64,000 nucleotides of DNA. Origin: Octopus sinensis (lineage: Eukaryota). The position numbers and the translations under genes are program-made. The notes beneath the pieces are model-generated. The model saw only the letters and a program-made list of their open reading frames with translations, did not search any database and was not told where the DNA came from. Shown in pieces: positions 1-64,000 of the stretch. The stretch lies in NCBI RefSeq assembly GCF_006345805.1, contig NC_043004.1, forward strand, positions 55,180,001-55,244,000, in the 5' to 3' direction. Position 1 is the first letter of the stretch, and each line of letters begins with the position of its first letter.

Positions 1-166
1 GTCATAGCTGGAATGTCTTTGATAGGCCTCTTGTGGATCTGTGCTGACTTGGGGCTAAACAATAACTGATTTGAACCAATTTGGAAACTGGTTGACACCT
101 TCATGAAGTACATTTGTATGTTATTGTAGTATCTATAGTAGGTCTTTGTAACATTTGTCCTTATTA

Positions 167-594
167 TCTCTCTCTATATAAACGGCAGTTTGTCTGTCAG
201 GTTGTACCCTCACCCTGACCACGGCTTTCAACCGATTCTGATGAAACTTGACACACACATAGCCCAATGTCATAATTCAAAACTAACGCAGCGAAAATTT
301 TGAAAAGTTCCCCCAGTTCTGAAAAAAATCGATAAATTCGACATGGAGTCGAGAATCTAAGCTTTTTATATGCCCCCTAGACATATAAAAAAAGCTTTTT
401 ATATGTCTAGGGGACACAACTCGACAGCTAGGGACAGCTAGGAACATCGTATACACAGAAGTATTCGAGTGAAGAGAAGACATTGCAACCTACACATGCG
501 CCTTCGTTCCCTAGAGGGAAAGGACTAGATTGGGATTAGTCGTTATCTATTAGGGGCTCTTACATACCCGGGCAACGCCAGGCTATGCTGCTAG
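167..594 (+). mobile_element. Non-autonomous Helitron
   Basis: A|TC start (tctctctctatataaa). 3' GC hairpin (cccgggcaacgccagg) followed by CTAG at 591-594 and then T. Confidence 0.7.
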
Positions 595-1009
595 TCCTCA
601 TTATAAACCAGGCTCTGTTGATTTAACACTCCTTTATTCCTAGACCTAAACCTCTAATATGACAAAAGTGTAATTACATATTTGTAAACTGGTTCACAAC
701 ATTCCTAAAATGCTTAAGACATTTTCAGAACTAATGTTTCACCTCTAGTTAAACATATTTTGGTGGGGGGGACTTTCTTCCTAGATAGTAAGTAACATTG
801 CAAGATGGTATAATACTTATTTACCTATGTAAAGTCAACTGAGGCAATGTAGAATTCACTTTTTTTGTTACCATATTTTCTCTTGGAATACATTGTTTTT
901 GTTTTAGTAAATTTTGAAAATAAGAATTTTTTTAATAAAAAATAATTTTGTCGTTATTAGGCTCATGTTTAGAGCATAGAATAACATAGACTTTTGATGG
1001 TTTCATCAT

Positions 1010-1655
1010 CATCATCATCATCATCGTTTAACGTCCGTTCTCCATGCTAGCATGGGTTGGATGGTTCGACCGGGGATCTGGGAAGCCAGACGGCTGCACC
1101 AGGCTTCAGTCTGATCTGGCAGTGTTTCTACAGCTGGATGCCCTTCCTAACGCCAACCACTCCGTGAGAATAGTGGGTGCTTTTTATGTGCCACCAGCAC
1201 AGGTGCCAGGCAAGGCTGGCAACGGCCATGGTCGGATTGGTGCATTTTACGTGCCACCGGCATGGAAGCCAGTCGAGGCGATGCTGGCATCGGCCACGAT
1301 TCGGATAGCGCTTTTTATGTGCCACTGACACCGGAGCCAGTCGAGGCGATGCTGGCATCGGCCACGATTCGGATAGCGCTTTTTACGTACCACCAGTCCA
1401 AGGGTCCTGGCAACTGCCGGGTGCCAGTCATAGGATTGGTTCAATTTTGATTCCGATTTCGATTTCACTTGCCCCCAACAGGTCTTCGCATGGGTGCCTG
1501 TCGTCGGATGAGGTTTGATTTCAACTTCGCTTGCCTCAACAGGTCTTTGTGTGTCCAAGGGAGGAAAGACATGCATAAGTGGGCTGGACTCACTTGTCCT
1601 GCCTGGTCTTCTCATGCACAGCATATTTCCAAAGGTCTTGGTCGCTGGTCATTGC
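1010..1655 (-). mobile_element. RTE LINE 3' end (last codons, 3' UTR with internal tandem units, (GAT)n tail)
   Basis: 1612-1650 matches the RTE ORF end at 7781-7815. (CAT)n plus tttaacgtcc tail is shared with 44555-44600. Confidence 0.75.
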
Positions 1656-1998
1656 CTAGTTTAGATAATTTTTTAAAATAGGAAATTTATGTCATGGAAC
1701 CAAGTCCAGCCTGGGATGAGTTGGTATCAAAAAAGTTAAATGAACTGCTAAAATACACAAAGCATTTGAAACCATGCTAAAACAGACAATTGGAGCCTGA
1801 ACACCTCTCTGGCTGGCCATCTCCTGTCAAGCTGTCCAACCTATGACAGCATGGAAAACAGACGTAAAATGATAATGACATCGATGATGATGATGACTTG
1901 CTTTGAATTAGAACTCAAAAGTCTTTGATATAATAATCAACTGCTATATTCATTTAAGCAGTTTTCTACTTAATTGTTTTATATCACTTCTCTTCCAG

Positions 1999-2058
1999 AT
2001 CCTGTGTAATGGCCCCGGAATCTGTGTACCTATTGCATTTGTTGGACTTATACTCAAG
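1999..2058 (+). CDS. ALG14: UDP-N-acetylglucosamine transferase subunit ALG14, internal exon
   Basis: ttctcttccAG acceptor and GT donor at 2059. 60 nt, phase 0, encoding ILCNGPGICVPIAFVGLILK, which matches the ALG14 LCNGPGxCVP motif. Confidence 0.93.
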
Positions 2059-3203
2059 GTGGGTTTCAGTTATGTAAGACTAAATTGATGTGTGATGTTG
2101 TTGTGTATCGTCAGTCCTGAGTCAGTAATTAGTTAAGTAAATAATTAGCTATGAGTTATAAATCCATAGTTCAAACTATATCCTATCTTTGCCTCATAGA
2201 GACCTATATTAAACAGGCAGTGCTTTATCATATTGTGTAGCATGGGACAGTTTAAATATGTAATTGTTCCCGGTCTTAGTACAACTAATGTTCTGAGAGA
2301 CATTGATCCAGTGAATCTTCACACAAAGGCAATCCAGGCATGACCATCCTATCTTTTTCTTATTTTCGTTTTTTGCAGACAACATATGAAAGCTACATGA
2401 TTGTGTTCCCCTATTTGTTTTTTGTTCAAAATAGCAGTGTCTGATTTGAGAAAGATTTGATTGCTATATCTAGCAGAGGCTTTCTTTGGTGACTCATTTT
2501 GTATGCTTGTAGGTATGGTTGTACCTTTTGTACGCCTGTAGGTGAGTGTGGTAAGCCTTTTGTGCCCTTGTAAGTGAGTTTTAGACAAAGAGGATTTGTT
2601 CATATGATTCTTGTTGTTTCTCTACACTTTTTACTGATGGCATGTGCATCCTTACATGGTGCTTGGCTCTAATGGGGGGTACTAATATTGTAGCTATTTT
2701 TTAGTGGTGCTTTATGTTTGTCTGGATCAGGTGGGAGAAATATCTTAGTGGGATAAGATGGTGTTGTAGTGTTCGAATTTTAACATTCCAGAACAGCACT
2801 GCCTAACACAATTACTATACACTAGAAGGGTACTTTTAAGAACATAATTAAACACTACAAATGCCACACATAATGAGAAAGTATTTATGAGGTTTATTGA
2901 CCTGCTTGAAACAGCTGCTAAATCTCCTTTTAATCACATCCATTATCTTAAATAAAGAAAAGGTACATTGCATAATGTACAGGTAGAAAGCCTTTGATCA
3001 CCAAAATTGTCCTAGAGCTGAACAAAAACATTATTTTCTACTAAAATAGCACACCATTGCAAGATTTTTATACTCTTAAACAGTATTCCCCTAGCACATT
3101 CCTAAACTATGACCATACACAAGATGTGTTCTCAAACAACAACAGATTGCCTGTCTATATTGTTGATGTTATAAAATGTAAGTTTTTCTGTTTCTCTCTT
3201 CAG

Positions 3204-3374
3204 TATCTCTTCCTGATGGATGTTACCATAGTGTATGTGGAAAGTGTCTGCCGTGTCAAAACTTTGTCCCTGTCAGCGCAACTGCTCTATCCTTTCATTG
3301 ACCACCTCCTGGTGCAGTGGCCACAGCTGAAGGAGCGATACAGTGGCGCCGACTTTCTTGGACAGTTAATCTAA
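3204..3374 (+). CDS. ALG14: ALG14 last coding exon
   Basis: tttctctcttcAG acceptor. Encodes YLFLMDVTIVYVESVCRVKTLSLSAQLLYPFIDHLLVQWPQLKERYSGADFLGQLI*, with the ALG14 C-terminal YVESxCRV...VQWP motifs. In frame with the 1999-2058 exon. Confidence 0.95.
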   Translation, partial: YLFLMDVTIVYVESVCRVKTLSLSAQLLYPFIDHLLVQWPQLKERYSGADFLGQLI

Positions 3375-3604
3375 TGTAGTGCAATGGGACAATATCATAA
3401 CACTGCTACCATCTCTACCAGTACCACTGTTTTACCACAGCTTCTGATAATGATCTCTCAACCAATGGACTCATATTGCAACACCCTGTGTACGCTTCTG
3501 CTATTGCTGCTGCTGTGCTCTTAACAACATTGCCATAAACTAGAGCAACACTACAAAATAGTCTGCCATACACTAGAGGTGCACTTTCAATAACAGTGTC
3601 TTGC

Positions 3605-3610
3605 AATAAA
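3605..3610 (+). promoter_or_regulatory. Candidate ALG14 polyadenylation signal
   Basis: AATAAA ~230 nt after the stop codon; not unique in AT-rich DNA. Confidence 0.3.
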
Positions 3611-4359
3611 AAACCACTTTTGCTTTCGATAAGTTTTGCCATACATAAATGGGGCCACTTCTAACCACATTGGTATCCACGAAATGTGCATTTCAAATAA
3701 CATTACAGGTGCAACATCAATTGGTTCCAAGTCCTTTCTGGGTTACTGATATTTTTCCGAACCAGGGGTGGGTTCCACTAAATTAGACAAATATTAAATT
3801 TATTAAAATAATTAAATGAAATACAGGTACTTTGTACATTAGTACAAATGATACAAGTTTGTTAGAAATGTACTATGCAAGGTATTTTGAAACGCTCACC
3901 CAGTAAGCTGGCCTGTGTGCATGGGAATTTGAAGTTCTTGCTTGCAAAATAGTGTGGATTATAAGAGATTCAGGACCATTAGTGTCCAGAAAGTTGGTGT
4001 TGCACCTGTATCATACACTAGAACAGTGAGCCCGAAAATATTTGGTAGATACTAGAATAATATTACTGTCAATATTGCTGTACACTACAAGAAGACATTC
4101 CAAATCAATGGCTGCACACTTTTTGTACACTTCCCTGAAACGTAGGTGTACAGCAAAATTGCACTGAAAACAACTGTGACACACAAACACCAGACCTGGG
4201 CTGCAAACTCTGCTTTGGACTAGAGCTGCACTCCAAACTCTGCGCTAATCCCTGCTAAATCCAACTCAACTCTGTTTAAGTGGAGCAATGTTAGATTTTA
4301 ATAGTTTCTCTCTAGTGTATAACATAGCAGAGTACGTTGGTGTCTGTCTATCATTTGAC

Positions 4360-4363
4360 AGAA

Positions 4364-4403
<40 letters not shown>

Positions 4404-4404
4404 A

Positions 4405-4498
<94 letters not shown>

Positions 4499-4620
4499 CA
4501 CATACACACACACATTTATACACATGTATATTTATACTTATATATATATGTATCTGTCTCTCATACAAATATATATTGCATTGTTAATATATATATATGC
4601 GTGTGTATGTGTGTGTATAG
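4360..4620. repeat. Compound (TA)n/(TG)n/(CA)n microsatellite
   Basis: Direct reading. Confidence 0.9.
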
Positions 4621-5022
4621 ATACACATTATGTGTGTATATACTTCACATACTTGTTAGTCTAGTATCTCGCCATTATTGTAGGGAGGTGCAACAGACTT
4701 TGAAATTATTTTCAGATTTATTGCTTACAAGCTTTATACACACGCATGTATACACACAGATTTTCATCATATAACCAACAAATGTAATCACTGCTCTTAG
4801 CATTATATATCTCAAAGTATACAGTAGCATAGATTTATTTTAGCCAATCTTATTGTATACTTTGATTAATATACCCACTATTGACAAATGTAATGAGTGT
4901 GTACTTTTCTGACTTATGGTTTCTTAGCCAACTATATATAATAGTTAATCTTGCCTTATAAATATACATATAGTACTAGTTTAACTTAGATATCCTGACC
5001 TCATACTGTATGTGTGTGTGTG

Positions 5023-5062
<40 letters not shown>

Positions 5063-6332
5063 TTCATTGTTAACTCTGTGGTAAGTTGATGCAATGCATA
5101 TTTTCTCCTTGCATTCAATAAAGAAATATTTTAACATAACAAACTTAGATGTTTCTAGACCACAACTAACCCCTTCTGTGATGATTTTACAAAGATAATA
5201 CTTTAGAAACACTGAGATAATACTCTAGAAACACTGAGATTTTGTGGTTGGCTGTTCTGTTGCTTGGTCATAAGTTTATAAACATATTGTCTCTGAAGTT
5301 TCAGCCACAGACCATTAGTGATCTTAAACCAACCACTCATGTTCAGATGGTTAAAATATTGAGAAGTGTAAATTATCACACTAACTCATTTCAGAAATTT
5401 TCTTACAGGTTCACTTTCCACAGGTATTAACTTATTTGTGTCTCATTGGAATCAAAAGTGTTGTTTTAATCTGCACGATTGAATTCTTAGGCTAGCTTAC
5501 TTAAATTTAAGAATTTTAATTTATGATTTTTCAATTTTCATGCTAGAATCTGTCAGAGGCTGATGAGTTAATTATTTTGATGGTGATTAACATAAAGTAG
5601 CCTCAGTTTACTAAATCTTTCCAAATTCTTGATTATTTTACCAAATTAGTTGAAACACATAAGGATTGGATGTATTTCTACGGAAATCTGATTACAACAG
5701 TGTCATCTGTTCTAAGTCTATTAATATAGTTCTTCAGTATATGAACACACACACACATTTAAGCTTGCTCTGAAATAGTTTTGTGGTTACAGCTTCCACG
5801 GTGGCTTGAGTAGGGTTTATTTTTATTTTCAATCCTTATTATGATTTGGAGTTGTTACAGAGAAAGATTTCTATAAATACTAGATATATCCTGTAATATT
5901 TGGGATAAATTCTTTGAATCAGTTGATCTCAGACTCTTGCAATGTTTTCATATTCTGGCATAAAAATCTCTCGTTTCTAGGTTTTATTTGCCATTATTCC
6001 AAACGCCTCATTTTCAGTGGCAATATTTTGCAAATAATATAATGACTACATTAACACTGAACTGATTTTTTTTCTTTTTGAATTTATTTGCAAGGAATCC
6101 AATCACTTAATTTTCAATGCTAATAAAAATTGGCCTTTTCTTACAAACTGATTCTGGCTTTAAATGTTTCTTAATTTCAATAAAATATGGGAATATAAAG
6201 AAGATGGAATAAAACTGAATTTGGTGTGAAACAAAGGATTTGATAGTAAAATTAAAAATGGAAAATGAATACAAAAATAGAAAGTTCTTTGCCTGAGGTA
6301 TTAGACATTTTGTTTTATTATAATATCACAAA

Positions 6333-6548
6333 AGACAGTGAGCTGGCAGAATTGTTTGCCCACCACACAAAATGCTTAGTGGTATTTTGCCTGTCCTTTA
6401 CATGTTCTGAGTTCAAATTCTTCCTTGGTCATCTTTGCCTTTCATCCTTTCAGGGTTGATAAAATAAGTACCAATTGAACACTTGGGTCGATGTAATCAA
6501 CTTACTTCCTCCCTCAAAACTGCTGGCCTTTTGTCAAAATTTGAAATC
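6333..6548 (+). mobile_element. tRNA-derived SINE family A, short-tail variant (old copy)
   Basis: gagctggcagaa...gagttcaaatt...gtaatcaactt core, ending gcctt..tcaaaatttgaaa. Confidence 0.7.
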
Positions 6549-6654
6549 ACTATAACAACACAACACGGCTTTATTTCTTAGAAAAATTTTTCCTTGTCTT
6601 AAATCTTGCAGTTAAATATTTACATTAAACTCCCCAAATTTTAATGAATTATTC

Positions 6655-7560
6655 CTATAAGGCTGAGGGTGTCTTGGCATCACTCACTAAGTCCTTTGTG
6701 AGTCGCTCTCTGGCTATCTATCTGAGGCTATATGGTGCAGCCTCACCTGGAATTTGCATCACCGGTCTGGAACCCTTATCTTGCCCAGGATATTAATCAT
6801 CTGGAAACCGTTCGGTGATGTGCAACCAAAAGAATACCTATTTCTTTATTACCCACAAGGGGCTAAATATAGAGGGGACAAACAAGGACAGACATAGGTA
6901 TTAAGTCGATTAGATTGACTCCAGTGCGTAACTGGTACTTAATTTATCGACCCTGAAAGGATGAAAGGCAAAGTTGACCTCAGCAGAATTTGAACTCACA
7001 ACGTAATGACGAAATACCGCTAAGCATTTCGCCCGGCGCGCTAACATTTCTGTCAGCTTGCCGCCTTTAGGCATTTACCATATTCTGAACGACTTACTTC
7101 CCTGGGCATGGATACATTGAAACTCCGACGTCTGGTAGCTGACTTGGGAGACACCCATAAGATTATTAACCATCTTACAAACAATAACTCTGTGCACTTT
7201 TTCAAACTCCACCTGTCTAACACCCGTGGACATGTTTACAAACTCAGAAAACAGCACAGCTCCCATGACTTTCGGAAAGATTTTTTCACGCTAAGAGTTG
7301 CTGAAGCATGGAACAGACTGCTGGCATCAGTTGTTAATTGTCGGAGCACTGCATCCTTCAAAACTTCCATGCTTCCTGAGATTCGCCAACACAACACCTA
7401 ATTTTCTCCCCTCCATATACATGCAAGCATGTATCTGACTCATACACTGTTCGCTTTCCAGACATTTGTACATTACTGCATATGCTTTATATGCACTTTT
7501 GACAAGTTGTGGTGCACCTGAGCACTGTATACAATAATTTCATTACTATTATTATATTAT
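6655..7560 (+). mobile_element. CR1-clade LINE 3' end, interrupted by a SINE
   Basis: Frameshifted PHLEFASPVWNPYLAQDINHLE..ATKRIP, then after the SINE RHLPYSERLTSLGMDTLKLRRL...TRGHVYKL..FFTLRVAEAWNRL. Short 3' UTR with (ATT)n tail. Confidence 0.85.
6838..7065 (-). mobile_element. SINE family A, long-tail variant, nested in CR1
   Basis: Full ggcggcaagctg...gccccttgtgggtaataaagaaatag sequence on the - strand. Confidence 0.85.
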
Positions 7561-7699
7561 ATTCACGGTTATTCCAATAACATGCTAAATACCTAACAAA
7601 AAATAGAATTGATATTTTCTCAACACGAAAATAGTCTTAAACATTTCATTCCTCAACAAAAGACAAATTGATATATAAAACTGCCTTCTGTAGTTAAAG

Positions 7700-9200
7700 G
7701 TAATGAAATAAGTGGGCTGGTTACGCCCCTGGCTTAGGCCACGAGGTTATACTTTCTTTTGGTTTCCCAGGTCTTCTCAAGCACAGCATATTTCCAAAAG
7801 TCTCGGTCACTTGTCATTTCCTTGGTGAGGTCTAAAGTTCGAAGGTCATGCTTCACCATTTCATCCCAGGTCTTCCTGGGTGTACCTCTTCCACAGGTTC
7901 CCTCAACCGCTAGGGTGTGGCACTTTTTCACACAGCTATCCTCATCCATTCTCGCCACATGATCATACCAGCGCAGTCGTCTCTCTTGCACACCACATCT
8001 GATGCTTCTTAGGTCCAACTTTTCTCTCAAGGTACTTACACTCTGTCAAGTATGCACACTGACATTACACAGCCATTGGATCATACTGGCTTCATTCCTT
8101 GTGAGATTACGCATGTCCTCAGCAGTCATAGCCCATGTTTCACTGCCATGTAGCATGGCTGTTCGTACACATGCGTCATACAGTCTACCTTTTACTCTGA
8201 GCGAGAAGCCCTTTGTCACCGGCAGAGGTAAGAGCTCTTTGAACTTTGCCCAAGCTATTCTTATTCTAGCAGCTACACTTCAGCACACCCGCTACTGACT
8301 TGAAGCTATCAAGCTACTGACAGAAGCTATCAACTACTAGTTTTTCTTCCTGGAATGTGGCGGAAGTTGTTCTCTGCGCATTTTCAGTGTTTATTGCTCC
8401 CGAGCATCTGCCACATACAAAAACTATCTTCCCAGTTTACCTTCCTTTAATATTACTGCTCCGCTTATATGTCCATAGCTTACACTGGGTACATCTTATA
8501 GAGTTTCTACCTACGCCTCTACTACAGATCGAGCAGGGACATCTACCTGAAAGGATTTGTGGTTTGCCTGCCTTCCTACTTATTAGGACTTTGGTTTTAG
8601 CTAGATTGACTTTAAGGCCTTTTGAATCTAATCCTTTCTTCCAAAACCTGAAACTTTTCCTCTAGTTCTGACAGTGACTCAGCAATTAGAGCAAGGTCAT
8701 CAGCATAGAGAAGCTCCCAGGGGTATCTTGTCTTGAATTCCTCCGTTATTGCCTTGAGGACTATGATAAATAAGAGGGGGCTGAGAACTGAACCTTGGTG
8801 GACCCCTACCTCTACCCTGAATTCTTCAGTGTACTCGTTGCCAACCCTCACCTTACTGACAGCATCCCTGTACATGGCTTGCACAGCTCTCTATTTCTTT
8901 ACTACTCACAAGGGGCTAAACACAGAGAGGACAAACAAAGACAGACAAATGGATTAATTCGATTGTATCGACCCCAGTGTGCAACTGGTACTTAATTTTT
9001 CGACCCCGAAAGGATGAAAGGCAAAGTCGACCTCGGCGGAATTTGAACTCAGAACGTAACGGCAGACGAAATACTGCTACGCATTTCGCCCGGCGTGCTA
9101 CCGTTTCTGCCAGCTCGCCGCCGGCTCTCACTAACCATTCATCTATCCCTAGTTTCCTCATTGACCACCAGATAAGGGATTGGGGACCCTGTCAAAGGCT
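7700..9200 (-). mobile_element. RTE LINE RT C-terminal half, degenerate
   Basis: ORF pieces GVHQGSVLSPLLF, LLYADDL, RRLRWYDHVARM, GRGTPRKTW. Confidence 0.9.
8892..9123 (-). mobile_element. SINE family A nested in RTE, with 6-bp TSD
   Basis: Splits the RTE reading LGIDEWLVRA|VQAMY. GCTCTC at 8886-8891 and 9124-9129. Confidence 0.9.
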
Positions 9201-9269
9201 TTTTCCATGTCAACGAAAGCCAGGTACTATATATATACAATACATACAATATTTTACATTATATTTTGA

Positions 9270-9371
9270 CATTTACAGGCACTTTTTGGAACCATTTCTA
9301 ATATTCGCGGTTTTTCACTATTCGTGGCTGCTCTAGGAATGTAACCCCTTTGAATACAGGGGCACTACTGT
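9270..9371. mobile_element. Tc1/mariner Tigger-like terminal fragment
   Basis: Ends ...gtaacccct..gaata..ggggcactactg|TA, resembling a Tigger TIR. Confidence 0.45.
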
Positions 9372-10129
9372 ATTTCAGCAAGATATGTGAAACTAAAAAA
9401 GAAAACCAATATATTAAAGTAATTTTTAGTATTTTAAGGGTCAATCTACTGTCTCCTTTTTTGTGAATATAGATCTAAATTGATCTGAACTCCACCTATT
9501 TTTCCATGATGTATTACATATATAATGTCCTTAGTTTAAATATAACTGACCAATTGTAGAGATGGCAGGACTTTGGTCAGTTCCATTACGGACAACAGTT
9601 GTTTGGTCCCTAGAATATTTCGATAAGTACACCATTATAAAAACTCTACGGGTTTGGTTTTGGATAAGATATTAATTAGCCCTTTTTACTGAATCATAAG
9701 TACTATTCGTTTTCTAGACATATTGGTGAGTCCTGCTTTACTTTAGCACTAGTTTTATCCTACTACTATGTATACATCCTCGTACCCCTACATAAGGGAT
9801 AACCAATAAATTATTTCTCTAGCTCATTTGCTAGTTCACTCTTTTGCCTATCGACTTCAAGCTTTACACTGCAAAATGGTATGATTCTAATTTATTGAGC
9901 CTTCTGGCCTCATCTCGAGGCCCTGTTCTTTCCTCTTCCCTCTTCATTTAATATATTTTATTTTATGTATTTGTATTCACTCTGATGTATTCACCCAGCA
10001 TTCAGAATGTGTCTGGGATATCTCTGATGAAAGCTTTCAAGGAAACTTGCATGACGTTTGTAAAGGATCCATGTCTCACATGAGTAAAAGAGCGCTGTCG
10101 GTACACATGCACGGTACACAACAATTTTT

Positions 10130-12600
10130 GTTTGCTTTGTGATGCAATGCTGGGATCAGACACGAGACTGGAAGGAATCAGCTGCTCTCTGCAGCCTGAA
10201 AGATATTTCATCATCCAGGGAGCAAGAACGGCTGAGTGTGGTGCCTATGTAGACAAACTTGTCTGCCACTTTCAGAATTGTTCCTCCAACCAAGATAGCT
10301 GGTTCCACGTATGGATTTCCTGGTGCAGGCTGGAACATTAGAACAGTCTTGTCCAGGCTAATGCTGAGACCAAATGCCTTGCAAGAAGCAGAAATACGAT
10401 TCATAAGTATTTGCATGTCATCTGCATAAAGGAGGTCACGTATAAGAGACTGGAAAACTTTTGAATTGGCAGCAAATTGGTGCAGACTAAAGGGGCGACC
10501 AGAAGATCGATACCTGACATATATTCCCAGAGAGCTAACCTTAGCAAAAGCATGAGTAAAAGCAGCAGCCAAATAAAAAAATAGAGTTGGGACAAGGATG
10601 TCACTCTGCTTGAGACCATTCTTTACAGGAATGGGTGCCGCCATGTGACCACCAGCATTGACCCAAGCCTTCATCCCATCATGAAATGATTTAATTATAG
10701 ATACAAAGTGATTCGGACATTCAAGTTTGCCAAGTATTTTCCACATCAAGGCCCTATTCACAGTGTCAAAGGCCTTCGTTAAATCAATACCCGGATAAGA
10801 TCCATATTCTGCTCATAGCACTTCTCCTGCATCTGTCTTTCTGTGAAAATCATATCCATTGTCCCTCTACCAGATCGGAAACCACATTGAGATTCAGATA
10901 GAACATCATTTACGAGACATTCATTCAGGCGGGTAAGAGTATTTGCCAGAACCCTACCTTGCTGACGGTAGGGCAATACCTCTGTAGTTACCACACATTG
11001 TTCTGGCTCCTTTTCCATTGTAGAGAGGAAGAATAATTGCATTCTTCCAGTCCTTAGGCATTGCACCTTCTCTCCAGACTACATTAATAAGTTCATGAAG
11101 GGAATGTATGATGTAATCACCACCAATTCGCAAGACCTCAGCTCAAATTCCATCCCTTCCAGGTGCCCTACCAAGGTTCACTTTAATTATTGATGTCATT
11201 ACCCCATCTATTGAGGGCGTGGAATTTAAGGAGCCAATGATAGGTCTTTGTTGCATAGTATCAATCACTGTTTCATCTACAACTGACTCATGGTTTAGGA
11301 GTTCAAAGAAGTGTTCAATCCAGTGAGCTGTGGTTTCTGTTGATTTAGTAAATAGAGTAGAAGACACATTAGAAAGCAAATGAGCTGATGCATAGCTCTT
11401 AGGCCCATAAACTTGCTCCATAAGATGGTAAAGCTTCTTGCTGTCATTTGCATCAGCAGCCTGAACATCACGAGCAAGAGCCTCCCACCAAGTGTTCTGC
11501 ATCTTCCTGGGAGATCGCTGCTGTATTGATTTTACACTGCTATACAGGGCAAGTGCTAGATTTCGTTGCACAACAGAAAGTCCTCTGTGCAGCAATGCAA
11601 CGTGGGCATGGCGCTTTACAGCTAATAGTCGCTGAACTTCAGCATCATTTTCATCAAACCAGTCTCTGTGTCCGGCAGTATCATATCCCATTGTTTTAGC
11701 AACATATTGATGAACCTGATCTCGAAAATCTTCCCATTCTGTATTATTTTCAATGCTGGACAAGTGAGTCTGAAGCTTTTTCCTCAACATAGCATCATAT
11801 ATCTTGTGGACATTCAGACGCCGAGAAATGCCGACTGGCCCTCTTCTCTCTTTCACTCTAAGCATCATCCGGAACTTTGTTCAGACCAGACTGTGGTCTG
11901 TCCGGCATTCCGATCAATGAAAGGACTTGACATTACAAATGTCATAGACATCATGCTTGCCGATGATGACATAATCCAGCCAAACTTTAGACCTTGGATG
12001 CATCCACGTTGTTGTGTGATCACCTTTGTGCATAAAATGAGTGCTTGCGATGTAAAGTCTATGTTCATCGCAAAGCTCTAGACGTTCATTTATAGGAACA
12101 GGAAAGCTCCTCCAACTTCTTTCTATACGAGTCTCTGAAAGTGCAGCTATATCAATATTGTAGCGGTTCAGCTCGTGAGCAACTAGTGCAGTGCGTCTTT
12201 CAGGCCTACAATCACTCTTGTTATTCAACAGCACGCGCACATTCCAACATGAAATGTTCAAGTTCCATCCAGATTTTGTAAATACAAGTCTCTTTGTCTT
12301 TCCAGCGCAGGGTGGACATCCGTCAGTTGCGGTAAACTGACCAGATATAAAAAGGCAGGCAATTCTTGATTCACCTTTTCTAGAACCTCTCCACCCTCCG
12401 GGTAAGCAGTCATCTCTCCAAATGGAGCTGCTCAGACACCCATGCAGCAACCGAATACTACCGCTGTCTTGGGTGACAATTAGACGACTTTATATCAAGC
12501 ATGGACCGCCTACGTGAAAGCTGCTGACTATATGCTTCCAACCCGTCAGGTCTGCATGCTTCAACACCTTCCCATCACCGTAAGACTTCCGAATAAAAAT
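10130..12600 (-). mobile_element. RTE (BovB-like) LINE, degenerate EN + RT
   Basis: APE motif WNVRVL...ERRTALVAHELNRYNIDIAALSETR. RT motifs ESQCGFRSGRGTMDMIF and RDLLYADD. Many frameshifts and deletions. Confidence 0.9.
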
Positions 12601-12689
12601 AAAATAAATATATACTATAAATAAATAAATATATAAATATATACTAAAAACAAAGACACATATATATACTGAAAATAAAATATATATAC

Positions 12690-12975
12690 CATGTGAGTGG
12701 ATTTGGTAGACGGAAACTGAAAGAAGCCTGTCGTATATATGTATATATGTATGTGTGTGTGTGTTTGTGTGTCTGTGTTTGTCCCCCTGGCATTGCTTGA
12801 CAACCGATGCTGGTGTGTTTACGTTCCCGTCACTTAGCGGTTCGGCAAAAGAGACCGATAGAATAAATACTGAGCTTACAAAGAATAAGTCCCGGGGTCG
12901 ATTTGCTCGACTAAAGGCGGTGCTCCAGCATGGCCGCAGTCAAATGACTGAAACAAGTAAAAGAGTAAAGAGAAA
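12690..12975 (+). mobile_element. SINE family B, 3' part
   Basis: gtgagtggatttggtagacggaaactgaaagaagcc...ggcggtgctccagcatggccgcagtcaaatgactgaaacaagtaaaaga; same family as 40780-41150. Confidence 0.8.
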
Positions 12976-13547
12976 GAGTATATACAGTATATATATAAAG
13001 AAAAAAGCAGCACATATCGAGCAGAGGTCAGCAGCTTTGCACGACGCCTTATAGATCCTCTCCACTTTATTGACATTATCCAGCGACAAGCCAGAGCAAG
13101 ATGTCTGGTGCCAATATGAGTTGCCGGCTCAGGAATGTGGGAGCGCCATGATCTCTAGCACTAACCAAACATTCCTAAAATGTCCAATGCCATTCCCTGC
13201 ATATCTGGTTTTATATCAGACCTTCTCATAGTGACATGCTTCAACAGAAGCTGAGGGGTGCGTCACACCCAGTGGTCTTTTAACACGCCCGACATCATCC
13301 CGGAATTTCTGCGTATCCGTGCTATTGCTAGATAGCCGTTGAGCCTGCTCTAGGTTCATCCGACCTTTTAGTAGGACTTGTTTTAAACCCTGCTGGGTTT
13401 CTAGCAACCCTTCTCACCAGGGTAGCCTGGTGGGGGTGCCGGTTTAGCCACCGACAACCCGACCAAGCAACATTCTCTTCCTCTATGTTATCATCTTATT
13501 GATATATATATACCATTCTCATTTTACATATTTTTCCCTTCCAATTT

Positions 13548-13603
13548 GTCTCTGATGACGAAATATCCCGTGCTCGAGGATATCCCAGAAACAGCTGTAA
13601 GAT
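13548..13603 (+). ncRNA. Degenerate minimal type-I hammerhead ribozyme motif (Penelope pLTR-like)
   Basis: gtct-CTGATGA-stem II (atatcc/ggatat)-GAAA-C(AGCT)G-TA-agat. Stem II closing pair imperfect. Confidence 0.45.
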
Positions 13604-13814
13604 TTTGAATTTGTTCCTGTAATAATGTCGTATATGACTTGAGATGTTTGCCTTGCCTTAATGTTTGACGTCCTGTTTAACAATTATATATCCGCTACAT
13701 CGGAAATCTGAAATAGCTTCATAACTACCGTCTTCGAGCCCCAGTAATCCGTTACAGCACTTACCTAGCGTACCTAATCGTTTGGATAACCTGTGAACTA
13801 AACCCCCACACTTT

Positions 13815-13865
13815 GTATATATGTAATAACTATGTGTATATATATATATATGTGTATATATATAT

Positions 13866-13913
<48 letters not shown>

Positions 13914-13940
13914 TATATTTATACATATATATACATACAT

Positions 13941-13973
<33 letters not shown>

Positions 13974-14013
13974 CATATATATATACATTTATACATTTAT
14001 ATACATTTAAATC

Positions 14014-14046
<33 letters not shown>

Positions 14047-14230
14047 GTACATAAATACATATACATCTATAAATATATGCATGTATACATATACATCTAT
14101 ACATATACATCTATATATATGCATATATATACATATATATGTGTAGATGTATATACGCATATACACATGCATATATAATGTATGTGTGTGTGTGTGCGTG
14201 AGTGAGTGAGTGAGTGTATGCATGTATATA
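13815..14230. repeat. Compound (TA)/(CA)/(CATA) microsatellite
   Basis: Direct reading. Confidence 0.9.
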
Positions 14231-15103
14231 TGTAAGTGAAATAAGTTTCACTTTTAATGGTTCTATAAAAATAGTAACGTGATCCTATTCTTAATAATAT
14301 ATTTTACTGACTATATTTTACATGCAGCGGCAATACACCTAAGTTTGTAATGACAACAAGATTTCTTTTTAAGATATATACATTATTTATTTTACATATT
14401 TTACAATCATGTTTGATGTTGGAAGTTTGTAAGTGTTCGCATGTTTTTGTGTCTGTGTGTTCGTTAGGCGTAAAAAGGTACTGACCAGTGAATTGTCGAT
14501 GGGATTTGATTCACAGTTAATGTTGTTGGTATCGGCTTGGCAACAGGTAATAACAGATGGCTTAAGGTAGTTCTTAGAAGAAACTAGAACCCAAGAAACA
14601 GATAATTGATTTACCGTTTATGAGGTACACTGTAAGAGTCCCATATCAAGATATTGCATGTCGCAGTTGAGATTTATTGAATCACTCGTTGTGTTTATCT
14701 TTCTCTTGATATGAATATACTTCCAGACATGTTACTGTAGCCGTTTTCTTCGTGGCGAGAATTTCACCTAACCGCTATAGTTGAATCTGTAGTTGTCTCG
14801 TGTACAATTTAAATCTTCGATGTTTGTCGATTGGTTCTTGCTGCTTCTTCATTATATGTTCTGCTTGGTTATGTTTCTCTAGTTATAGATATCTTGTAAC
14901 CGTTTTCTTCATGGTGATTTTTCACACTAACAGTATGAGAGGTATCTGTAACATCTTGTATTAATGGTGGTCGCCTGCCTCGAAACTGGAACTTGGTCGA
15001 GTATTCTCTGTGTGGTCAGAGACTTAGCTCTTAAAAGAACTAAAAGCCTACGACGAGCTCTGTGTGGTCAGAGGTTCGCCCTGAGAAGGACTGGAAACCT
15101 AAG

Positions 15104-15720
15104 TATTTCTTTATTACCCACAAAGGGGCCACGAAGAGGGGGACATTACAAGACGGGACATGGGGTACATAAAGTAAAAATAAAATATGAAGTAAAGATG
15201 AATTATATGTAATGAGATGGAACGGCTTACGAACCCCCAACTCGCAGTTCCGTTTAAAATACAATTGTACATTTCATATATTCCAGTTCAAAATACAATT
15301 TTACAGTTACATATATTCCAGTTCAAAGTACAATAATTTTACAATTTACATTTTAACATTACATACATTCCTGTTCAAAATACAACTTTACATCTTACAA
15401 TTTTACAATTAACAATTCTAATTCTTTTATATTGGACGTTCGTCCGTCATATATTCTAATAGGTCCATTTGGTCTATTACATTTGGTAAATTGTCATACC
15501 GTACATAATGCGTTATATGAATAGCATTAAATATCTTTTTTAATTTTGTGTATGTTTCTTTTTCTATAATTGCGCCTTTTACATCGTCGCCATACAGTTT
15601 TGGGTTCACCTTCACCCTGACCAACCCTTTCCTACCTGCAAGTCTCTTTTCCACTTCTGTATTCTTGATATACATCACAACTGCTTTCAGGTTTTTTCCT
15701 GTAGGCCTTCTTCCATATTT
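15104..15720 (-). mobile_element. ORF1-only retroelement, unit C (5'-truncated, 617 bp)
   Basis: C-terminal ~96 codons (ending 15427) plus 3' UTR; homologous to the 3' end of unit B. Confidence 0.8.
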
Positions 15721-17472
15721 TATTTCTTTATTACCCACAAAGGGGCCACGAAGAGGGGGACATTACAAGACGGGACATGGGGTACATAAAGTAAAAATAA
15801 AATATGAAGTAAAGATGAATTATATGTAATGAGATGGAACGGCTTACGAACCCCCAACTCGCAGTTCCGTTTAAAATACAATTGTACATTTCATATATTC
15901 CAGTTCAAAGTACAATAATTTTACAATTTACATTTTAACATTACATACATTCCTGTTCAAAATACAACTTTACATCTTACAATTTTACAATTCTAATTCT
16001 TTTATATTGGACGTTCGTCCGTCATATAATCTAATAGGTCCGTTTGGTCTATTACATCTGGTAATTTGTCATACCGTACCTAATGCGTTACATGAATAGC
16101 ATTAAATATCTTTTTTAATTTTGTGTATGCTTCTTTGTCTATAATGACGCCCTTCACATCGTCACCATACAGTTTTGGGTTCACCTTCACCCTGACCAAC
16201 CCCTTCCCACCTACAAGTATCTTTTCCACTTCTGCATTCTTGATATACATCACAACTGCCTTCAGGTTTTTTCCTGTAGGCCCTCCTCCATATTTACACG
16301 ATTCCAACTGTTCGTTCACTCCTGTCTCCCATTCTTGTTCAAACTCTGTCCCTGGCCGCTCTCTCGCCCTCTCCTCTACTTCCTGTTCTTTGCATGTTCT
16401 CTCTTCTCTCTCTTCCGCCATCTTGCTTCCGATTTTTTTCTTTTTTAGATCTTTCGGTGGTGATTCCACCCTTGATCTCTTCCTATCTTCTGTTTTTTCC
16501 TCTTCTACACTTGCTCGTTCTTCCTCATTTAACTGCTCCTCCATTCGTGTTTCCTCCGCTTTCGCTTCCTCCACACACGCATCTTTACACTCCTCTATCA
16601 CAACCTCCGGTGCTTTTGTTTTTTCCCGCGGGCACACATCCTTCATGTGGCCCCTCGATTTACAATTATAGCAGATTGGGGGTCTTCCCTCTACCACAAC
16701 TCGGAGCCGTGTCTCGTCAGGGTAGACCAACTCCTCCGGGATGTTGTACAGGTCTCGCACAGTTATGTGTGCCAGAACCTGCACCGTATATCCCCACCAT
16801 TTCACCTCCGCTGACTTCTCCACCTTCAGTACTTCCACATCATCCTTGCAGTTAAACAGCACTGCTGCCAACAACCTTTCCATATTAAATTCGGGTGAGA
16901 TTCTATTGATTCTCATCCTCACTGCTCTCCTTCCGCAGTAACTTGGTAGCAAAGTCCACTTATCCGATTTCAAAAGTCTTGTTGCGTTCTTTTTTGCCTC
17001 ATTTTCTGTTTCAAAATATACCACTACCGTGGCATACTTCTTTCCTCTTTTGAAAAATGTGGGTTCACCCTCAATTTCCTTCAGACACCTTTCTACTTCT
17101 TCCATTTCCGCTACTTCAATTTTTTTCGACTCCACACACCACGTCCTGTACGTTATAGTACGCTTCTCTGCACTGCTTTCCTCCTCCTCGGACGGTGTGA
17201 CTCTTACGCAGTCACCCTCCCTCTTTAAACTGTCGAAATACTTCTGTAGGGTCTTCTGTTCGACCACCACCTCCTCCATTTCCAGCTCGCCGGCAACCAG
17301 GCCTTTGCCTGCCGCTCGCGCGTAAGTCTGTTCTTGCATTTTCAGGAAAAAAATTATTCCACGTCCTCCAACGAATTCGAACTCACCACCTCTTCACTTG
17401 AAATAAACACACCAGAATAATCACACCTGAATAACTCCAAATAACTCACTCAAAGACTGGAAGCCTGAGACG
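15721..17472 (-). mobile_element. ORF1-only retroelement, unit B (full length, ~1.75 kb)
   Basis: ~135-nt 5' leader, gag-like ORF, ~280-nt 3' UTR ending gcccctttgtgggtaataaagaaata. No RT, no poly(A). Confidence 0.85.
16080..17339 (-). CDS. L1/Tx1-type ORF1 (gag-like) protein, 419 aa (445 aa to 16002 if the TAG at 16080-82 is read as in unit C)
   Basis: RRM-like TVVVYFETENEAK region, zinc knuckle CYNCKSRGHMKDVC (CX2CX4HX4C), E/K-rich linker, conserved C-terminal domain. Unit C has TAT where B has TAG. Confidence 0.8.
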   Translation of the reverse strand: MQEQTYARAAGKGLVAGELEMEEVVVEQKTLQKYFDSLKREGDCVRVTPSEEEESSAEKRTITYRTWCVESKKIEVAEMEEVERCLKEIEGEPTFFKRGKKYATVVVYFETENEAKKNATRLLKSDKWTLLPSYCGRRAVRMRINRISPEFNMERLLAAVLFNCKDDVEVLKVEKSAEVKWWGYTVQVLAHITVRDLYNIPEELVYPDETRLRVVVEGRPPICYNCKSRGHMKDVCPREKTKAPEVVIEECKDACVEEAKAEETRMEEQLNEEERASVEEEKTEDRKRSRVESPPKDLKKKKIGSKMAEEREERTCKEQEVEERARERPGTEFEQEWETGVNEQLESCKYGGGPTGKNLKAVVMYIKNAEVEKILVGGKGLVRVKVNPKLYGDDVKGVIIDKEAYTKLKKIFNAIHVTH

Positions 17473-19179
17473 TATTTCTTTATTACCCACAAGGGGCTAC
17501 GAAGAGGGGGACATTACAAGACGGGACATGGGGAACATAAAATAAAAATAAAGTATGAAGTAAAAAATGAATTAGATGTAATGAGATGGAACGGCTTACG
17601 AACCCCCAACTCGCAGTTCCGTTTAAAATACAATTATACATACAATTTTACAGTTACAATAATTTTACAATTCTACATGTCAACATTACATATATCAAAA
17701 TACAACTTTAAATTTTACAATTCTTTTACATTAGACGCTCGTCCGTCATATAATCCAACAGGTCTGTATGCTCTATAACATCTGGTAATTTATCATACCG
17801 CACATAATGCGTTATGTGCATGGCATTAAACATCTTTTTCAATTTTATATATGTCTCTTTGTCTATAATGACGCCTTTCACGTCGTCAACATACAGCTTT
17901 GGGTTCACCTTCACCCTGACCAACCCTTTCTTACCTACAGTCTCTTCTCCACTTCTGTATTCTTGATATACATTACAACTGCCTTCAAGTTTTTTCCTGT
18001 CGGCCTTCTTCCATATCTGCACGATTCCAATTGCTCGTTCACTCTTTTCTCCCATTCTTTTTCAAACTCTGTCCTTGGCCGCTCTCTCACCTTCTCTTTT
18101 ACTTCCTGTTCTTTGTCTTCTCTCTCTTCTGCTATCTTGCTTTTAATTTTCTTCTTTTTTTGATCTTTCGGTGGTGATTCCACCCTTGATCTTTTCCTGT
18201 CTTCCGTCTTTTCCTCTTCTGCACTCTCTCGTTCTTCCTCACTTAACCGCTCCTCCATTCGTACTTCCTCCGCTTTCGCCTCCTCCACACACGCGTCCTC
18301 CATCACAACCTCCGGTGCTTTAGTTTTTTCTCGCGGGCACACATCCTTCATGTGGCCCCTTGATTTACAATTGTAGCAAATTGGGGGTCTTCCCTCTACC
18401 ACAACTCGGAGCCGCGTCTCGTCAGGGTAGACCAGCTCCTCTGGGATGTTGTACAGGTCTCGCACGGTAATGTGTGCGAGAACCTGCACCGTATATCCCC
18501 ACCATTTCACCTCCGCTGACTTCTCCACCTTCAGTACTTCCACATCATCCTTGCAGTTAAACAGCACTGCTGCCAGCAACCTTTCCATATTAAATTCGGG
18601 TGAGATTCTATTGATTCTCATCCTCACTGCTCTCCTTCCGCAGTAACTTGGTAGCAAAGTCCACTTATCCGATTTCAAAAGTCTTGTTGCGTTCTTTTTT
18701 GCCTCATTTTCTGTTTCAAAATATACCACTACCGTGGCATACTTCTTTCCTCTTTTGAAAAATGTGGGTTCACCCTCAATTTCCTTCAGACATTCTTCTA
18801 CTTCTTTCATTTCCGCTACTTCAATTTTTTTCGACTCCACACACCACGTCCTGTACGTTATAGTACGCTTCTCTGCACTGCTTTCCTCCTCCTCGGACGG
18901 TGTGACTCTTACGCAGTCACCCTCCCTCTTTAAACTGTCGAAATACTTCTGTAGGTCTTCTGTTCGACCACCACCTCCTCCATTTCCAGCTCGCCGGCAA
19001 CCAGGCCTTTGCCTGCCGCTCGCGCGTAAGTCTGTTCTTGCATTTTCAGGAAAAAAATTATTCCACGTCCTCCAACGAATTCGAACTCACCACCTCTTCA
19101 CTTGAAATAAACACACCAGAACAATCACACCTGAATAACTCCAAATAACTCACTCAAAGACTAAAAGCCTGAGACGTAT
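17473..19179 (-). mobile_element. ORF1-only retroelement, unit A (full length, ~1.71 kb, frameshifted)
   Basis: Same 5' leader (atacgtctcaggc...). ORF broken by 1-bp losses near 18955 and 17940 (track ORFs 17935-18840 and 17726-18055). More diverged 3' UTR. Confidence 0.85.
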
Positions 19180-19559
19180 ATTTTTCTGAGAAACCTTGTT
19201 TTATAAGCTTCATCAGGCTCCCAGTGAACTTCAGAAATGGAAAGCTGTGATTGGCTGCTTGGACTATGGCGCGAAAATAAGTCGAGACATTTTGCGCCAA
19301 GTTATAACCAGCGGTGCGAGCGTAGTAGAGACCAACGTGTCAGCCAATCGAATTAGTGTTTACAACAATGTTAAACTAGCCAAAGCTGTTTGTAATCTCG
19401 ACCGAGGTCATTCTTAATACTCTTCTCAAACAGTGAAGATAGCAATGAGAGACGATATTACTACAGTTCCATTATTAATAGTAAAAGTATATAACAAGAG
19501 TGATTGTAGGCCTGAAAGACGCACTGCACTAGTTGCTCACGAGCTGAACCGCTACAATG

Positions 19560-20087
19560 ATTTTTCTGAAGAAACTGGACGAAGCCACAGACTTTCCCAG
19601 AAGAGTAAAGCCTTAAACTATTTCTTTTTACTTTTTCGAATGAGCCCATTTGAAATCATTACGGCGGAAACGAACCGTTACGCTAAACGTAAACAAAGCG
19701 AAAGAAAGGATAGTTTGTTATTTCCCACAACCTTAAATGAAATTAAGGCCTATTTTGCCATAAATATTATTATGGGTATCAGAAAGTTACCCAGAATAAC
19801 AAATTCTATCGTAAAATTTTGTTGTATACCCAACTGAATATTAGCTAATAACCCATTTTCTATAGCGATGTTTGAACAAAATTTTAATAATTTTATATAT
19901 TGTTGAATTTACCTGTATCTACCTGCAATTAGAGTCACTTTGTGACAAAAATTATAGTATAGAATTGGTTGAGAACATTTCATTAAATTATCTTCCAAAA
20001 TTCATGTTAATATATTGTAAATTTATGATTACGTTAGAAAATAATTGAAACACATTTTGGTCAGAAATATAGTAACGAAAGGGTTAA
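19560..20087 (+). mobile_element. piggyBac transposase fragment and right terminus
   Basis: LNYFFLLF..FEIITAETNRYA...TTLNEIKAYFAINIIMGIRKLP resembles the DDE_Tnp_1_7 N-terminal part. Ends ...cgaaAGGG|TTAA at 20080-20087. Confidence 0.75.
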
Positions 20088-20195
20088 GAAAAACCAAAAA
20101 ATATTTTATTCTTTATAAATGTTGTGTTCAAAATAACATTTTCTTTTAAGAATGTGTATATAACAAAGTATGTGTATATAACTACGTGGCTTATA

Positions 20196-20595
20196 TCTTT
20201 ATATATAAAACTGAAGTTGTGTGTCTGTCTCCTACGATTTAGATTCGTAACTACTCCCACATTTTGCGGTGCAGTTTCACCAAAAGCGGGTATCTTAAAG
20301 TCGTGAGTCATATCGAGCCCTTCTGGGTATTAGCGCGCGTCTACGATGAGTCTACGATTAAAAAAAAATTTACCATCATATTTTTCCATTTTAATGCATT
20401 TTTTTCGCTATTATATAAGGGAAGTAACTCTCTAAAAATATCTACGATGTGTCAACGATTTAAAAAAAAATTTACCTTAATTTGTTTTCCATTTTTAATG
20501 CATTTTTTTTTGCTAATTTTTGGCTATAACTCTCTAAAAATGCTTATATAGTTATTTCCCTTACAAACCCGAGCAACGCCGGGCGATACTACTAG
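20196..20595 (+). mobile_element. Non-autonomous Helitron, family 2 copy 1
   Basis: A|TC start; cccgagcaacgccggg hairpin; CTAG at 20592-20595 then T. Second copy at 36943. Confidence 0.8.
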
Positions 20596-20599
20596 TATA

Positions 20600-22630
20600 T
20601 ATATATTTGTGTAACTCTCGATGCCAAAGTTTGGGACAAGTCCCTCCAGGATCTTCCAGATGTATATTATGGTATATCTTTCTCGCCTACGCTCCAAGGA
20701 ATAGAGTTTTAATCTCTTGAGTCTTTCCCAGTAGCTTATATTCTGCATAGAGGCTATCTTCTTCGTGTAGCTACGTTGGATCGCCTCAAGTTCTGTGATC
20801 AACTTGACACTGGATGGTGACCATAGCTGAGAGCAATAGTCAAAGTGGCTTAGGACAAGTGTCCTCCAGAGGACCATCATGGTTTCCTGTTCTCTTGTTC
20901 TAAAGGTTTTGAGAATCCATCCGGCCAGTCGTCTACATTTCATTGCCAATTTAGCAACATGTACACGAAAGGTTGCGTCATCACTCATGTAAATACCCAG
21001 GTCACACACTGATTGTGCCTCTGGGATTGCAATTCCTCCGGGTCCAGTGTATTCATTGGGTATTGCATTTAGTTTTGCATGCTGATAGTATAAAGCTTGA
21101 AACTTTTCAGCATTGAACTGCATGCTATTCTTTTCAGCGCACTTGTATATTTTGTCCAGCTCACATTGCAGGCGTTTAGTGTCCTCAGGGTTCTGTATTA
21201 CCTGCGAAACTTTTGTATCATCTGCATAACTTGTGATCGTGGCTCTCTGCGTGGCTGAGAGCATGTCTGAGAGGGCCATTATGAACAGTAATGGTCCCAA
21301 AACAGTGCCCTGCGGAACACCGCTCACTATTTGCGTGTTAATGGAAGTGGCCCTATTGGCTACTACCACCTGACTTCTATCTTTCAGAAAGTCATGAAGC
21401 CATTCTCCCAGTTTTCCAACTATGCTGAGATCACGCAGTTTGTGACATATCATTCCATGATCGACTTTATCAAAGGCCTTTGCAAAGTCGAGATATATCA
21501 CTTCCACATTTGAGTGGTTGAGCAGTCGTTTCAGCACCCAGTCATAGTGTTGTAGGAGCTGAGTTAAGCAGCTTCTCTCTGGTCGGAAACCATGTTGGGT
21601 GTCAGGCAGCAAGTCAATTTCTTCAAGGAAGGTGATCAGTTTCCTTCTGACTATTCGTTCCATGACCTTGCTGATGTGTGAGGTCAGAGAGTTCTTGGCC
21701 TCCGCTCTGCTACCTCCTTTATGAATAGGGCATATTTTACCTTCCTTCAGTTTTCTTGGAAGTTTGCCAGCTGCAAGGAAGCTCTGAAAGAGGAACTGCA
21801 GTGGTCTTGCTAGGACTCTCTTACATACTTTTAGGAGGATTGCCGGGAATCCATCGGGGCCAGTAGCTGAGTCTGTTTTCATTTCATATATCGATGTAAT
21901 TTATCGTCGCCGCCTCTGATTTTATATCTGCAGTGGTAAAGAAGTCAGTTGAATTGGTGATTTGGAAATGCCCAAGGGGTGGAGTGAAAACACTCTTGAA
22001 TTGCTCATTCAGTATTTCACTTACCCTCATTGGTTTTCCTGTGAGTGTGCTATCCTTTTCAAGGAGTGGCCCTATCCTACAGTGCACCGTAGCTGTTTCT
22101 TTGGCATACCTGTAGAAAGCTCTGGGGTTAGATTTTATGTTGTCTATAGCCCAGGCTTCTTTGTCTGCTCTTTCCTTTTCATGGGAGAGTTGCAGACATT
22201 TTTCAATTTCCAACAGTTTTATTTTCAGGCGGGACTTTTCACTGCTTTCAATTTGTTTGTTTAGGCGATTTGAAATTTTTGTACGCCGTCTCATTAAAAT
22301 TTTCCTCTCTCTGGGGATTTTGTTCTTGTGTACAGTGGCCTTTCTCTCTGGGACACATTTGTAGCATATGGCTTGCATTACAGACATGAATTGTTGAAGT
22401 TTCACGTCGATGTCTGGCGAGGAGAGACATTCAGGCCAGTTTTGTTTGAGGATCTCTTTCTCAATTTGTTTCCAGTTTGCTTTATGGAAGTTCAAGCTGG
22501 AAAGATTCTGAGGGTTTCTTGTAGGCTGCATGTCCATGCTTTCCTTTGGCCCGTACATGGTCAGCTCTACCATGTTGTGATCCGAGAGTAGTGTCGGTGT
22601 CACTTTCACATTATGGATGAGATCCATATA
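20600..22630 (-). mobile_element. CR1-clade LINE ORF2 fragment, well preserved (one frameshift at ~21883)
   Basis: 452-aa RT ORF with YLDFAKAFDKV, GVPQGTVLGPLLF and YADDTK, plus a 261-aa upstream ORF. Truncated at both ends. Confidence 0.9.
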
Positions 22631-22692
22631 TATATATCGTCGGTGAATCATAAATCCGAAAAAGATCACTTTGTCTGTCTATTAATCAACTC

Positions 22693-22694
22693 TG

Positions 22695-22783
<89 letters not shown>

Positions 22784-22790
22784 TTTCTAT
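22693..22790. repeat. (TCTA)n microsatellite
   Basis: Direct reading. Confidence 0.95.
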
Positions 22791-22864
22791 CTATCAATCT
22801 GTCTGTCTAGTTGAAATTTGTAGATACACAAAAGACGGAGACAGGTGTGACGTGCGGCAAAAAT

Positions 22865-23030
22865 GAAGTCTTTTACGTTTCGAGCCTACGCTCTTCGACA
22901 GAAACGAATAAGAGAAAATAAAAAGAGAGAGAATGAAAAAAAGACAAAAAAAACGTGTAGATTTCAGCGGTCCAACATTTTCTCATTTCTTTCTGTCGAA
23001 GAGCGTAGGCTCGATACATAAAAGACTTTT
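22865..23030. repeat. Inverted repeat with hammerhead-like arms (Penelope pLTR-like)
   Basis: aagtcttttacgtttcgagcctacgctcttcgacagaaa versus tttctgtcgaagagcgtaggctcgatacataaaagactt. Related piece at 46380-46500. Confidence 0.6.
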
Positions 23031-23949
23031 TCATTTTTCCCGTGCATCAAACTAATACACTTGCTTGTTGTTCATCCACCTGTCTTCGTCTTTTGTTTTT
23101 CTATAAATTTCAACTATTCATGGATTTCACTGAATTTTTTCGTTGATATGTATCTAACTCTGTGTTATTCATCCTTAAAGTGTTAAAGAATTGGTCAAGG
23201 GCCAACCTCGTTGCCTTGTTCGTTAGCTGCAGTCCTTTGCTTAAGCTCTCATTTTACTTTAGAATTCTCTATCACTATTTCCTTACTAAATCTTATCGGT
23301 TCTGATTTAAAAGCTCTTTTCAGGGCTAACCATCAACAGTTGTTGACGATTTCTCTATTTCGATCTCTGTAAATTTGATGCACCAGGAACGATGCATTTC
23401 GTTTCCAGTAACCGGGCCCCTGTATACACACATAATACATACATATATGCATGCATGCATGCATGCATGCATACATACATACATACATACATACATAGAT
23501 ACATGCATGCATACATACATACATACATACATACATACATGCATGCATACATACATACATACATACATACATATGTATTAAGGGTACCGAAACGAAATGT
23601 ATTTTTAAGCAATAGTCTTACGTCACCCCAGAAATAGTTTACAAGCCAATTAAAGGTGTTCTTGCAATCATCCAATCAGCATAGAGTAAATGACCAAGTG
23701 TTAATGTGGACATGCATGTTTGTGTGTGTGTGCGTGTGCGTATGTGTATGTGTGTGTATACTCTATCTGATACATATGGAAGTCAAGGAACTCGGTGAGC
23801 TCTGTATTTGTCATTGCATGCTTTAAGAATTTCGTAAGGGTAACAAGGCAACATATGCGAGGGAAAATACATGTACTGTATATCCTGATGGTGTGATGTT
23901 CGGAAATGGTTTAACAATTCAAAAAACGGCGATTCCGATCTTTTGGGTG

Positions 23950-24810
23950 GGTATTGACTAGGAAAACCATTTGTTATCAATAATGATGCAGTGAAAACAG
24001 CAGCTGAAGAGGATCCGTGTCAAAGTATCGGGAACTTATTCCAGAAGCTTAATAGGCCTCAATCCACTGTGCAAGAGCATCTGAAGTAGATTGGAAAAAT
24101 GTATAGAAAAGGGAAGCAGGTATCTCATTAGCTAATGAGATACCTGCTTCCCTTTTCTTCCTCGAGAATGAAGCATCTGTGCATTCAGCAAGTTACAACA
24201 ATTTCCTAATCTGGAATGAACAAATTGTTTAAATCGAATGGTAACAGGATATGAGGAATGGATAGTCTACGCTAACAAACTTACGAAGCAGTGGCTGTCG
24301 CCAAACAAAAATCCAATTAAGACGCCCAAACCACATCTAAAACCAAAGATTTTGCTGTGTGTTTGTTGGAATACAATATGTATTGTTCACTTCGAATTAT
24401 TGGAAAAGGGACGGACGTCACCCCAGAAATTTATATTAACAACTTAAACGTGTCGATTAAATTTTTCTGAGAAAACACCCAGCTTTTGTCAAAAGAAAGT
24501 GAGTCATTCTGCAACATGATAGTGCAGGTCTACATTTCAGCGATGATAATCCAAGAAAAGATAAATGTATTAGGTTGTGAAACCTTACCTCCCGCTCCCT
24601 ACTCACAAGACCTAACAGCATCAGATTTTCGCTTATTCAGTGAAAAAAGAGGAAGAACATTCACAAGCACGGACGATGCCGAAACATTACTTCAAACTTT
24701 TTCTCTCCAAAAGAATCCGATTTTTTTCCCCCGAGGAATCAGAAAACTGGTTTCGTTGCAGGAAAAAGTTATTGCTAAGGCGATTATATTTTGAATGAAT
24801 AAATATATTT
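23950..24810 (+). mobile_element. Mariner transposase remnant
   Basis: VTGYEEWIVY (TGDEKW-like), KILLCVCWN, PAPYSQDLTASDFRLF (YSPDLAPSD-like). Confidence 0.85.
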
Positions 24811-25128
24811 AACGATATGTTTTATTTTATACACATGCGTATTATAAAAGATAAATTTATTAGGTTATTATTTTGTATATTTTCATGTCTTACTCGATTA
24901 TGTTCTGGTGGTTTGCATAATTTCTCTAGAAAACATTCTTTTCTTTGTGGTTAGATCGTTGATGATCTTCTTTCTAGCATATTGGATGCCCACTTAGTGG
25001 TCATCCCTTATTATACGCATGTATTACAATTTTTCTGAATTTTCAGATTTTTCTATATATTAATTAAATTAATATTCAATTTATCACCCTCATTATTTAA
25101 ATTCTATATATATATATATATATATATA

Positions 25129-25177
<49 letters not shown>

Positions 25178-25189
<12 letters not shown>

Positions 25190-25421
25190 TGTATTTTGGG
25201 ACGGTCAGTTTTTAATTGTCAAATTAACACACGCACTATATATTCGTTCTTCACTGGTTTATTACTTATTCTAACTCATGTTCACTGTCTGGAAATCTTC
25301 CGTGACCTACTCACCGACACTTTCCTTCTTTGTGTGAGTTCTTACTCCGCTCATTCTATTCTGTTCTAAGATGTGTATCCTTATATGCGCATGGGTTTGC
25401 GCGTGCGCGCGCGCGTGTACA

Positions 25422-25464
<43 letters not shown>

Positions 25465-25707
25465 TATGTATGTATTGTATTTTGGGACGGTCAGTTTTTA
25501 ATTGTCAAATTAACACACGCACTATATATTCGTTCTTCACTGGTTTATTACTTATTCTAACTCATGTTCACTGTCTGGAAATCTTCCGTGACCTACTCAC
25601 CGACACTTTCCTTCTTTGTGTGAGTTCTTACTCCGCTCATTCTATTCTGTTCTAAGATGTGTATCCTTATATGCGCATGGGTTTGCGCGTGCGCGCGCGC
25701 GTGTACA

Positions 25708-25745
<38 letters not shown>
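25178..25745. repeat. Direct tandem duplication of ~285 bp between (TG)n tracts
   Basis: 25178-25460 and 25463-25745 appear identical outside the microsatellite. Confidence 0.85.
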
Positions 25746-25752
<7 letters not shown>

Positions 25753-26502
25753 ATCATTGTTATTAGTAGCACTATGACCTTCCCTCCCCTGTTGCCGCTG
25801 CTGCTGCCTTTGAACCCAAGCTTTGGTACCGTTCCTGTATCTCTCTGTGTTTGTATGCCATCGTGGTGGTAGCTGTTGTTGTTGTTGCCATTGTTGTTAC
25901 TGTTGTTGCTGTTGTCGTTGTTGGTCGTGTTGTTGATATTGTTGCGGCCGTCTGTGAAGTTACTGTATGTGTGTTTGTGTGTGGACATGGGTTAGCTTCC
26001 TATGTTGTTTGTATCTGTGCTCTTTATGCAGTTTTTTTTATCTATCTCTATTTCATACATCTATCATAGGGATATGTGTATTAGTCTATTGTGTGTGTAT
26101 CACACTGTTTGTATCCGAGTTTTTTTCTTCCTTCTGTTTTTAGTCGTCATGTTGTATGGTGTGGTGGTGGTTGTTATTGTTCCATCCGTGTTTGCTGTTG
26201 ACGCTCTGTCTGTCTATTGCTATGCGTGTAGCCTCTGTGATCTAAGTGTCGTGTCAGTTCTATGCGCTGATAATACCTTAACTTCTATGCTATTAACCGA
26301 GCCTCTATGTTCTGGTTGAGCATGTTGGTAGAGCGTTGACGAACCTTTCTCTTCTTTTAGCTCTCACCAGTGTTCAACTATACGTTCCCCTCTGCTGCGT
26401 GCTGTCTATCCAATGTAAGTAGTTGTCACGTTTCTGCACCGTCCCTCAGTACATCGTAAGCTATACACTATATTCCTAACCTTACAAACACACACACGCA
26501 CG

Positions 26503-26551
<49 letters not shown>

Positions 26552-26937
26552 ACACACACACACACACAGACACAGACACACAGACACACATAAATATATA
26601 TAATTTTTATCTCTCTCTCTGACTGTTTCCCCTTTTCATTCCCTCCCTACTTTTGTCCTTCTTTTGACGAATGACTAACGTACGAAATGTCGAGGCACTT
26701 TCTCTTACCATTAAAGCGTTAAGCTAATACTGAATTTATTAAACCTTGTACCGTCTCGTGTTGCTGTTTTACACACACACACACATGAAACCCCTCACAC
26801 GCACACACACATACATACACAAGCATATTTGTGTAGTTTGTAGCACGAATATAGGGATTCCAGCAAACGTGGCATTCACATCCTGTAGACATTGTTATAA
26901 CTTTTCCTGTCATATGTGTATGTGTGCGTGTGCGTGT

Positions 26938-26968
<31 letters not shown>

Positions 26969-26971
26969 CAT

Positions 26972-27264
26972 AAAACAGAGTGATGGATACGCGCCACTTC
27001 ATTACAGCAGTTTCCAACGGATTTCTTTAATAAATTAATGAGTACATTACATAATAAGTGCCTGGATTCCAAGCCAGCTTCGGCTGGGCTCAAGTTCGAC
27101 TGGGCCACTGTGGTAAAGTGGTGTTCTCATATTGTTTCGAAGTGTTATGTATCATCTGATGAAAGCGGTTTTCTTAGTTATAATGTAATGTACTCATTAA
27201 TGTATTAAAGAAATCCGTTGGAAACAGATGTAATGAAGTGATACGTATCCATCATTTTGTTATT
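26972..27264. mobile_element. MITE-like element with ~85-bp imperfect terminal inverted repeats (duplicate copy at ~28166-28455)
   Basis: gatggatac..cacttcattaca..gtttccaacggatttctttaata..ttaatgagtacattaca appears at the left end and as its reverse complement at ~27178-27264. Confidence 0.65.
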
Positions 27265-27292
27265 TATTTATTTATTCGTTCGTAATACATAT

Positions 27293-27448
27293 AGGCGCAG
27301 GAGTGACTGTGTGGTAAGAAGCTTGCTTCTCAACCACATTGTTCTGGGTTCAGTCCCACCGCGAGGCACCTTGGCGTGTGTTTTCTGCTATAGCCTCGGG
27401 CTGACCAAAGCCTTGTGAGTGGATCTGGTAGACGGAGGCTGAAGGAGG
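27293..27448 (+). mobile_element. SINE family B 5' half (duplicate copy at ~28486-28650)
   Basis: tRNA-like head ggcgcaggagtgactgtgtggtaag...gggttcagtccc, truncated at (TA)n. Confidence 0.8.
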
Positions 27449-27454
27449 CACGTC

Positions 27455-27518
<64 letters not shown>

Positions 27519-27666
27519 GTAAATATAAGAGAGTAACCACTATGTGGTCGACTCTAGCACTAAAAATAGATCCGCTAGGTCTGGTTTTTATGCACTAAGC
27601 CACTTGGTGTTAAATGGATGTGCTATTAAATTAGTATCCAATTTTCTCACCCTTATTAGTTGATTA

Positions 27667-27702
<36 letters not shown>

Positions 27703-28128
27703 TGTATGTATGTATGTATATATATACTAGACTATCCATGACCCATTGGGTTGCCTGGAAAATCTGAGTTTCTCAGCAACGGAGTTTTGTTTTGTGGGGT
27801 TTCTTTTCATTTTCAGGTTATTTCGCATACTTTCAACAAATGCGACATCGAAATCACGCGTAAATGGCTCCTTTCCGCGGAAAAGGAAAGATTTTGTTGC
27901 TATTTCTTGCACACGCCCTACTACCACGCTAGAGGTATTTCGAGTCCTTTATTGCAAAAAATTTGGTAATGGTATTCCCTTGGGGCGATCATTCGCTTTG
28001 ACTCTCAGAACTGTCATCCGATTCAGCCGGTTTTGTTCGTTAATTTCCGTAAAATTTATTTATTTATTTATTTATTTATTTTTGTTTTAAAGTGAAAGAT
28101 GTATGAAAGTGGATCTGAAATGGACGTC

Positions 28129-28163
<35 letters not shown>

Positions 28164-28657
28164 ATAAAACAGAGTGATGGATACGCGCCACTTCATTACA
28201 GCAGTTTCCAACGGATTTCTTTAATAAATTAATGAGTACATTACATAATAAGTGCCTGGATTCCAAGCCAGCTTCGGCTGGGCTCAAGTTCGACTGGGCC
28301 ACTGTGGTAAAGTGGTGTTCTCATATTGTTTCGAAGTGTTATGTATCATCTGATGAAAGCGGTTTTCTTAGTTATAATGTAATGTACTCATTAATGTATT
28401 AAAGAAATCCGTTGGAAACAGATGTATGAAGTGATACGTATCCATCATTTTGTTATTTATTTATTTATTCGTTCGTAATACATATAGGCGCAGGAGTGAC
28501 TGTGTGGTAAGAAGCTTGCTTCTCAACCACATTGTTCTGGGTTCAGTCCCACCGCGAGGCACCTTGGCGTGTGTTTTCTGCTATAGCCTCGGCTGACCAA
28601 AGCCTTGTGAGTGGATCTGGTAGACGGAGGCTGAAGGAGGCACGTCGTACATATATA

Positions 28658-28717
<60 letters not shown>

Positions 28718-28876
28718 TATATATATACGTAAATATAAGAGAGTAACCACTATGTGGTCGACTCTAGCACTAAAAATAGATCCGCTAGGTCTGGTTTTTA
28801 TGCACTAAGCCACTTGGTGTTAAATGGATGTGCTATTAAATTAGTATCCAATTTTCTCACCCTTATTAGTTGATTA

Positions 28877-28912
<36 letters not shown>

Positions 28913-29343
28913 TGTATGTATGTATGTATATATATACTAGACTATCCATGACCCATTGGGTTGCCTGGAAAATCTGAGTTTCTCAGCAACGGAGTTTTGT
29001 TTTGTGGGGTTTCTTTTCATTTTCAGGTTATTTCGCATACTTTCAACAAATGCGACATCGAAATCACGCGTAAATGGCTCCTTTCCGCGGAAAAGGAAAG
29101 ATTTTGTTGCTATTTCTTGCACACGCCCTACTACCACGCTAGAGGTATTTCGAGTCCTTTATTGCAAAAAATTTTGGTAATGGTATTCCCTTGGGGCGAT
29201 CATTCGCTTTGACTCTCAGAACTGTCATCCGATTCAGCCGGTTTTGTTCGTTAATTTCCGTAAAATTTATTTATTTATTTATTTATTTATTTATTTTTGT
29301 TTTAAAGTGAAAGATGTATGAAAGTGGATCTGAAATGGACGTC

Positions 29344-29421
<78 letters not shown>

Positions 29422-30169
29422 TGCCACTTACACTTACGTGAGAGCACAAACGTTCATTCTCTCTCTTTCTCTCACACACATGCACACGTAGGTACAAAAA
29501 TGATGTACACATATGTATTGATGTATGTACATATACATGACAACACACCCCTTCACTCACACTCTCTCTCTCTTTTTCTCTCTCTCTTTCCTCTCTCTCT
29601 TTTTCTCTCTCTCTTTCCTCTCTCTCTTTTTCTCTCTCTCTTTGTCTCTCTCTTTTCTGTCTCTCTCTTTTTCTCTCTCTCTATTGTAGCATATGGCTTG
29701 AAGTTTATAGACATTCATTCTCATACTATATTGATACAAATCTATCTATTTACGACGCTATTCTAGTACTATGAGAGACAATGCTTCTCTAAAGACCTCC
29801 CTACATACTTTGAACTAGTTCTACTTAAACATTTATCCGACGTCTCTTTGCCATCGGATAACGTTTTAAAATTTTATGAATTGAAGACCTCATAGAATGA
29901 ATATTTTTGTCGTCTGCAAATGTTTACCGATTGCTCATTGATGACTGGTCCAAGATAACTGATAGCTTTTGTAAAAAAAGACAGTATTTAGTTTCTACTT
30001 AGTTGTACGAAGAAGACTTCTAATTTTCTAATTTCTGTAACGTAATATATGATATATGCTTCAAGTATATGCTTGTTCAAATTTTGAGACTCATACACAT
30101 ACGCACACACACACACTACATATACATATGTGTGTGTATGTAGATGTGTATATGCGCATGCAGGTATGT

Positions 30170-30175
30170 ATGTAC

Positions 30176-30252
<77 letters not shown>

Positions 30253-30267
30253 ATATAATATATTATA

Positions 30268-30302
<35 letters not shown>

Positions 30303-30579
30303 TATATATATATTTATATATTATATTTATTATATATATATTTATATATATATATATTATATATATTATTTATATATATATATATAATATATATATAATA
30401 TATATTATATATATATATATTATATATATATTATATATATATATTTATATATAATATATTATATATATATATTATATATATATATATATTTATATATTTA
30501 TATATTTATATTTATATATTTATATTTATATATTTATATATATATATTTTATATAATATATATTATATTTATATATTTA

Positions 30580-30650
<71 letters not shown>

Positions 30651-30660
30651 TTTATATATA
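30170..30660. repeat. Long imperfect (TA)n array
   Basis: Direct reading. Confidence 0.95.
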
Positions 30661-31049
30661 GATTTAGATGTGTGTGTGCATACATGCATGCATATATCTA
30701 TATATTTATATCTATGCCTGATTCTGTCTATTCATCTACCTATCTCCCACTTTCTCTTTCTCGCTCCGCGTATATATATATGTATGTATGCATTGCATAC
30801 ATACATAATACTTTGATGCACACACATTAATAGGGATGTCTCCTTTTATTATGATGCATTAGATAGGTGTGTTTTTAGTGAAAAATTCGTTTATATGGAT
30901 ATGACTCTAATTAATATGTAGCAGAGTAAAACCAGGAAGAGTAAGGTAATTTGGCCTAATCTACCATACTCTTAAATCTATGACGAACATAATCTGAAAA
31001 TCACACGCCCCATCTATAATATAACGTCATTACCTACCAACACAAGAAT

Positions 31050-32690
31050 ATTATAAACTCTTCAACTCCCGCAACGTCAAAGTGAGTTATTCTTATCTGA
31101 ATGACATAATTTCCCATATCACATTTCTAAGCAGTCTCCATCTTGTTCAACTTGCCACCTTAAAATTTCATCTATCTTTTTGTTTGGGAGACCCTACACT
31201 TCTTAAGAAATCGTAACACCTATTTTCAAATCAAATATTTTGGAGTAGTGTTTCCTTCAACACCCCTACTATTTCAGACCAAAGGACACATTTTGTCAGA
31301 AATTTACTGACAATGGTTTGATTTAAATGGATACAAATACGTAGGCTTTGTCTAACTGAGAACCTCTAGAGCCTAAAGCAATTTGCAAGAGATCTTAGAA
31401 GTATTATTTAACCGCCACCACTTGAAATGGTTGCTGGTGTCATTTAAAATGAAGAACTGTTTTAATTTTTAAAATCACCTTTCCCATTGACATTTTTACG
31501 CAACGAATTTATGTACTTTTTCAAGTTAATTTATCTAAGTAAAGCTGGATTGCATAATCAGTACATCAGGAAAATGATTTTCGGTTTTTGTTACATCCCT
31601 TTACTATCTGAATTCAAATGCTGCCGAAATCATTTAGCGGATTAAGAGTCGAGCTAAATGACAGAAAGACAACGAACAAGAACAGAAGTTGCGCACAAGT
31701 AGCTATTCTCTACATGACAGGTCAAGCGTGTAAAATATTGCCAAGAAGCAAAGTGACATTTAAAAACATATTAAAGAAAAGATGCTTTAAGTAACAATTA
31801 ATATTTTATTAAATCACCAGTACTTCCATATTTTTTCACTTTAAACTACTTTTCAAGGAACCTGATTGTCATATTTAATTTTGACAAAAAAATTCTGTAC
31901 TGTTAAGTAAAATATTTGTTTGTCAACAGAAGACTCTTGTCTGTAGCTTCTAATGTATTGGCCCTTTCTTCGGAACACAGAGTCTTTATTATAGAAGATA
32001 CTGGTTCAACTAATGCAGAAGTAGTGGGAAAATAATGTATATATTCTTGCAATGAGTCAACCCCCATCCCAGAAAAAAAAGAAAGAAAAGCCGATTTTCC
32101 CCTTTCCTTCACACTTAAAGTTTCTGGCCCAAAACTTTGCTTTAGAAGACTCCCAAATTCTTTGCAATAATAATTTCGTCTAATATTTGATGAATATTTA
32201 CTATTACCTTTCCAGTCCATAATTTGGTCTTAACTACAGACTGCTCAGTATTGCCTACGGGATGGGGATCTAGAATTAATCACACAAATATTTCCACCGC
32301 TTCGGAGTTCTCTATCCAGTGGTCTAGATATGTGAGACATCTTCTGAAAACTTTTCACTATTTTATTCAGATTTTCTAAGTCAGATCTTTGCGTATTCAA
32401 GTGCAGATCCATATTTTTTCTTTCGTTTAAAGCAGTCTTTGTATTTAAACTCCAGTTTGTAAAGAAATCTTTTCGTTGGTGTAGTTCTTCATAGTATAAA
32501 AGCTTGGAATTCTTACATCTTCCATTCAAACTACAAGGTGTGCTCAGTTCATTCTGCAATGCTGTAAGAGAGCTATCAACATTTGTTATCATTAAGACTT
32601 TACCGAAGTTCACATTGTCTCCCCGAGAGATACGCAAATTTAGTCGGAGACACTTTGTTGAAAGCCTTCCAGATGATAAAACATGTTTTC
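31050..32690 (-). pseudogene. Unidentified degenerate coding sequence (weak cGAS/Mab-21-like resemblance)
   Basis: Track ORFs 32245-32637 and 31903-32220 are in the same frame: 245 codons, separated by 2 stops. Protein-like reading continues downstream with stops and frameshifts. Confidence 0.35.
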
Positions 32691-33568
32691 AATATAATGT
32701 CCGTCAATCCATCCATCCATCCATCCATCCATCCATCCATCCATGCACATGCATATACGTTCATATACACATATATAGTTTCTGCTGGACTAACAACTGG
32801 GGTATTAGTTTTCACTTTGAAGGATGTACTTTTGTAATACTGTACAGGAAATAATACTATACAGAAATTACCACAAAATATCTGAAGCTCAAAAGGGAAA
32901 GATATGCTGTAAACAACCTTGATGCGACAATCGCTGAAGGTTCTGTGGGGATTGACAGTATGTCATCCACATCATAAGTAACTGTCCGATGCTGTCATCG
33001 TAGTATTATCTACCTATGAGGCATGATGCTATGAACTAGGACATTTTATAAGGAAATCTGTAGAAAGGAAAATTCTGAGGATACAGATATAAGAAGATAT
33101 AGAATGGGGAGAGCATAATCGCAGCATTATATGAAAGAATCGTGAAGGAATGTTCCTATTAAGACTTCAATAAAATGCAAACATAATAAACTAGGCACAA
33201 TGATCTGTGGAAGTGGAAAAACGAACTATGCAAAGTTTTAAGTTGTTAGATAAATTCGTTCGTTTTTTTACTACTTGGCTCTCCATCATCATATATCTGA
33301 AAACAGAAAACAAAATTCAAATTTAAAAAGAGATAAACATAAGTTGTTGAGGAAGAACAGAGCTTCAAAAACACGTAAAAGACTGCAGTATTAATATTTA
33401 TCGTGTTAATTCATATAACATAGCAAAAATTAAAATAAGCACCTAAAAACGAATGAACTTATCTGACAATCCAGCAGCTAGAGTCAGTTGTCAATATCAC
33501 GTTTATTGGTTAGTAGAAAGAAATCACTGCCGAACCGATGAGGAAGCAGCAGTTATTTCATCCGGACT

Positions 33569-33892
33569 GTGGAAGCACTCCGTCGGTTACGACGACGAGG
33601 GTTCCGGTTGATCCGAATCAACGGAACAGCCTGCTCGTGAAATTAACGTGTAAGTGGCTGAGCACTCCACAGACACGTGTACCCTTAACGTAGTTCTCGG
33701 GGATATTCAGCGTGACACAGAGAGTGACAAGGCCAGCCCTTTGAAATACAGGTACAACAGAAACAGGAAGTAAGACTGAGAGAAAGTTGTGGTGAAAGAG
33801 TACAGCAGGGATCACCACCATCCCCTGCCGGAGCCTCGTGGAGCTTTAGGTGTTTTCGCTCAATAAACACTCACAACGCCCGGTCTGGGAAT
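33569..33892 (-). mobile_element. SINE-like element (family C) with 10-bp TSD
   Basis: CATCCGGACT at 33559-33568 and 33893-33902 flanks a GC-richer ~325-bp insert. Confidence 0.75.
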
Positions 33893-34362
33893 CATCCGGA
33901 CTATAGTTTTAGATTTCAACGCACAATTTTTGGAGCCTTTGTCTACGTGACTAACTGCCTCGTTAACAATCTCGAGAAATTGAGCTTCAAAAAATTAGAA
34001 TCAACAGGCTTTATCAGAATATTACAGCTATACAGGCTATGAAAGGGTTTGCTAAAATATGTAACACGTTCAGGAAGATCAACATCTGATTAGATGCAAA
34101 CATATGCAATGACTGCAATACCTGCATCCATATTCGACGGTGCACACACACACACACACCACACACACACACACACACACGTATTCATACTACTGCACAT
34201 ACATATATGTGTGTATGCACAGATGCATACATGCACATATATATGCGTACATGCATTCATGCATACATCAAACTCACATATATCGCATCCGCCATATGTT
34301 ATTTATGAAATGATCACAGTATTTCAACTCCATTTTAAACCGTCACTATCTCTATTAGAGCG

Positions 34363-34413
<51 letters not shown>

Positions 34414-34421
34414 ATATATAT

Positions 34422-34467
<46 letters not shown>

Positions 34468-35009
34468 ATTTATAAACAACAAAAGATCTTGAGTAAGTTG
34501 AGAAATAAAATATTTAGAAAGATCAATCAGGCAGTAACAACGGAAAGGTCTGCTTCAAGACAGACAGCAAAACACTAACATTTAAAAGGGACAGACGAAC
34601 TTGCGAGCTGAATAAAAATAATAAAATATTGGAAACCAAAGTTTGAAGGGATAGAATTTGAGGATAGTAGAGTCACCATGGCTGGCATTTCTTAACGACG
34701 GACAGCAACGTATTTACAGTTCAACGGCTGGCGTAAAATTTTGAACTTGATGTAAAAGAAAATCCCTAAAAACCAAGTTTTGAATTGATTCTTTCTCACG
34801 ACAGTAGACTCACCATGGCAAGCATTCAAAACTTCTTCATCATGGACGGCAACACATTGACGCAAATTTTTTAGCTTGATGTAACAGAGAATTGCTAAAC
34901 ACCCGCTCCTTTAAATTTTAATCCCCTTCCAGCCCCATTTCACATTTTGGTTAATATAACCCGATTTCATTTGGGTCTACTGGGGCCACATTTTATAAGA
35001 TGAGGACTC

Positions 35010-35160
35010 AACCAAGTTTCCCAAGTTCTGGTCATAGACCATAGAACAGTCAAGCAAGTTTCCCGAGTTCTGGTCATAGACCATAGAACAGTCAAGCAAG
35101 TTTCCCGAGTTCTGGTCATAGACCATAGTACACTCAACCAAGTTTCCCGAGTTCTGGTCA
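35010..35160. repeat. 42-bp minisatellite, ~3.5 units
   Basis: caagtttcccgagttctggtcatagaccatagaacagtcaag repeated. Confidence 0.85.
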
Positions 35161-36361
35161 TTTGCAGAATAAATAGAGACGGCGGAGGTGGCAGACGTCG
35201 TTGCAATGTAAACATGATTTGTTATAAGAGAAAGATTGTTCAGATTGTGTGTTGTTGTTGGTAGTGGCGATGATAATTATCTTTAAGAATGGAGATAAAG
35301 AGAAATTGAATGGGAGTTAGAGGTAGAAAGAGAAGGTGTAAATTTTGGAGTGAATCCGACGGGATGTAGTGGGCTTTAACCCCGGCAAAAAATAATATCT
35401 GTTGCGTTTCTGAAAGAGGTGAAGTAGGAATACGTAACTTTTGCGGCTGGTCATTGATAGACTCGTTGTAGAATAAATAGAGACGGCGAAAAAAGAGAAG
35501 AGCTCGAGAAGAAAAGGTGATATATGAAAGAGGAGGACGGGAAAATGAAATATTTGCAATGTAAACATGATTTGTTTGTTTTAAGAGAAAGATTGTCATG
35601 ATTGTGTGTTGGTGGTGTTGGTGGTGGCGATGATAATTATCATTAGGAAAAAGAGTGAGTGAGTGAGGAAGACATACATAAGTTGTGGCGATGATAATTG
35701 TAGACCCCTTTTCACATTTTGATGAAGAGAACCCGATTTCATTCGGGTGTACTGGGGCCACATATAGGTGTGTGTGTGTGTGTGTGTGTGTGCATGCTGT
35801 AGAAATTAAATTAGAGATAAAACCACTAATAGGGAAATGAAATAGTAAAAAACCCCAAAAAAAACATAAAAATAAAAATATAATATTAGGTATATGTATA
35901 TATATGTGTGGTGTGTGTGGTGTGTGTGTGTGTGTTGACAGGTAGACAATAATAGAATGCGATGGCGATGGCGATAGCGATGTAATATTTGTTTCTGTCT
36001 ATGAACGCTGATAGATACATGAGTAAAATGTATAGGAAGCTAAGAGATAGAGTGAGTGAAAATGTTGTTTGGAAGAGAGGAAATAGCGAGAGCGAGAGAG
36101 TGATTGAGGAAGACTTTACATTAAATAACGGTAGTGGCATTGTGAAATGAAGAGGAGTGAGAGGGTACTGGAGGAAATAGGGTGAGTGAGGAAGATGGCC
36201 CCTAGCAACCATACCTTTTAAGATAGGGATTTCTAAGGTATCCCACGAGCATCGTCACCTCATTCTACATGTCACTGTAAATTTTGGAGCGAATCGGACG
36301 GGATGTAGTGGCATTGAAAGCGATCCAAGCGGTAAAAACGCATTTGTTTTATATATAGAAG

Positions 36362-36392
<31 letters not shown>

Positions 36393-36942
36393 TGTGTGTA
36401 TTTGTGCTTATGTAAGTATAGGTATATATTACTAACAAACATGCACATGCACACACATATTTATGTGTAGATAAAACGTTTTCTCTCACACAAGTAAAGA
36501 TATGGCAAAAAATTGCGATGTAAGATGCACATAGGTTTAATTTTCTTCATTTCTCAAGCCGTTTCTACAATTATTATGATTAATCAGGCGAAGAAGAGAG
36601 TAAAGTACGATTTTTATTCTTTTTTTTTCAAAAAGTAATATTAGCGGTGATTATCAAATTAGATATTGCATGGCAACAGCTAATTAGATGCAGTTTGTAT
36701 TTCTTAATAAAGAAAAATTATTTTTTATTCTTATTTATTCCTAGCTTATACTTTATTCTTTCGTGTTTACTTGGAGATATTGTAACTATATTGGCTCAAG
36801 GGAAAACTTGGCATTTAGGAAACTAAACAGTTAGGAAACTAAACATAAACTTGGATATCACATTCCTTGTCGCTGAACAGACACTCTTATCAAACTTATT
36901 GTTTATCCTGTATATTTTTCGTTACGTCTGTTATATTTCTTA

Positions 36943-37327
36943 TCTTTATATATAAAAGTGAAGTTGTGTGTCTGTCTCCTACGATTTAGATTCCTAACTA
37001 CTCCCACATTTTGCGGTGCAGGTTAACGAAAAGCGGGTATCTTATAGTCGTGATTCATATCGAGCCCTTCTGGGTATTAGTGCGCGTCTACGATGAGTAT
37101 ACGATTTTAAAAATAATTTACCATCATTTCTTTCCATTTTAATGCATTTTTTCGCTATTATATAAGGGAAGTAACTCTCTAAAAATGTCTACGAAGTGTC
37201 AACGATTAAAAAAAAATTACCATCATTTTTTTCTCCATTTTTTTGCTATTTTTTGGCTATAACTCTCTAAAAATACTTTATAGTTATTTCCCTTACAAAT
37301 CCGAGCAACGCCGGGCGATACTGCTAG
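36943..37327 (+). mobile_element. Non-autonomous Helitron, family 2 copy 2
   Basis: Homologous to 20196-20595; A|TC ... hairpin-CTAG|T. Confidence 0.8.
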
Positions 37328-37384
37328 TTAAATATATATTAAATTCATCGAGGCATAAGTAATATTAATCCTTTCGGCAGTTAT

Positions 37385-38150
37385 ATGTCACGGTTTAAAT
37401 TCATAAGTAATGCTTGGAATAAGATTAATACAGGTTCTGCAGTTAGGGTATCCACATTTTTTGACTTCTGGAGTTATAGTTTCAGTTGGTAATTGGGTGC
37501 TGTTTTATATTTGTGCTTTTGCATTTTAATTGCCCATTTTTCATTTTCGGATTTTTTCTTTTTTAGCGATATATTTTGGTGAATGATGTGTACATCTATA
37601 TTTTTCTGTTTGTCTATTTTTTGGTTTGTCTATTGATACACAAGCTAAAGTCTTGACTATATTCGAAGTAGCTTTAAGCCTTCGAGATTCCTGAATATTT
37701 ATTGCTTTAGTGCGTTCTATTCCGAAATTAATTAGAGTTGCTGGATACTGTTATTCGAGTAATATTTTACTTAATTCTCTAAGTCATCTATCACAAGTTC
37801 CTGAAATATATACAACAGAATAGATTCTTCTCTGCAAGTTGATTGGTGAATTTGTTTCGTATGTTTAGAACAGCAAGAAGTAAATAACAAATATTGCTTT
37901 GAGCCTGTTGGTTTGAAGTAGACGTCAGTTTTTCTGTCCGTGTCTCTTTTACAGACTAAAATCTCCTCTCCAAAAAGACATAATAAATCTAGTTTCCTTA
38001 TTCTACCTAACTGCTTACAGTATTTCCGAACGACTACATAAGATTAAGGAATGTATATTTAATAAGAAACACAAACCTCGTCTAGAGAGAAGTTGCTATG
38101 CAACGAAAATACGACAATCGTCGTTGACACAACCACTATATGAAAACAGA
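37385..38150 (-). mobile_element. Penelope-like element remnant (RT thumb and Cys linker)
   Basis: TDVYFKPTGSKQYLLFTSC..QYPATLINFGIE and PEVKKCGYPNCRTC read on the - strand with stops. Confidence 0.65.
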
Positions 38151-38339
38151 CAAGTAAAGATCATCATTTATATTTGCTTTGGTCCATGATTAATCGTAAT
38201 AAATGTAAGATCCATGGCGAAAATGAGAAATTGAAGAAAATTAAAGAAATGTATGTGCATTTCCACCTGGATATTTTTTCTCTCTGTAAACACACACACA
38301 CACACACACACTAACTTAAAAGAACCTCCCATAACTTAA

Positions 38340-38845
38340 AAGCCGCACTCCGTGCGGACTTTTCAGCTGGCTCTTGCCGAGGGGTAATTGGGACTGTGGT
38401 CCCCAAAAGCATTCATTGGTATTCTACGATCTCAGATTCATATCACAGAGTATCACATTTGGAGAATTCTGTATCACTGTGACATTTGGAGATCACTGTA
38501 AAGAAGCAGGATAAACAATATTCTTGGTTTTACCATTTGGTGTGAGTATGAAGAGATAGTTGTCATTTCTAAATCTGGAACAACCAGCATTGAGATGACC
38601 ATAGGAATAGCACTGCTGCATGAGGTGAAGTCCAACAATTTTCAGTGATTGTTCTTCACTCTTTTTAATTGACATTGCCAAACTGGAACATTTCTTACTG
38701 GAAATAGAAATCTCTTGAATTTAAAGGGCATGTCTGCTGAAATCAGTGGAATTCTTGGAATAAAAGCATTTTCTCCCTTTCCTTGTCCAATGAGGATTGT
38801 TGCTTCCAAAAGATGTGGATGTATTTACCTGACAATCCTTCAACA
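38340..38845 (-). mobile_element. Helitron helicase C-terminus and probable 3' hairpin
   Basis: FIPRIPLISADMPFKFKR..FPV, AMSIKKSEEQSL ([10 protein letters not shown]-like), GKTKNIVY. Hairpin ccgcac-gga-gtgcgg near 38345. Confidence 0.8.
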
Positions 38846-39238
38846 CCGCTCGATAGCTGGTGTTGGTGTATTTACGTTGACGTAACTTAGCGGTTCGGTA
38901 AAAGAGTCATAAAAAAACTGGTATCGATTTGTTCGATTAAAATTCTTTGAGGCGGTGCCCCCAGCGAGGTTGCAGTCTGATGACTGAAAAATATAAAAGA
39001 ACCAATAAATTCCTTAGTAAAACTTTAAGCTAAGGGAGGTTCTTTGGTGCACATTACTAGTGGAGAGGCCATACTTACACAGAAAGAAAACTGGTGCGAT
39101 CAGGCTCAAATTTCGATCACGTAACAACAATAGTACCAACTATAAGCTTGCATGCGCGGAAGGCTGTGTGGCAATAACAAAGGTATGTTATGGTGAAAGT
39201 GCGGATAATTCTTTACTTCCCCATTTCCCTCGTATATA

Positions 39239-39800
39239 TACCAGACTAAGTAAAAAGTAAGCAACGTTTTGAAACATGAAATTCATCACAATATATTTCA
39301 ACAATGCGGAAATTGTATTCATCAAAGTAAGTACCATTACAGTCAACATATTTTTGTCAACGAGTTACAAGTTTGTTTATTTCGGTAACATAGAAATCTG
39401 GAGTTCTGGAGCTGATGAACTCTTTGAACGTACTTCCAGCATCGGTTCGATTTTTGAACTCTTTCTCTCGCAGGGGACCATCAAGATGCTTGAAAAAGTG
39501 GTAATCGGTAGGAGAAAGGTCTGAGGAATAAGCTGGGTGAGCAAGAACTTCGTAGCCAAGTTCTCTCAACTTCTGGAGCGTCATTACTGAAACGTGTGGT
39601 CGAGTATTGTCATGAAGAACGATCGGCCCTTTTCTGTTGACCAGTCTGGGACGGCGGAGTAGCAGTTTTTCCTTTCATTTTGGCAATTTCATGGCAGTAA
39701 TAGTTTTTCCGGGTTTTAAGACATAGTAGATGAGTCCAGAAGTACACCACCAAACAGTCACCATAACCTTCCTTTTGAATAGCTCAGGTTTAGGGAAAGC
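39239..39800 (-). mobile_element. Mariner transposase 3' end with TIR
   Basis: LGYEVLAHPAYSSDLSPTDYHFF...WQKYVDCNGTYFD. Terminus at TA|ccagact (39239). Confidence 0.85.
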
Positions 39801-39916
39801 TCAGGTCACAAGTCTTCACTCTGAAATACACACACACACACACACACACACACACCCATATCTATATGCACACACACATACATATATATACACATATATA
39901 CATATATTACACACAT

Positions 39917-39963
<47 letters not shown>

Positions 39964-40779
39964 CATACACACACACATACACCAGCCGTGTATCCCGTCA
40001 TTGTTGAATAATTTTAACAATAGAATATCTTGCCAGATTTTCGGAGTAGCACACCCACATAATTTGGATTTTCTCCTTTTCGTCCGGGGATTTTTCACTA
40101 CATTCTTGCAGATAAGGTGGTGGTGGCGGGGAGATTTTTATGAAAAATATTTTGAAAATTTATAAATCCTCTTCTCCTCTTATATAAATTCGGTGTGTGT
40201 TGCGTTCCATTACTTGATAAATGAAAAAAAAATGTATAAACAAACATCGTAACGCATGCTGAATGTAAAAACGAACGGGAGACAAACAGACTGTCAATAA
40301 TTCTTCATCAGTTATCGACCAATTGGTACTGTTCAATTTCGAACCTTTGACGATAAGACTGAACGATTCCGAATTGGCAGCGCCCGGAAAAATTAGGGAC
40401 AAGTGCAAACAAAACAAAGAAAAATACGGCCTTGGGGCCAAGGAGACAAGAATAGTGGGTAATAAATGTCTTGAAGGATGGAGGACAGAGAGATAGAGAC
40501 TTTGTGACTGGTCAGATAAGGAACTAGTCTAAAAAAGGAAGAAAAAGAGGAACTGGCCACCAGTCACGTGACAACAGCTGGTAGAGGGAAAAGACAGCAG
40601 GGAGAGTGAGTGACAGAGAAAAAAGGGATGGGGTTGAAGGGGAAGGAGAAAGGTTAGGAATACAAGGAGGAGAGAGAGAAAAGGAGTAAGTACAAAGGCT
40701 AGAATAGAAATGAGAAGGGGAGAGAAATAAAAAGAGAGAAATAATGAAGGCAAGAGAGTGAGAGTCACACGAGTATTAC

Positions 40780-41150
40780 TATTTTACTCTTTTACTCTTT
40801 TATTTGTTTCAGTCATATGACCGCGGCCATGCTGGAGCACCGCCTTTAATCGAGAAACTCGACCCCGGGACTTATTCTTTTGTAAGCCCGGTACTTATTC
40901 TATCGGTCTCTTTTTGCCGAACCGCTAAGTGACGGGGACATAAACACACCAGCATCGGTTGTCAAGCAATGCTAGGGGGACAAACACAGACACACAAACA
41001 CACACACGCATATATATATACATATATACAATGGGCTTCTTTCAGTTTCCGTCTATCAAATCCACTCACAAGGCATTGGTCGACTCGAGGCTATAGTAGA
41101 AGACACTTGCCCAAGGTGCCACACAGTGGGACTGAACCCGGAACTATGTG
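40780..41150 (-). mobile_element. SINE family B, full length
   Basis: tRNA-like head at ~41150 through to a (gagtaaaa)n tail at ~40780. Confidence 0.85.
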
Positions 41151-41699
41151 GTTGGTAAAGAAGCTACTTACCACACAGCCACTCCTGCGAGTATATATAT
41201 ATAAAAAAACTTACTTGTTAATACAAATTCTCCTTTCACCTTCCTCTTCATCCCTTTCCCTTTTTTTCTCTGTCGCTCCCACTCCTTGCTGTCTTTCTTC
41301 TTTGCCTACTGATGTTACTTGACCAGCGGCCAGTTTCTCTTTTCCTTCCTTTCTTAGACCGGTCCCTGAGTTGACCAGTCGCAAATTCTCTGTCTATCCG
41401 TTCTCCATCTTTCAAAACATTTTCTAAGCGTTACTCTCTATTCTCGTCTCCTTGGCCCCAAGGCCGTATTTTGTTTGACTATTCGTCCTCGTCCATCGTC
41501 CTAAATCACACTCTTGTGTCGTTTTGTTTTGTTTTGTTTGCTCTTGGCCATAATTCTCTGCAAGATTTTTTTTTTGCGGGCGCCGCCAATTGGGAAGCAC
41601 CAAGTCTCATTGTTAAAGGTGCGAAACTGAATAGAAACTGATGAAGAATTATGAAGCTTCCGTTTGTCTCCCGTTCGTTTTCACATTCAGTATATATAT

Positions 41700-41738
<39 letters not shown>

Positions 41739-42589
41739 CTGTAATATAATATGTGACAATTATTCGATTGCCATAATAAACTCCGAGTTTCGGATGTCGG
41801 GGCGAAAACCTGCTCCGGCATCTCTTCAGTTATCGAGGCAATCAAAATATGCTGTGAAAATGACCGTTAAACAAAGGAAAATTTCTATGTAGTTGACCGT
41901 TATTAAGACAAAAGAGCTATTAAAATGACCGTTGAATAAGGGGAAAAACCGAAGGGGAGGAAGTAAAAAGTAAAGGAGTAAAAATGCTCATAGCAATCGC
42001 GTATGCGCGCATGTACGTACATACACATACACGCACGCACACCCACGTACATGTGCCTATATGCATATGCTCACTCGCACTCGCAGGAAACACACACATG
42101 CGCGCCCACACATACGCCAACAGATGCACATATATATGCAACCATGCATGTACACGCATTCATATCCACATACACACGCGCGTGCACATACCCATACGCG
42201 CACAGTTATATTCAAATACACGTCTAAAAATACGTACATGCTATATATGCACATGCTCACTCACACTCTCATGTATACCCACGTATATATACAACCATAC
42301 ACATGTAGATATATACATACCCGCACATACACACACACACACGCGCACACAAAAGTTCATATACATGTTTATATACGCACATGCAAATGAAAAATTCAGG
42401 GTGAAAGGTAAAATATAGAAAAAATGTGTAAAAATATATAATGCAATAAAAACATAAAAATATATCTCTATAAATATGTAGAAAATATGTAAAAGATATA
42501 AAAAATATATGTAAAAAGTATAGAGAGATAAAAAGCTTGTACATGGACACAATATAAAAAGCAAGTTCTATCTATGATCTTGGGGGAAC

Positions 42590-42990
42590 CAAAAACGTAA
42601 CAAATATTTAGCTACATATGGACATGATTCAAAAAGTTCAGTTCTTGAATTTAGACATGTAGCGGGGTCTAAGCTGCTTTACCAGATGAGCCATCTTTCC
42701 ATATCACAAAGACAGCACTTTCCACTGCCGTTGGCTAAGATCTCCCAATGGATGTTGTAACTGAAACCTTTATCTTTTAAGGACCATATATGACTGGATA
42801 ATTTGGTCGTTTTCCTTTATGAAGCTCATGGTGTGATTGTTGAACCTGGTCTTGAAATTCCCCTCTGTAAGGCCCACATATTTCTTTGTCGAAATTGTGT
42901 CCTTAGTGGTTGTAGAGTCAACGGTGGTTTCACAAATGATGGTCTCGGACATGCAAGCTCCATTTAGCGGGCACAAAATTTTTATCCCTG
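42590..42990 (-). mobile_element. Penelope-like GIY-YIG endonuclease remnant
   Basis: CPLNGACMSETII..KYVGLTEGNFKTRFNNH and IHWEIL..KCCLC...CLNSRTEL. Confidence 0.8.
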
Positions 42991-43000
42991 CATATATATA

Positions 43001-43601
43001 TTTTTTATTGCCCACAAGGAGTTAAAACATAGAGGGTACAAACAAGGAGAGACAAAGGGATTAAATCGATTACATGGACCCCAGTGCGTAGCTGGTGCTT
43101 TATTTATTGACCCCGAAAGGATAAAAGGCAAAGTCGACCTCGGCGGAATTTGAACTCAGAACGTAACCGCAGACGAAATACCTATTTCTTTATTACCCAT
43201 AAGGGGCTAAACACAGAGAGGACAAACAAGGACAGACAAACGGATTAATTCGATTACATCGACCCCAGTGCGTAACTGGTACTTAATTTATCGACCCCGA
43301 AAGGATGAAAGGTAAAGTCGACCTCGGCGGAATTTGAACTTAAAACGTAACGGCAGACGAAATACCTATTTCTTTATTACCCACAAGGGGCTAAACACAG
43401 AGGGGACAAACAAGGACAGATAAACGGATTAAGTCGATTATATAGACCTCAGAGCGTGCGTTACTGGTACTTAATTTATCGACCCCGAAAGGATGAAAGG
43501 CAAAGTCGACCTCGGCGGAATTTGAACTCAGAACGTAACGACAGACAAAATACCGCTAGGCATTTCGCCCGGCGCGATAACGTTTCTGCCATCTCGCCGC
43601 C
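43001..43601 (-). mobile_element. SINE family A head-to-tail trimer
   Basis: One full copy (43366-43601) and two copies truncated at the same internal site (junctions at 43181 and 43365). Confidence 0.9.
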
Positions 43602-43610
43602 TTATTTTTA

Positions 43611-43950
43611 AGGGAAGCATTGTGAGGTTGTAAGTTTGATTCCCGGACCGGGCTGCGTGTTGTGTTCTTGAACAGGGCGCTTTATTTCATGTTGCTCCAG
43701 TTCACTCAGCTGTAGAAATGAGTTGCGAAGTCACTGGTGCCAAGCTGTATCGTCATTTGTATTTCCCTTGGATAACATTGGTGGCGTGAGAGGGGAGGCT
43801 GGTATGCATGGGCGACCGCTGGTCTTCTTTAAAAGCAATCCTAGGTTATGCGTTCGCCGGTGAAGCGACTTTCCGCCCAGACTTGTTCCCCGGAGGGGAA
43901 CCTCTTAGGTGCACCCATGGTTATTCGTGACCGACGGAGTCAAGTTGTTT
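43611..43950 (+). mobile_element. SINE with Meta/Deu/V-like central domain
   Basis: gttgctccagttcactcagctgta central motif, followed by a (CATT)n tail. Confidence 0.5.
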
Positions 43951-44246
43951 CATTCATTCATTCATTCATTCATTCATTCATTCATTCATTCATTCATACA
44001 TACATACATAAATACATACATACATACATACATACATACACAATTACGAATTAGAAATAGCGCTAGTATTGTAAACATTACCAACTGCACATAATGTATG
44101 TATTTTGCCTGTTTGCCGGAGATGACTCTTTCTTAGCACTGGATGTTAAAACAACTGAAAGTCAAATACAGGCGAGACAACTCGCCTACAGTCCCATTCA
44201 GGAGTGATGGATATTAATATTTCGCCATTTTGATATTTCGCCAAAA

Positions 44247-44477
44247 GGCGGCGAGCTGGCAGAAACTTTAGCACGCCGGGCGAAATGCGTAGCCGTATTT
44301 TGTCTGCCGTTACGTTCAGAGTTCAAATCACGCCGAGGTCGACTTTGCTTTTCATCCTTCCGGGGTCGATAAATTAAGTACCAGTTAAGCACTGGGGTCA
44401 ATGTAATCTACTTAATCCGTTTGTCTGTCCTTGTTTGTCTCCTCTATGTTTAGGCCCTTGTGGGTAATAAAGAAACA
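44247..44477 (+). mobile_element. SINE family A, full length with 12-bp TSD
   Basis: GATATTTCGCCA at 44232-44243 and 44478-44489. Confidence 0.9.
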
Positions 44478-44554
44478 GATATTTCGCCATTTTTTGTGGC
44501 TAATCAGCAACATGTACCTGAATCGAACCCGGAACGAATCGAATCGAAAGTCCA

Positions 44555-46230
44555 TCATGATCATCATCATCATCACCGTCTTTTAACGTCCACTTTCCAT
44601 GCTGGCATGGGTTGGGCGATTTGACTGAGAACTGGTAAGCTGGGAGGCTGCACCAGGCCCCAATCTGATTTGGCATGGTTTCTAAAGCTGGATAGCCTTC
44701 CTAACGCCACCCACTCTGACAGTGTAGTGGGTGCTTTTTACGTGCCACCGGTACTGACATCAGCCACGCTCGAATGATGCTTTTTACGTACCACCGGCAC
44801 GGGTACCAGTCAGGTGGCACTGGCATCGGCCACGCTTGAATAATGTTTTTTACGTGACACCGGCACGAGTACCAGTCAGGTGGCACAGGCATCGGGTACG
44901 CTCGAATGGTGCTTTTTACGTGACACCGGCATTAGCATGAGACACGGCATCGATTTCACTCGGTCCAATGTCTTCACAAGCACGGCACATCGCCCGACGA
45001 TTGGAGGTTGCTTTTAAACGGACCAGTTATGCGACACTGGTATCGGTCACGACCATAATCGCATTTGGCTTGCTGGGTCTTTTCAAGCAGGGCATATCTC
45101 CAAAGGTCTCGGTCGCTTGTCATTGACTCTGAGAGGTCCGAGGCCTAACGTCCGAAGGTCGTGCTTCACCACCTCATCCTATGTCTTTCTGGGCCTACGT
45201 CTTCCACAGGTTCCTTCCACCATAAGGGTGTGGTACTTCTTCACACAGCTGTCGTCATCCATACGCATCACATAACCATACAAGCGCAGTCGTCTCTCTT
45301 GCACACCACATCTGATGCTTCTTATGTCCAACTTTTCTCTTAGAACACTTACACTCTGTTGTACAAGGACACAGACATTACACATCCAGTGGATCATACT
45401 AGCTTAATTTCTTTCGAGTTTACGCATGTCCTCAGAAGTCATAGCCCATGTTTCACTTCCGTGTAGCATGGCTGTTCACACACAGGTATCATACAATCTA
45501 CCTTTCACTCTGAACGAGAGGGCTTTTGTTACAGCAGAGGTAGGAGCTCTCTGAACTTTGCCCAGCCATTTCTTATTCTAGAAACTCCGCTTCCAGAGAA
45601 CCCATCTCCGCTACCGACTTGGTCACCTAGGTAACGGAGGTTATCAACTGGCATGTGATGGAATCTGGTTTCTGTATATTTTCGGTGTTTATTGCACCTG
45701 TGCATCTCCCACACATAAAAACTATCTTCCCAGTTAATCTTCCTCTGATATTGCTGCACTTTTTATGTATCCATAGCTTACACTGGGTACATTTTATGGA
45801 GTTTCTACCTACGACTTTTCTACAGATCGAGCAAGGCCGTCTACCTGAAGGAATTTGTGATTTGTCCTCTTTACTGCTTACTAAGGTTTTTGCTAGGCCC
45901 TTCGATTTTAGACCTAGCTTCCACAACTGAAATTTCTCTAGGTCTGGTAGTAACTTAGCTATAAGAACAAGGCCATAAGCATAAAAGAGCTCCCAGGGGC
46001 AGCCTGACTTGAATTCTTCTCTTATTGTCTGAAGGACTATGATGAACAAGAGAGGGGGGCTGAGAACTGATCCTTGGTGAACCCCTACTTCTATCGCGAA
46101 TTCTTCGCTATACTCGTTGCCAAACCTCACCTTACTAACAGCATCCCTATACATGGCTTGTACAGCTATCACTAACTACTCATCTATCCTTAGTTAGCGC
46201 ACTGACCACCAGATAAAGGATCGGTGTGGG
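44555..46230 (-). mobile_element. RTE LINE 3' half, degenerate
   Basis: GVHQGSVLSP, CSICRKVVGRNSIKCTQC, RRLRLYGYVMRM. 3' UTR with tandem hairpin units and (GAT)n tail. Confidence 0.9.
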
Positions 46231-46566
46231 GTTGGGGTGTGTGCTGTGGAAGGCCTTCTAGATGAAAGGGCCCACGTCTATATATATAAATGATGTAAAA
46301 ACCATTTGCTGGTATGCCACAGCGATGCATACGTTCATTCGGACACGTTTTTTCTCTCTTTATTTTTACTATCATCAGCTACTCTTTCGTAATGGAACGT
46401 AGGCTCGAAACGTTAAAGGCTTCTATATTCCCCGAATGTTCACCTAATAAACCCTGTTTGTTGTTCTTTCACCTCGTCTTTGTTTTTTTTACTTCGACCA
46501 CACACACGCACACACATGCACGCGCACACACATGCACGCGCACACACATGCACGCGCACACACATG

Positions 46567-46618
<52 letters not shown>

Positions 46619-46832
46619 CACACATGCACGCATATATACACACATGCACGCATACTCACGTATATAGAGAGCTATATACAAGAGTAGAACCACATAAGTG
46701 TATATAAATGCGTGCTTCTATATGTATGTGTTTATGTATATATGTTTCTGTTTCTGTCTGTCTGTCTTTCTTCCACACTCTCTTGTCTATCTATCTGTAT
46801 ATATATATATATATAAATATATATATATATAA

Positions 46833-46878
<46 letters not shown>

Positions 46879-47299
46879 ATAAGGGAATGCAATATGTCTG
46901 TCATGCGGCTCACATAGCAATCAGACATAGTAATGTGTTACTTCAACGGATCTTCATTAGAGAGCATTCGTAAATATTTAGCTAACATCTCTTATGGCTT
47001 AAACACTGACGACCGGATGACCGGATGCCCTGTTCAATGTAATTTCACTATATGAGATTCTGAGTCACGAAACTAATTACTACAGAATTAATTAACATAA
47101 TAAATAATTCATTGAAATTCTCTGTTGGTTTGAACAATGTGCAATCCAGTTCTTGGAACAAATGAATCGCCTATTCATCGAATAACGGTACAAACGGTTG
47201 GACATTTCACAAACACATTTCTTTTTGTTTTTAGCTCAATCTTCAATCAAACGCATAAAGGTGCCATCTCGCCCAACCCCTAGAGTTACTGGTTAAGAC

Positions 47300-48125
47300 A
47301 GCGAGCTGGAAGAATCGATAGCACACGGGGCTTGGTGCTCAGCAGCATTTCGCCCGTCTTTGAGTTCTGAGTTCAAATTCCGCCGAGGTTGACTTTGCTT
47401 TTCATCCTTTCAATATCAATGAAATAAGTACCACTTAAGCAATGGAGTCGATGTAATCGTCTTTCTTTCATCTACAAATTGCAGGCCTTGTGTCAACATT
47501 TGAAAACAAAATTAGTGTTACTAATTAAGGCGGCAAGTTGGCAGAATCGTTAGCACGCTGCGCAAAATGCTTCGTGATATTTTTGCCTGTCTTTGCGTTC
47601 TGAGTTCAAATTCCGCTGAGGTCGACTTTGCCTTTCATCCTTTCGGGGTGTCGATAAAATATTTACCAGTTGAGCAATGGAGTCAACGTAATCGACTTTG
47701 TCCCTCCCCCGAAATTAGTATTACTGGTTGAGGCGGTAAGTTAGCAGAATCGTTAGCGCGCTGGATAAAATACTTAGCGGTATTTCTTTTGGTTCTACGT
47801 TCTGAGTTCAAATTCCGTCGAGGTCGATTTTGCCTTTCATCCTTTCGGGGTCGATAAATTAAGTACCAGTTACGCACTGGGGTCGATGTAATCGACTTAA
47901 TCTGTGTGTCTGTCCTTGTTTGTCCCCTCTGTGTTTAGCCCCTTGTGGGTAGTAAAGAAATAGGTATTATAAGTACTAATCAAGCACTGGGTTCAATGTA
48001 ATTGACTCACGGTCCTCCACTCACCCCCATCAAACGTCAGGCTTTTAGTGGAAAGAACATTGTGTTATTGGCTAAGGCGACATGGGAGAATCACTAGCAC
48101 GCCGGACAAAATGCTTAGCTGTTTT
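47300..48125 (+). mobile_element. Cluster of 3-4 co-oriented SINE family A copies of differing age
   Basis: Heads near 47300, 47527, 47732 and 48070. The 47732 copy carries the long tail ending at 47963. Confidence 0.8.
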
Positions 48126-49532
48126 TCTTTCGGTTTAGTTGAAAGGATAGAAATGTTACTGGTTAAGTACTACTCACACTCTTGTGGCAATAACTTAATC
48201 CGCGTACAGACTCACCGTCTTACAGTGAAGCATCGGGTGGACATTTTACATACTTTAAGTCTATTTTACGCATTTTACGTCTATTTCATTGACGTAGTTC
48301 GCGTCAGCTCGCAGTTATGATGGAACACAATTGCTAAAAGTGCAGCAGAGTAGGATCGAACCCAGGGCGTCATGATTGTCATCCCGATTGCTATACGAGC
48401 ATCTTAACCGTTCGTTCTTGACAGAAATGATATACCAGCAACTACAATAATACCACGATATTACACTGCAGTACAGATGAGCTAATGAGGGAGATATTTG
48501 GCTCTCGAGAAATAACCGCCTATTCTCCCTCATACTATTTTCTGTCATTAGAATCTAACGTGACTTTTTAACAAGTAGATTATATAATGTTAGACATTTC
48601 TAAATAGACAGAATGATCTCGGTTGGAAATCTTTTGATAATAGGTTTGCTAGATCAACTCCCAGTCTTTTGTAATTGCGAGTAGATCCGAGGCTGAGGAC
48701 CTATCAGCTAGCATCTTCTTCATGCCAGCTCTGACAAAAGCAATAGACTTCCTTGTTGATTAGAGGCTCTTGCAGTGGCTAATCTCACACCGGATGGTGT
48801 CTGTAATGACCTTCAAAACCTGGTCACGCTCCCTGAACTTTGAGTAAATAACAACAAAAACACAATCAACCTGATATTGTGTGAGATCATAAAAAAATTC
48901 TGTATCTTTAAAAACTAGAATAATATTTTGCCAAATAAAGTAAGCCGGGCAAAATACTCAGCGACATTTCGTCTGTCATTAATTTCTGAATTCACATTCC
49001 ACGGAGGTCGACTTTGCCTTTCATCCATCCGGGGGTCGATAAATTAAGTACAAGTTAAGAATTAGAGTTGACGTAATCGACTTGCTCCCACCTCGGGACT
49101 TGCTGGCCTTGTTCCAAAATCTGTAACCAATATTTTTCCAAATAAAATTTATTAAAAGTCCGAATTATAAAAAAAAAAAATTTTTTTCATTTTCTTTAAA
49201 TTTTGTGACGACATCTGATATTAATATCTTTAGAAACATTTTACACTGCAGTAAATAGAAAAAAATTTAAAAAATAATAAATACAAAAACTCTTCTCGTG
49301 ACCTTTATAGGAAGTGTACATCACATCCAAAGAAACAGTGATTACTTTGTTGGTCACCTCTTGTAGTTCATTCGCTTAACGAGGCTATTGTTCACGAAAG
49401 CATATATTCATACAGACAAGTAAACCGTCCATACATACATACACACACACACACATACATACATACATACATACATACATACATACATACATACATACAT
49501 AGAGAGAGAGAAATTTCTAATTGAGTATGCAC

Positions 49533-49565
<33 letters not shown>

Positions 49566-49578
49566 TGTATACATACGT

Positions 49579-49639
<61 letters not shown>

Positions 49640-49738
49640 ATACATACTTATATGTATATAATATATATATATATGTGTGTGTGCACCCGCACGTAAAAAT
49701 ATATATGCATGTGTGTATCTATGTATGTATATATATAT

Positions 49739-49840
<102 letters not shown>

Positions 49841-50177
49841 CATAGATACACACATGCATATATATTTTTACGTGCGGGTGCATACACATACATACAGACA
49901 CATACGCATATGCAAACGTACAGATGCATATAATGTTAGATGTTCATTAAATTTTTCCTTGAATTTCCCTATAAATTATAAACCACACTAATGATTACCT
50001 GCTGAGTGAAAATATGCATATGCCTAATAAAGTTGTCCTTATTTGTATTTAACTCTGTTTTTTTTTCAAATATGGCATATAAAGTTAGTTTAAAATATTG
50101 AGTAAAACAAAAATATTAACTCGTTACCCAGTAAAGAAGAAAATAATAAGAATGACGATGATAATATAATAATAATA

Positions 50178-50239
<62 letters not shown>

Positions 50240-50244
50240 GTAAT

Positions 50245-50900
50245 AATAATAGATAGAGCTGCACAATATATTCACTGGGTAATTTGCAAAAACCTGGATT
50301 TACCCCTGGTGGATACAATCCACCGCCAGTGTTTGAAAATGACCACATCTCACTCCTCTGGAACTTCACCTTTCAAACTGACAGGAAGATAGATGCAAAT
50401 AGGCCAGACATCATATTGAAAGACTTCATACAAAGAACATGCCTCCTCATTGATATGACTGTCCCAATCGATATAAACGTATCTGTCAAGACCTACCAAA
50501 AACTGAGCAAATATAAAGATCTTGAAATAGAAATCAGCAAAATGTGGAAGCTGAAGACTAAAACAATACCTGTTGTCATAGGTGCCCTGGGAATGATAGC
50601 GAAAGGGACTGATTGCTACCTAACTCAGATACCAGGAAACCCCAAAATGGCAAAAATTCAAAAGATAGTGCTCATGGGAACTGCTCATATCCTACGCAAA
50701 ATACTCTCTATGTAATCCCAAGGTTTAAAACAAACTTTTTTTTTTTTTTAATTTTATTTTTATGTATTAGACATTCACTGGTACAACACCAAAAAAAAGG
50801 GAAAGGAAGAAAAAAACCCCCAAATATATGGCACAGAACTTCCAACCTGTTGTCTCTTGAGGTCTCTGGGTGAGACTTGGAGCCAACTTGTACAGACATA
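50245..50900 (+). mobile_element. R4/Dong LINE 3' end (restriction-like endonuclease domain and 3' UTR)
   Basis: LLWNFTFQTDRKIDANRPDII...LIDMTVP..KLSKYKDL..PVVIGALG. Flanked by (TAA)n on both sides. Confidence 0.85.
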
Positions 50901-50968
50901 AAGCAAAAGTCAAACATAGAATAATAATAATAATGATGATGATGATAATAATAATAATGATGATGATG

Positions 50969-51004
<36 letters not shown>

Positions 51005-51034
51005 GTAATAATAATAATAATAATAATGATGATG

Positions 51035-51098
<64 letters not shown>

Positions 51099-51304
51099 TA
51101 ATAATAATAATGTTTATCTTGATATGAGATCACCATGTCGCGCACATACGGTTGTGATGCATGTGCCTGGTGTACCCTTATCAGACTGGTAGTCATGATG
51201 GGTATATTGGGCTTCGTATATTTTACCCGTGTGACTTTGATGGCATGCACTGCTCTCTCACTCAATAATAATAATAGTAATAGTAATAATAATGATAATA
51301 ATAA

Positions 51305-51351
<47 letters not shown>

Positions 51352-51429
51352 TAATAATAATAATAATAATAATATAATAATAATAATAAAAATAATAATA
51401 ATAGTAATAATAATAATAATAATAATCCA

Positions 51430-54005
51430 CCTAAGATTGAGGAAGTGGAGGAGTTCTGGAAGAAGGTATGGAGCAACGAAAAAGAGTTTAATGCTGAGGC
51501 TGATTGGATAGAACGTGAGAAAGAGAGACTGGATGAACTTGAAGAACAGAAAAGGGAAGCAATAGGAATAGAGGAGCTAAGGTGTGTCCTTAGGAAGGCT
51601 CATAAATGGAAAACCCCAGGACTGGATCGGATCCCTAACTTCTGGCTGAATTGTTTGACAGAGGTACACGAAAATCTCGCTGCATCTCTGTCTGATGTCA
51701 TTCAGAACCCAGAGCAAATGCCTGCTTGGCTGACTGAAGGAACCACCTACCTATTACCTAAAACCGAAGACACAAAATACCCAAAGAATTACCGGCCCAA
51801 CACCACCTACAAAATCCTCACATCCATAATAACGGAGAGAATGTACGCTTTCCTTGAACAAAACTCTATCCTTCCACAAGCTCAAAAAGGTTGTAAAAGA
51901 AACTCTTATGGGTGCAAAGACCAATTGCTCATAAACAAAATGATTGTAGAGAATTGCCGGAGCAAAAACAAAAACCTGAGTATGGCATGGATAGACTACA
52001 GGAAAGCGTATGATAGTGTCCCACATAAATGGATACTCAAGGCCCTTGAGATATACAAGATCTCTCCTGTCGTCTCAAAATTCTTAGAGAATAGCATGAC
52101 CATGTGGAACACACGTCTCTTTCTAAGCCATAGTAATGGGATGAGCCAGTCCAACAGCATCAACATCAAACGAGGCATCTTTCAAGGTAACTCCCTCACT
52201 CCATTACTTTTTTGCATGGCACTGATCCCACTCTCAAACGAATTGGATAGTACCAGATATGGGTACAAAGTTTTTAGTAAGTTAATAAACCACCTTTTCT
52301 ATATGGACGACCTAAAGCTGTTTGCCAGGAATGACCAAGAGCTAGAAGGGCTGCTAACAACTGTTAAAGAGTTTAGCAATGATATCGGAATGGATTTTGG
52401 CTTTGATAAGTGTGCTAAAGCAACTTTTGTAAGAGGCAAGCTCAGGCAAACAACTTCTGTTAAATTAGATATTGACACTACCATCAAGGAACTTGACCCA
52501 CAAGAAAGTTACAAATACCTAGGAATCAACGAAGGAGATGGTATACATCATGCTACTATGAAGGAAAAAATAAGAAAGGAATACTATAGGAGAATAAGGC
52601 TTGTACTGAAGACTGAACTCAACTCCAAAAATTGCATTGAGGCCATTAACACCCTGGCGCTTCCAGTAGTCCAGTACAGTTTTAACATCATTAACTGAAA
52701 CCTTACGGAACTCCAACGCTTGGACAGGAAGACAAGAAAATTAATGACATCCAAGAGCATGCACCACCCTAAGGCAGATGTAGACCGCCTGTACCTACCT
52801 AGAAGCAGCGGGGGGAGAGGAATGATGCAATTAGAGCTGTGCTATAAGACCTCTACTGTAGGAATGAACAGGTACCTATCTAGTACAAAGGACTGGATGC
52901 TGCGACTTGTGTGCGAACACGAAAGCAGCAAAAAGCTGCATTCTATTGTCAAGGAAGCCTATAAGTTCGAAAGGGAACTAGACATTAACCTTGAATCAGA
53001 TGAAGAGCCGGAAACCACTGCTACCAAGCAAGCAAAACGAATCAAGCAGACTCCAAAAAAGAACGGGCAGAATCAAATTGAGAGGCGGTGGAGCCAGAAG
53101 CCCCTGCATGGACAATATATTCTCCGAAGCCAAAATGCTGATGTAGACCAAGCAACAACCCATCAGTGGCTGAAGAGTTCCGGATTGAAAGCAGAGACTG
53201 AAGGCTTCATAATGGCAGCACAAGATCAAAGCTTGTTTACCAGAAATTACCAGGCTAACGTTCTCCGAAACGGTACTGACCCTAAATGCAGATTCTGCGA
53301 CACATTTGACGAAACGATAGACCATCTCGTTTCGGGATGTCCTGTGCTGACACCAAACGAATACAAAAATCGCCACGATAGGGTAGGACAGTATATACAT
53401 TGGAAGATATGTAAATACTACAAATTCGACACTCCTGCTAACTGGTATGAACACCATCCTCAGCAGTTGTTGAAGGTAAGGATGTCACCATCCTCTGGGA
53501 TTTTCCAGTCAACACTGACAGAACGATCAAGGCTAATCGACCAGACATAATTGTTAAAGACAGGGAAGAAAATACCTGCAGACTAATAGAGGTAAGCGTC
53601 CCCACTGATAAAAATGTATCTGTAAAGGAATTTGACAAACTTAGTAAATATAAGGACCTGGAAATCGAAATACAAAAGATGTGGAAGCTTAAAACAAAAA
53701 CTGTTCCTGTTATTGTAGGTGCCCTAGGTATGATAAAAAAGGGATGTCAGAAACACCGAGACAATATCCCTGGAGAACCATGTCTCAAGGAAATCCAAAA
53801 GATTGTGCTAACAAGTACTGCCCACATCCTTAGAAAAACCCTATCAATGTAAATGTTTGTGTTTGTATTACATGGAGATATTTCTCTACTTCCCCTCCCC
53901 AAGCTTTCAGCAATATTTCAACAACTCTTAACCTTCACTTGCCCTAGGGCGCTGGGTGTGCCCCGGCAAGTGATTGCATCAAACATGCAGATTAAAAGTA
54001 AATGA
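51430..54005 (+). mobile_element. R4/Dong LINE, 5'-truncated, few disruptions
   Basis: RT motifs WIDYRKAYDSV, GIFQGNSLTPLLF and YMDDLKL; CCHC CRFCDTFDETIDHLVSGC; RLE RPDI..IEVSVP..KLSKY. Stop at 52696 and frameshift at ~53460. (TAA)n on both sides. Confidence 0.92.
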
Positions 54006-54006
54006 C

Positions 54007-54007
<1 letters not shown>

Positions 54008-54069
<62 letters not shown>

Positions 54070-54117
54070 TAATAATAATAATAATAGTAATAATAATAAA
54101 ATAATAATAATAATAAT

Positions 54118-54156
<39 letters not shown>

Positions 54157-54170
54157 TAATAATAAATAAA

Positions 54171-54218
<48 letters not shown>

Positions 54219-54261
54219 CAATAATAATAATAATAATAATAATTAATAATAATAATATAAA

Positions 54262-54294
<33 letters not shown>

Positions 54295-54303
54295 TAATAT
54301 AAA

Positions 54304-54343
<40 letters not shown>

Positions 54344-54577
54344 TATAATATAATAATAATAATAATAATAAAATAATAATAATAATAATAATAAAAATAA
54401 TAATAATAATAAATAATAATAATATAATAAATAATAATAATAATAATAAAAAAAAAAAAAAAATAATAATAATAAAATAATAATAAAAATAATAAAATAA
54501 TAATATTAATAATAATAATAAATAATAATAATAATAATAATATAATAATAATAATAATAATAATAAAAATAATAATA

Positions 54578-54608
<31 letters not shown>

Positions 54609-54686
54609 TAATAATAAAAAATAATAATAATAATAATAATAATAAAATAATAATAATAATAATAAAATAAAATAATAATAATAATA

Positions 54687-54717
<31 letters not shown>

Positions 54718-54776
54718 TAATAATTAATAATAATAATATAATAATAATAATAAAATAATAATAATAATATATAATA

Positions 54777-54811
<35 letters not shown>

Positions 54812-54869
54812 TAATAATAATAATAAATAATAATAAAAATAATAATAAAAATAATAATAATAATAATAA

Positions 54870-54913
<44 letters not shown>

Positions 54914-55004
54914 TAATATAATAATAATTAATAATAATAATAATAATAAATAATAATAATAATAAAAAATAATAATAATAATAATAATAATGATAATAAT
55001 AAAA

Positions 55005-55041
<37 letters not shown>

Positions 55042-55101
55042 TTATAATAATAATAATAATAATAATAAAATAATAATAATAAAATAATAATAATAATAAT
55101 A

Positions 55102-55137
<36 letters not shown>

Positions 55138-55355
55138 TAATAATAATAGTAATAATAATAAAATAATAATATAATAATAATAATAATAATAAATAATAAT
55201 AATAATATAATAATAATAAAATATAATAATAATAATAATAATAATAAAATATAATAATAATAATAATAATATTAATAAAAATAATAATAATAATATATAA
55301 TATAATAATATAAAAATAATAATAATAATGATAATAATAAAAAATAATAATAATA

Positions 55356-55386
<31 letters not shown>

Positions 55387-55495
55387 AAATAATAATAATA
55401 ATAATAATAATATAATAATAATAATAATAATAAAATAATAATAATAATAATAATAATAAAATAATAAAAATAATATAATAATAATAATAATATAA

Positions 55496-55568
<73 letters not shown>

Positions 55569-55662
55569 TTATAATAATAATAATAATAATAATAATATAA
55601 TAATTAATAATAATAATAATAATAAAAAATAATAATAATAATAATAATAATAATATAATAAT

Positions 55663-55696
<34 letters not shown>

Positions 55697-55722
55697 TTAA
55701 TAATAATAATCATAATATAAAA

Positions 55723-55772
<50 letters not shown>

Positions 55773-55835
55773 TAATAAAAATAATAATAATAATAATAAT
55801 AATAATATTAATAATAATAATAATAAAATAATAAT

Positions 55836-55871
<36 letters not shown>

Positions 55872-55977
55872 TATAATAATAATAATAATAATACTAATAA
55901 AAATAATAATAATAATAATAATAATAGAATAATAATAATAATAATATAATAATAATAATAATATTAATAATAATAAA

Positions 55978-56015
<38 letters not shown>

Positions 56016-56039
56016 TAATAAAATAATAATAATAATAAT

Positions 56040-56133
<94 letters not shown>

Positions 56134-56203
56134 TAATAATAATAATAATAATATAATAATAATAATAATAATAATATTAATAATAATAATATAATATAAT
56201 AAA

Positions 56204-56234
<31 letters not shown>

Positions 56235-56252
56235 TTAATAATAATAATAATA
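54008..56252. repeat. ~2.2-kb imperfect (AAT)n array
   Basis: Direct reading. Confidence 0.95.
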
Positions 56253-56254
56253 AT

Positions 56255-56458
56255 CCTTTCTACTAAAAGCACAAGGCCTGAAATTTGGAAGGATGAAACT
56301 AATCGATTATATCGAATCCAGTTTTCACTGGTACTTACTTTACGACCCCGAAAGGGCAAAAGGCAAAGTCAACCTCAGTGGAATTTGAATGTAGCGACGG
56401 GCGAAATATTGTTAAGTATGTTGTCCAGCGTGCTAACAATTTTGCCAGCTCGCCACCT
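56255..56458 (-). mobile_element. SINE family A short-tail copy (old)
   Basis: cgaccccgaaagg..aaaggcaaagtcaacctcag..ggaatttgaa core. Confidence 0.7.
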
Positions 56459-57468
56459 TAACACAACATAGCAACAACAACAACAACAACAATAATTAAT
56501 GCTCTGATGTAGTACCAAGAAGTGGCTCTGATGACTTCTGAGCTTAACTGATTGGAAGTGTAGGCAATGAAATTAAGATGAGTAGAAAGCAAAAACGCTA
56601 GAATAAAGGCAAGGTTACAAGACAATAGTGACATTATTTGCAACCTTAAAAGGTTTGACCGATAGAAACTGACCCAAGAAACAAAAAAAGTGAATGGAAT
56701 TCTGAAATACACCAGAACATAAAACATCACGAAAACAAATAATCTAGCCAAGTCAGCAATCATTGTTGCTGCAGAAAACATGGAGACTAGAGAAAAGAGC
56801 CATAGTGGAAAAGCAGAAAATAGGCCAGTTTAGATATGGTTTTGAAGGACGTTTTTCTATCATTTAAGCATAAGAAAGGTATACTTTTAATTTAAAATTA
56901 AAAATTTTATGCTAATTGACGGTAAATAGGTGCCTTACTGTCTCCCTTGAGGTCGCAGGTTTTTGATGTAACTTTATTTCTACTGAACCAAGTCTCAAAC
57001 TATTTATGCCAAAGTGTAGCCGAGGAGGTGTCCTCTTTAAAATTGTTAACAGTTTGCAATTTAGTTGAGAACTGAATTAGTGGTGAAACTTGGAAGCAGC
57101 TGCGACTGACGAAATGGTGGACTTAAGAATATATTCAACTACTCTAGTGGTTGAAATACTTAGGCAGCAAGTACTAAAACAGTTCTATTTACAAACACAT
57201 AAAATTTAGCTATTAATTCGATTATTTTTTAACATACAATACTCATAGGCTGGTAAAATAAACAATATTTAGAGATACTTGGGAGTGTCTACCATGTGTG
57301 CAAAGATTGCCAATGCCAATCAGTCCACGATACTCCCCACTCCCAACATAGAGCCATGCATGTTTCCTCCGATATGAAAACAGAAAACAATAAATATATA
57401 TATCTACAAAACTATATATTACATACCACTTTATAGTTTCCTCTTTTGAAAGATATTCATTTAATTTT

Positions 57469-57550
<82 letters not shown>

Positions 57551-57849
57551 AAGTGTGTGTGCATATAAACCAACGACACATAACTAATGCAATCAAGGGT
57601 CTCCAGAATATTTCTGAAAACACTCCACTCCTTCAAGGCAGTACCTCTCGGTAGACAATGTTCTTGGTAACAGTTCGCTCTCTTCTCCTTCCTTGTCTGT
57701 CTGTCTGCATCACCTTAACCCTTACATCTGCGAGCTCTAGAGTATGCCACATACAACTGCCCGTGACTGAACACTGGCTGAGGTAGGAACAATCCCACCT
57801 TCTTAAATGTCTGCCTCTGTGACTTATTAATAGTCATGGCATATGACAA

Positions 57850-59308
57850 ATGGACAAGAAACTGAGTTCTCTCCAAGGTGCTTCTGTTGAAGTAAAAGAC
57901 GACTCAGCGGCGGCAGATCGTGAGCAGAATCAAGCTCACGATGAAATTGCTAAGTGTCTTGCTTGTCGATATGTTTCTTCTCCGGAAGCTATGTGGCGAC
58001 TGTCAGAATTCAAGCTAGATGACGTATCTCACACTGTCTAGAGACTTGCAGTACATCTTGCACCAAGGTTTTAATGCAGAACACGCAGAAAACATGGCAA
58101 TGCACTCAGTTGATGCAATCCTGATAGAGAATGGCTTTAATTGTTTAGCAATTGGGCTGCCTGAACCTATTGGAGTACTGCAGCTTGACCATCGTATAGA
58201 CATCGATCACCCAGGCATTACAACACTTACTGATGAAAAGAGATTGGTTGCTAATGCTGTGCTTGAATCTGTAGATAAAAAGAGGAGAGATGAATTGCCC
58301 AACCACTCCTGTTTCTATGTAGATGCTCCAGGAGGTTGTGGTAAAACTTATATGTTTAATACCATAATTACTTATCGGCGAAGGAACAACTTCAACGTGT
58401 GCAGTGGTGCTTGGACAAGCCTTGCCTCTACACTATTGGCAGGTGGAAAGACTATTCATATTTTGTTCAAGTTTCCTGTCCCACTCACAGAGGCCAGTGT
58501 TTGTAATGTACCAGCAACTTCAGACCATGCAAATCATTTACGAAACCTGGATTCGATCATCTTGGATGAGGCTTCTATGATGCCTTCATTTATTCTTCAT
58601 GCTATTGACAAAGCCTTGCGAGATATCACTGGCATTGCTGCTGTTTTTGGTGGTAAAGTTGTGCTCTTGGGGGAATACTTTAGGCAAGTTTTACTCATAT
58701 TGTCAAGAGGAACTCGAGAGGCAATTATTGAAATCTGTATTAAAAATTCTCCTCTATAACTGAATTTCATTCATTAAGCCAAAACATCAGGATCAGAGCA
58801 GATCAAAGGAAATTTGCAGCATGACTCTGGCATCTTGAAAATGGAACATATTCATCTCCACAAGATCCTAATCTTGCTGTTGATGACATAGAAGTGCCTC
58901 AAATTTCGTGCGTTGACGGCTCTCTGGTGGATGATATCTTCAATAATACATCTGAGGAAGAGAGGGGAAGCAGAGTAGTTCTTTATCTGAGACTGCCTCC
59001 TGAGTACAGATAAAGTTTTGACAGATGATCCTACTGAGGCTGAGCGCTATCCACTTGAATTTCTAAACTCTTTGACATCATCAGGAATGCCTCCTAGTAA
59101 ACTGAGTTTAAAACCCGGCCCAGTAGTAATGATTCTTCGTAACATTTCTATCCAGAATGGACTCTGCAATGGTACAAGATTGGAAGTGGCGGCCATGCAT
59201 CAACATTCAATCGAGGCTTCCGTAATTAGTGGCTCACTAATTGGCAGACGTGTCCTCATCCCCAGAATAAAGCTAGCTCAAAGTGACCCTAACTTGCTAT
59301 TCACCTTG
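57850..59308 (+). mobile_element. Helitron RepHel remnant (late Rep region and PIF1 helicase)
   Basis: DEI..RYVSSPEAMWRL, Walker A DAPGGCGKT, DEASM, LRNISIQNGLCNGTRL, IPRIKL. Stops abruptly at SDPNLLFTL. Confidence 0.9.
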
Positions 59309-60100
59309 GATGCAGGTTTGTCGTCGTGTGGTAAGCTTGGCGGAAGCAATACGGACCCCTTCCTGGAGGTGCTGCCACTTTGACTTCAAATGACGCAGAG
59401 GAGAAGGTACAATTGTAATTTCTGATATTTCTACGGAATGAAACGGACTCGATCGGTTTCCTTAAATAAATTTTTAGTGTCTTTGGATATGGTTGCAATG
59501 CAAGCACGTTCACTTTTCCATGTGGCAACAACTGTTATTTTCACCACAGTATTCGCATATAATGTTCGTTTCTCCTGAATTGTTCAAATTCATTACCAAT
59601 AGCTCTGTTCAGCACTAGTCTATGTCTTCTCACACGCTGTCGCTGCATCTGATACCTCCTTAAATTGTCAATTTCACCAGCATTCATATTTTGAACTCTT
59701 TCTCGATATCTTCCCCCTTTGGTTTTGCTAAAAATAACCCTGTCATGTTGATTCATGTTTTCTATTCTTTGCGGAAATAAGTTTCTCTGCTGCTCGTGGT
59801 ACTATGCACGCTGTTTCTCATTCATATTTTTTCTCCTTTGCTGAGATACGTTTCTCTGCTGCCTGTGCTACTGTGCACGATGTTTCTCATTATGTTTCTC
59901 GTCTTATTTGTTGTCTCCTCCTATCTTGCTGCAGCTGTTCCTCGCGTTGTTCACCTTCCATTGACGCTCGTCTCAGCTGCTGGCGTTGCCTGTCTCTCTC
60001 TAGGATTTCCTGCCTTTGCTCTTTCCTTATCCTCTGCCTGTAGAGCCTCATTCTCGCGCGAGCAGCTTGCAGTATTTGTTGCCGGTTCATGATGAGTGCA
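59300..60100 (-). mobile_element. Helitron RepHel N-terminal remnant, inverted
   Basis: R/Q/E-rich coiled-coil start, CC..GKV zinc region, FRRNIRNYN..F.SASF....PGRGPYCFR..YH. Confidence 0.75.
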
Positions 60101-60338
60101 CAAAAGAAGTACGAGATAATATGTATACAAAACACGAAGAAATAAATTGACAAAAATGGACTGTTATAGGCATTTGGATCTTTCACTCATAAAATCAACC
60201 CCCTTTTAATTTTGCTCAGATTGTTTTCAACTTTGGTGTATCGATGAAGTTCTGAATTTTGATTATTCTCAGGTATTTACGTTATCTCGTAAATTAAGAA
60301 TCTGATGTTATTTGGAATATGAAAATTTGGGTAAAGAA

Positions 60339-60600
60339 TTAACAGCTTCTTACCATGACAATCGCACGTTGTTTCTGGACGCGCGCACCTTTCTTGATCA
60401 TTCCTAGGGCACCTGCAACTACAGAGATGGTTTTGGTTTTTAATTGACACGTCCTAGGTATTTTAATCTCAAGGTCCTTATATTTAGACGGTTTTTCAAA
60501 TACCTTTGCTGAGATGTTTATATCAGTAGGTACTGTCATGTCAATTAACAGGTATGTTTTATTTTTACGTGTTTGAAGACAATGTCTGTTATCATTTATT
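60339..60600 (-). mobile_element. R4/Dong RLE fragment
   Basis: LLIDMTVPTDINISAK..SKYKDLEI..VVAGALGMIKKG. Confidence 0.75.
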
Positions 60601-60726
60601 TGCCTGTCTGTATGCATTCCATAATCCCATAGGATGGTAACATTCTCTCCCTCAGTGACTGGCTCTGGATGGTGTTCACACCAGTTCTTAGGGTGCGGAA
60701 TACCAGTGACAGCATACTACTACTAT

Positions 60727-60800
<74 letters not shown>

Positions 60801-61449
60801 ATGACAATAACAATAATAATAGTGGTTTCAAATTTTGGCACAGGGCCAGCAATCTCGACGGAGGAGATAAATCGATTACATCGACCCCAGTGCTTAACTG
60901 GTACTTATTTTATCGACTCCCAATTGATGAAAGGCAAAGTTGATTTTGGTGGAATTTGAACTCAGGCGTAAAGAGTCGGAAGAAATATCACTAGGTATTA
61001 TATTCGATGCTCTAACAATTGTACTAGTTCTGGCTCGTTTAATTTTCATTTTTTTTTTTTTAGTTTTTTAGTTACAAAACGAAACATTGTGTATTCGTAG
61101 TCGTTTCTTAATTGTTTTCTTTTCTTGTGAACGAAATATTTTAGTTATGAGCGTAAAAGAAGGAATGAGCAATTTTTGAGTTGGGATGCATGAGTCATGG
61201 AACAATTTAATCTTATGAACAGTCAACAGTCAGTAGTCATCTTTTGGATATACAACTCTGTACGCTGGTGTTACTATAGCTATAGAAAGAAAAAAAATCA
61301 TGTAACTTAATTCAAACATAGAATTCACTGAATACCATTAGGTATGCCTTTTTCTTGAAATCTAAAAAAAATATTATTTGTTTTTGTTTTACATACACTC
61401 AAATACTGCGCAATCATACATTTGGCATACAATACGTTCAGATAACGCT

Positions 61450-61652
<203 letters not shown>

Positions 61653-63013
61653 TTGCTAATGTAGAGGAATGTATTTGTAAGATAAATATTTTGTATATTT
61701 TCAACAATTAATTAATATAACCAAACCTATCATAATGGTTGGTTCGGTTAGATTAAGTTAAATAAGTTTAGACTAGCTTATGAAAATATACAAAAGCCAA
61801 ACACGCTTTTTTGATAATGTCTCTCAGTAGACTTGTTATATTAAAGAAATATTTGTTTGCCATTAATAAAGAATTTTTTTCTTTATAACTAAATTAAATC
61901 AAAATATCTACAGCATGTGAATATGAGGGTTTTATTTTTTGAAAACGAATTTCTTTCCTTTTTCCTGTTGCAGATTTTGACTTGAGAATGACGCCGCTTA
62001 ATGCGTTGAAAAAAAGAAGGTTAAAAGACTTTACGTCGGGTTTGTTATGTTTATTTGGTTAAAAAAATTCCTACTTATTGGTATCAGTATATTACGTGCT
62101 TTAGTTCGGTTAAAAATCTTAAACGTTACCTTATTAACAGTCTGTTATAGTGAGAAAATGAAGCACTAATGATGGCGGACTATAAAAGATTGGCAAAATC
62201 AGTTCAAGCAGCTTAGGTAGAAGATAAATAATGCCATGTTCAAGTTTGTAACTATGTACTCGCAAATAAGTGTTGATCCGTTGTAACTTATCGTGGGGAA
62301 TCTGTAAAACAGCAATAGTGGTAATAGTTGTGCAAATTCAAATCTAATTTTAAACATATTTACGAAGGATCGCGCCCAAGATGCAGAAGTGAAAATAATT
62401 AAATGAAACATAATGCAAAACAATGTGTGACAGCAGCAGGCAATCAGTAAATTGTTTCAACCTGACTTGTTGATCAACACTAAGCGTTGAATCAAGTGCT
62501 GCCAGGGGAATGGATTTTGCCTGTGCTATTAGAAATGTTGCAAAAATGTTGCAAAAATGTTGGAAAAAAAATCAGAAAAGCTCATTTTATTAGCTGCTTA
62601 GGTTTATCACTGTTTTACATGAAGAATATTGTCTGTCCATTCTTGAGCACAAGGAATAAAGCCTTTACGAAAATTTACATTTACCAACTGTCACATTCTG
62701 AAGATAGCCATTATGTTTAATTATACTTTCATAATCATACACCAAGAGCTCTTTGCTTTGTTTACATTTAATCATAATTATATGTTTCTGTTTAAGCATA
62801 AGTGGTGTCAAACTACATCAGCCCAACTCGGTGGCCTTTCTATTAGATAAACATCGGTAGCGTAGAGGGATGGGAGAATTGTATACACGGACAACTGTTA
62901 ATCTTTCCTCAAAAATGCTACCAAGGCCTGTACAAACCTATGCAGATGCATGGCCATCATTGACTAACGGAGGCGATGCCCTAATTTATCTGTCTATCTA
63001 TCGACATTAGAAA

Positions 63014-63237
63014 ATGTCGAGAAATTTTATTGTAGAACGCTGGTCGCGTTCCTTTATGGACCAGCATTTTCCTAGTTTGGAAACGCTAGGAGAAGAAAAA
63101 AAGAACTCATGCACGCAAAGTGCAAACATGAATATCGTTGGAATGAACGCTGCAACAACGTGCGGTAACAGCCCTGTCACCGCCGCCACCACCACTAACA
63201 ACAGCAACCACGAGACTACTACTGCTACCACCACCAC

Positions 63238-63268
<31 letters not shown>

Positions 63269-63886
63269 ACGACCAACATAAATGATAAAAATAAAACTCA
63301 CACGAAAACTATTGACAAAAACAACAGCAACAACAAGAACAACAATAAAAATGAACTATCTAATAGTGAAGATGTTAATATAACAGAATTAACAGCACCA
63401 ACAAATTTCGCTGACACTCTGCGTCAGAAGAAACAGATTATACATTTCACGAACGAAGAACTTTTAGAAACAAGATCTCTCTTTACAACCAGAGGGCAAG
63501 ATTTAGTGCTACATACACCTCAACACATAAAGCAAGAAATAGAAAATAAGACAATTATTTATAAAATTATAAGAAAAAACAAAAAACTAAATGAACAGAT
63601 TACAAAAACGGATGTAGAAAAATGCTTAAAAAACATAATGAAAAAAAAAGAATACATAAACTGGGGTCCCCAGTTTAACACAGTAGTGGTCCGCTTCCCT
63701 AACCAGGAAGTGGCAAAAGCTCACTCTACTGAGTCTTTGGAAAATGATGATATCATTCTTTGCCTCTACCCCATACTGATACATCGGACGACGAAAGTTC
63801 GACGGAATGGCAAATATCCACAGGGGGTAAAAGGAAAAGATCCAAAAAATCCACCAAACAAGGAAGTAAAGCAGGGAGATATCTAA
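63014..63886 (+). CDS. Distant homolog of the ORF1 at 16080-17339 (RRM-like part), probably internally deleted
   Basis: ENKTIIY..DVEKCLKNI..WGPQFNTVVVRFPNQEVAK aligns by eye with EKRTITY..EVERCLKEI..RGKKYATVVVYFETENEAK. T/N-rich N-terminus; no zinc knuckle in frame. Confidence 0.6.
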
Positions 63887-64000
63887 CTCCGGACAACATC
63901 CCCCTAGACAATCAAAAAAGCAATGAACCCGTAAAACCACACACACAACTAACTGCAATAGACACAGACAATAAAGAATTAATGGACTACATCACAGCCA

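What the first reader, a model, noticed from the sequence alone, without database searches (positions are those of the whole stretch)
15104..19179. Head-to-tail array of an RT-less, ORF1-only (gag-like) retroelement
Seen: three abutting units on the - strand (A 17473-19179, B 15721-17472, and 5'-truncated C 15104-15720). Each full unit has a ~135-nt leader, one ORF (RRM-like region, CX2CX4HX4C knuckle, E/K linker, C-terminal domain) and a ~280-nt 3' UTR. There is no ORF2, poly(A), LTR or clear TSD. The units differ by many substitutions and in-frame indels (VIEECKDAC vs VMEDAC), so they are neither an assembly echo nor a recent tandem duplication. Known: RRM plus CCHC is the architecture of L1/Tx1 ORF1, and ORF1-only HAL1 elements exist in mammals. 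Inference: a non-autonomous family that keeps its own RNA chaperone and borrows RT/EN in trans; I know of no description of it in cephalopods.
Basis: partly seen in the sequence, partly recalled or inferred. Interest (0 to 1): 0.85.

Follow-up and report, generated by a model that had tools for sequence, protein, structure and literature searches.

The report
ORF1-only half-LINE array in octopus
Three abutting copies of a 1.75-kb octopus retrotransposon keep a LINE's RNA-binding ORF1 protein and its 3' recognition tail but have no reverse transcriptase, so they most likely borrow one from an L1/Tx1-like LINE, as HAL1 does in mammals and HeT-A does in flies.

Summary
Three head-to-tail units lie on the - strand: A 17473-19176, B 15721-17472, and 5'-truncated C 15104-15720. 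Each has a 133-nt leader, one ORF and a 250-320-nt 3'UTR, with no ORF2, poly(A) or LTR. None of the three ORFs is intact: A has two 1-nt deletions, B a premature TAG, and C is truncated.

The protein is two RRM folds, a CX2CX4HX4C knuckle, a helical E/K linker and a ferredoxin-like C-terminal domain. Named homologues are from Octopus and Argonauta.

In O. vulgaris, O. sinensis and Argonauta hians the same ORF1 family sits upstream of an APE-RT ORF2. That ORF2 matches human L1 ORF2p at E 1e-61. This LINE ends in the same ~60-nt 3' tail as the units here and as the tRNA-derived SINE in the window.

ORF1-only copies occur at four other loci in three Octopus species. One of them is another array.

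A and B differ with dN/dS 0.19, so they descend from distinct coding sources rather than a local duplication. An NJ tree separates ORF1-only copies from ORF2-linked ORF1s (92% bootstrap).

It is a new variant of a known kind. Copy number, transcription and how the arrays form remain untested.

The parts
17473..19176 (-). Unit A, full length (1704 nt): leader 19044-19176, ORF1 17726-19043 broken by two 1-nt deletions (about 18954/5 and 17939/40), 3'UTR 17473-17725
15721..17472 (-). Unit B, full length (1752 nt)
17340..17472 (-). Unit B 5' leader (133 nt); it starts CGTCTCAGGCTTCCAGTCTTTGAG directly after the tail of A
16002..17339 (-). Unit B ORF1 in the family frame (445 codons plus stop); the open part is 419 aa, ended by a premature TAG at 16080-16082
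16692..17159 (-). Two predicted RRM folds of ORF1p (residues about 61-134 and 137-216)
   Evidence: AlphaFold2 pLDDT >90; Foldseek top hits are tandem-RRM proteins, E about 4e-5
16632..16673 (-). CCHC zinc knuckle CYNCKSRGHMKDVC (residues 223-236)
16284..16622 (-). E/K-rich, mostly helical linker (residues about 240-352); it holds both in-frame 9-nt indels between A and B
16005..16277 (-). C-terminal domain (residues about 355-445), conserved across the family, with a predicted ferredoxin-like beta-alpha-beta-beta-alpha-beta fold; in B it is cut by the premature stop
15721..16001 (-). Unit B 3'UTR (281 nt): TGTAAA-type repeats, a hairpin with a G-rich loop, then the tail
15104..15720 (-). Unit C, 5'-truncated at unit position ~1178: last 97 codons of ORF1 (15427-15720, intact C-terminal domain) plus a 323-nt 3'UTR
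15104..15163 (-). 3' tail box of C (...TGTCCCGTCTTGTAATGTCCCCCTCTTCGTGGCCCCTTTGTGGGTAATAAAGAAATA). The same box lies at 15721-15780 (B) and 17473-17531 (A). It is homologous to the 3' end of the L1/Tx1-like LINE and of the SINE, and contains AATAAA 6 nt from the end
14960..15103 (-). Two to three diverged ~55-nt repeats resembling the start of the unit leader, directly 3' of unit C; meaning unresolved
   Evidence: the pattern was derived post hoc
63404..63802 (+). Second, distant ORF1-like coding stretch of the same protein family (30% identity over 112 aa; inside ORF 63014-63886), close to the window end, so whether an ORF2 follows is unknown
6839..7068 (-). tRNA-derived SINE copy whose last 24 nt are identical to the tail of unit A. 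Further copies with this tail: 8892-9125 (-), 43367-43604 (-), 44244-44477 (+), 47729-47962 (+)
42999..43604 (-). Head-to-tail array of the same SINE: one full copy plus two copies truncated at the same point, 184-nt period

Best explanation
The units are copies of a non-autonomous, protein-coding derivative of an L1/Tx1-like LINE, a 'half-LINE'. Each unit keeps the leader, the ORF1 and the 3'UTR, and has lost the whole ORF2 (endonuclease plus reverse transcriptase).

Proposed life cycle (inferred):
- A ~1.75-kb RNA is made from the leader.
- It is translated into ORF1p: two RRMs, a CCHC knuckle, a helical linker and a ferredoxin-like C-terminal domain.
- ORF1p coats its own RNA.
- The ~60-nt 3' tail of that RNA is recognised in trans by the ORF2 protein of an autonomous LINE that ends in the same tail. 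The abundant tRNA-derived SINE shares this tail too.
- ORF2p copies the RNA into the genome by target-primed reverse transcription, starting at the defined 3' end rather than on a poly(A).

Shown here:
- homology of the ORF to LINE ORF1s that sit next to an L1-like ORF2;
- the shared tail;
- absence of ORF2 in several independent copies in three species;
- purifying selection along the lineages that separate A from B;
- a TSD on a solo copy.

Inferred only: transcription, trans-mobilisation and cis-coating.

The exact head-to-tail arrangement is a property of the whole tail family: full LINEs, ORF1-only units and SINEs all occur this way. I think the most likely cause is the reverse transcriptase jumping from the 5' end of one RNA to the 3' end of the next within a single integration event. 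Later gene conversion between neighbours would then produce the mosaic identity. I give this part about 40%. Repeated insertion at the end of a resident copy, and unequal crossing-over, are not excluded.
For: Family and architecture:
- HMMER against 1.84 billion representatives found 379 homologues (E<=1e-3), none more than 52% identical.
- All homologues that carry an organism name are from O. bimaculoides, O. sinensis, O. vulgaris or Argonauta hians.
- AlphaFold2 gives pLDDT 80 overall and >90 for residues 21-245. Foldseek matches tandem-RRM proteins: SFPQ/NONO, IMP3 RRM12, hnRNP A1 UP1.
- One or two RRMs followed by CCHC is the Jockey-like ORF1p class (PMC3905857).

Autonomous relatives:
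- L003: ORF1, APE and zf-RVT in order.
- L012: three units of ORF1 plus a 993-aa ORF2 with RVT_1 and zf-RVT. Human L1 ORF2p is the best PDB match at E 1.4e-61; R2 scores 1e-25.
- L014 (Argonauta): ORF1 directly followed by ORF2.
- L1-Tx1 LINEs are reported as recently active in O. vulgaris (PMC13282606).

Shared tail:
- The last 24 nt of unit A are identical to SINE copies (0 chance matches expected).
- About 60 nt align among ORF1-only units, the L012 and L003 LINEs, and SINEs.

ORF1-only copies elsewhere:
- L001: solo copy with a 10-bp TSD, GCTGGGTTCG.
- L013 and L004.
- L002: an array in which the tail of unit 1 abuts the leader of unit 2.

Selection: A vs B dN/dS is 0.19 (47 synonymous, 38 non-synonymous changes; binomial p 4e-12).

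Phylogeny: an NJ tree places the six ORF1-only copies and the four ORF2-linked ORF1s on opposite sides of a split; 184 of 200 bootstraps.

Arrays: L012 is three full LINEs head to tail. The SINE array is at 42999-43604. R2 reverse transcriptase makes multi-template products and head-to-tail repeats by template jumping (PMC11371274).
Against: - No transcript, no polymorphic insertion and no genome-wide copy count could be obtained for this subfamily.
- All three local ORFs are damaged, so this locus is not itself a source.
- The sampled autonomous LINEs share only 32-37% ORF1 identity with the window ORF. Their tails end slightly differently (GGGTAAATAAAATAAAA against GGGTAATAAAGAAATA), so the actual partner subfamily has not been seen.
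- The 5' ends of ORF1-only units and LINEs are not clearly alike.
- The tree is a BLOSUM-distance NJ tree on only ten copies of known context. One of the 'ORF1-only' tips (L002 unit 3) is followed by an assembly gap.
- The 3'UTR is no more stably folded than shuffles (z = +0.5), and the hairpin has no covariation support.
- No TSD flanks the array.
Confidence: 0.75

Rival explanations
1. Dead-on-arrival retrocopies. Each ORF1-only unit is a one-off copy of a spliced or internally deleted RNA from a full-length LINE. There is then no self-propagating ORF1-only lineage, and the purifying-selection signal comes from the full-length masters.
For: Spliced or deleted LINE copies are common in other genomes (my knowledge). 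All three local ORFs are broken. The deletion removes almost exactly ORF2, which splicing could do. The genome could not be searched for a full-length master with a close ORF1.
Against: ORF1-only copies from three species and several subfamilies (down to about 30% ORF1 identity) share the same architecture. They group apart from all four ORF2-linked ORF1s, with 92% bootstrap. That pattern is expected of an independently evolving lineage, not of recurrent by-products of each LINE subfamily.
Confidence: 0.12
2. Local tandem duplication by unequal crossing-over of a single deletion derivative, followed by divergence in place and gene conversion. No retrotransposition of the short form is involved.
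For: The units abut exactly and no TSD lies between them. Blocks of near-identity (A/B 5' part, B/C 3'UTR) show that recombination between neighbours does happen. The L012 LINE units are 98-100% identical, as after recent duplication.
Against: Divergence in place of non-functional copies should be neutral, yet A/B dN/dS is 0.19 (p 4e-12). The same ORF2-less architecture occurs at unlinked loci in other species, one with a TSD. L002 joins units of different subfamilies (37% vs 43% identity to the window ORF, about 46% to each other).
Confidence: 0.05
3. A domesticated host gene cluster derived from LINE ORF1 (as L1TD1 is in mammals), kept by selection at this locus.
For: dN/dS is well below 1. 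Some homologues are annotated as genes in Octopus assemblies.
Against: All three local copies carry frameshifts, a premature stop or a truncation. The units keep the transposon 3' tail and abut each other. Homologues are numerous and fragmentary, and some are fused into chimeric gene models with WD40, RGS or astacin domains. They are interrupted by SINEs and flanked by a TSD.
Confidence: 0.03
4. Part of a Penelope-like element or of an LTR retrotransposon: the gag piece, with the tandem arrangement being a pseudo-LTR or LTR artefact.
For: Penelope-like elements form partial tandems and are abundant in octopus (PMC8557442, PMC13282606). CCHC knuckles also occur in retroviral-type gag.
Against: Rfam finds no hammerhead or any other family. 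There are no LTRs. In PLEs the truncated copy precedes the full one, whereas here it follows. The linked ORF2 in relatives is APE plus an L1-like RT, not GIY-YIG and not PR-RT-IN. The fold is tandem RRM, not capsid.
Confidence: 0.01

Closest known systems
HAL1 ('half-L1') of mammals
   Same: A non-autonomous LINE derivative that encodes only ORF1p and depends on the ORF2p of an autonomous relative (PMC5753468). The partner here is also in the L1 superclade: its ORF2 matches human L1 ORF2p at E 1e-61.
   Different: HAL1 carries the L1-type ORF1p (coiled coil, RRM, CTD) and a poly(A) tail, and is said to have arisen several times independently. The octopus element has a Jockey-like ORF1p (two RRMs plus CCHC) and a specific 3' tail without poly(A). 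On the small sample available it appears to be one old, diversified lineage, and it occurs in exact head-to-tail arrays.
HeT-A and other ORF1-only telomeric retrotransposons of Drosophila (Jockey clade)
   Same: Gag/ORF1-only non-LTR elements with CCHC knuckles that rely on the RT of related elements and lie in head-to-tail arrays mixed with those relatives (PMC5537684). About 40% of Drosophila telomeric TE families are ORF1-only, and some ORF1-only lineages give rise to new ones (PMC13534243).
   Different: Those arrays are the chromosome ends themselves and the elements end in poly(A). The related octopus arrays lie tens of Mb inside chromosomes (L002 at 72.5 of 127 Mb, L012 at 31.9 of 40.2 Mb). 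The window has no telomeric repeat. The partner ORF2 is L1-like, not Jockey. [quoted passage not shown]
L1/Tx1-clade LINEs with Jockey-like (RRM plus CCHC) ORF1p
   Same: The ORF here is homologous to the ORF1 of such LINEs in Octopus and Argonauta (L003, L012, L014). L1-Tx1 families are listed as recently active in O. vulgaris (PMC13282606).
   Different: The units lack ORF2 entirely. I did not resolve L1 versus Tx1 by RT phylogeny.
LINE/SINE pairs with a shared 3' tail (for example UnaL2/UnaSINE1 of eel; from my knowledge)
   Same: A conserved 3' end of about 60 nt is shared by an autonomous LINE and a tRNA-derived SINE, which implies that the RT recognises the tail. The ORF1-only element uses the same tail.
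   Different: Here there is a third, protein-coding tier between LINE and SINE. Tail recognition is inferred, not tested.
Penelope-like elements (partial tandems, pseudo-LTRs)
   Same: Head-to-tail arrangement with 5'-truncated members.
   Different: No GIY-YIG or PLE RT, no hammerhead ribozyme, and the truncated copy is at the 3' end of the array rather than the 5' end (PMC8557442).

Membership tests
Non-autonomous ORF1-only LINE derivative (HAL1-type 'half-LINE', as a kind) | Encodes a protein homologous to the ORF1p of an autonomous LINE | tested here: met
   The same HMM family lies upstream of an APE-RT ORF2 in L003, L012, L014 and L011
Non-autonomous ORF1-only LINE derivative (HAL1-type 'half-LINE', as a kind) | No ORF2 (endonuclease or RT) between the ORF1 stop and the 3' end | tested here: met
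   The 250-320-nt non-coding 3'UTR runs straight to the tail in A, B and C; no RT or EN hits in 15104-19179. The same holds in L001, L002 unit 1, L004 and L013
Non-autonomous ORF1-only LINE derivative (HAL1-type 'half-LINE', as a kind) | 3' terminus shared with the autonomous LINE | tested here: met
   About 60 nt of the tail align with L012 and L003; the very last ~12 nt differ from the sampled LINEs
Non-autonomous ORF1-only LINE derivative (HAL1-type 'half-LINE', as a kind) | Dispersed copies with target-site duplications, which show retrotransposition of the short form | tested here: inconclusive
   One solo relative has a 10-bp TSD (L001). The window array has no significant TSD. Copy number of this subfamily could not be measured
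HAL1 proper (mammalian L1 derivative) | L1-type ORF1p (coiled coil, L1 RRM, CTD) and a poly(A) tail | tested here: not met
   The ORF1p is RRM-RRM-CCHC and no poly(A) is present. It works like HAL1 but is not a member
HeT-A-type telomeric ORF1-only elements | Located in terminal arrays that form the telomere | tested here: not met
   No telomeric repeats in the window. The related arrays L002 and L012 are interstitial by their record coordinates. The window's own chromosomal position is unknown
HeT-A-type telomeric ORF1-only elements | Jockey-clade origin and a poly(A) 3' end | tested here: not met
   The partner ORF2 best matches L1 ORF2p; no poly(A)
Jockey-like ORF1p architectural class (PMC3905857) | [quoted passage not shown] | tested here: met
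   AlphaFold2 model plus Foldseek hits to tandem-RRM proteins; CX2CX4HX4C at residues 223-236. Pfam zf-CCHC is below the gathering score in the window ORF but above it in homologues P0002 and P0053
L1/Tx1 clade (for the autonomous partner) | N-terminal APE endonuclease, L1-like RT, C-terminal zinc-binding domain | tested here: met
   Exo_endo_phos, RVT_1 and zf-RVT; human L1 ORF2p at E 1.4e-61 against R2 at 1e-25
L1/Tx1 clade (for the autonomous partner) | Placement inside the L1 or the Tx1 clade in an RT phylogeny with reference elements | not tested
Penelope-like elements | PLE-type RT with GIY-YIG endonuclease; hammerhead ribozyme in the pseudo-LTR | tested here: not met
   No Rfam match at gathering score, or at E<=1 in 14500-19700; the linked ORF2 in relatives is APE plus an L1-like RT
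LTR retrotransposon or retroviral gag | Flanking LTRs and a capsid-type gag fold | tested here: not met
   No LTRs; the fold is tandem RRM

The most novel reading that the evidence does not exclude
The ORF1-only elements are a single, old lineage that propagates itself and has diversified across Octopus species, down to about 30% ORF1 identity, as a protein-coding parasite of L1/Tx1-like LINEs. They use the same RT-recognition tail as the dominant SINE, giving a three-tier system of LINE, half-LINE and SINE. All three tiers are laid down as exact head-to-tail arrays at interstitial sites by serial template jumping. That would be a non-telomeric counterpart of the Drosophila HeT-A system, and a natural test of why an RT-less element keeps its own ORF1p.
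Probability: 0.35. Interest if true: 0.7.

Novelty: new variant of a known kind. Interest (0 to 1): 0.55.

Why it matters
ORF1-only LINE derivatives are known from only a few settings. One is mammalian HAL1. Another is the telomeric elements of Drosophila, where loss of ORF2 has been linked to telomere specialisation (PMC13534243).

A mollusc lineage with the same gene content, purifying selection on ORF1 and head-to-tail arrays away from telomeres would show that this life style is more general. It would also separate it from telomere biology.

It bears on an open question in LINE biology: what ORF1p does for an RNA that must borrow its reverse transcriptase (cis-preference, RNP assembly, competition with SINEs for ORF2p).

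There is a practical side. These ~1.75-kb coding units and their arrays are annotated as uncharacterised genes or chimeric gene models in Octopus assemblies. They coincide with assembly gaps (L002). They should be masked in studies of TE activity in the octopus genome and brain.

Tried and rejected
- The word-indexed protein search failed three times. The full ORF gave 8000 candidates and no hit. An alignment of N-terminal domains recovered only P0009 and two fragments. Residues 60-245 gave no hit. The exhaustive HMMER search was what worked.
- Exact look-up of the window ORF and of P0002 found no contig, so the source species and further copies of this subfamily could not be obtained.
- Pfam, NCBIfam and PDB sequence searches of the ORF gave only a sub-threshold zf-CCHC match.
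- Rfam found nothing, which rules out a PLE or hammerhead reading.
- The 3'UTR is not unusually stable (z +0.5), and a five-sequence alignment of the hairpin region gave no compensatory pairs. I therefore make no claim about structure.
- The TSD search across the array flanks was not significant.
- None of the RT-bearing LINEs in the window is the partner; they are about 24% identical to the L012 ORF2.
- The C-terminal domain has no significant structural match (best E 0.06). Its fold is ferredoxin-like, nothing more specific.
- L003 sits inside (ATT)n. I considered a microsatellite-targeting model for the arrays, but the ORF1-only units, L001 and the SINEs are not in microsatellites, so I dropped it.
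- The Logan contigs L005-L010 have similar lengths in several runs, but they are distant relatives with repeat-bounded ends. I do not count them as evidence of a transcript.

Full report
**1. The observation**

The window is AT-rich, microsatellite- and transposon-laden animal DNA. A direct-repeat search and an alignment confirm three units on the - strand:
- A: 17473-19176
- B: 15721-17472
- C: 15104-15720, starting at unit position ~1178

The 3' end of each unit (...GGGTAATAAAGAAATA) is followed without a spacer by the first base of the next unit.

Unit B has a 133-nt leader, an ORF of 445 codons in the family frame, and a 281-nt 3'UTR. The CX2CX4HX4C knuckle and both in-frame 9-nt indels are present. 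There is no second ORF, poly(A) or LTR, and no significant TSD.

- No unit has an intact ORF. A has two 1-nt deletions, B has a TAG 26 codons before the family stop, and C is truncated.
- The divergence is mosaic. A and B are about 99% identical over the leader and the first 190 codons, and 84-92% identical afterwards (p 9e-16). B and C have identical 3'UTRs (0/281 differences) but 7% different coding sequence (p 7e-7).

**2. The protein**

Profile libraries give only a weak zf-CCHC match.

An exhaustive HMMER search found 379 relatives, the closest 44-52% identical. Those with an organism name come from Octopus bimaculoides, O. sinensis, O. vulgaris and Argonauta hians. They are annotated as uncharacterised or as CCHC-domain proteins. 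Some sit inside chimeric gene models.

An AlphaFold2 model built with 49 homologues has pLDDT >90 for residues 21-245. Foldseek matches this region to tandem-RRM proteins at E about 4e-5. After the knuckle come long helices and a conserved C-terminal domain. That domain has ferredoxin-like topology and no significant structural match.

One or two RRMs followed by CCHC is the Jockey-like class of LINE ORF1 proteins (PMC3905857).

**3. What the ORF belongs to**

I fetched the loci that encode homologues. Four carry an ORF2 after the ORF1.
- L003 (O. sinensis): ORF1, then an APE endonuclease, RT fragments and a zf-RVT domain, then a 235-nt 3'UTR.
- L012 (O. vulgaris): three full-length units, each ORF1 plus ORF2. 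The 993-aa ORF2 has RVT_1 and zf-RVT. It matches human L1 ORF2p at E 1.4e-61, against 1e-25 for R2.
- L014 (Argonauta hians): a nearly intact ORF1-ORF2 element of the same family.
- L011 (a Logan contig of unknown species): ORF1 followed by what reads as the start of an APE ORF2.

So the ORF is the ORF1 of an L1/Tx1-like LINE family of octopods. This agrees with the L1-Tx1 families reported as recently active in O. vulgaris (PMC13282606).

**4. The shared tail**

The last 24 nt of unit A occur nine times in the window, with none expected by chance. Besides the three units, the hits are the 3' ends of tRNA-derived SINE copies.

About 60 nt align among the ORF1-only units, the L012 and L003 LINEs, and the SINEs: TGTC..TTGT..TGTCCCC.CT....GCCCCTTGTGGGTAATAAAGAAATA.

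A LINE and a SINE sharing a specific 3' end, with no poly(A), is the signature of tail recognition by the reverse transcriptase (established for pairs such as UnaL2/UnaSINE1; my knowledge). The ORF1-only unit carries the same signal.

**5. Is the ORF2-less form a family or a local accident?**

Independent ORF2-less copies exist at four other loci.
- L001 (O. vulgaris): a solo copy with a 10-bp TSD and the tail.
- L013 (O. vulgaris).
- L004 (O. sinensis): 5'-truncated, and hit by a SINE insertion.
- L002 (O. bimaculoides): at least three units head to tail. The tail of unit 1 abuts the leader of unit 2, and unit 3 is from another subfamily. Assembly gaps interrupt the array.

Within the window, A and B differ by 47 synonymous and 38 non-synonymous changes. 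That gives dN/dS 0.19, and 0.17 in the divergent part where dS is 0.36. The excess of synonymous change has p 4e-12. Most of this divergence therefore arose in lineages whose ORF1 was under selection, not in place after a duplication.

In an NJ tree of the RRM-RRM-CCHC region, the six ORF1-only copies and the four ORF2-linked ORF1s fall on opposite sides of a split in 184 of 200 bootstraps.

The sample is small and the method simple. Even so, it favours an independently evolving ORF1-only lineage over repeated by-products of each LINE subfamily.

**6. The arrays**

Exact head-to-tail arrays occur for all three members of the tail family:
- ORF1-only units (the window, L002);
- full LINEs (L012: 5279-bp period, 98-100% identity, tail abutting the next 5'UTR);
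- the SINE (42999-43604).

By their record coordinates the L002 and L012 arrays are interstitial. The window has no telomeric repeats.

Candidate causes:
- Serial template jumping of the RT from the 5' end of one RNA to the 3' end of another. This is documented for R2 proteins, including head-to-tail products in cells (PMC11371274).
- Repeated insertion at the end of a resident copy.
- Unequal crossing-over.

Three observations fit template jumping or end-targeted insertion better than simple duplication: the exact junctions, the mixture of subfamilies within arrays, and the position of the truncated unit at the 3' end here. The mosaic identity shows that recombination between neighbours, or between source RNAs, has also acted. 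This part remains inference.

**7. Comparison with known systems**

The element works like HAL1, an ORF1-only L1 derivative (PMC5753468). It also works like HeT-A and the many ORF1-only telomeric elements of Drosophila, which form head-to-tail arrays and rely on a relative's RT (PMC5537684, PMC13534243).

It is a member of neither.
- Its ORF1p is not the L1 type.
- It has no poly(A).
- Its partner is L1-like rather than Jockey.
- The related arrays are not telomeric.

PLE and LTR-gag readings fail their defining tests.

Full-text searches found no description of an ORF1-only LINE derivative in cephalopods. Repbase and Dfam could not be consulted.

**8. Verdict**

It is a new variant of a known kind.

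Still open: copy number and activity of this subfamily, the identity of the exact partner, transcription, and how the arrays form.

Noticed in passing
window 42999-43604 (-); SINE tails at 6839, 43183, 43367, 47939; L004 10446-10674: The tRNA-derived SINE forms a head-to-tail array of one full copy plus two copies truncated at the same base (GGTATTTCGTCTG). Four of the seven SINE tails examined are followed by GGTAT(T). This suggests either a target preference or multimeric source copies.
   Followed up: partly
L012 (O. vulgaris OX597840.1, about 31.86-31.88 Mb), locus 2440-17026: Three full-length L1/Tx1-like LINE units in exact head-to-tail order, with a 5279-bp period and 98-100% identity. 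Unit 2 has a 993-aa ORF2 reading frame. The array may continue beyond the fetched locus.
   Followed up: partly
L014 (Argonauta hians BAAFZT010000045.1), locus 6998-12029: A nearly intact bicistronic LINE of the same family: a 528-aa ORF1 directly followed by ORF2, with one frameshift. The family therefore predates the Octopus/Argonauta split or has moved between them.
   Followed up: partly
window 14960-15103 (-): Two to three diverged ~55-nt tandem repeats resembling the first ~28 nt of the unit leader lie directly 3' of unit C. No ORF1-like coding sequence follows them. They may be the monomeric 5'UTR of another element.
   Followed up: partly
window 19433-19837 (+) and 12157-12224: A piggyBac-type transposase fragment (DDE_Tnp_1_7, E 9e-8) just upstream of the array is fused to a 68-nt stretch that is 100% identical to part of a LINE endonuclease N-terminus at 12157-12224.
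   Followed up: no
window 58019-58759 (+): An ORF with a PIF1-like helicase domain (Pfam E 5e-36), probably a Helitron remnant.
   Followed up: no
window 50142-56254; L003 9727-9778 and 15347-15380: An RT-bearing LINE (51445-53550, +) lies between (AAT)n blocks, one of them 2.2 kb long (54007-56254). The L003 LINE sits inside (ATT)n. Some octopus LINEs may target this microsatellite.
   Followed up: no
window 63014-63886 (+): A second, distant member of the ORF1 family (30% identity over the first RRM region) lies near the window end. Whether an ORF2 follows cannot be seen.
   Followed up: partly
L002 (O. bimaculoides CM046605.1), locus 11441-11775, 12687-13280, 14590-15160: Runs of N fall exactly inside the ORF1-only array, so these arrays break short-read assemblies. 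One unit is annotated there as a protein-coding gene (XP_052823997.1).
   Followed up: no
window 1208-1394 and 44753-44931: The same 66-68-nt unit (…GGCATCGGCCACG…TTTTTACGTGCCACCG…) is tandemly repeated about 2.8 times at two distant places. It is probably part of another repeat family.
   Followed up: no
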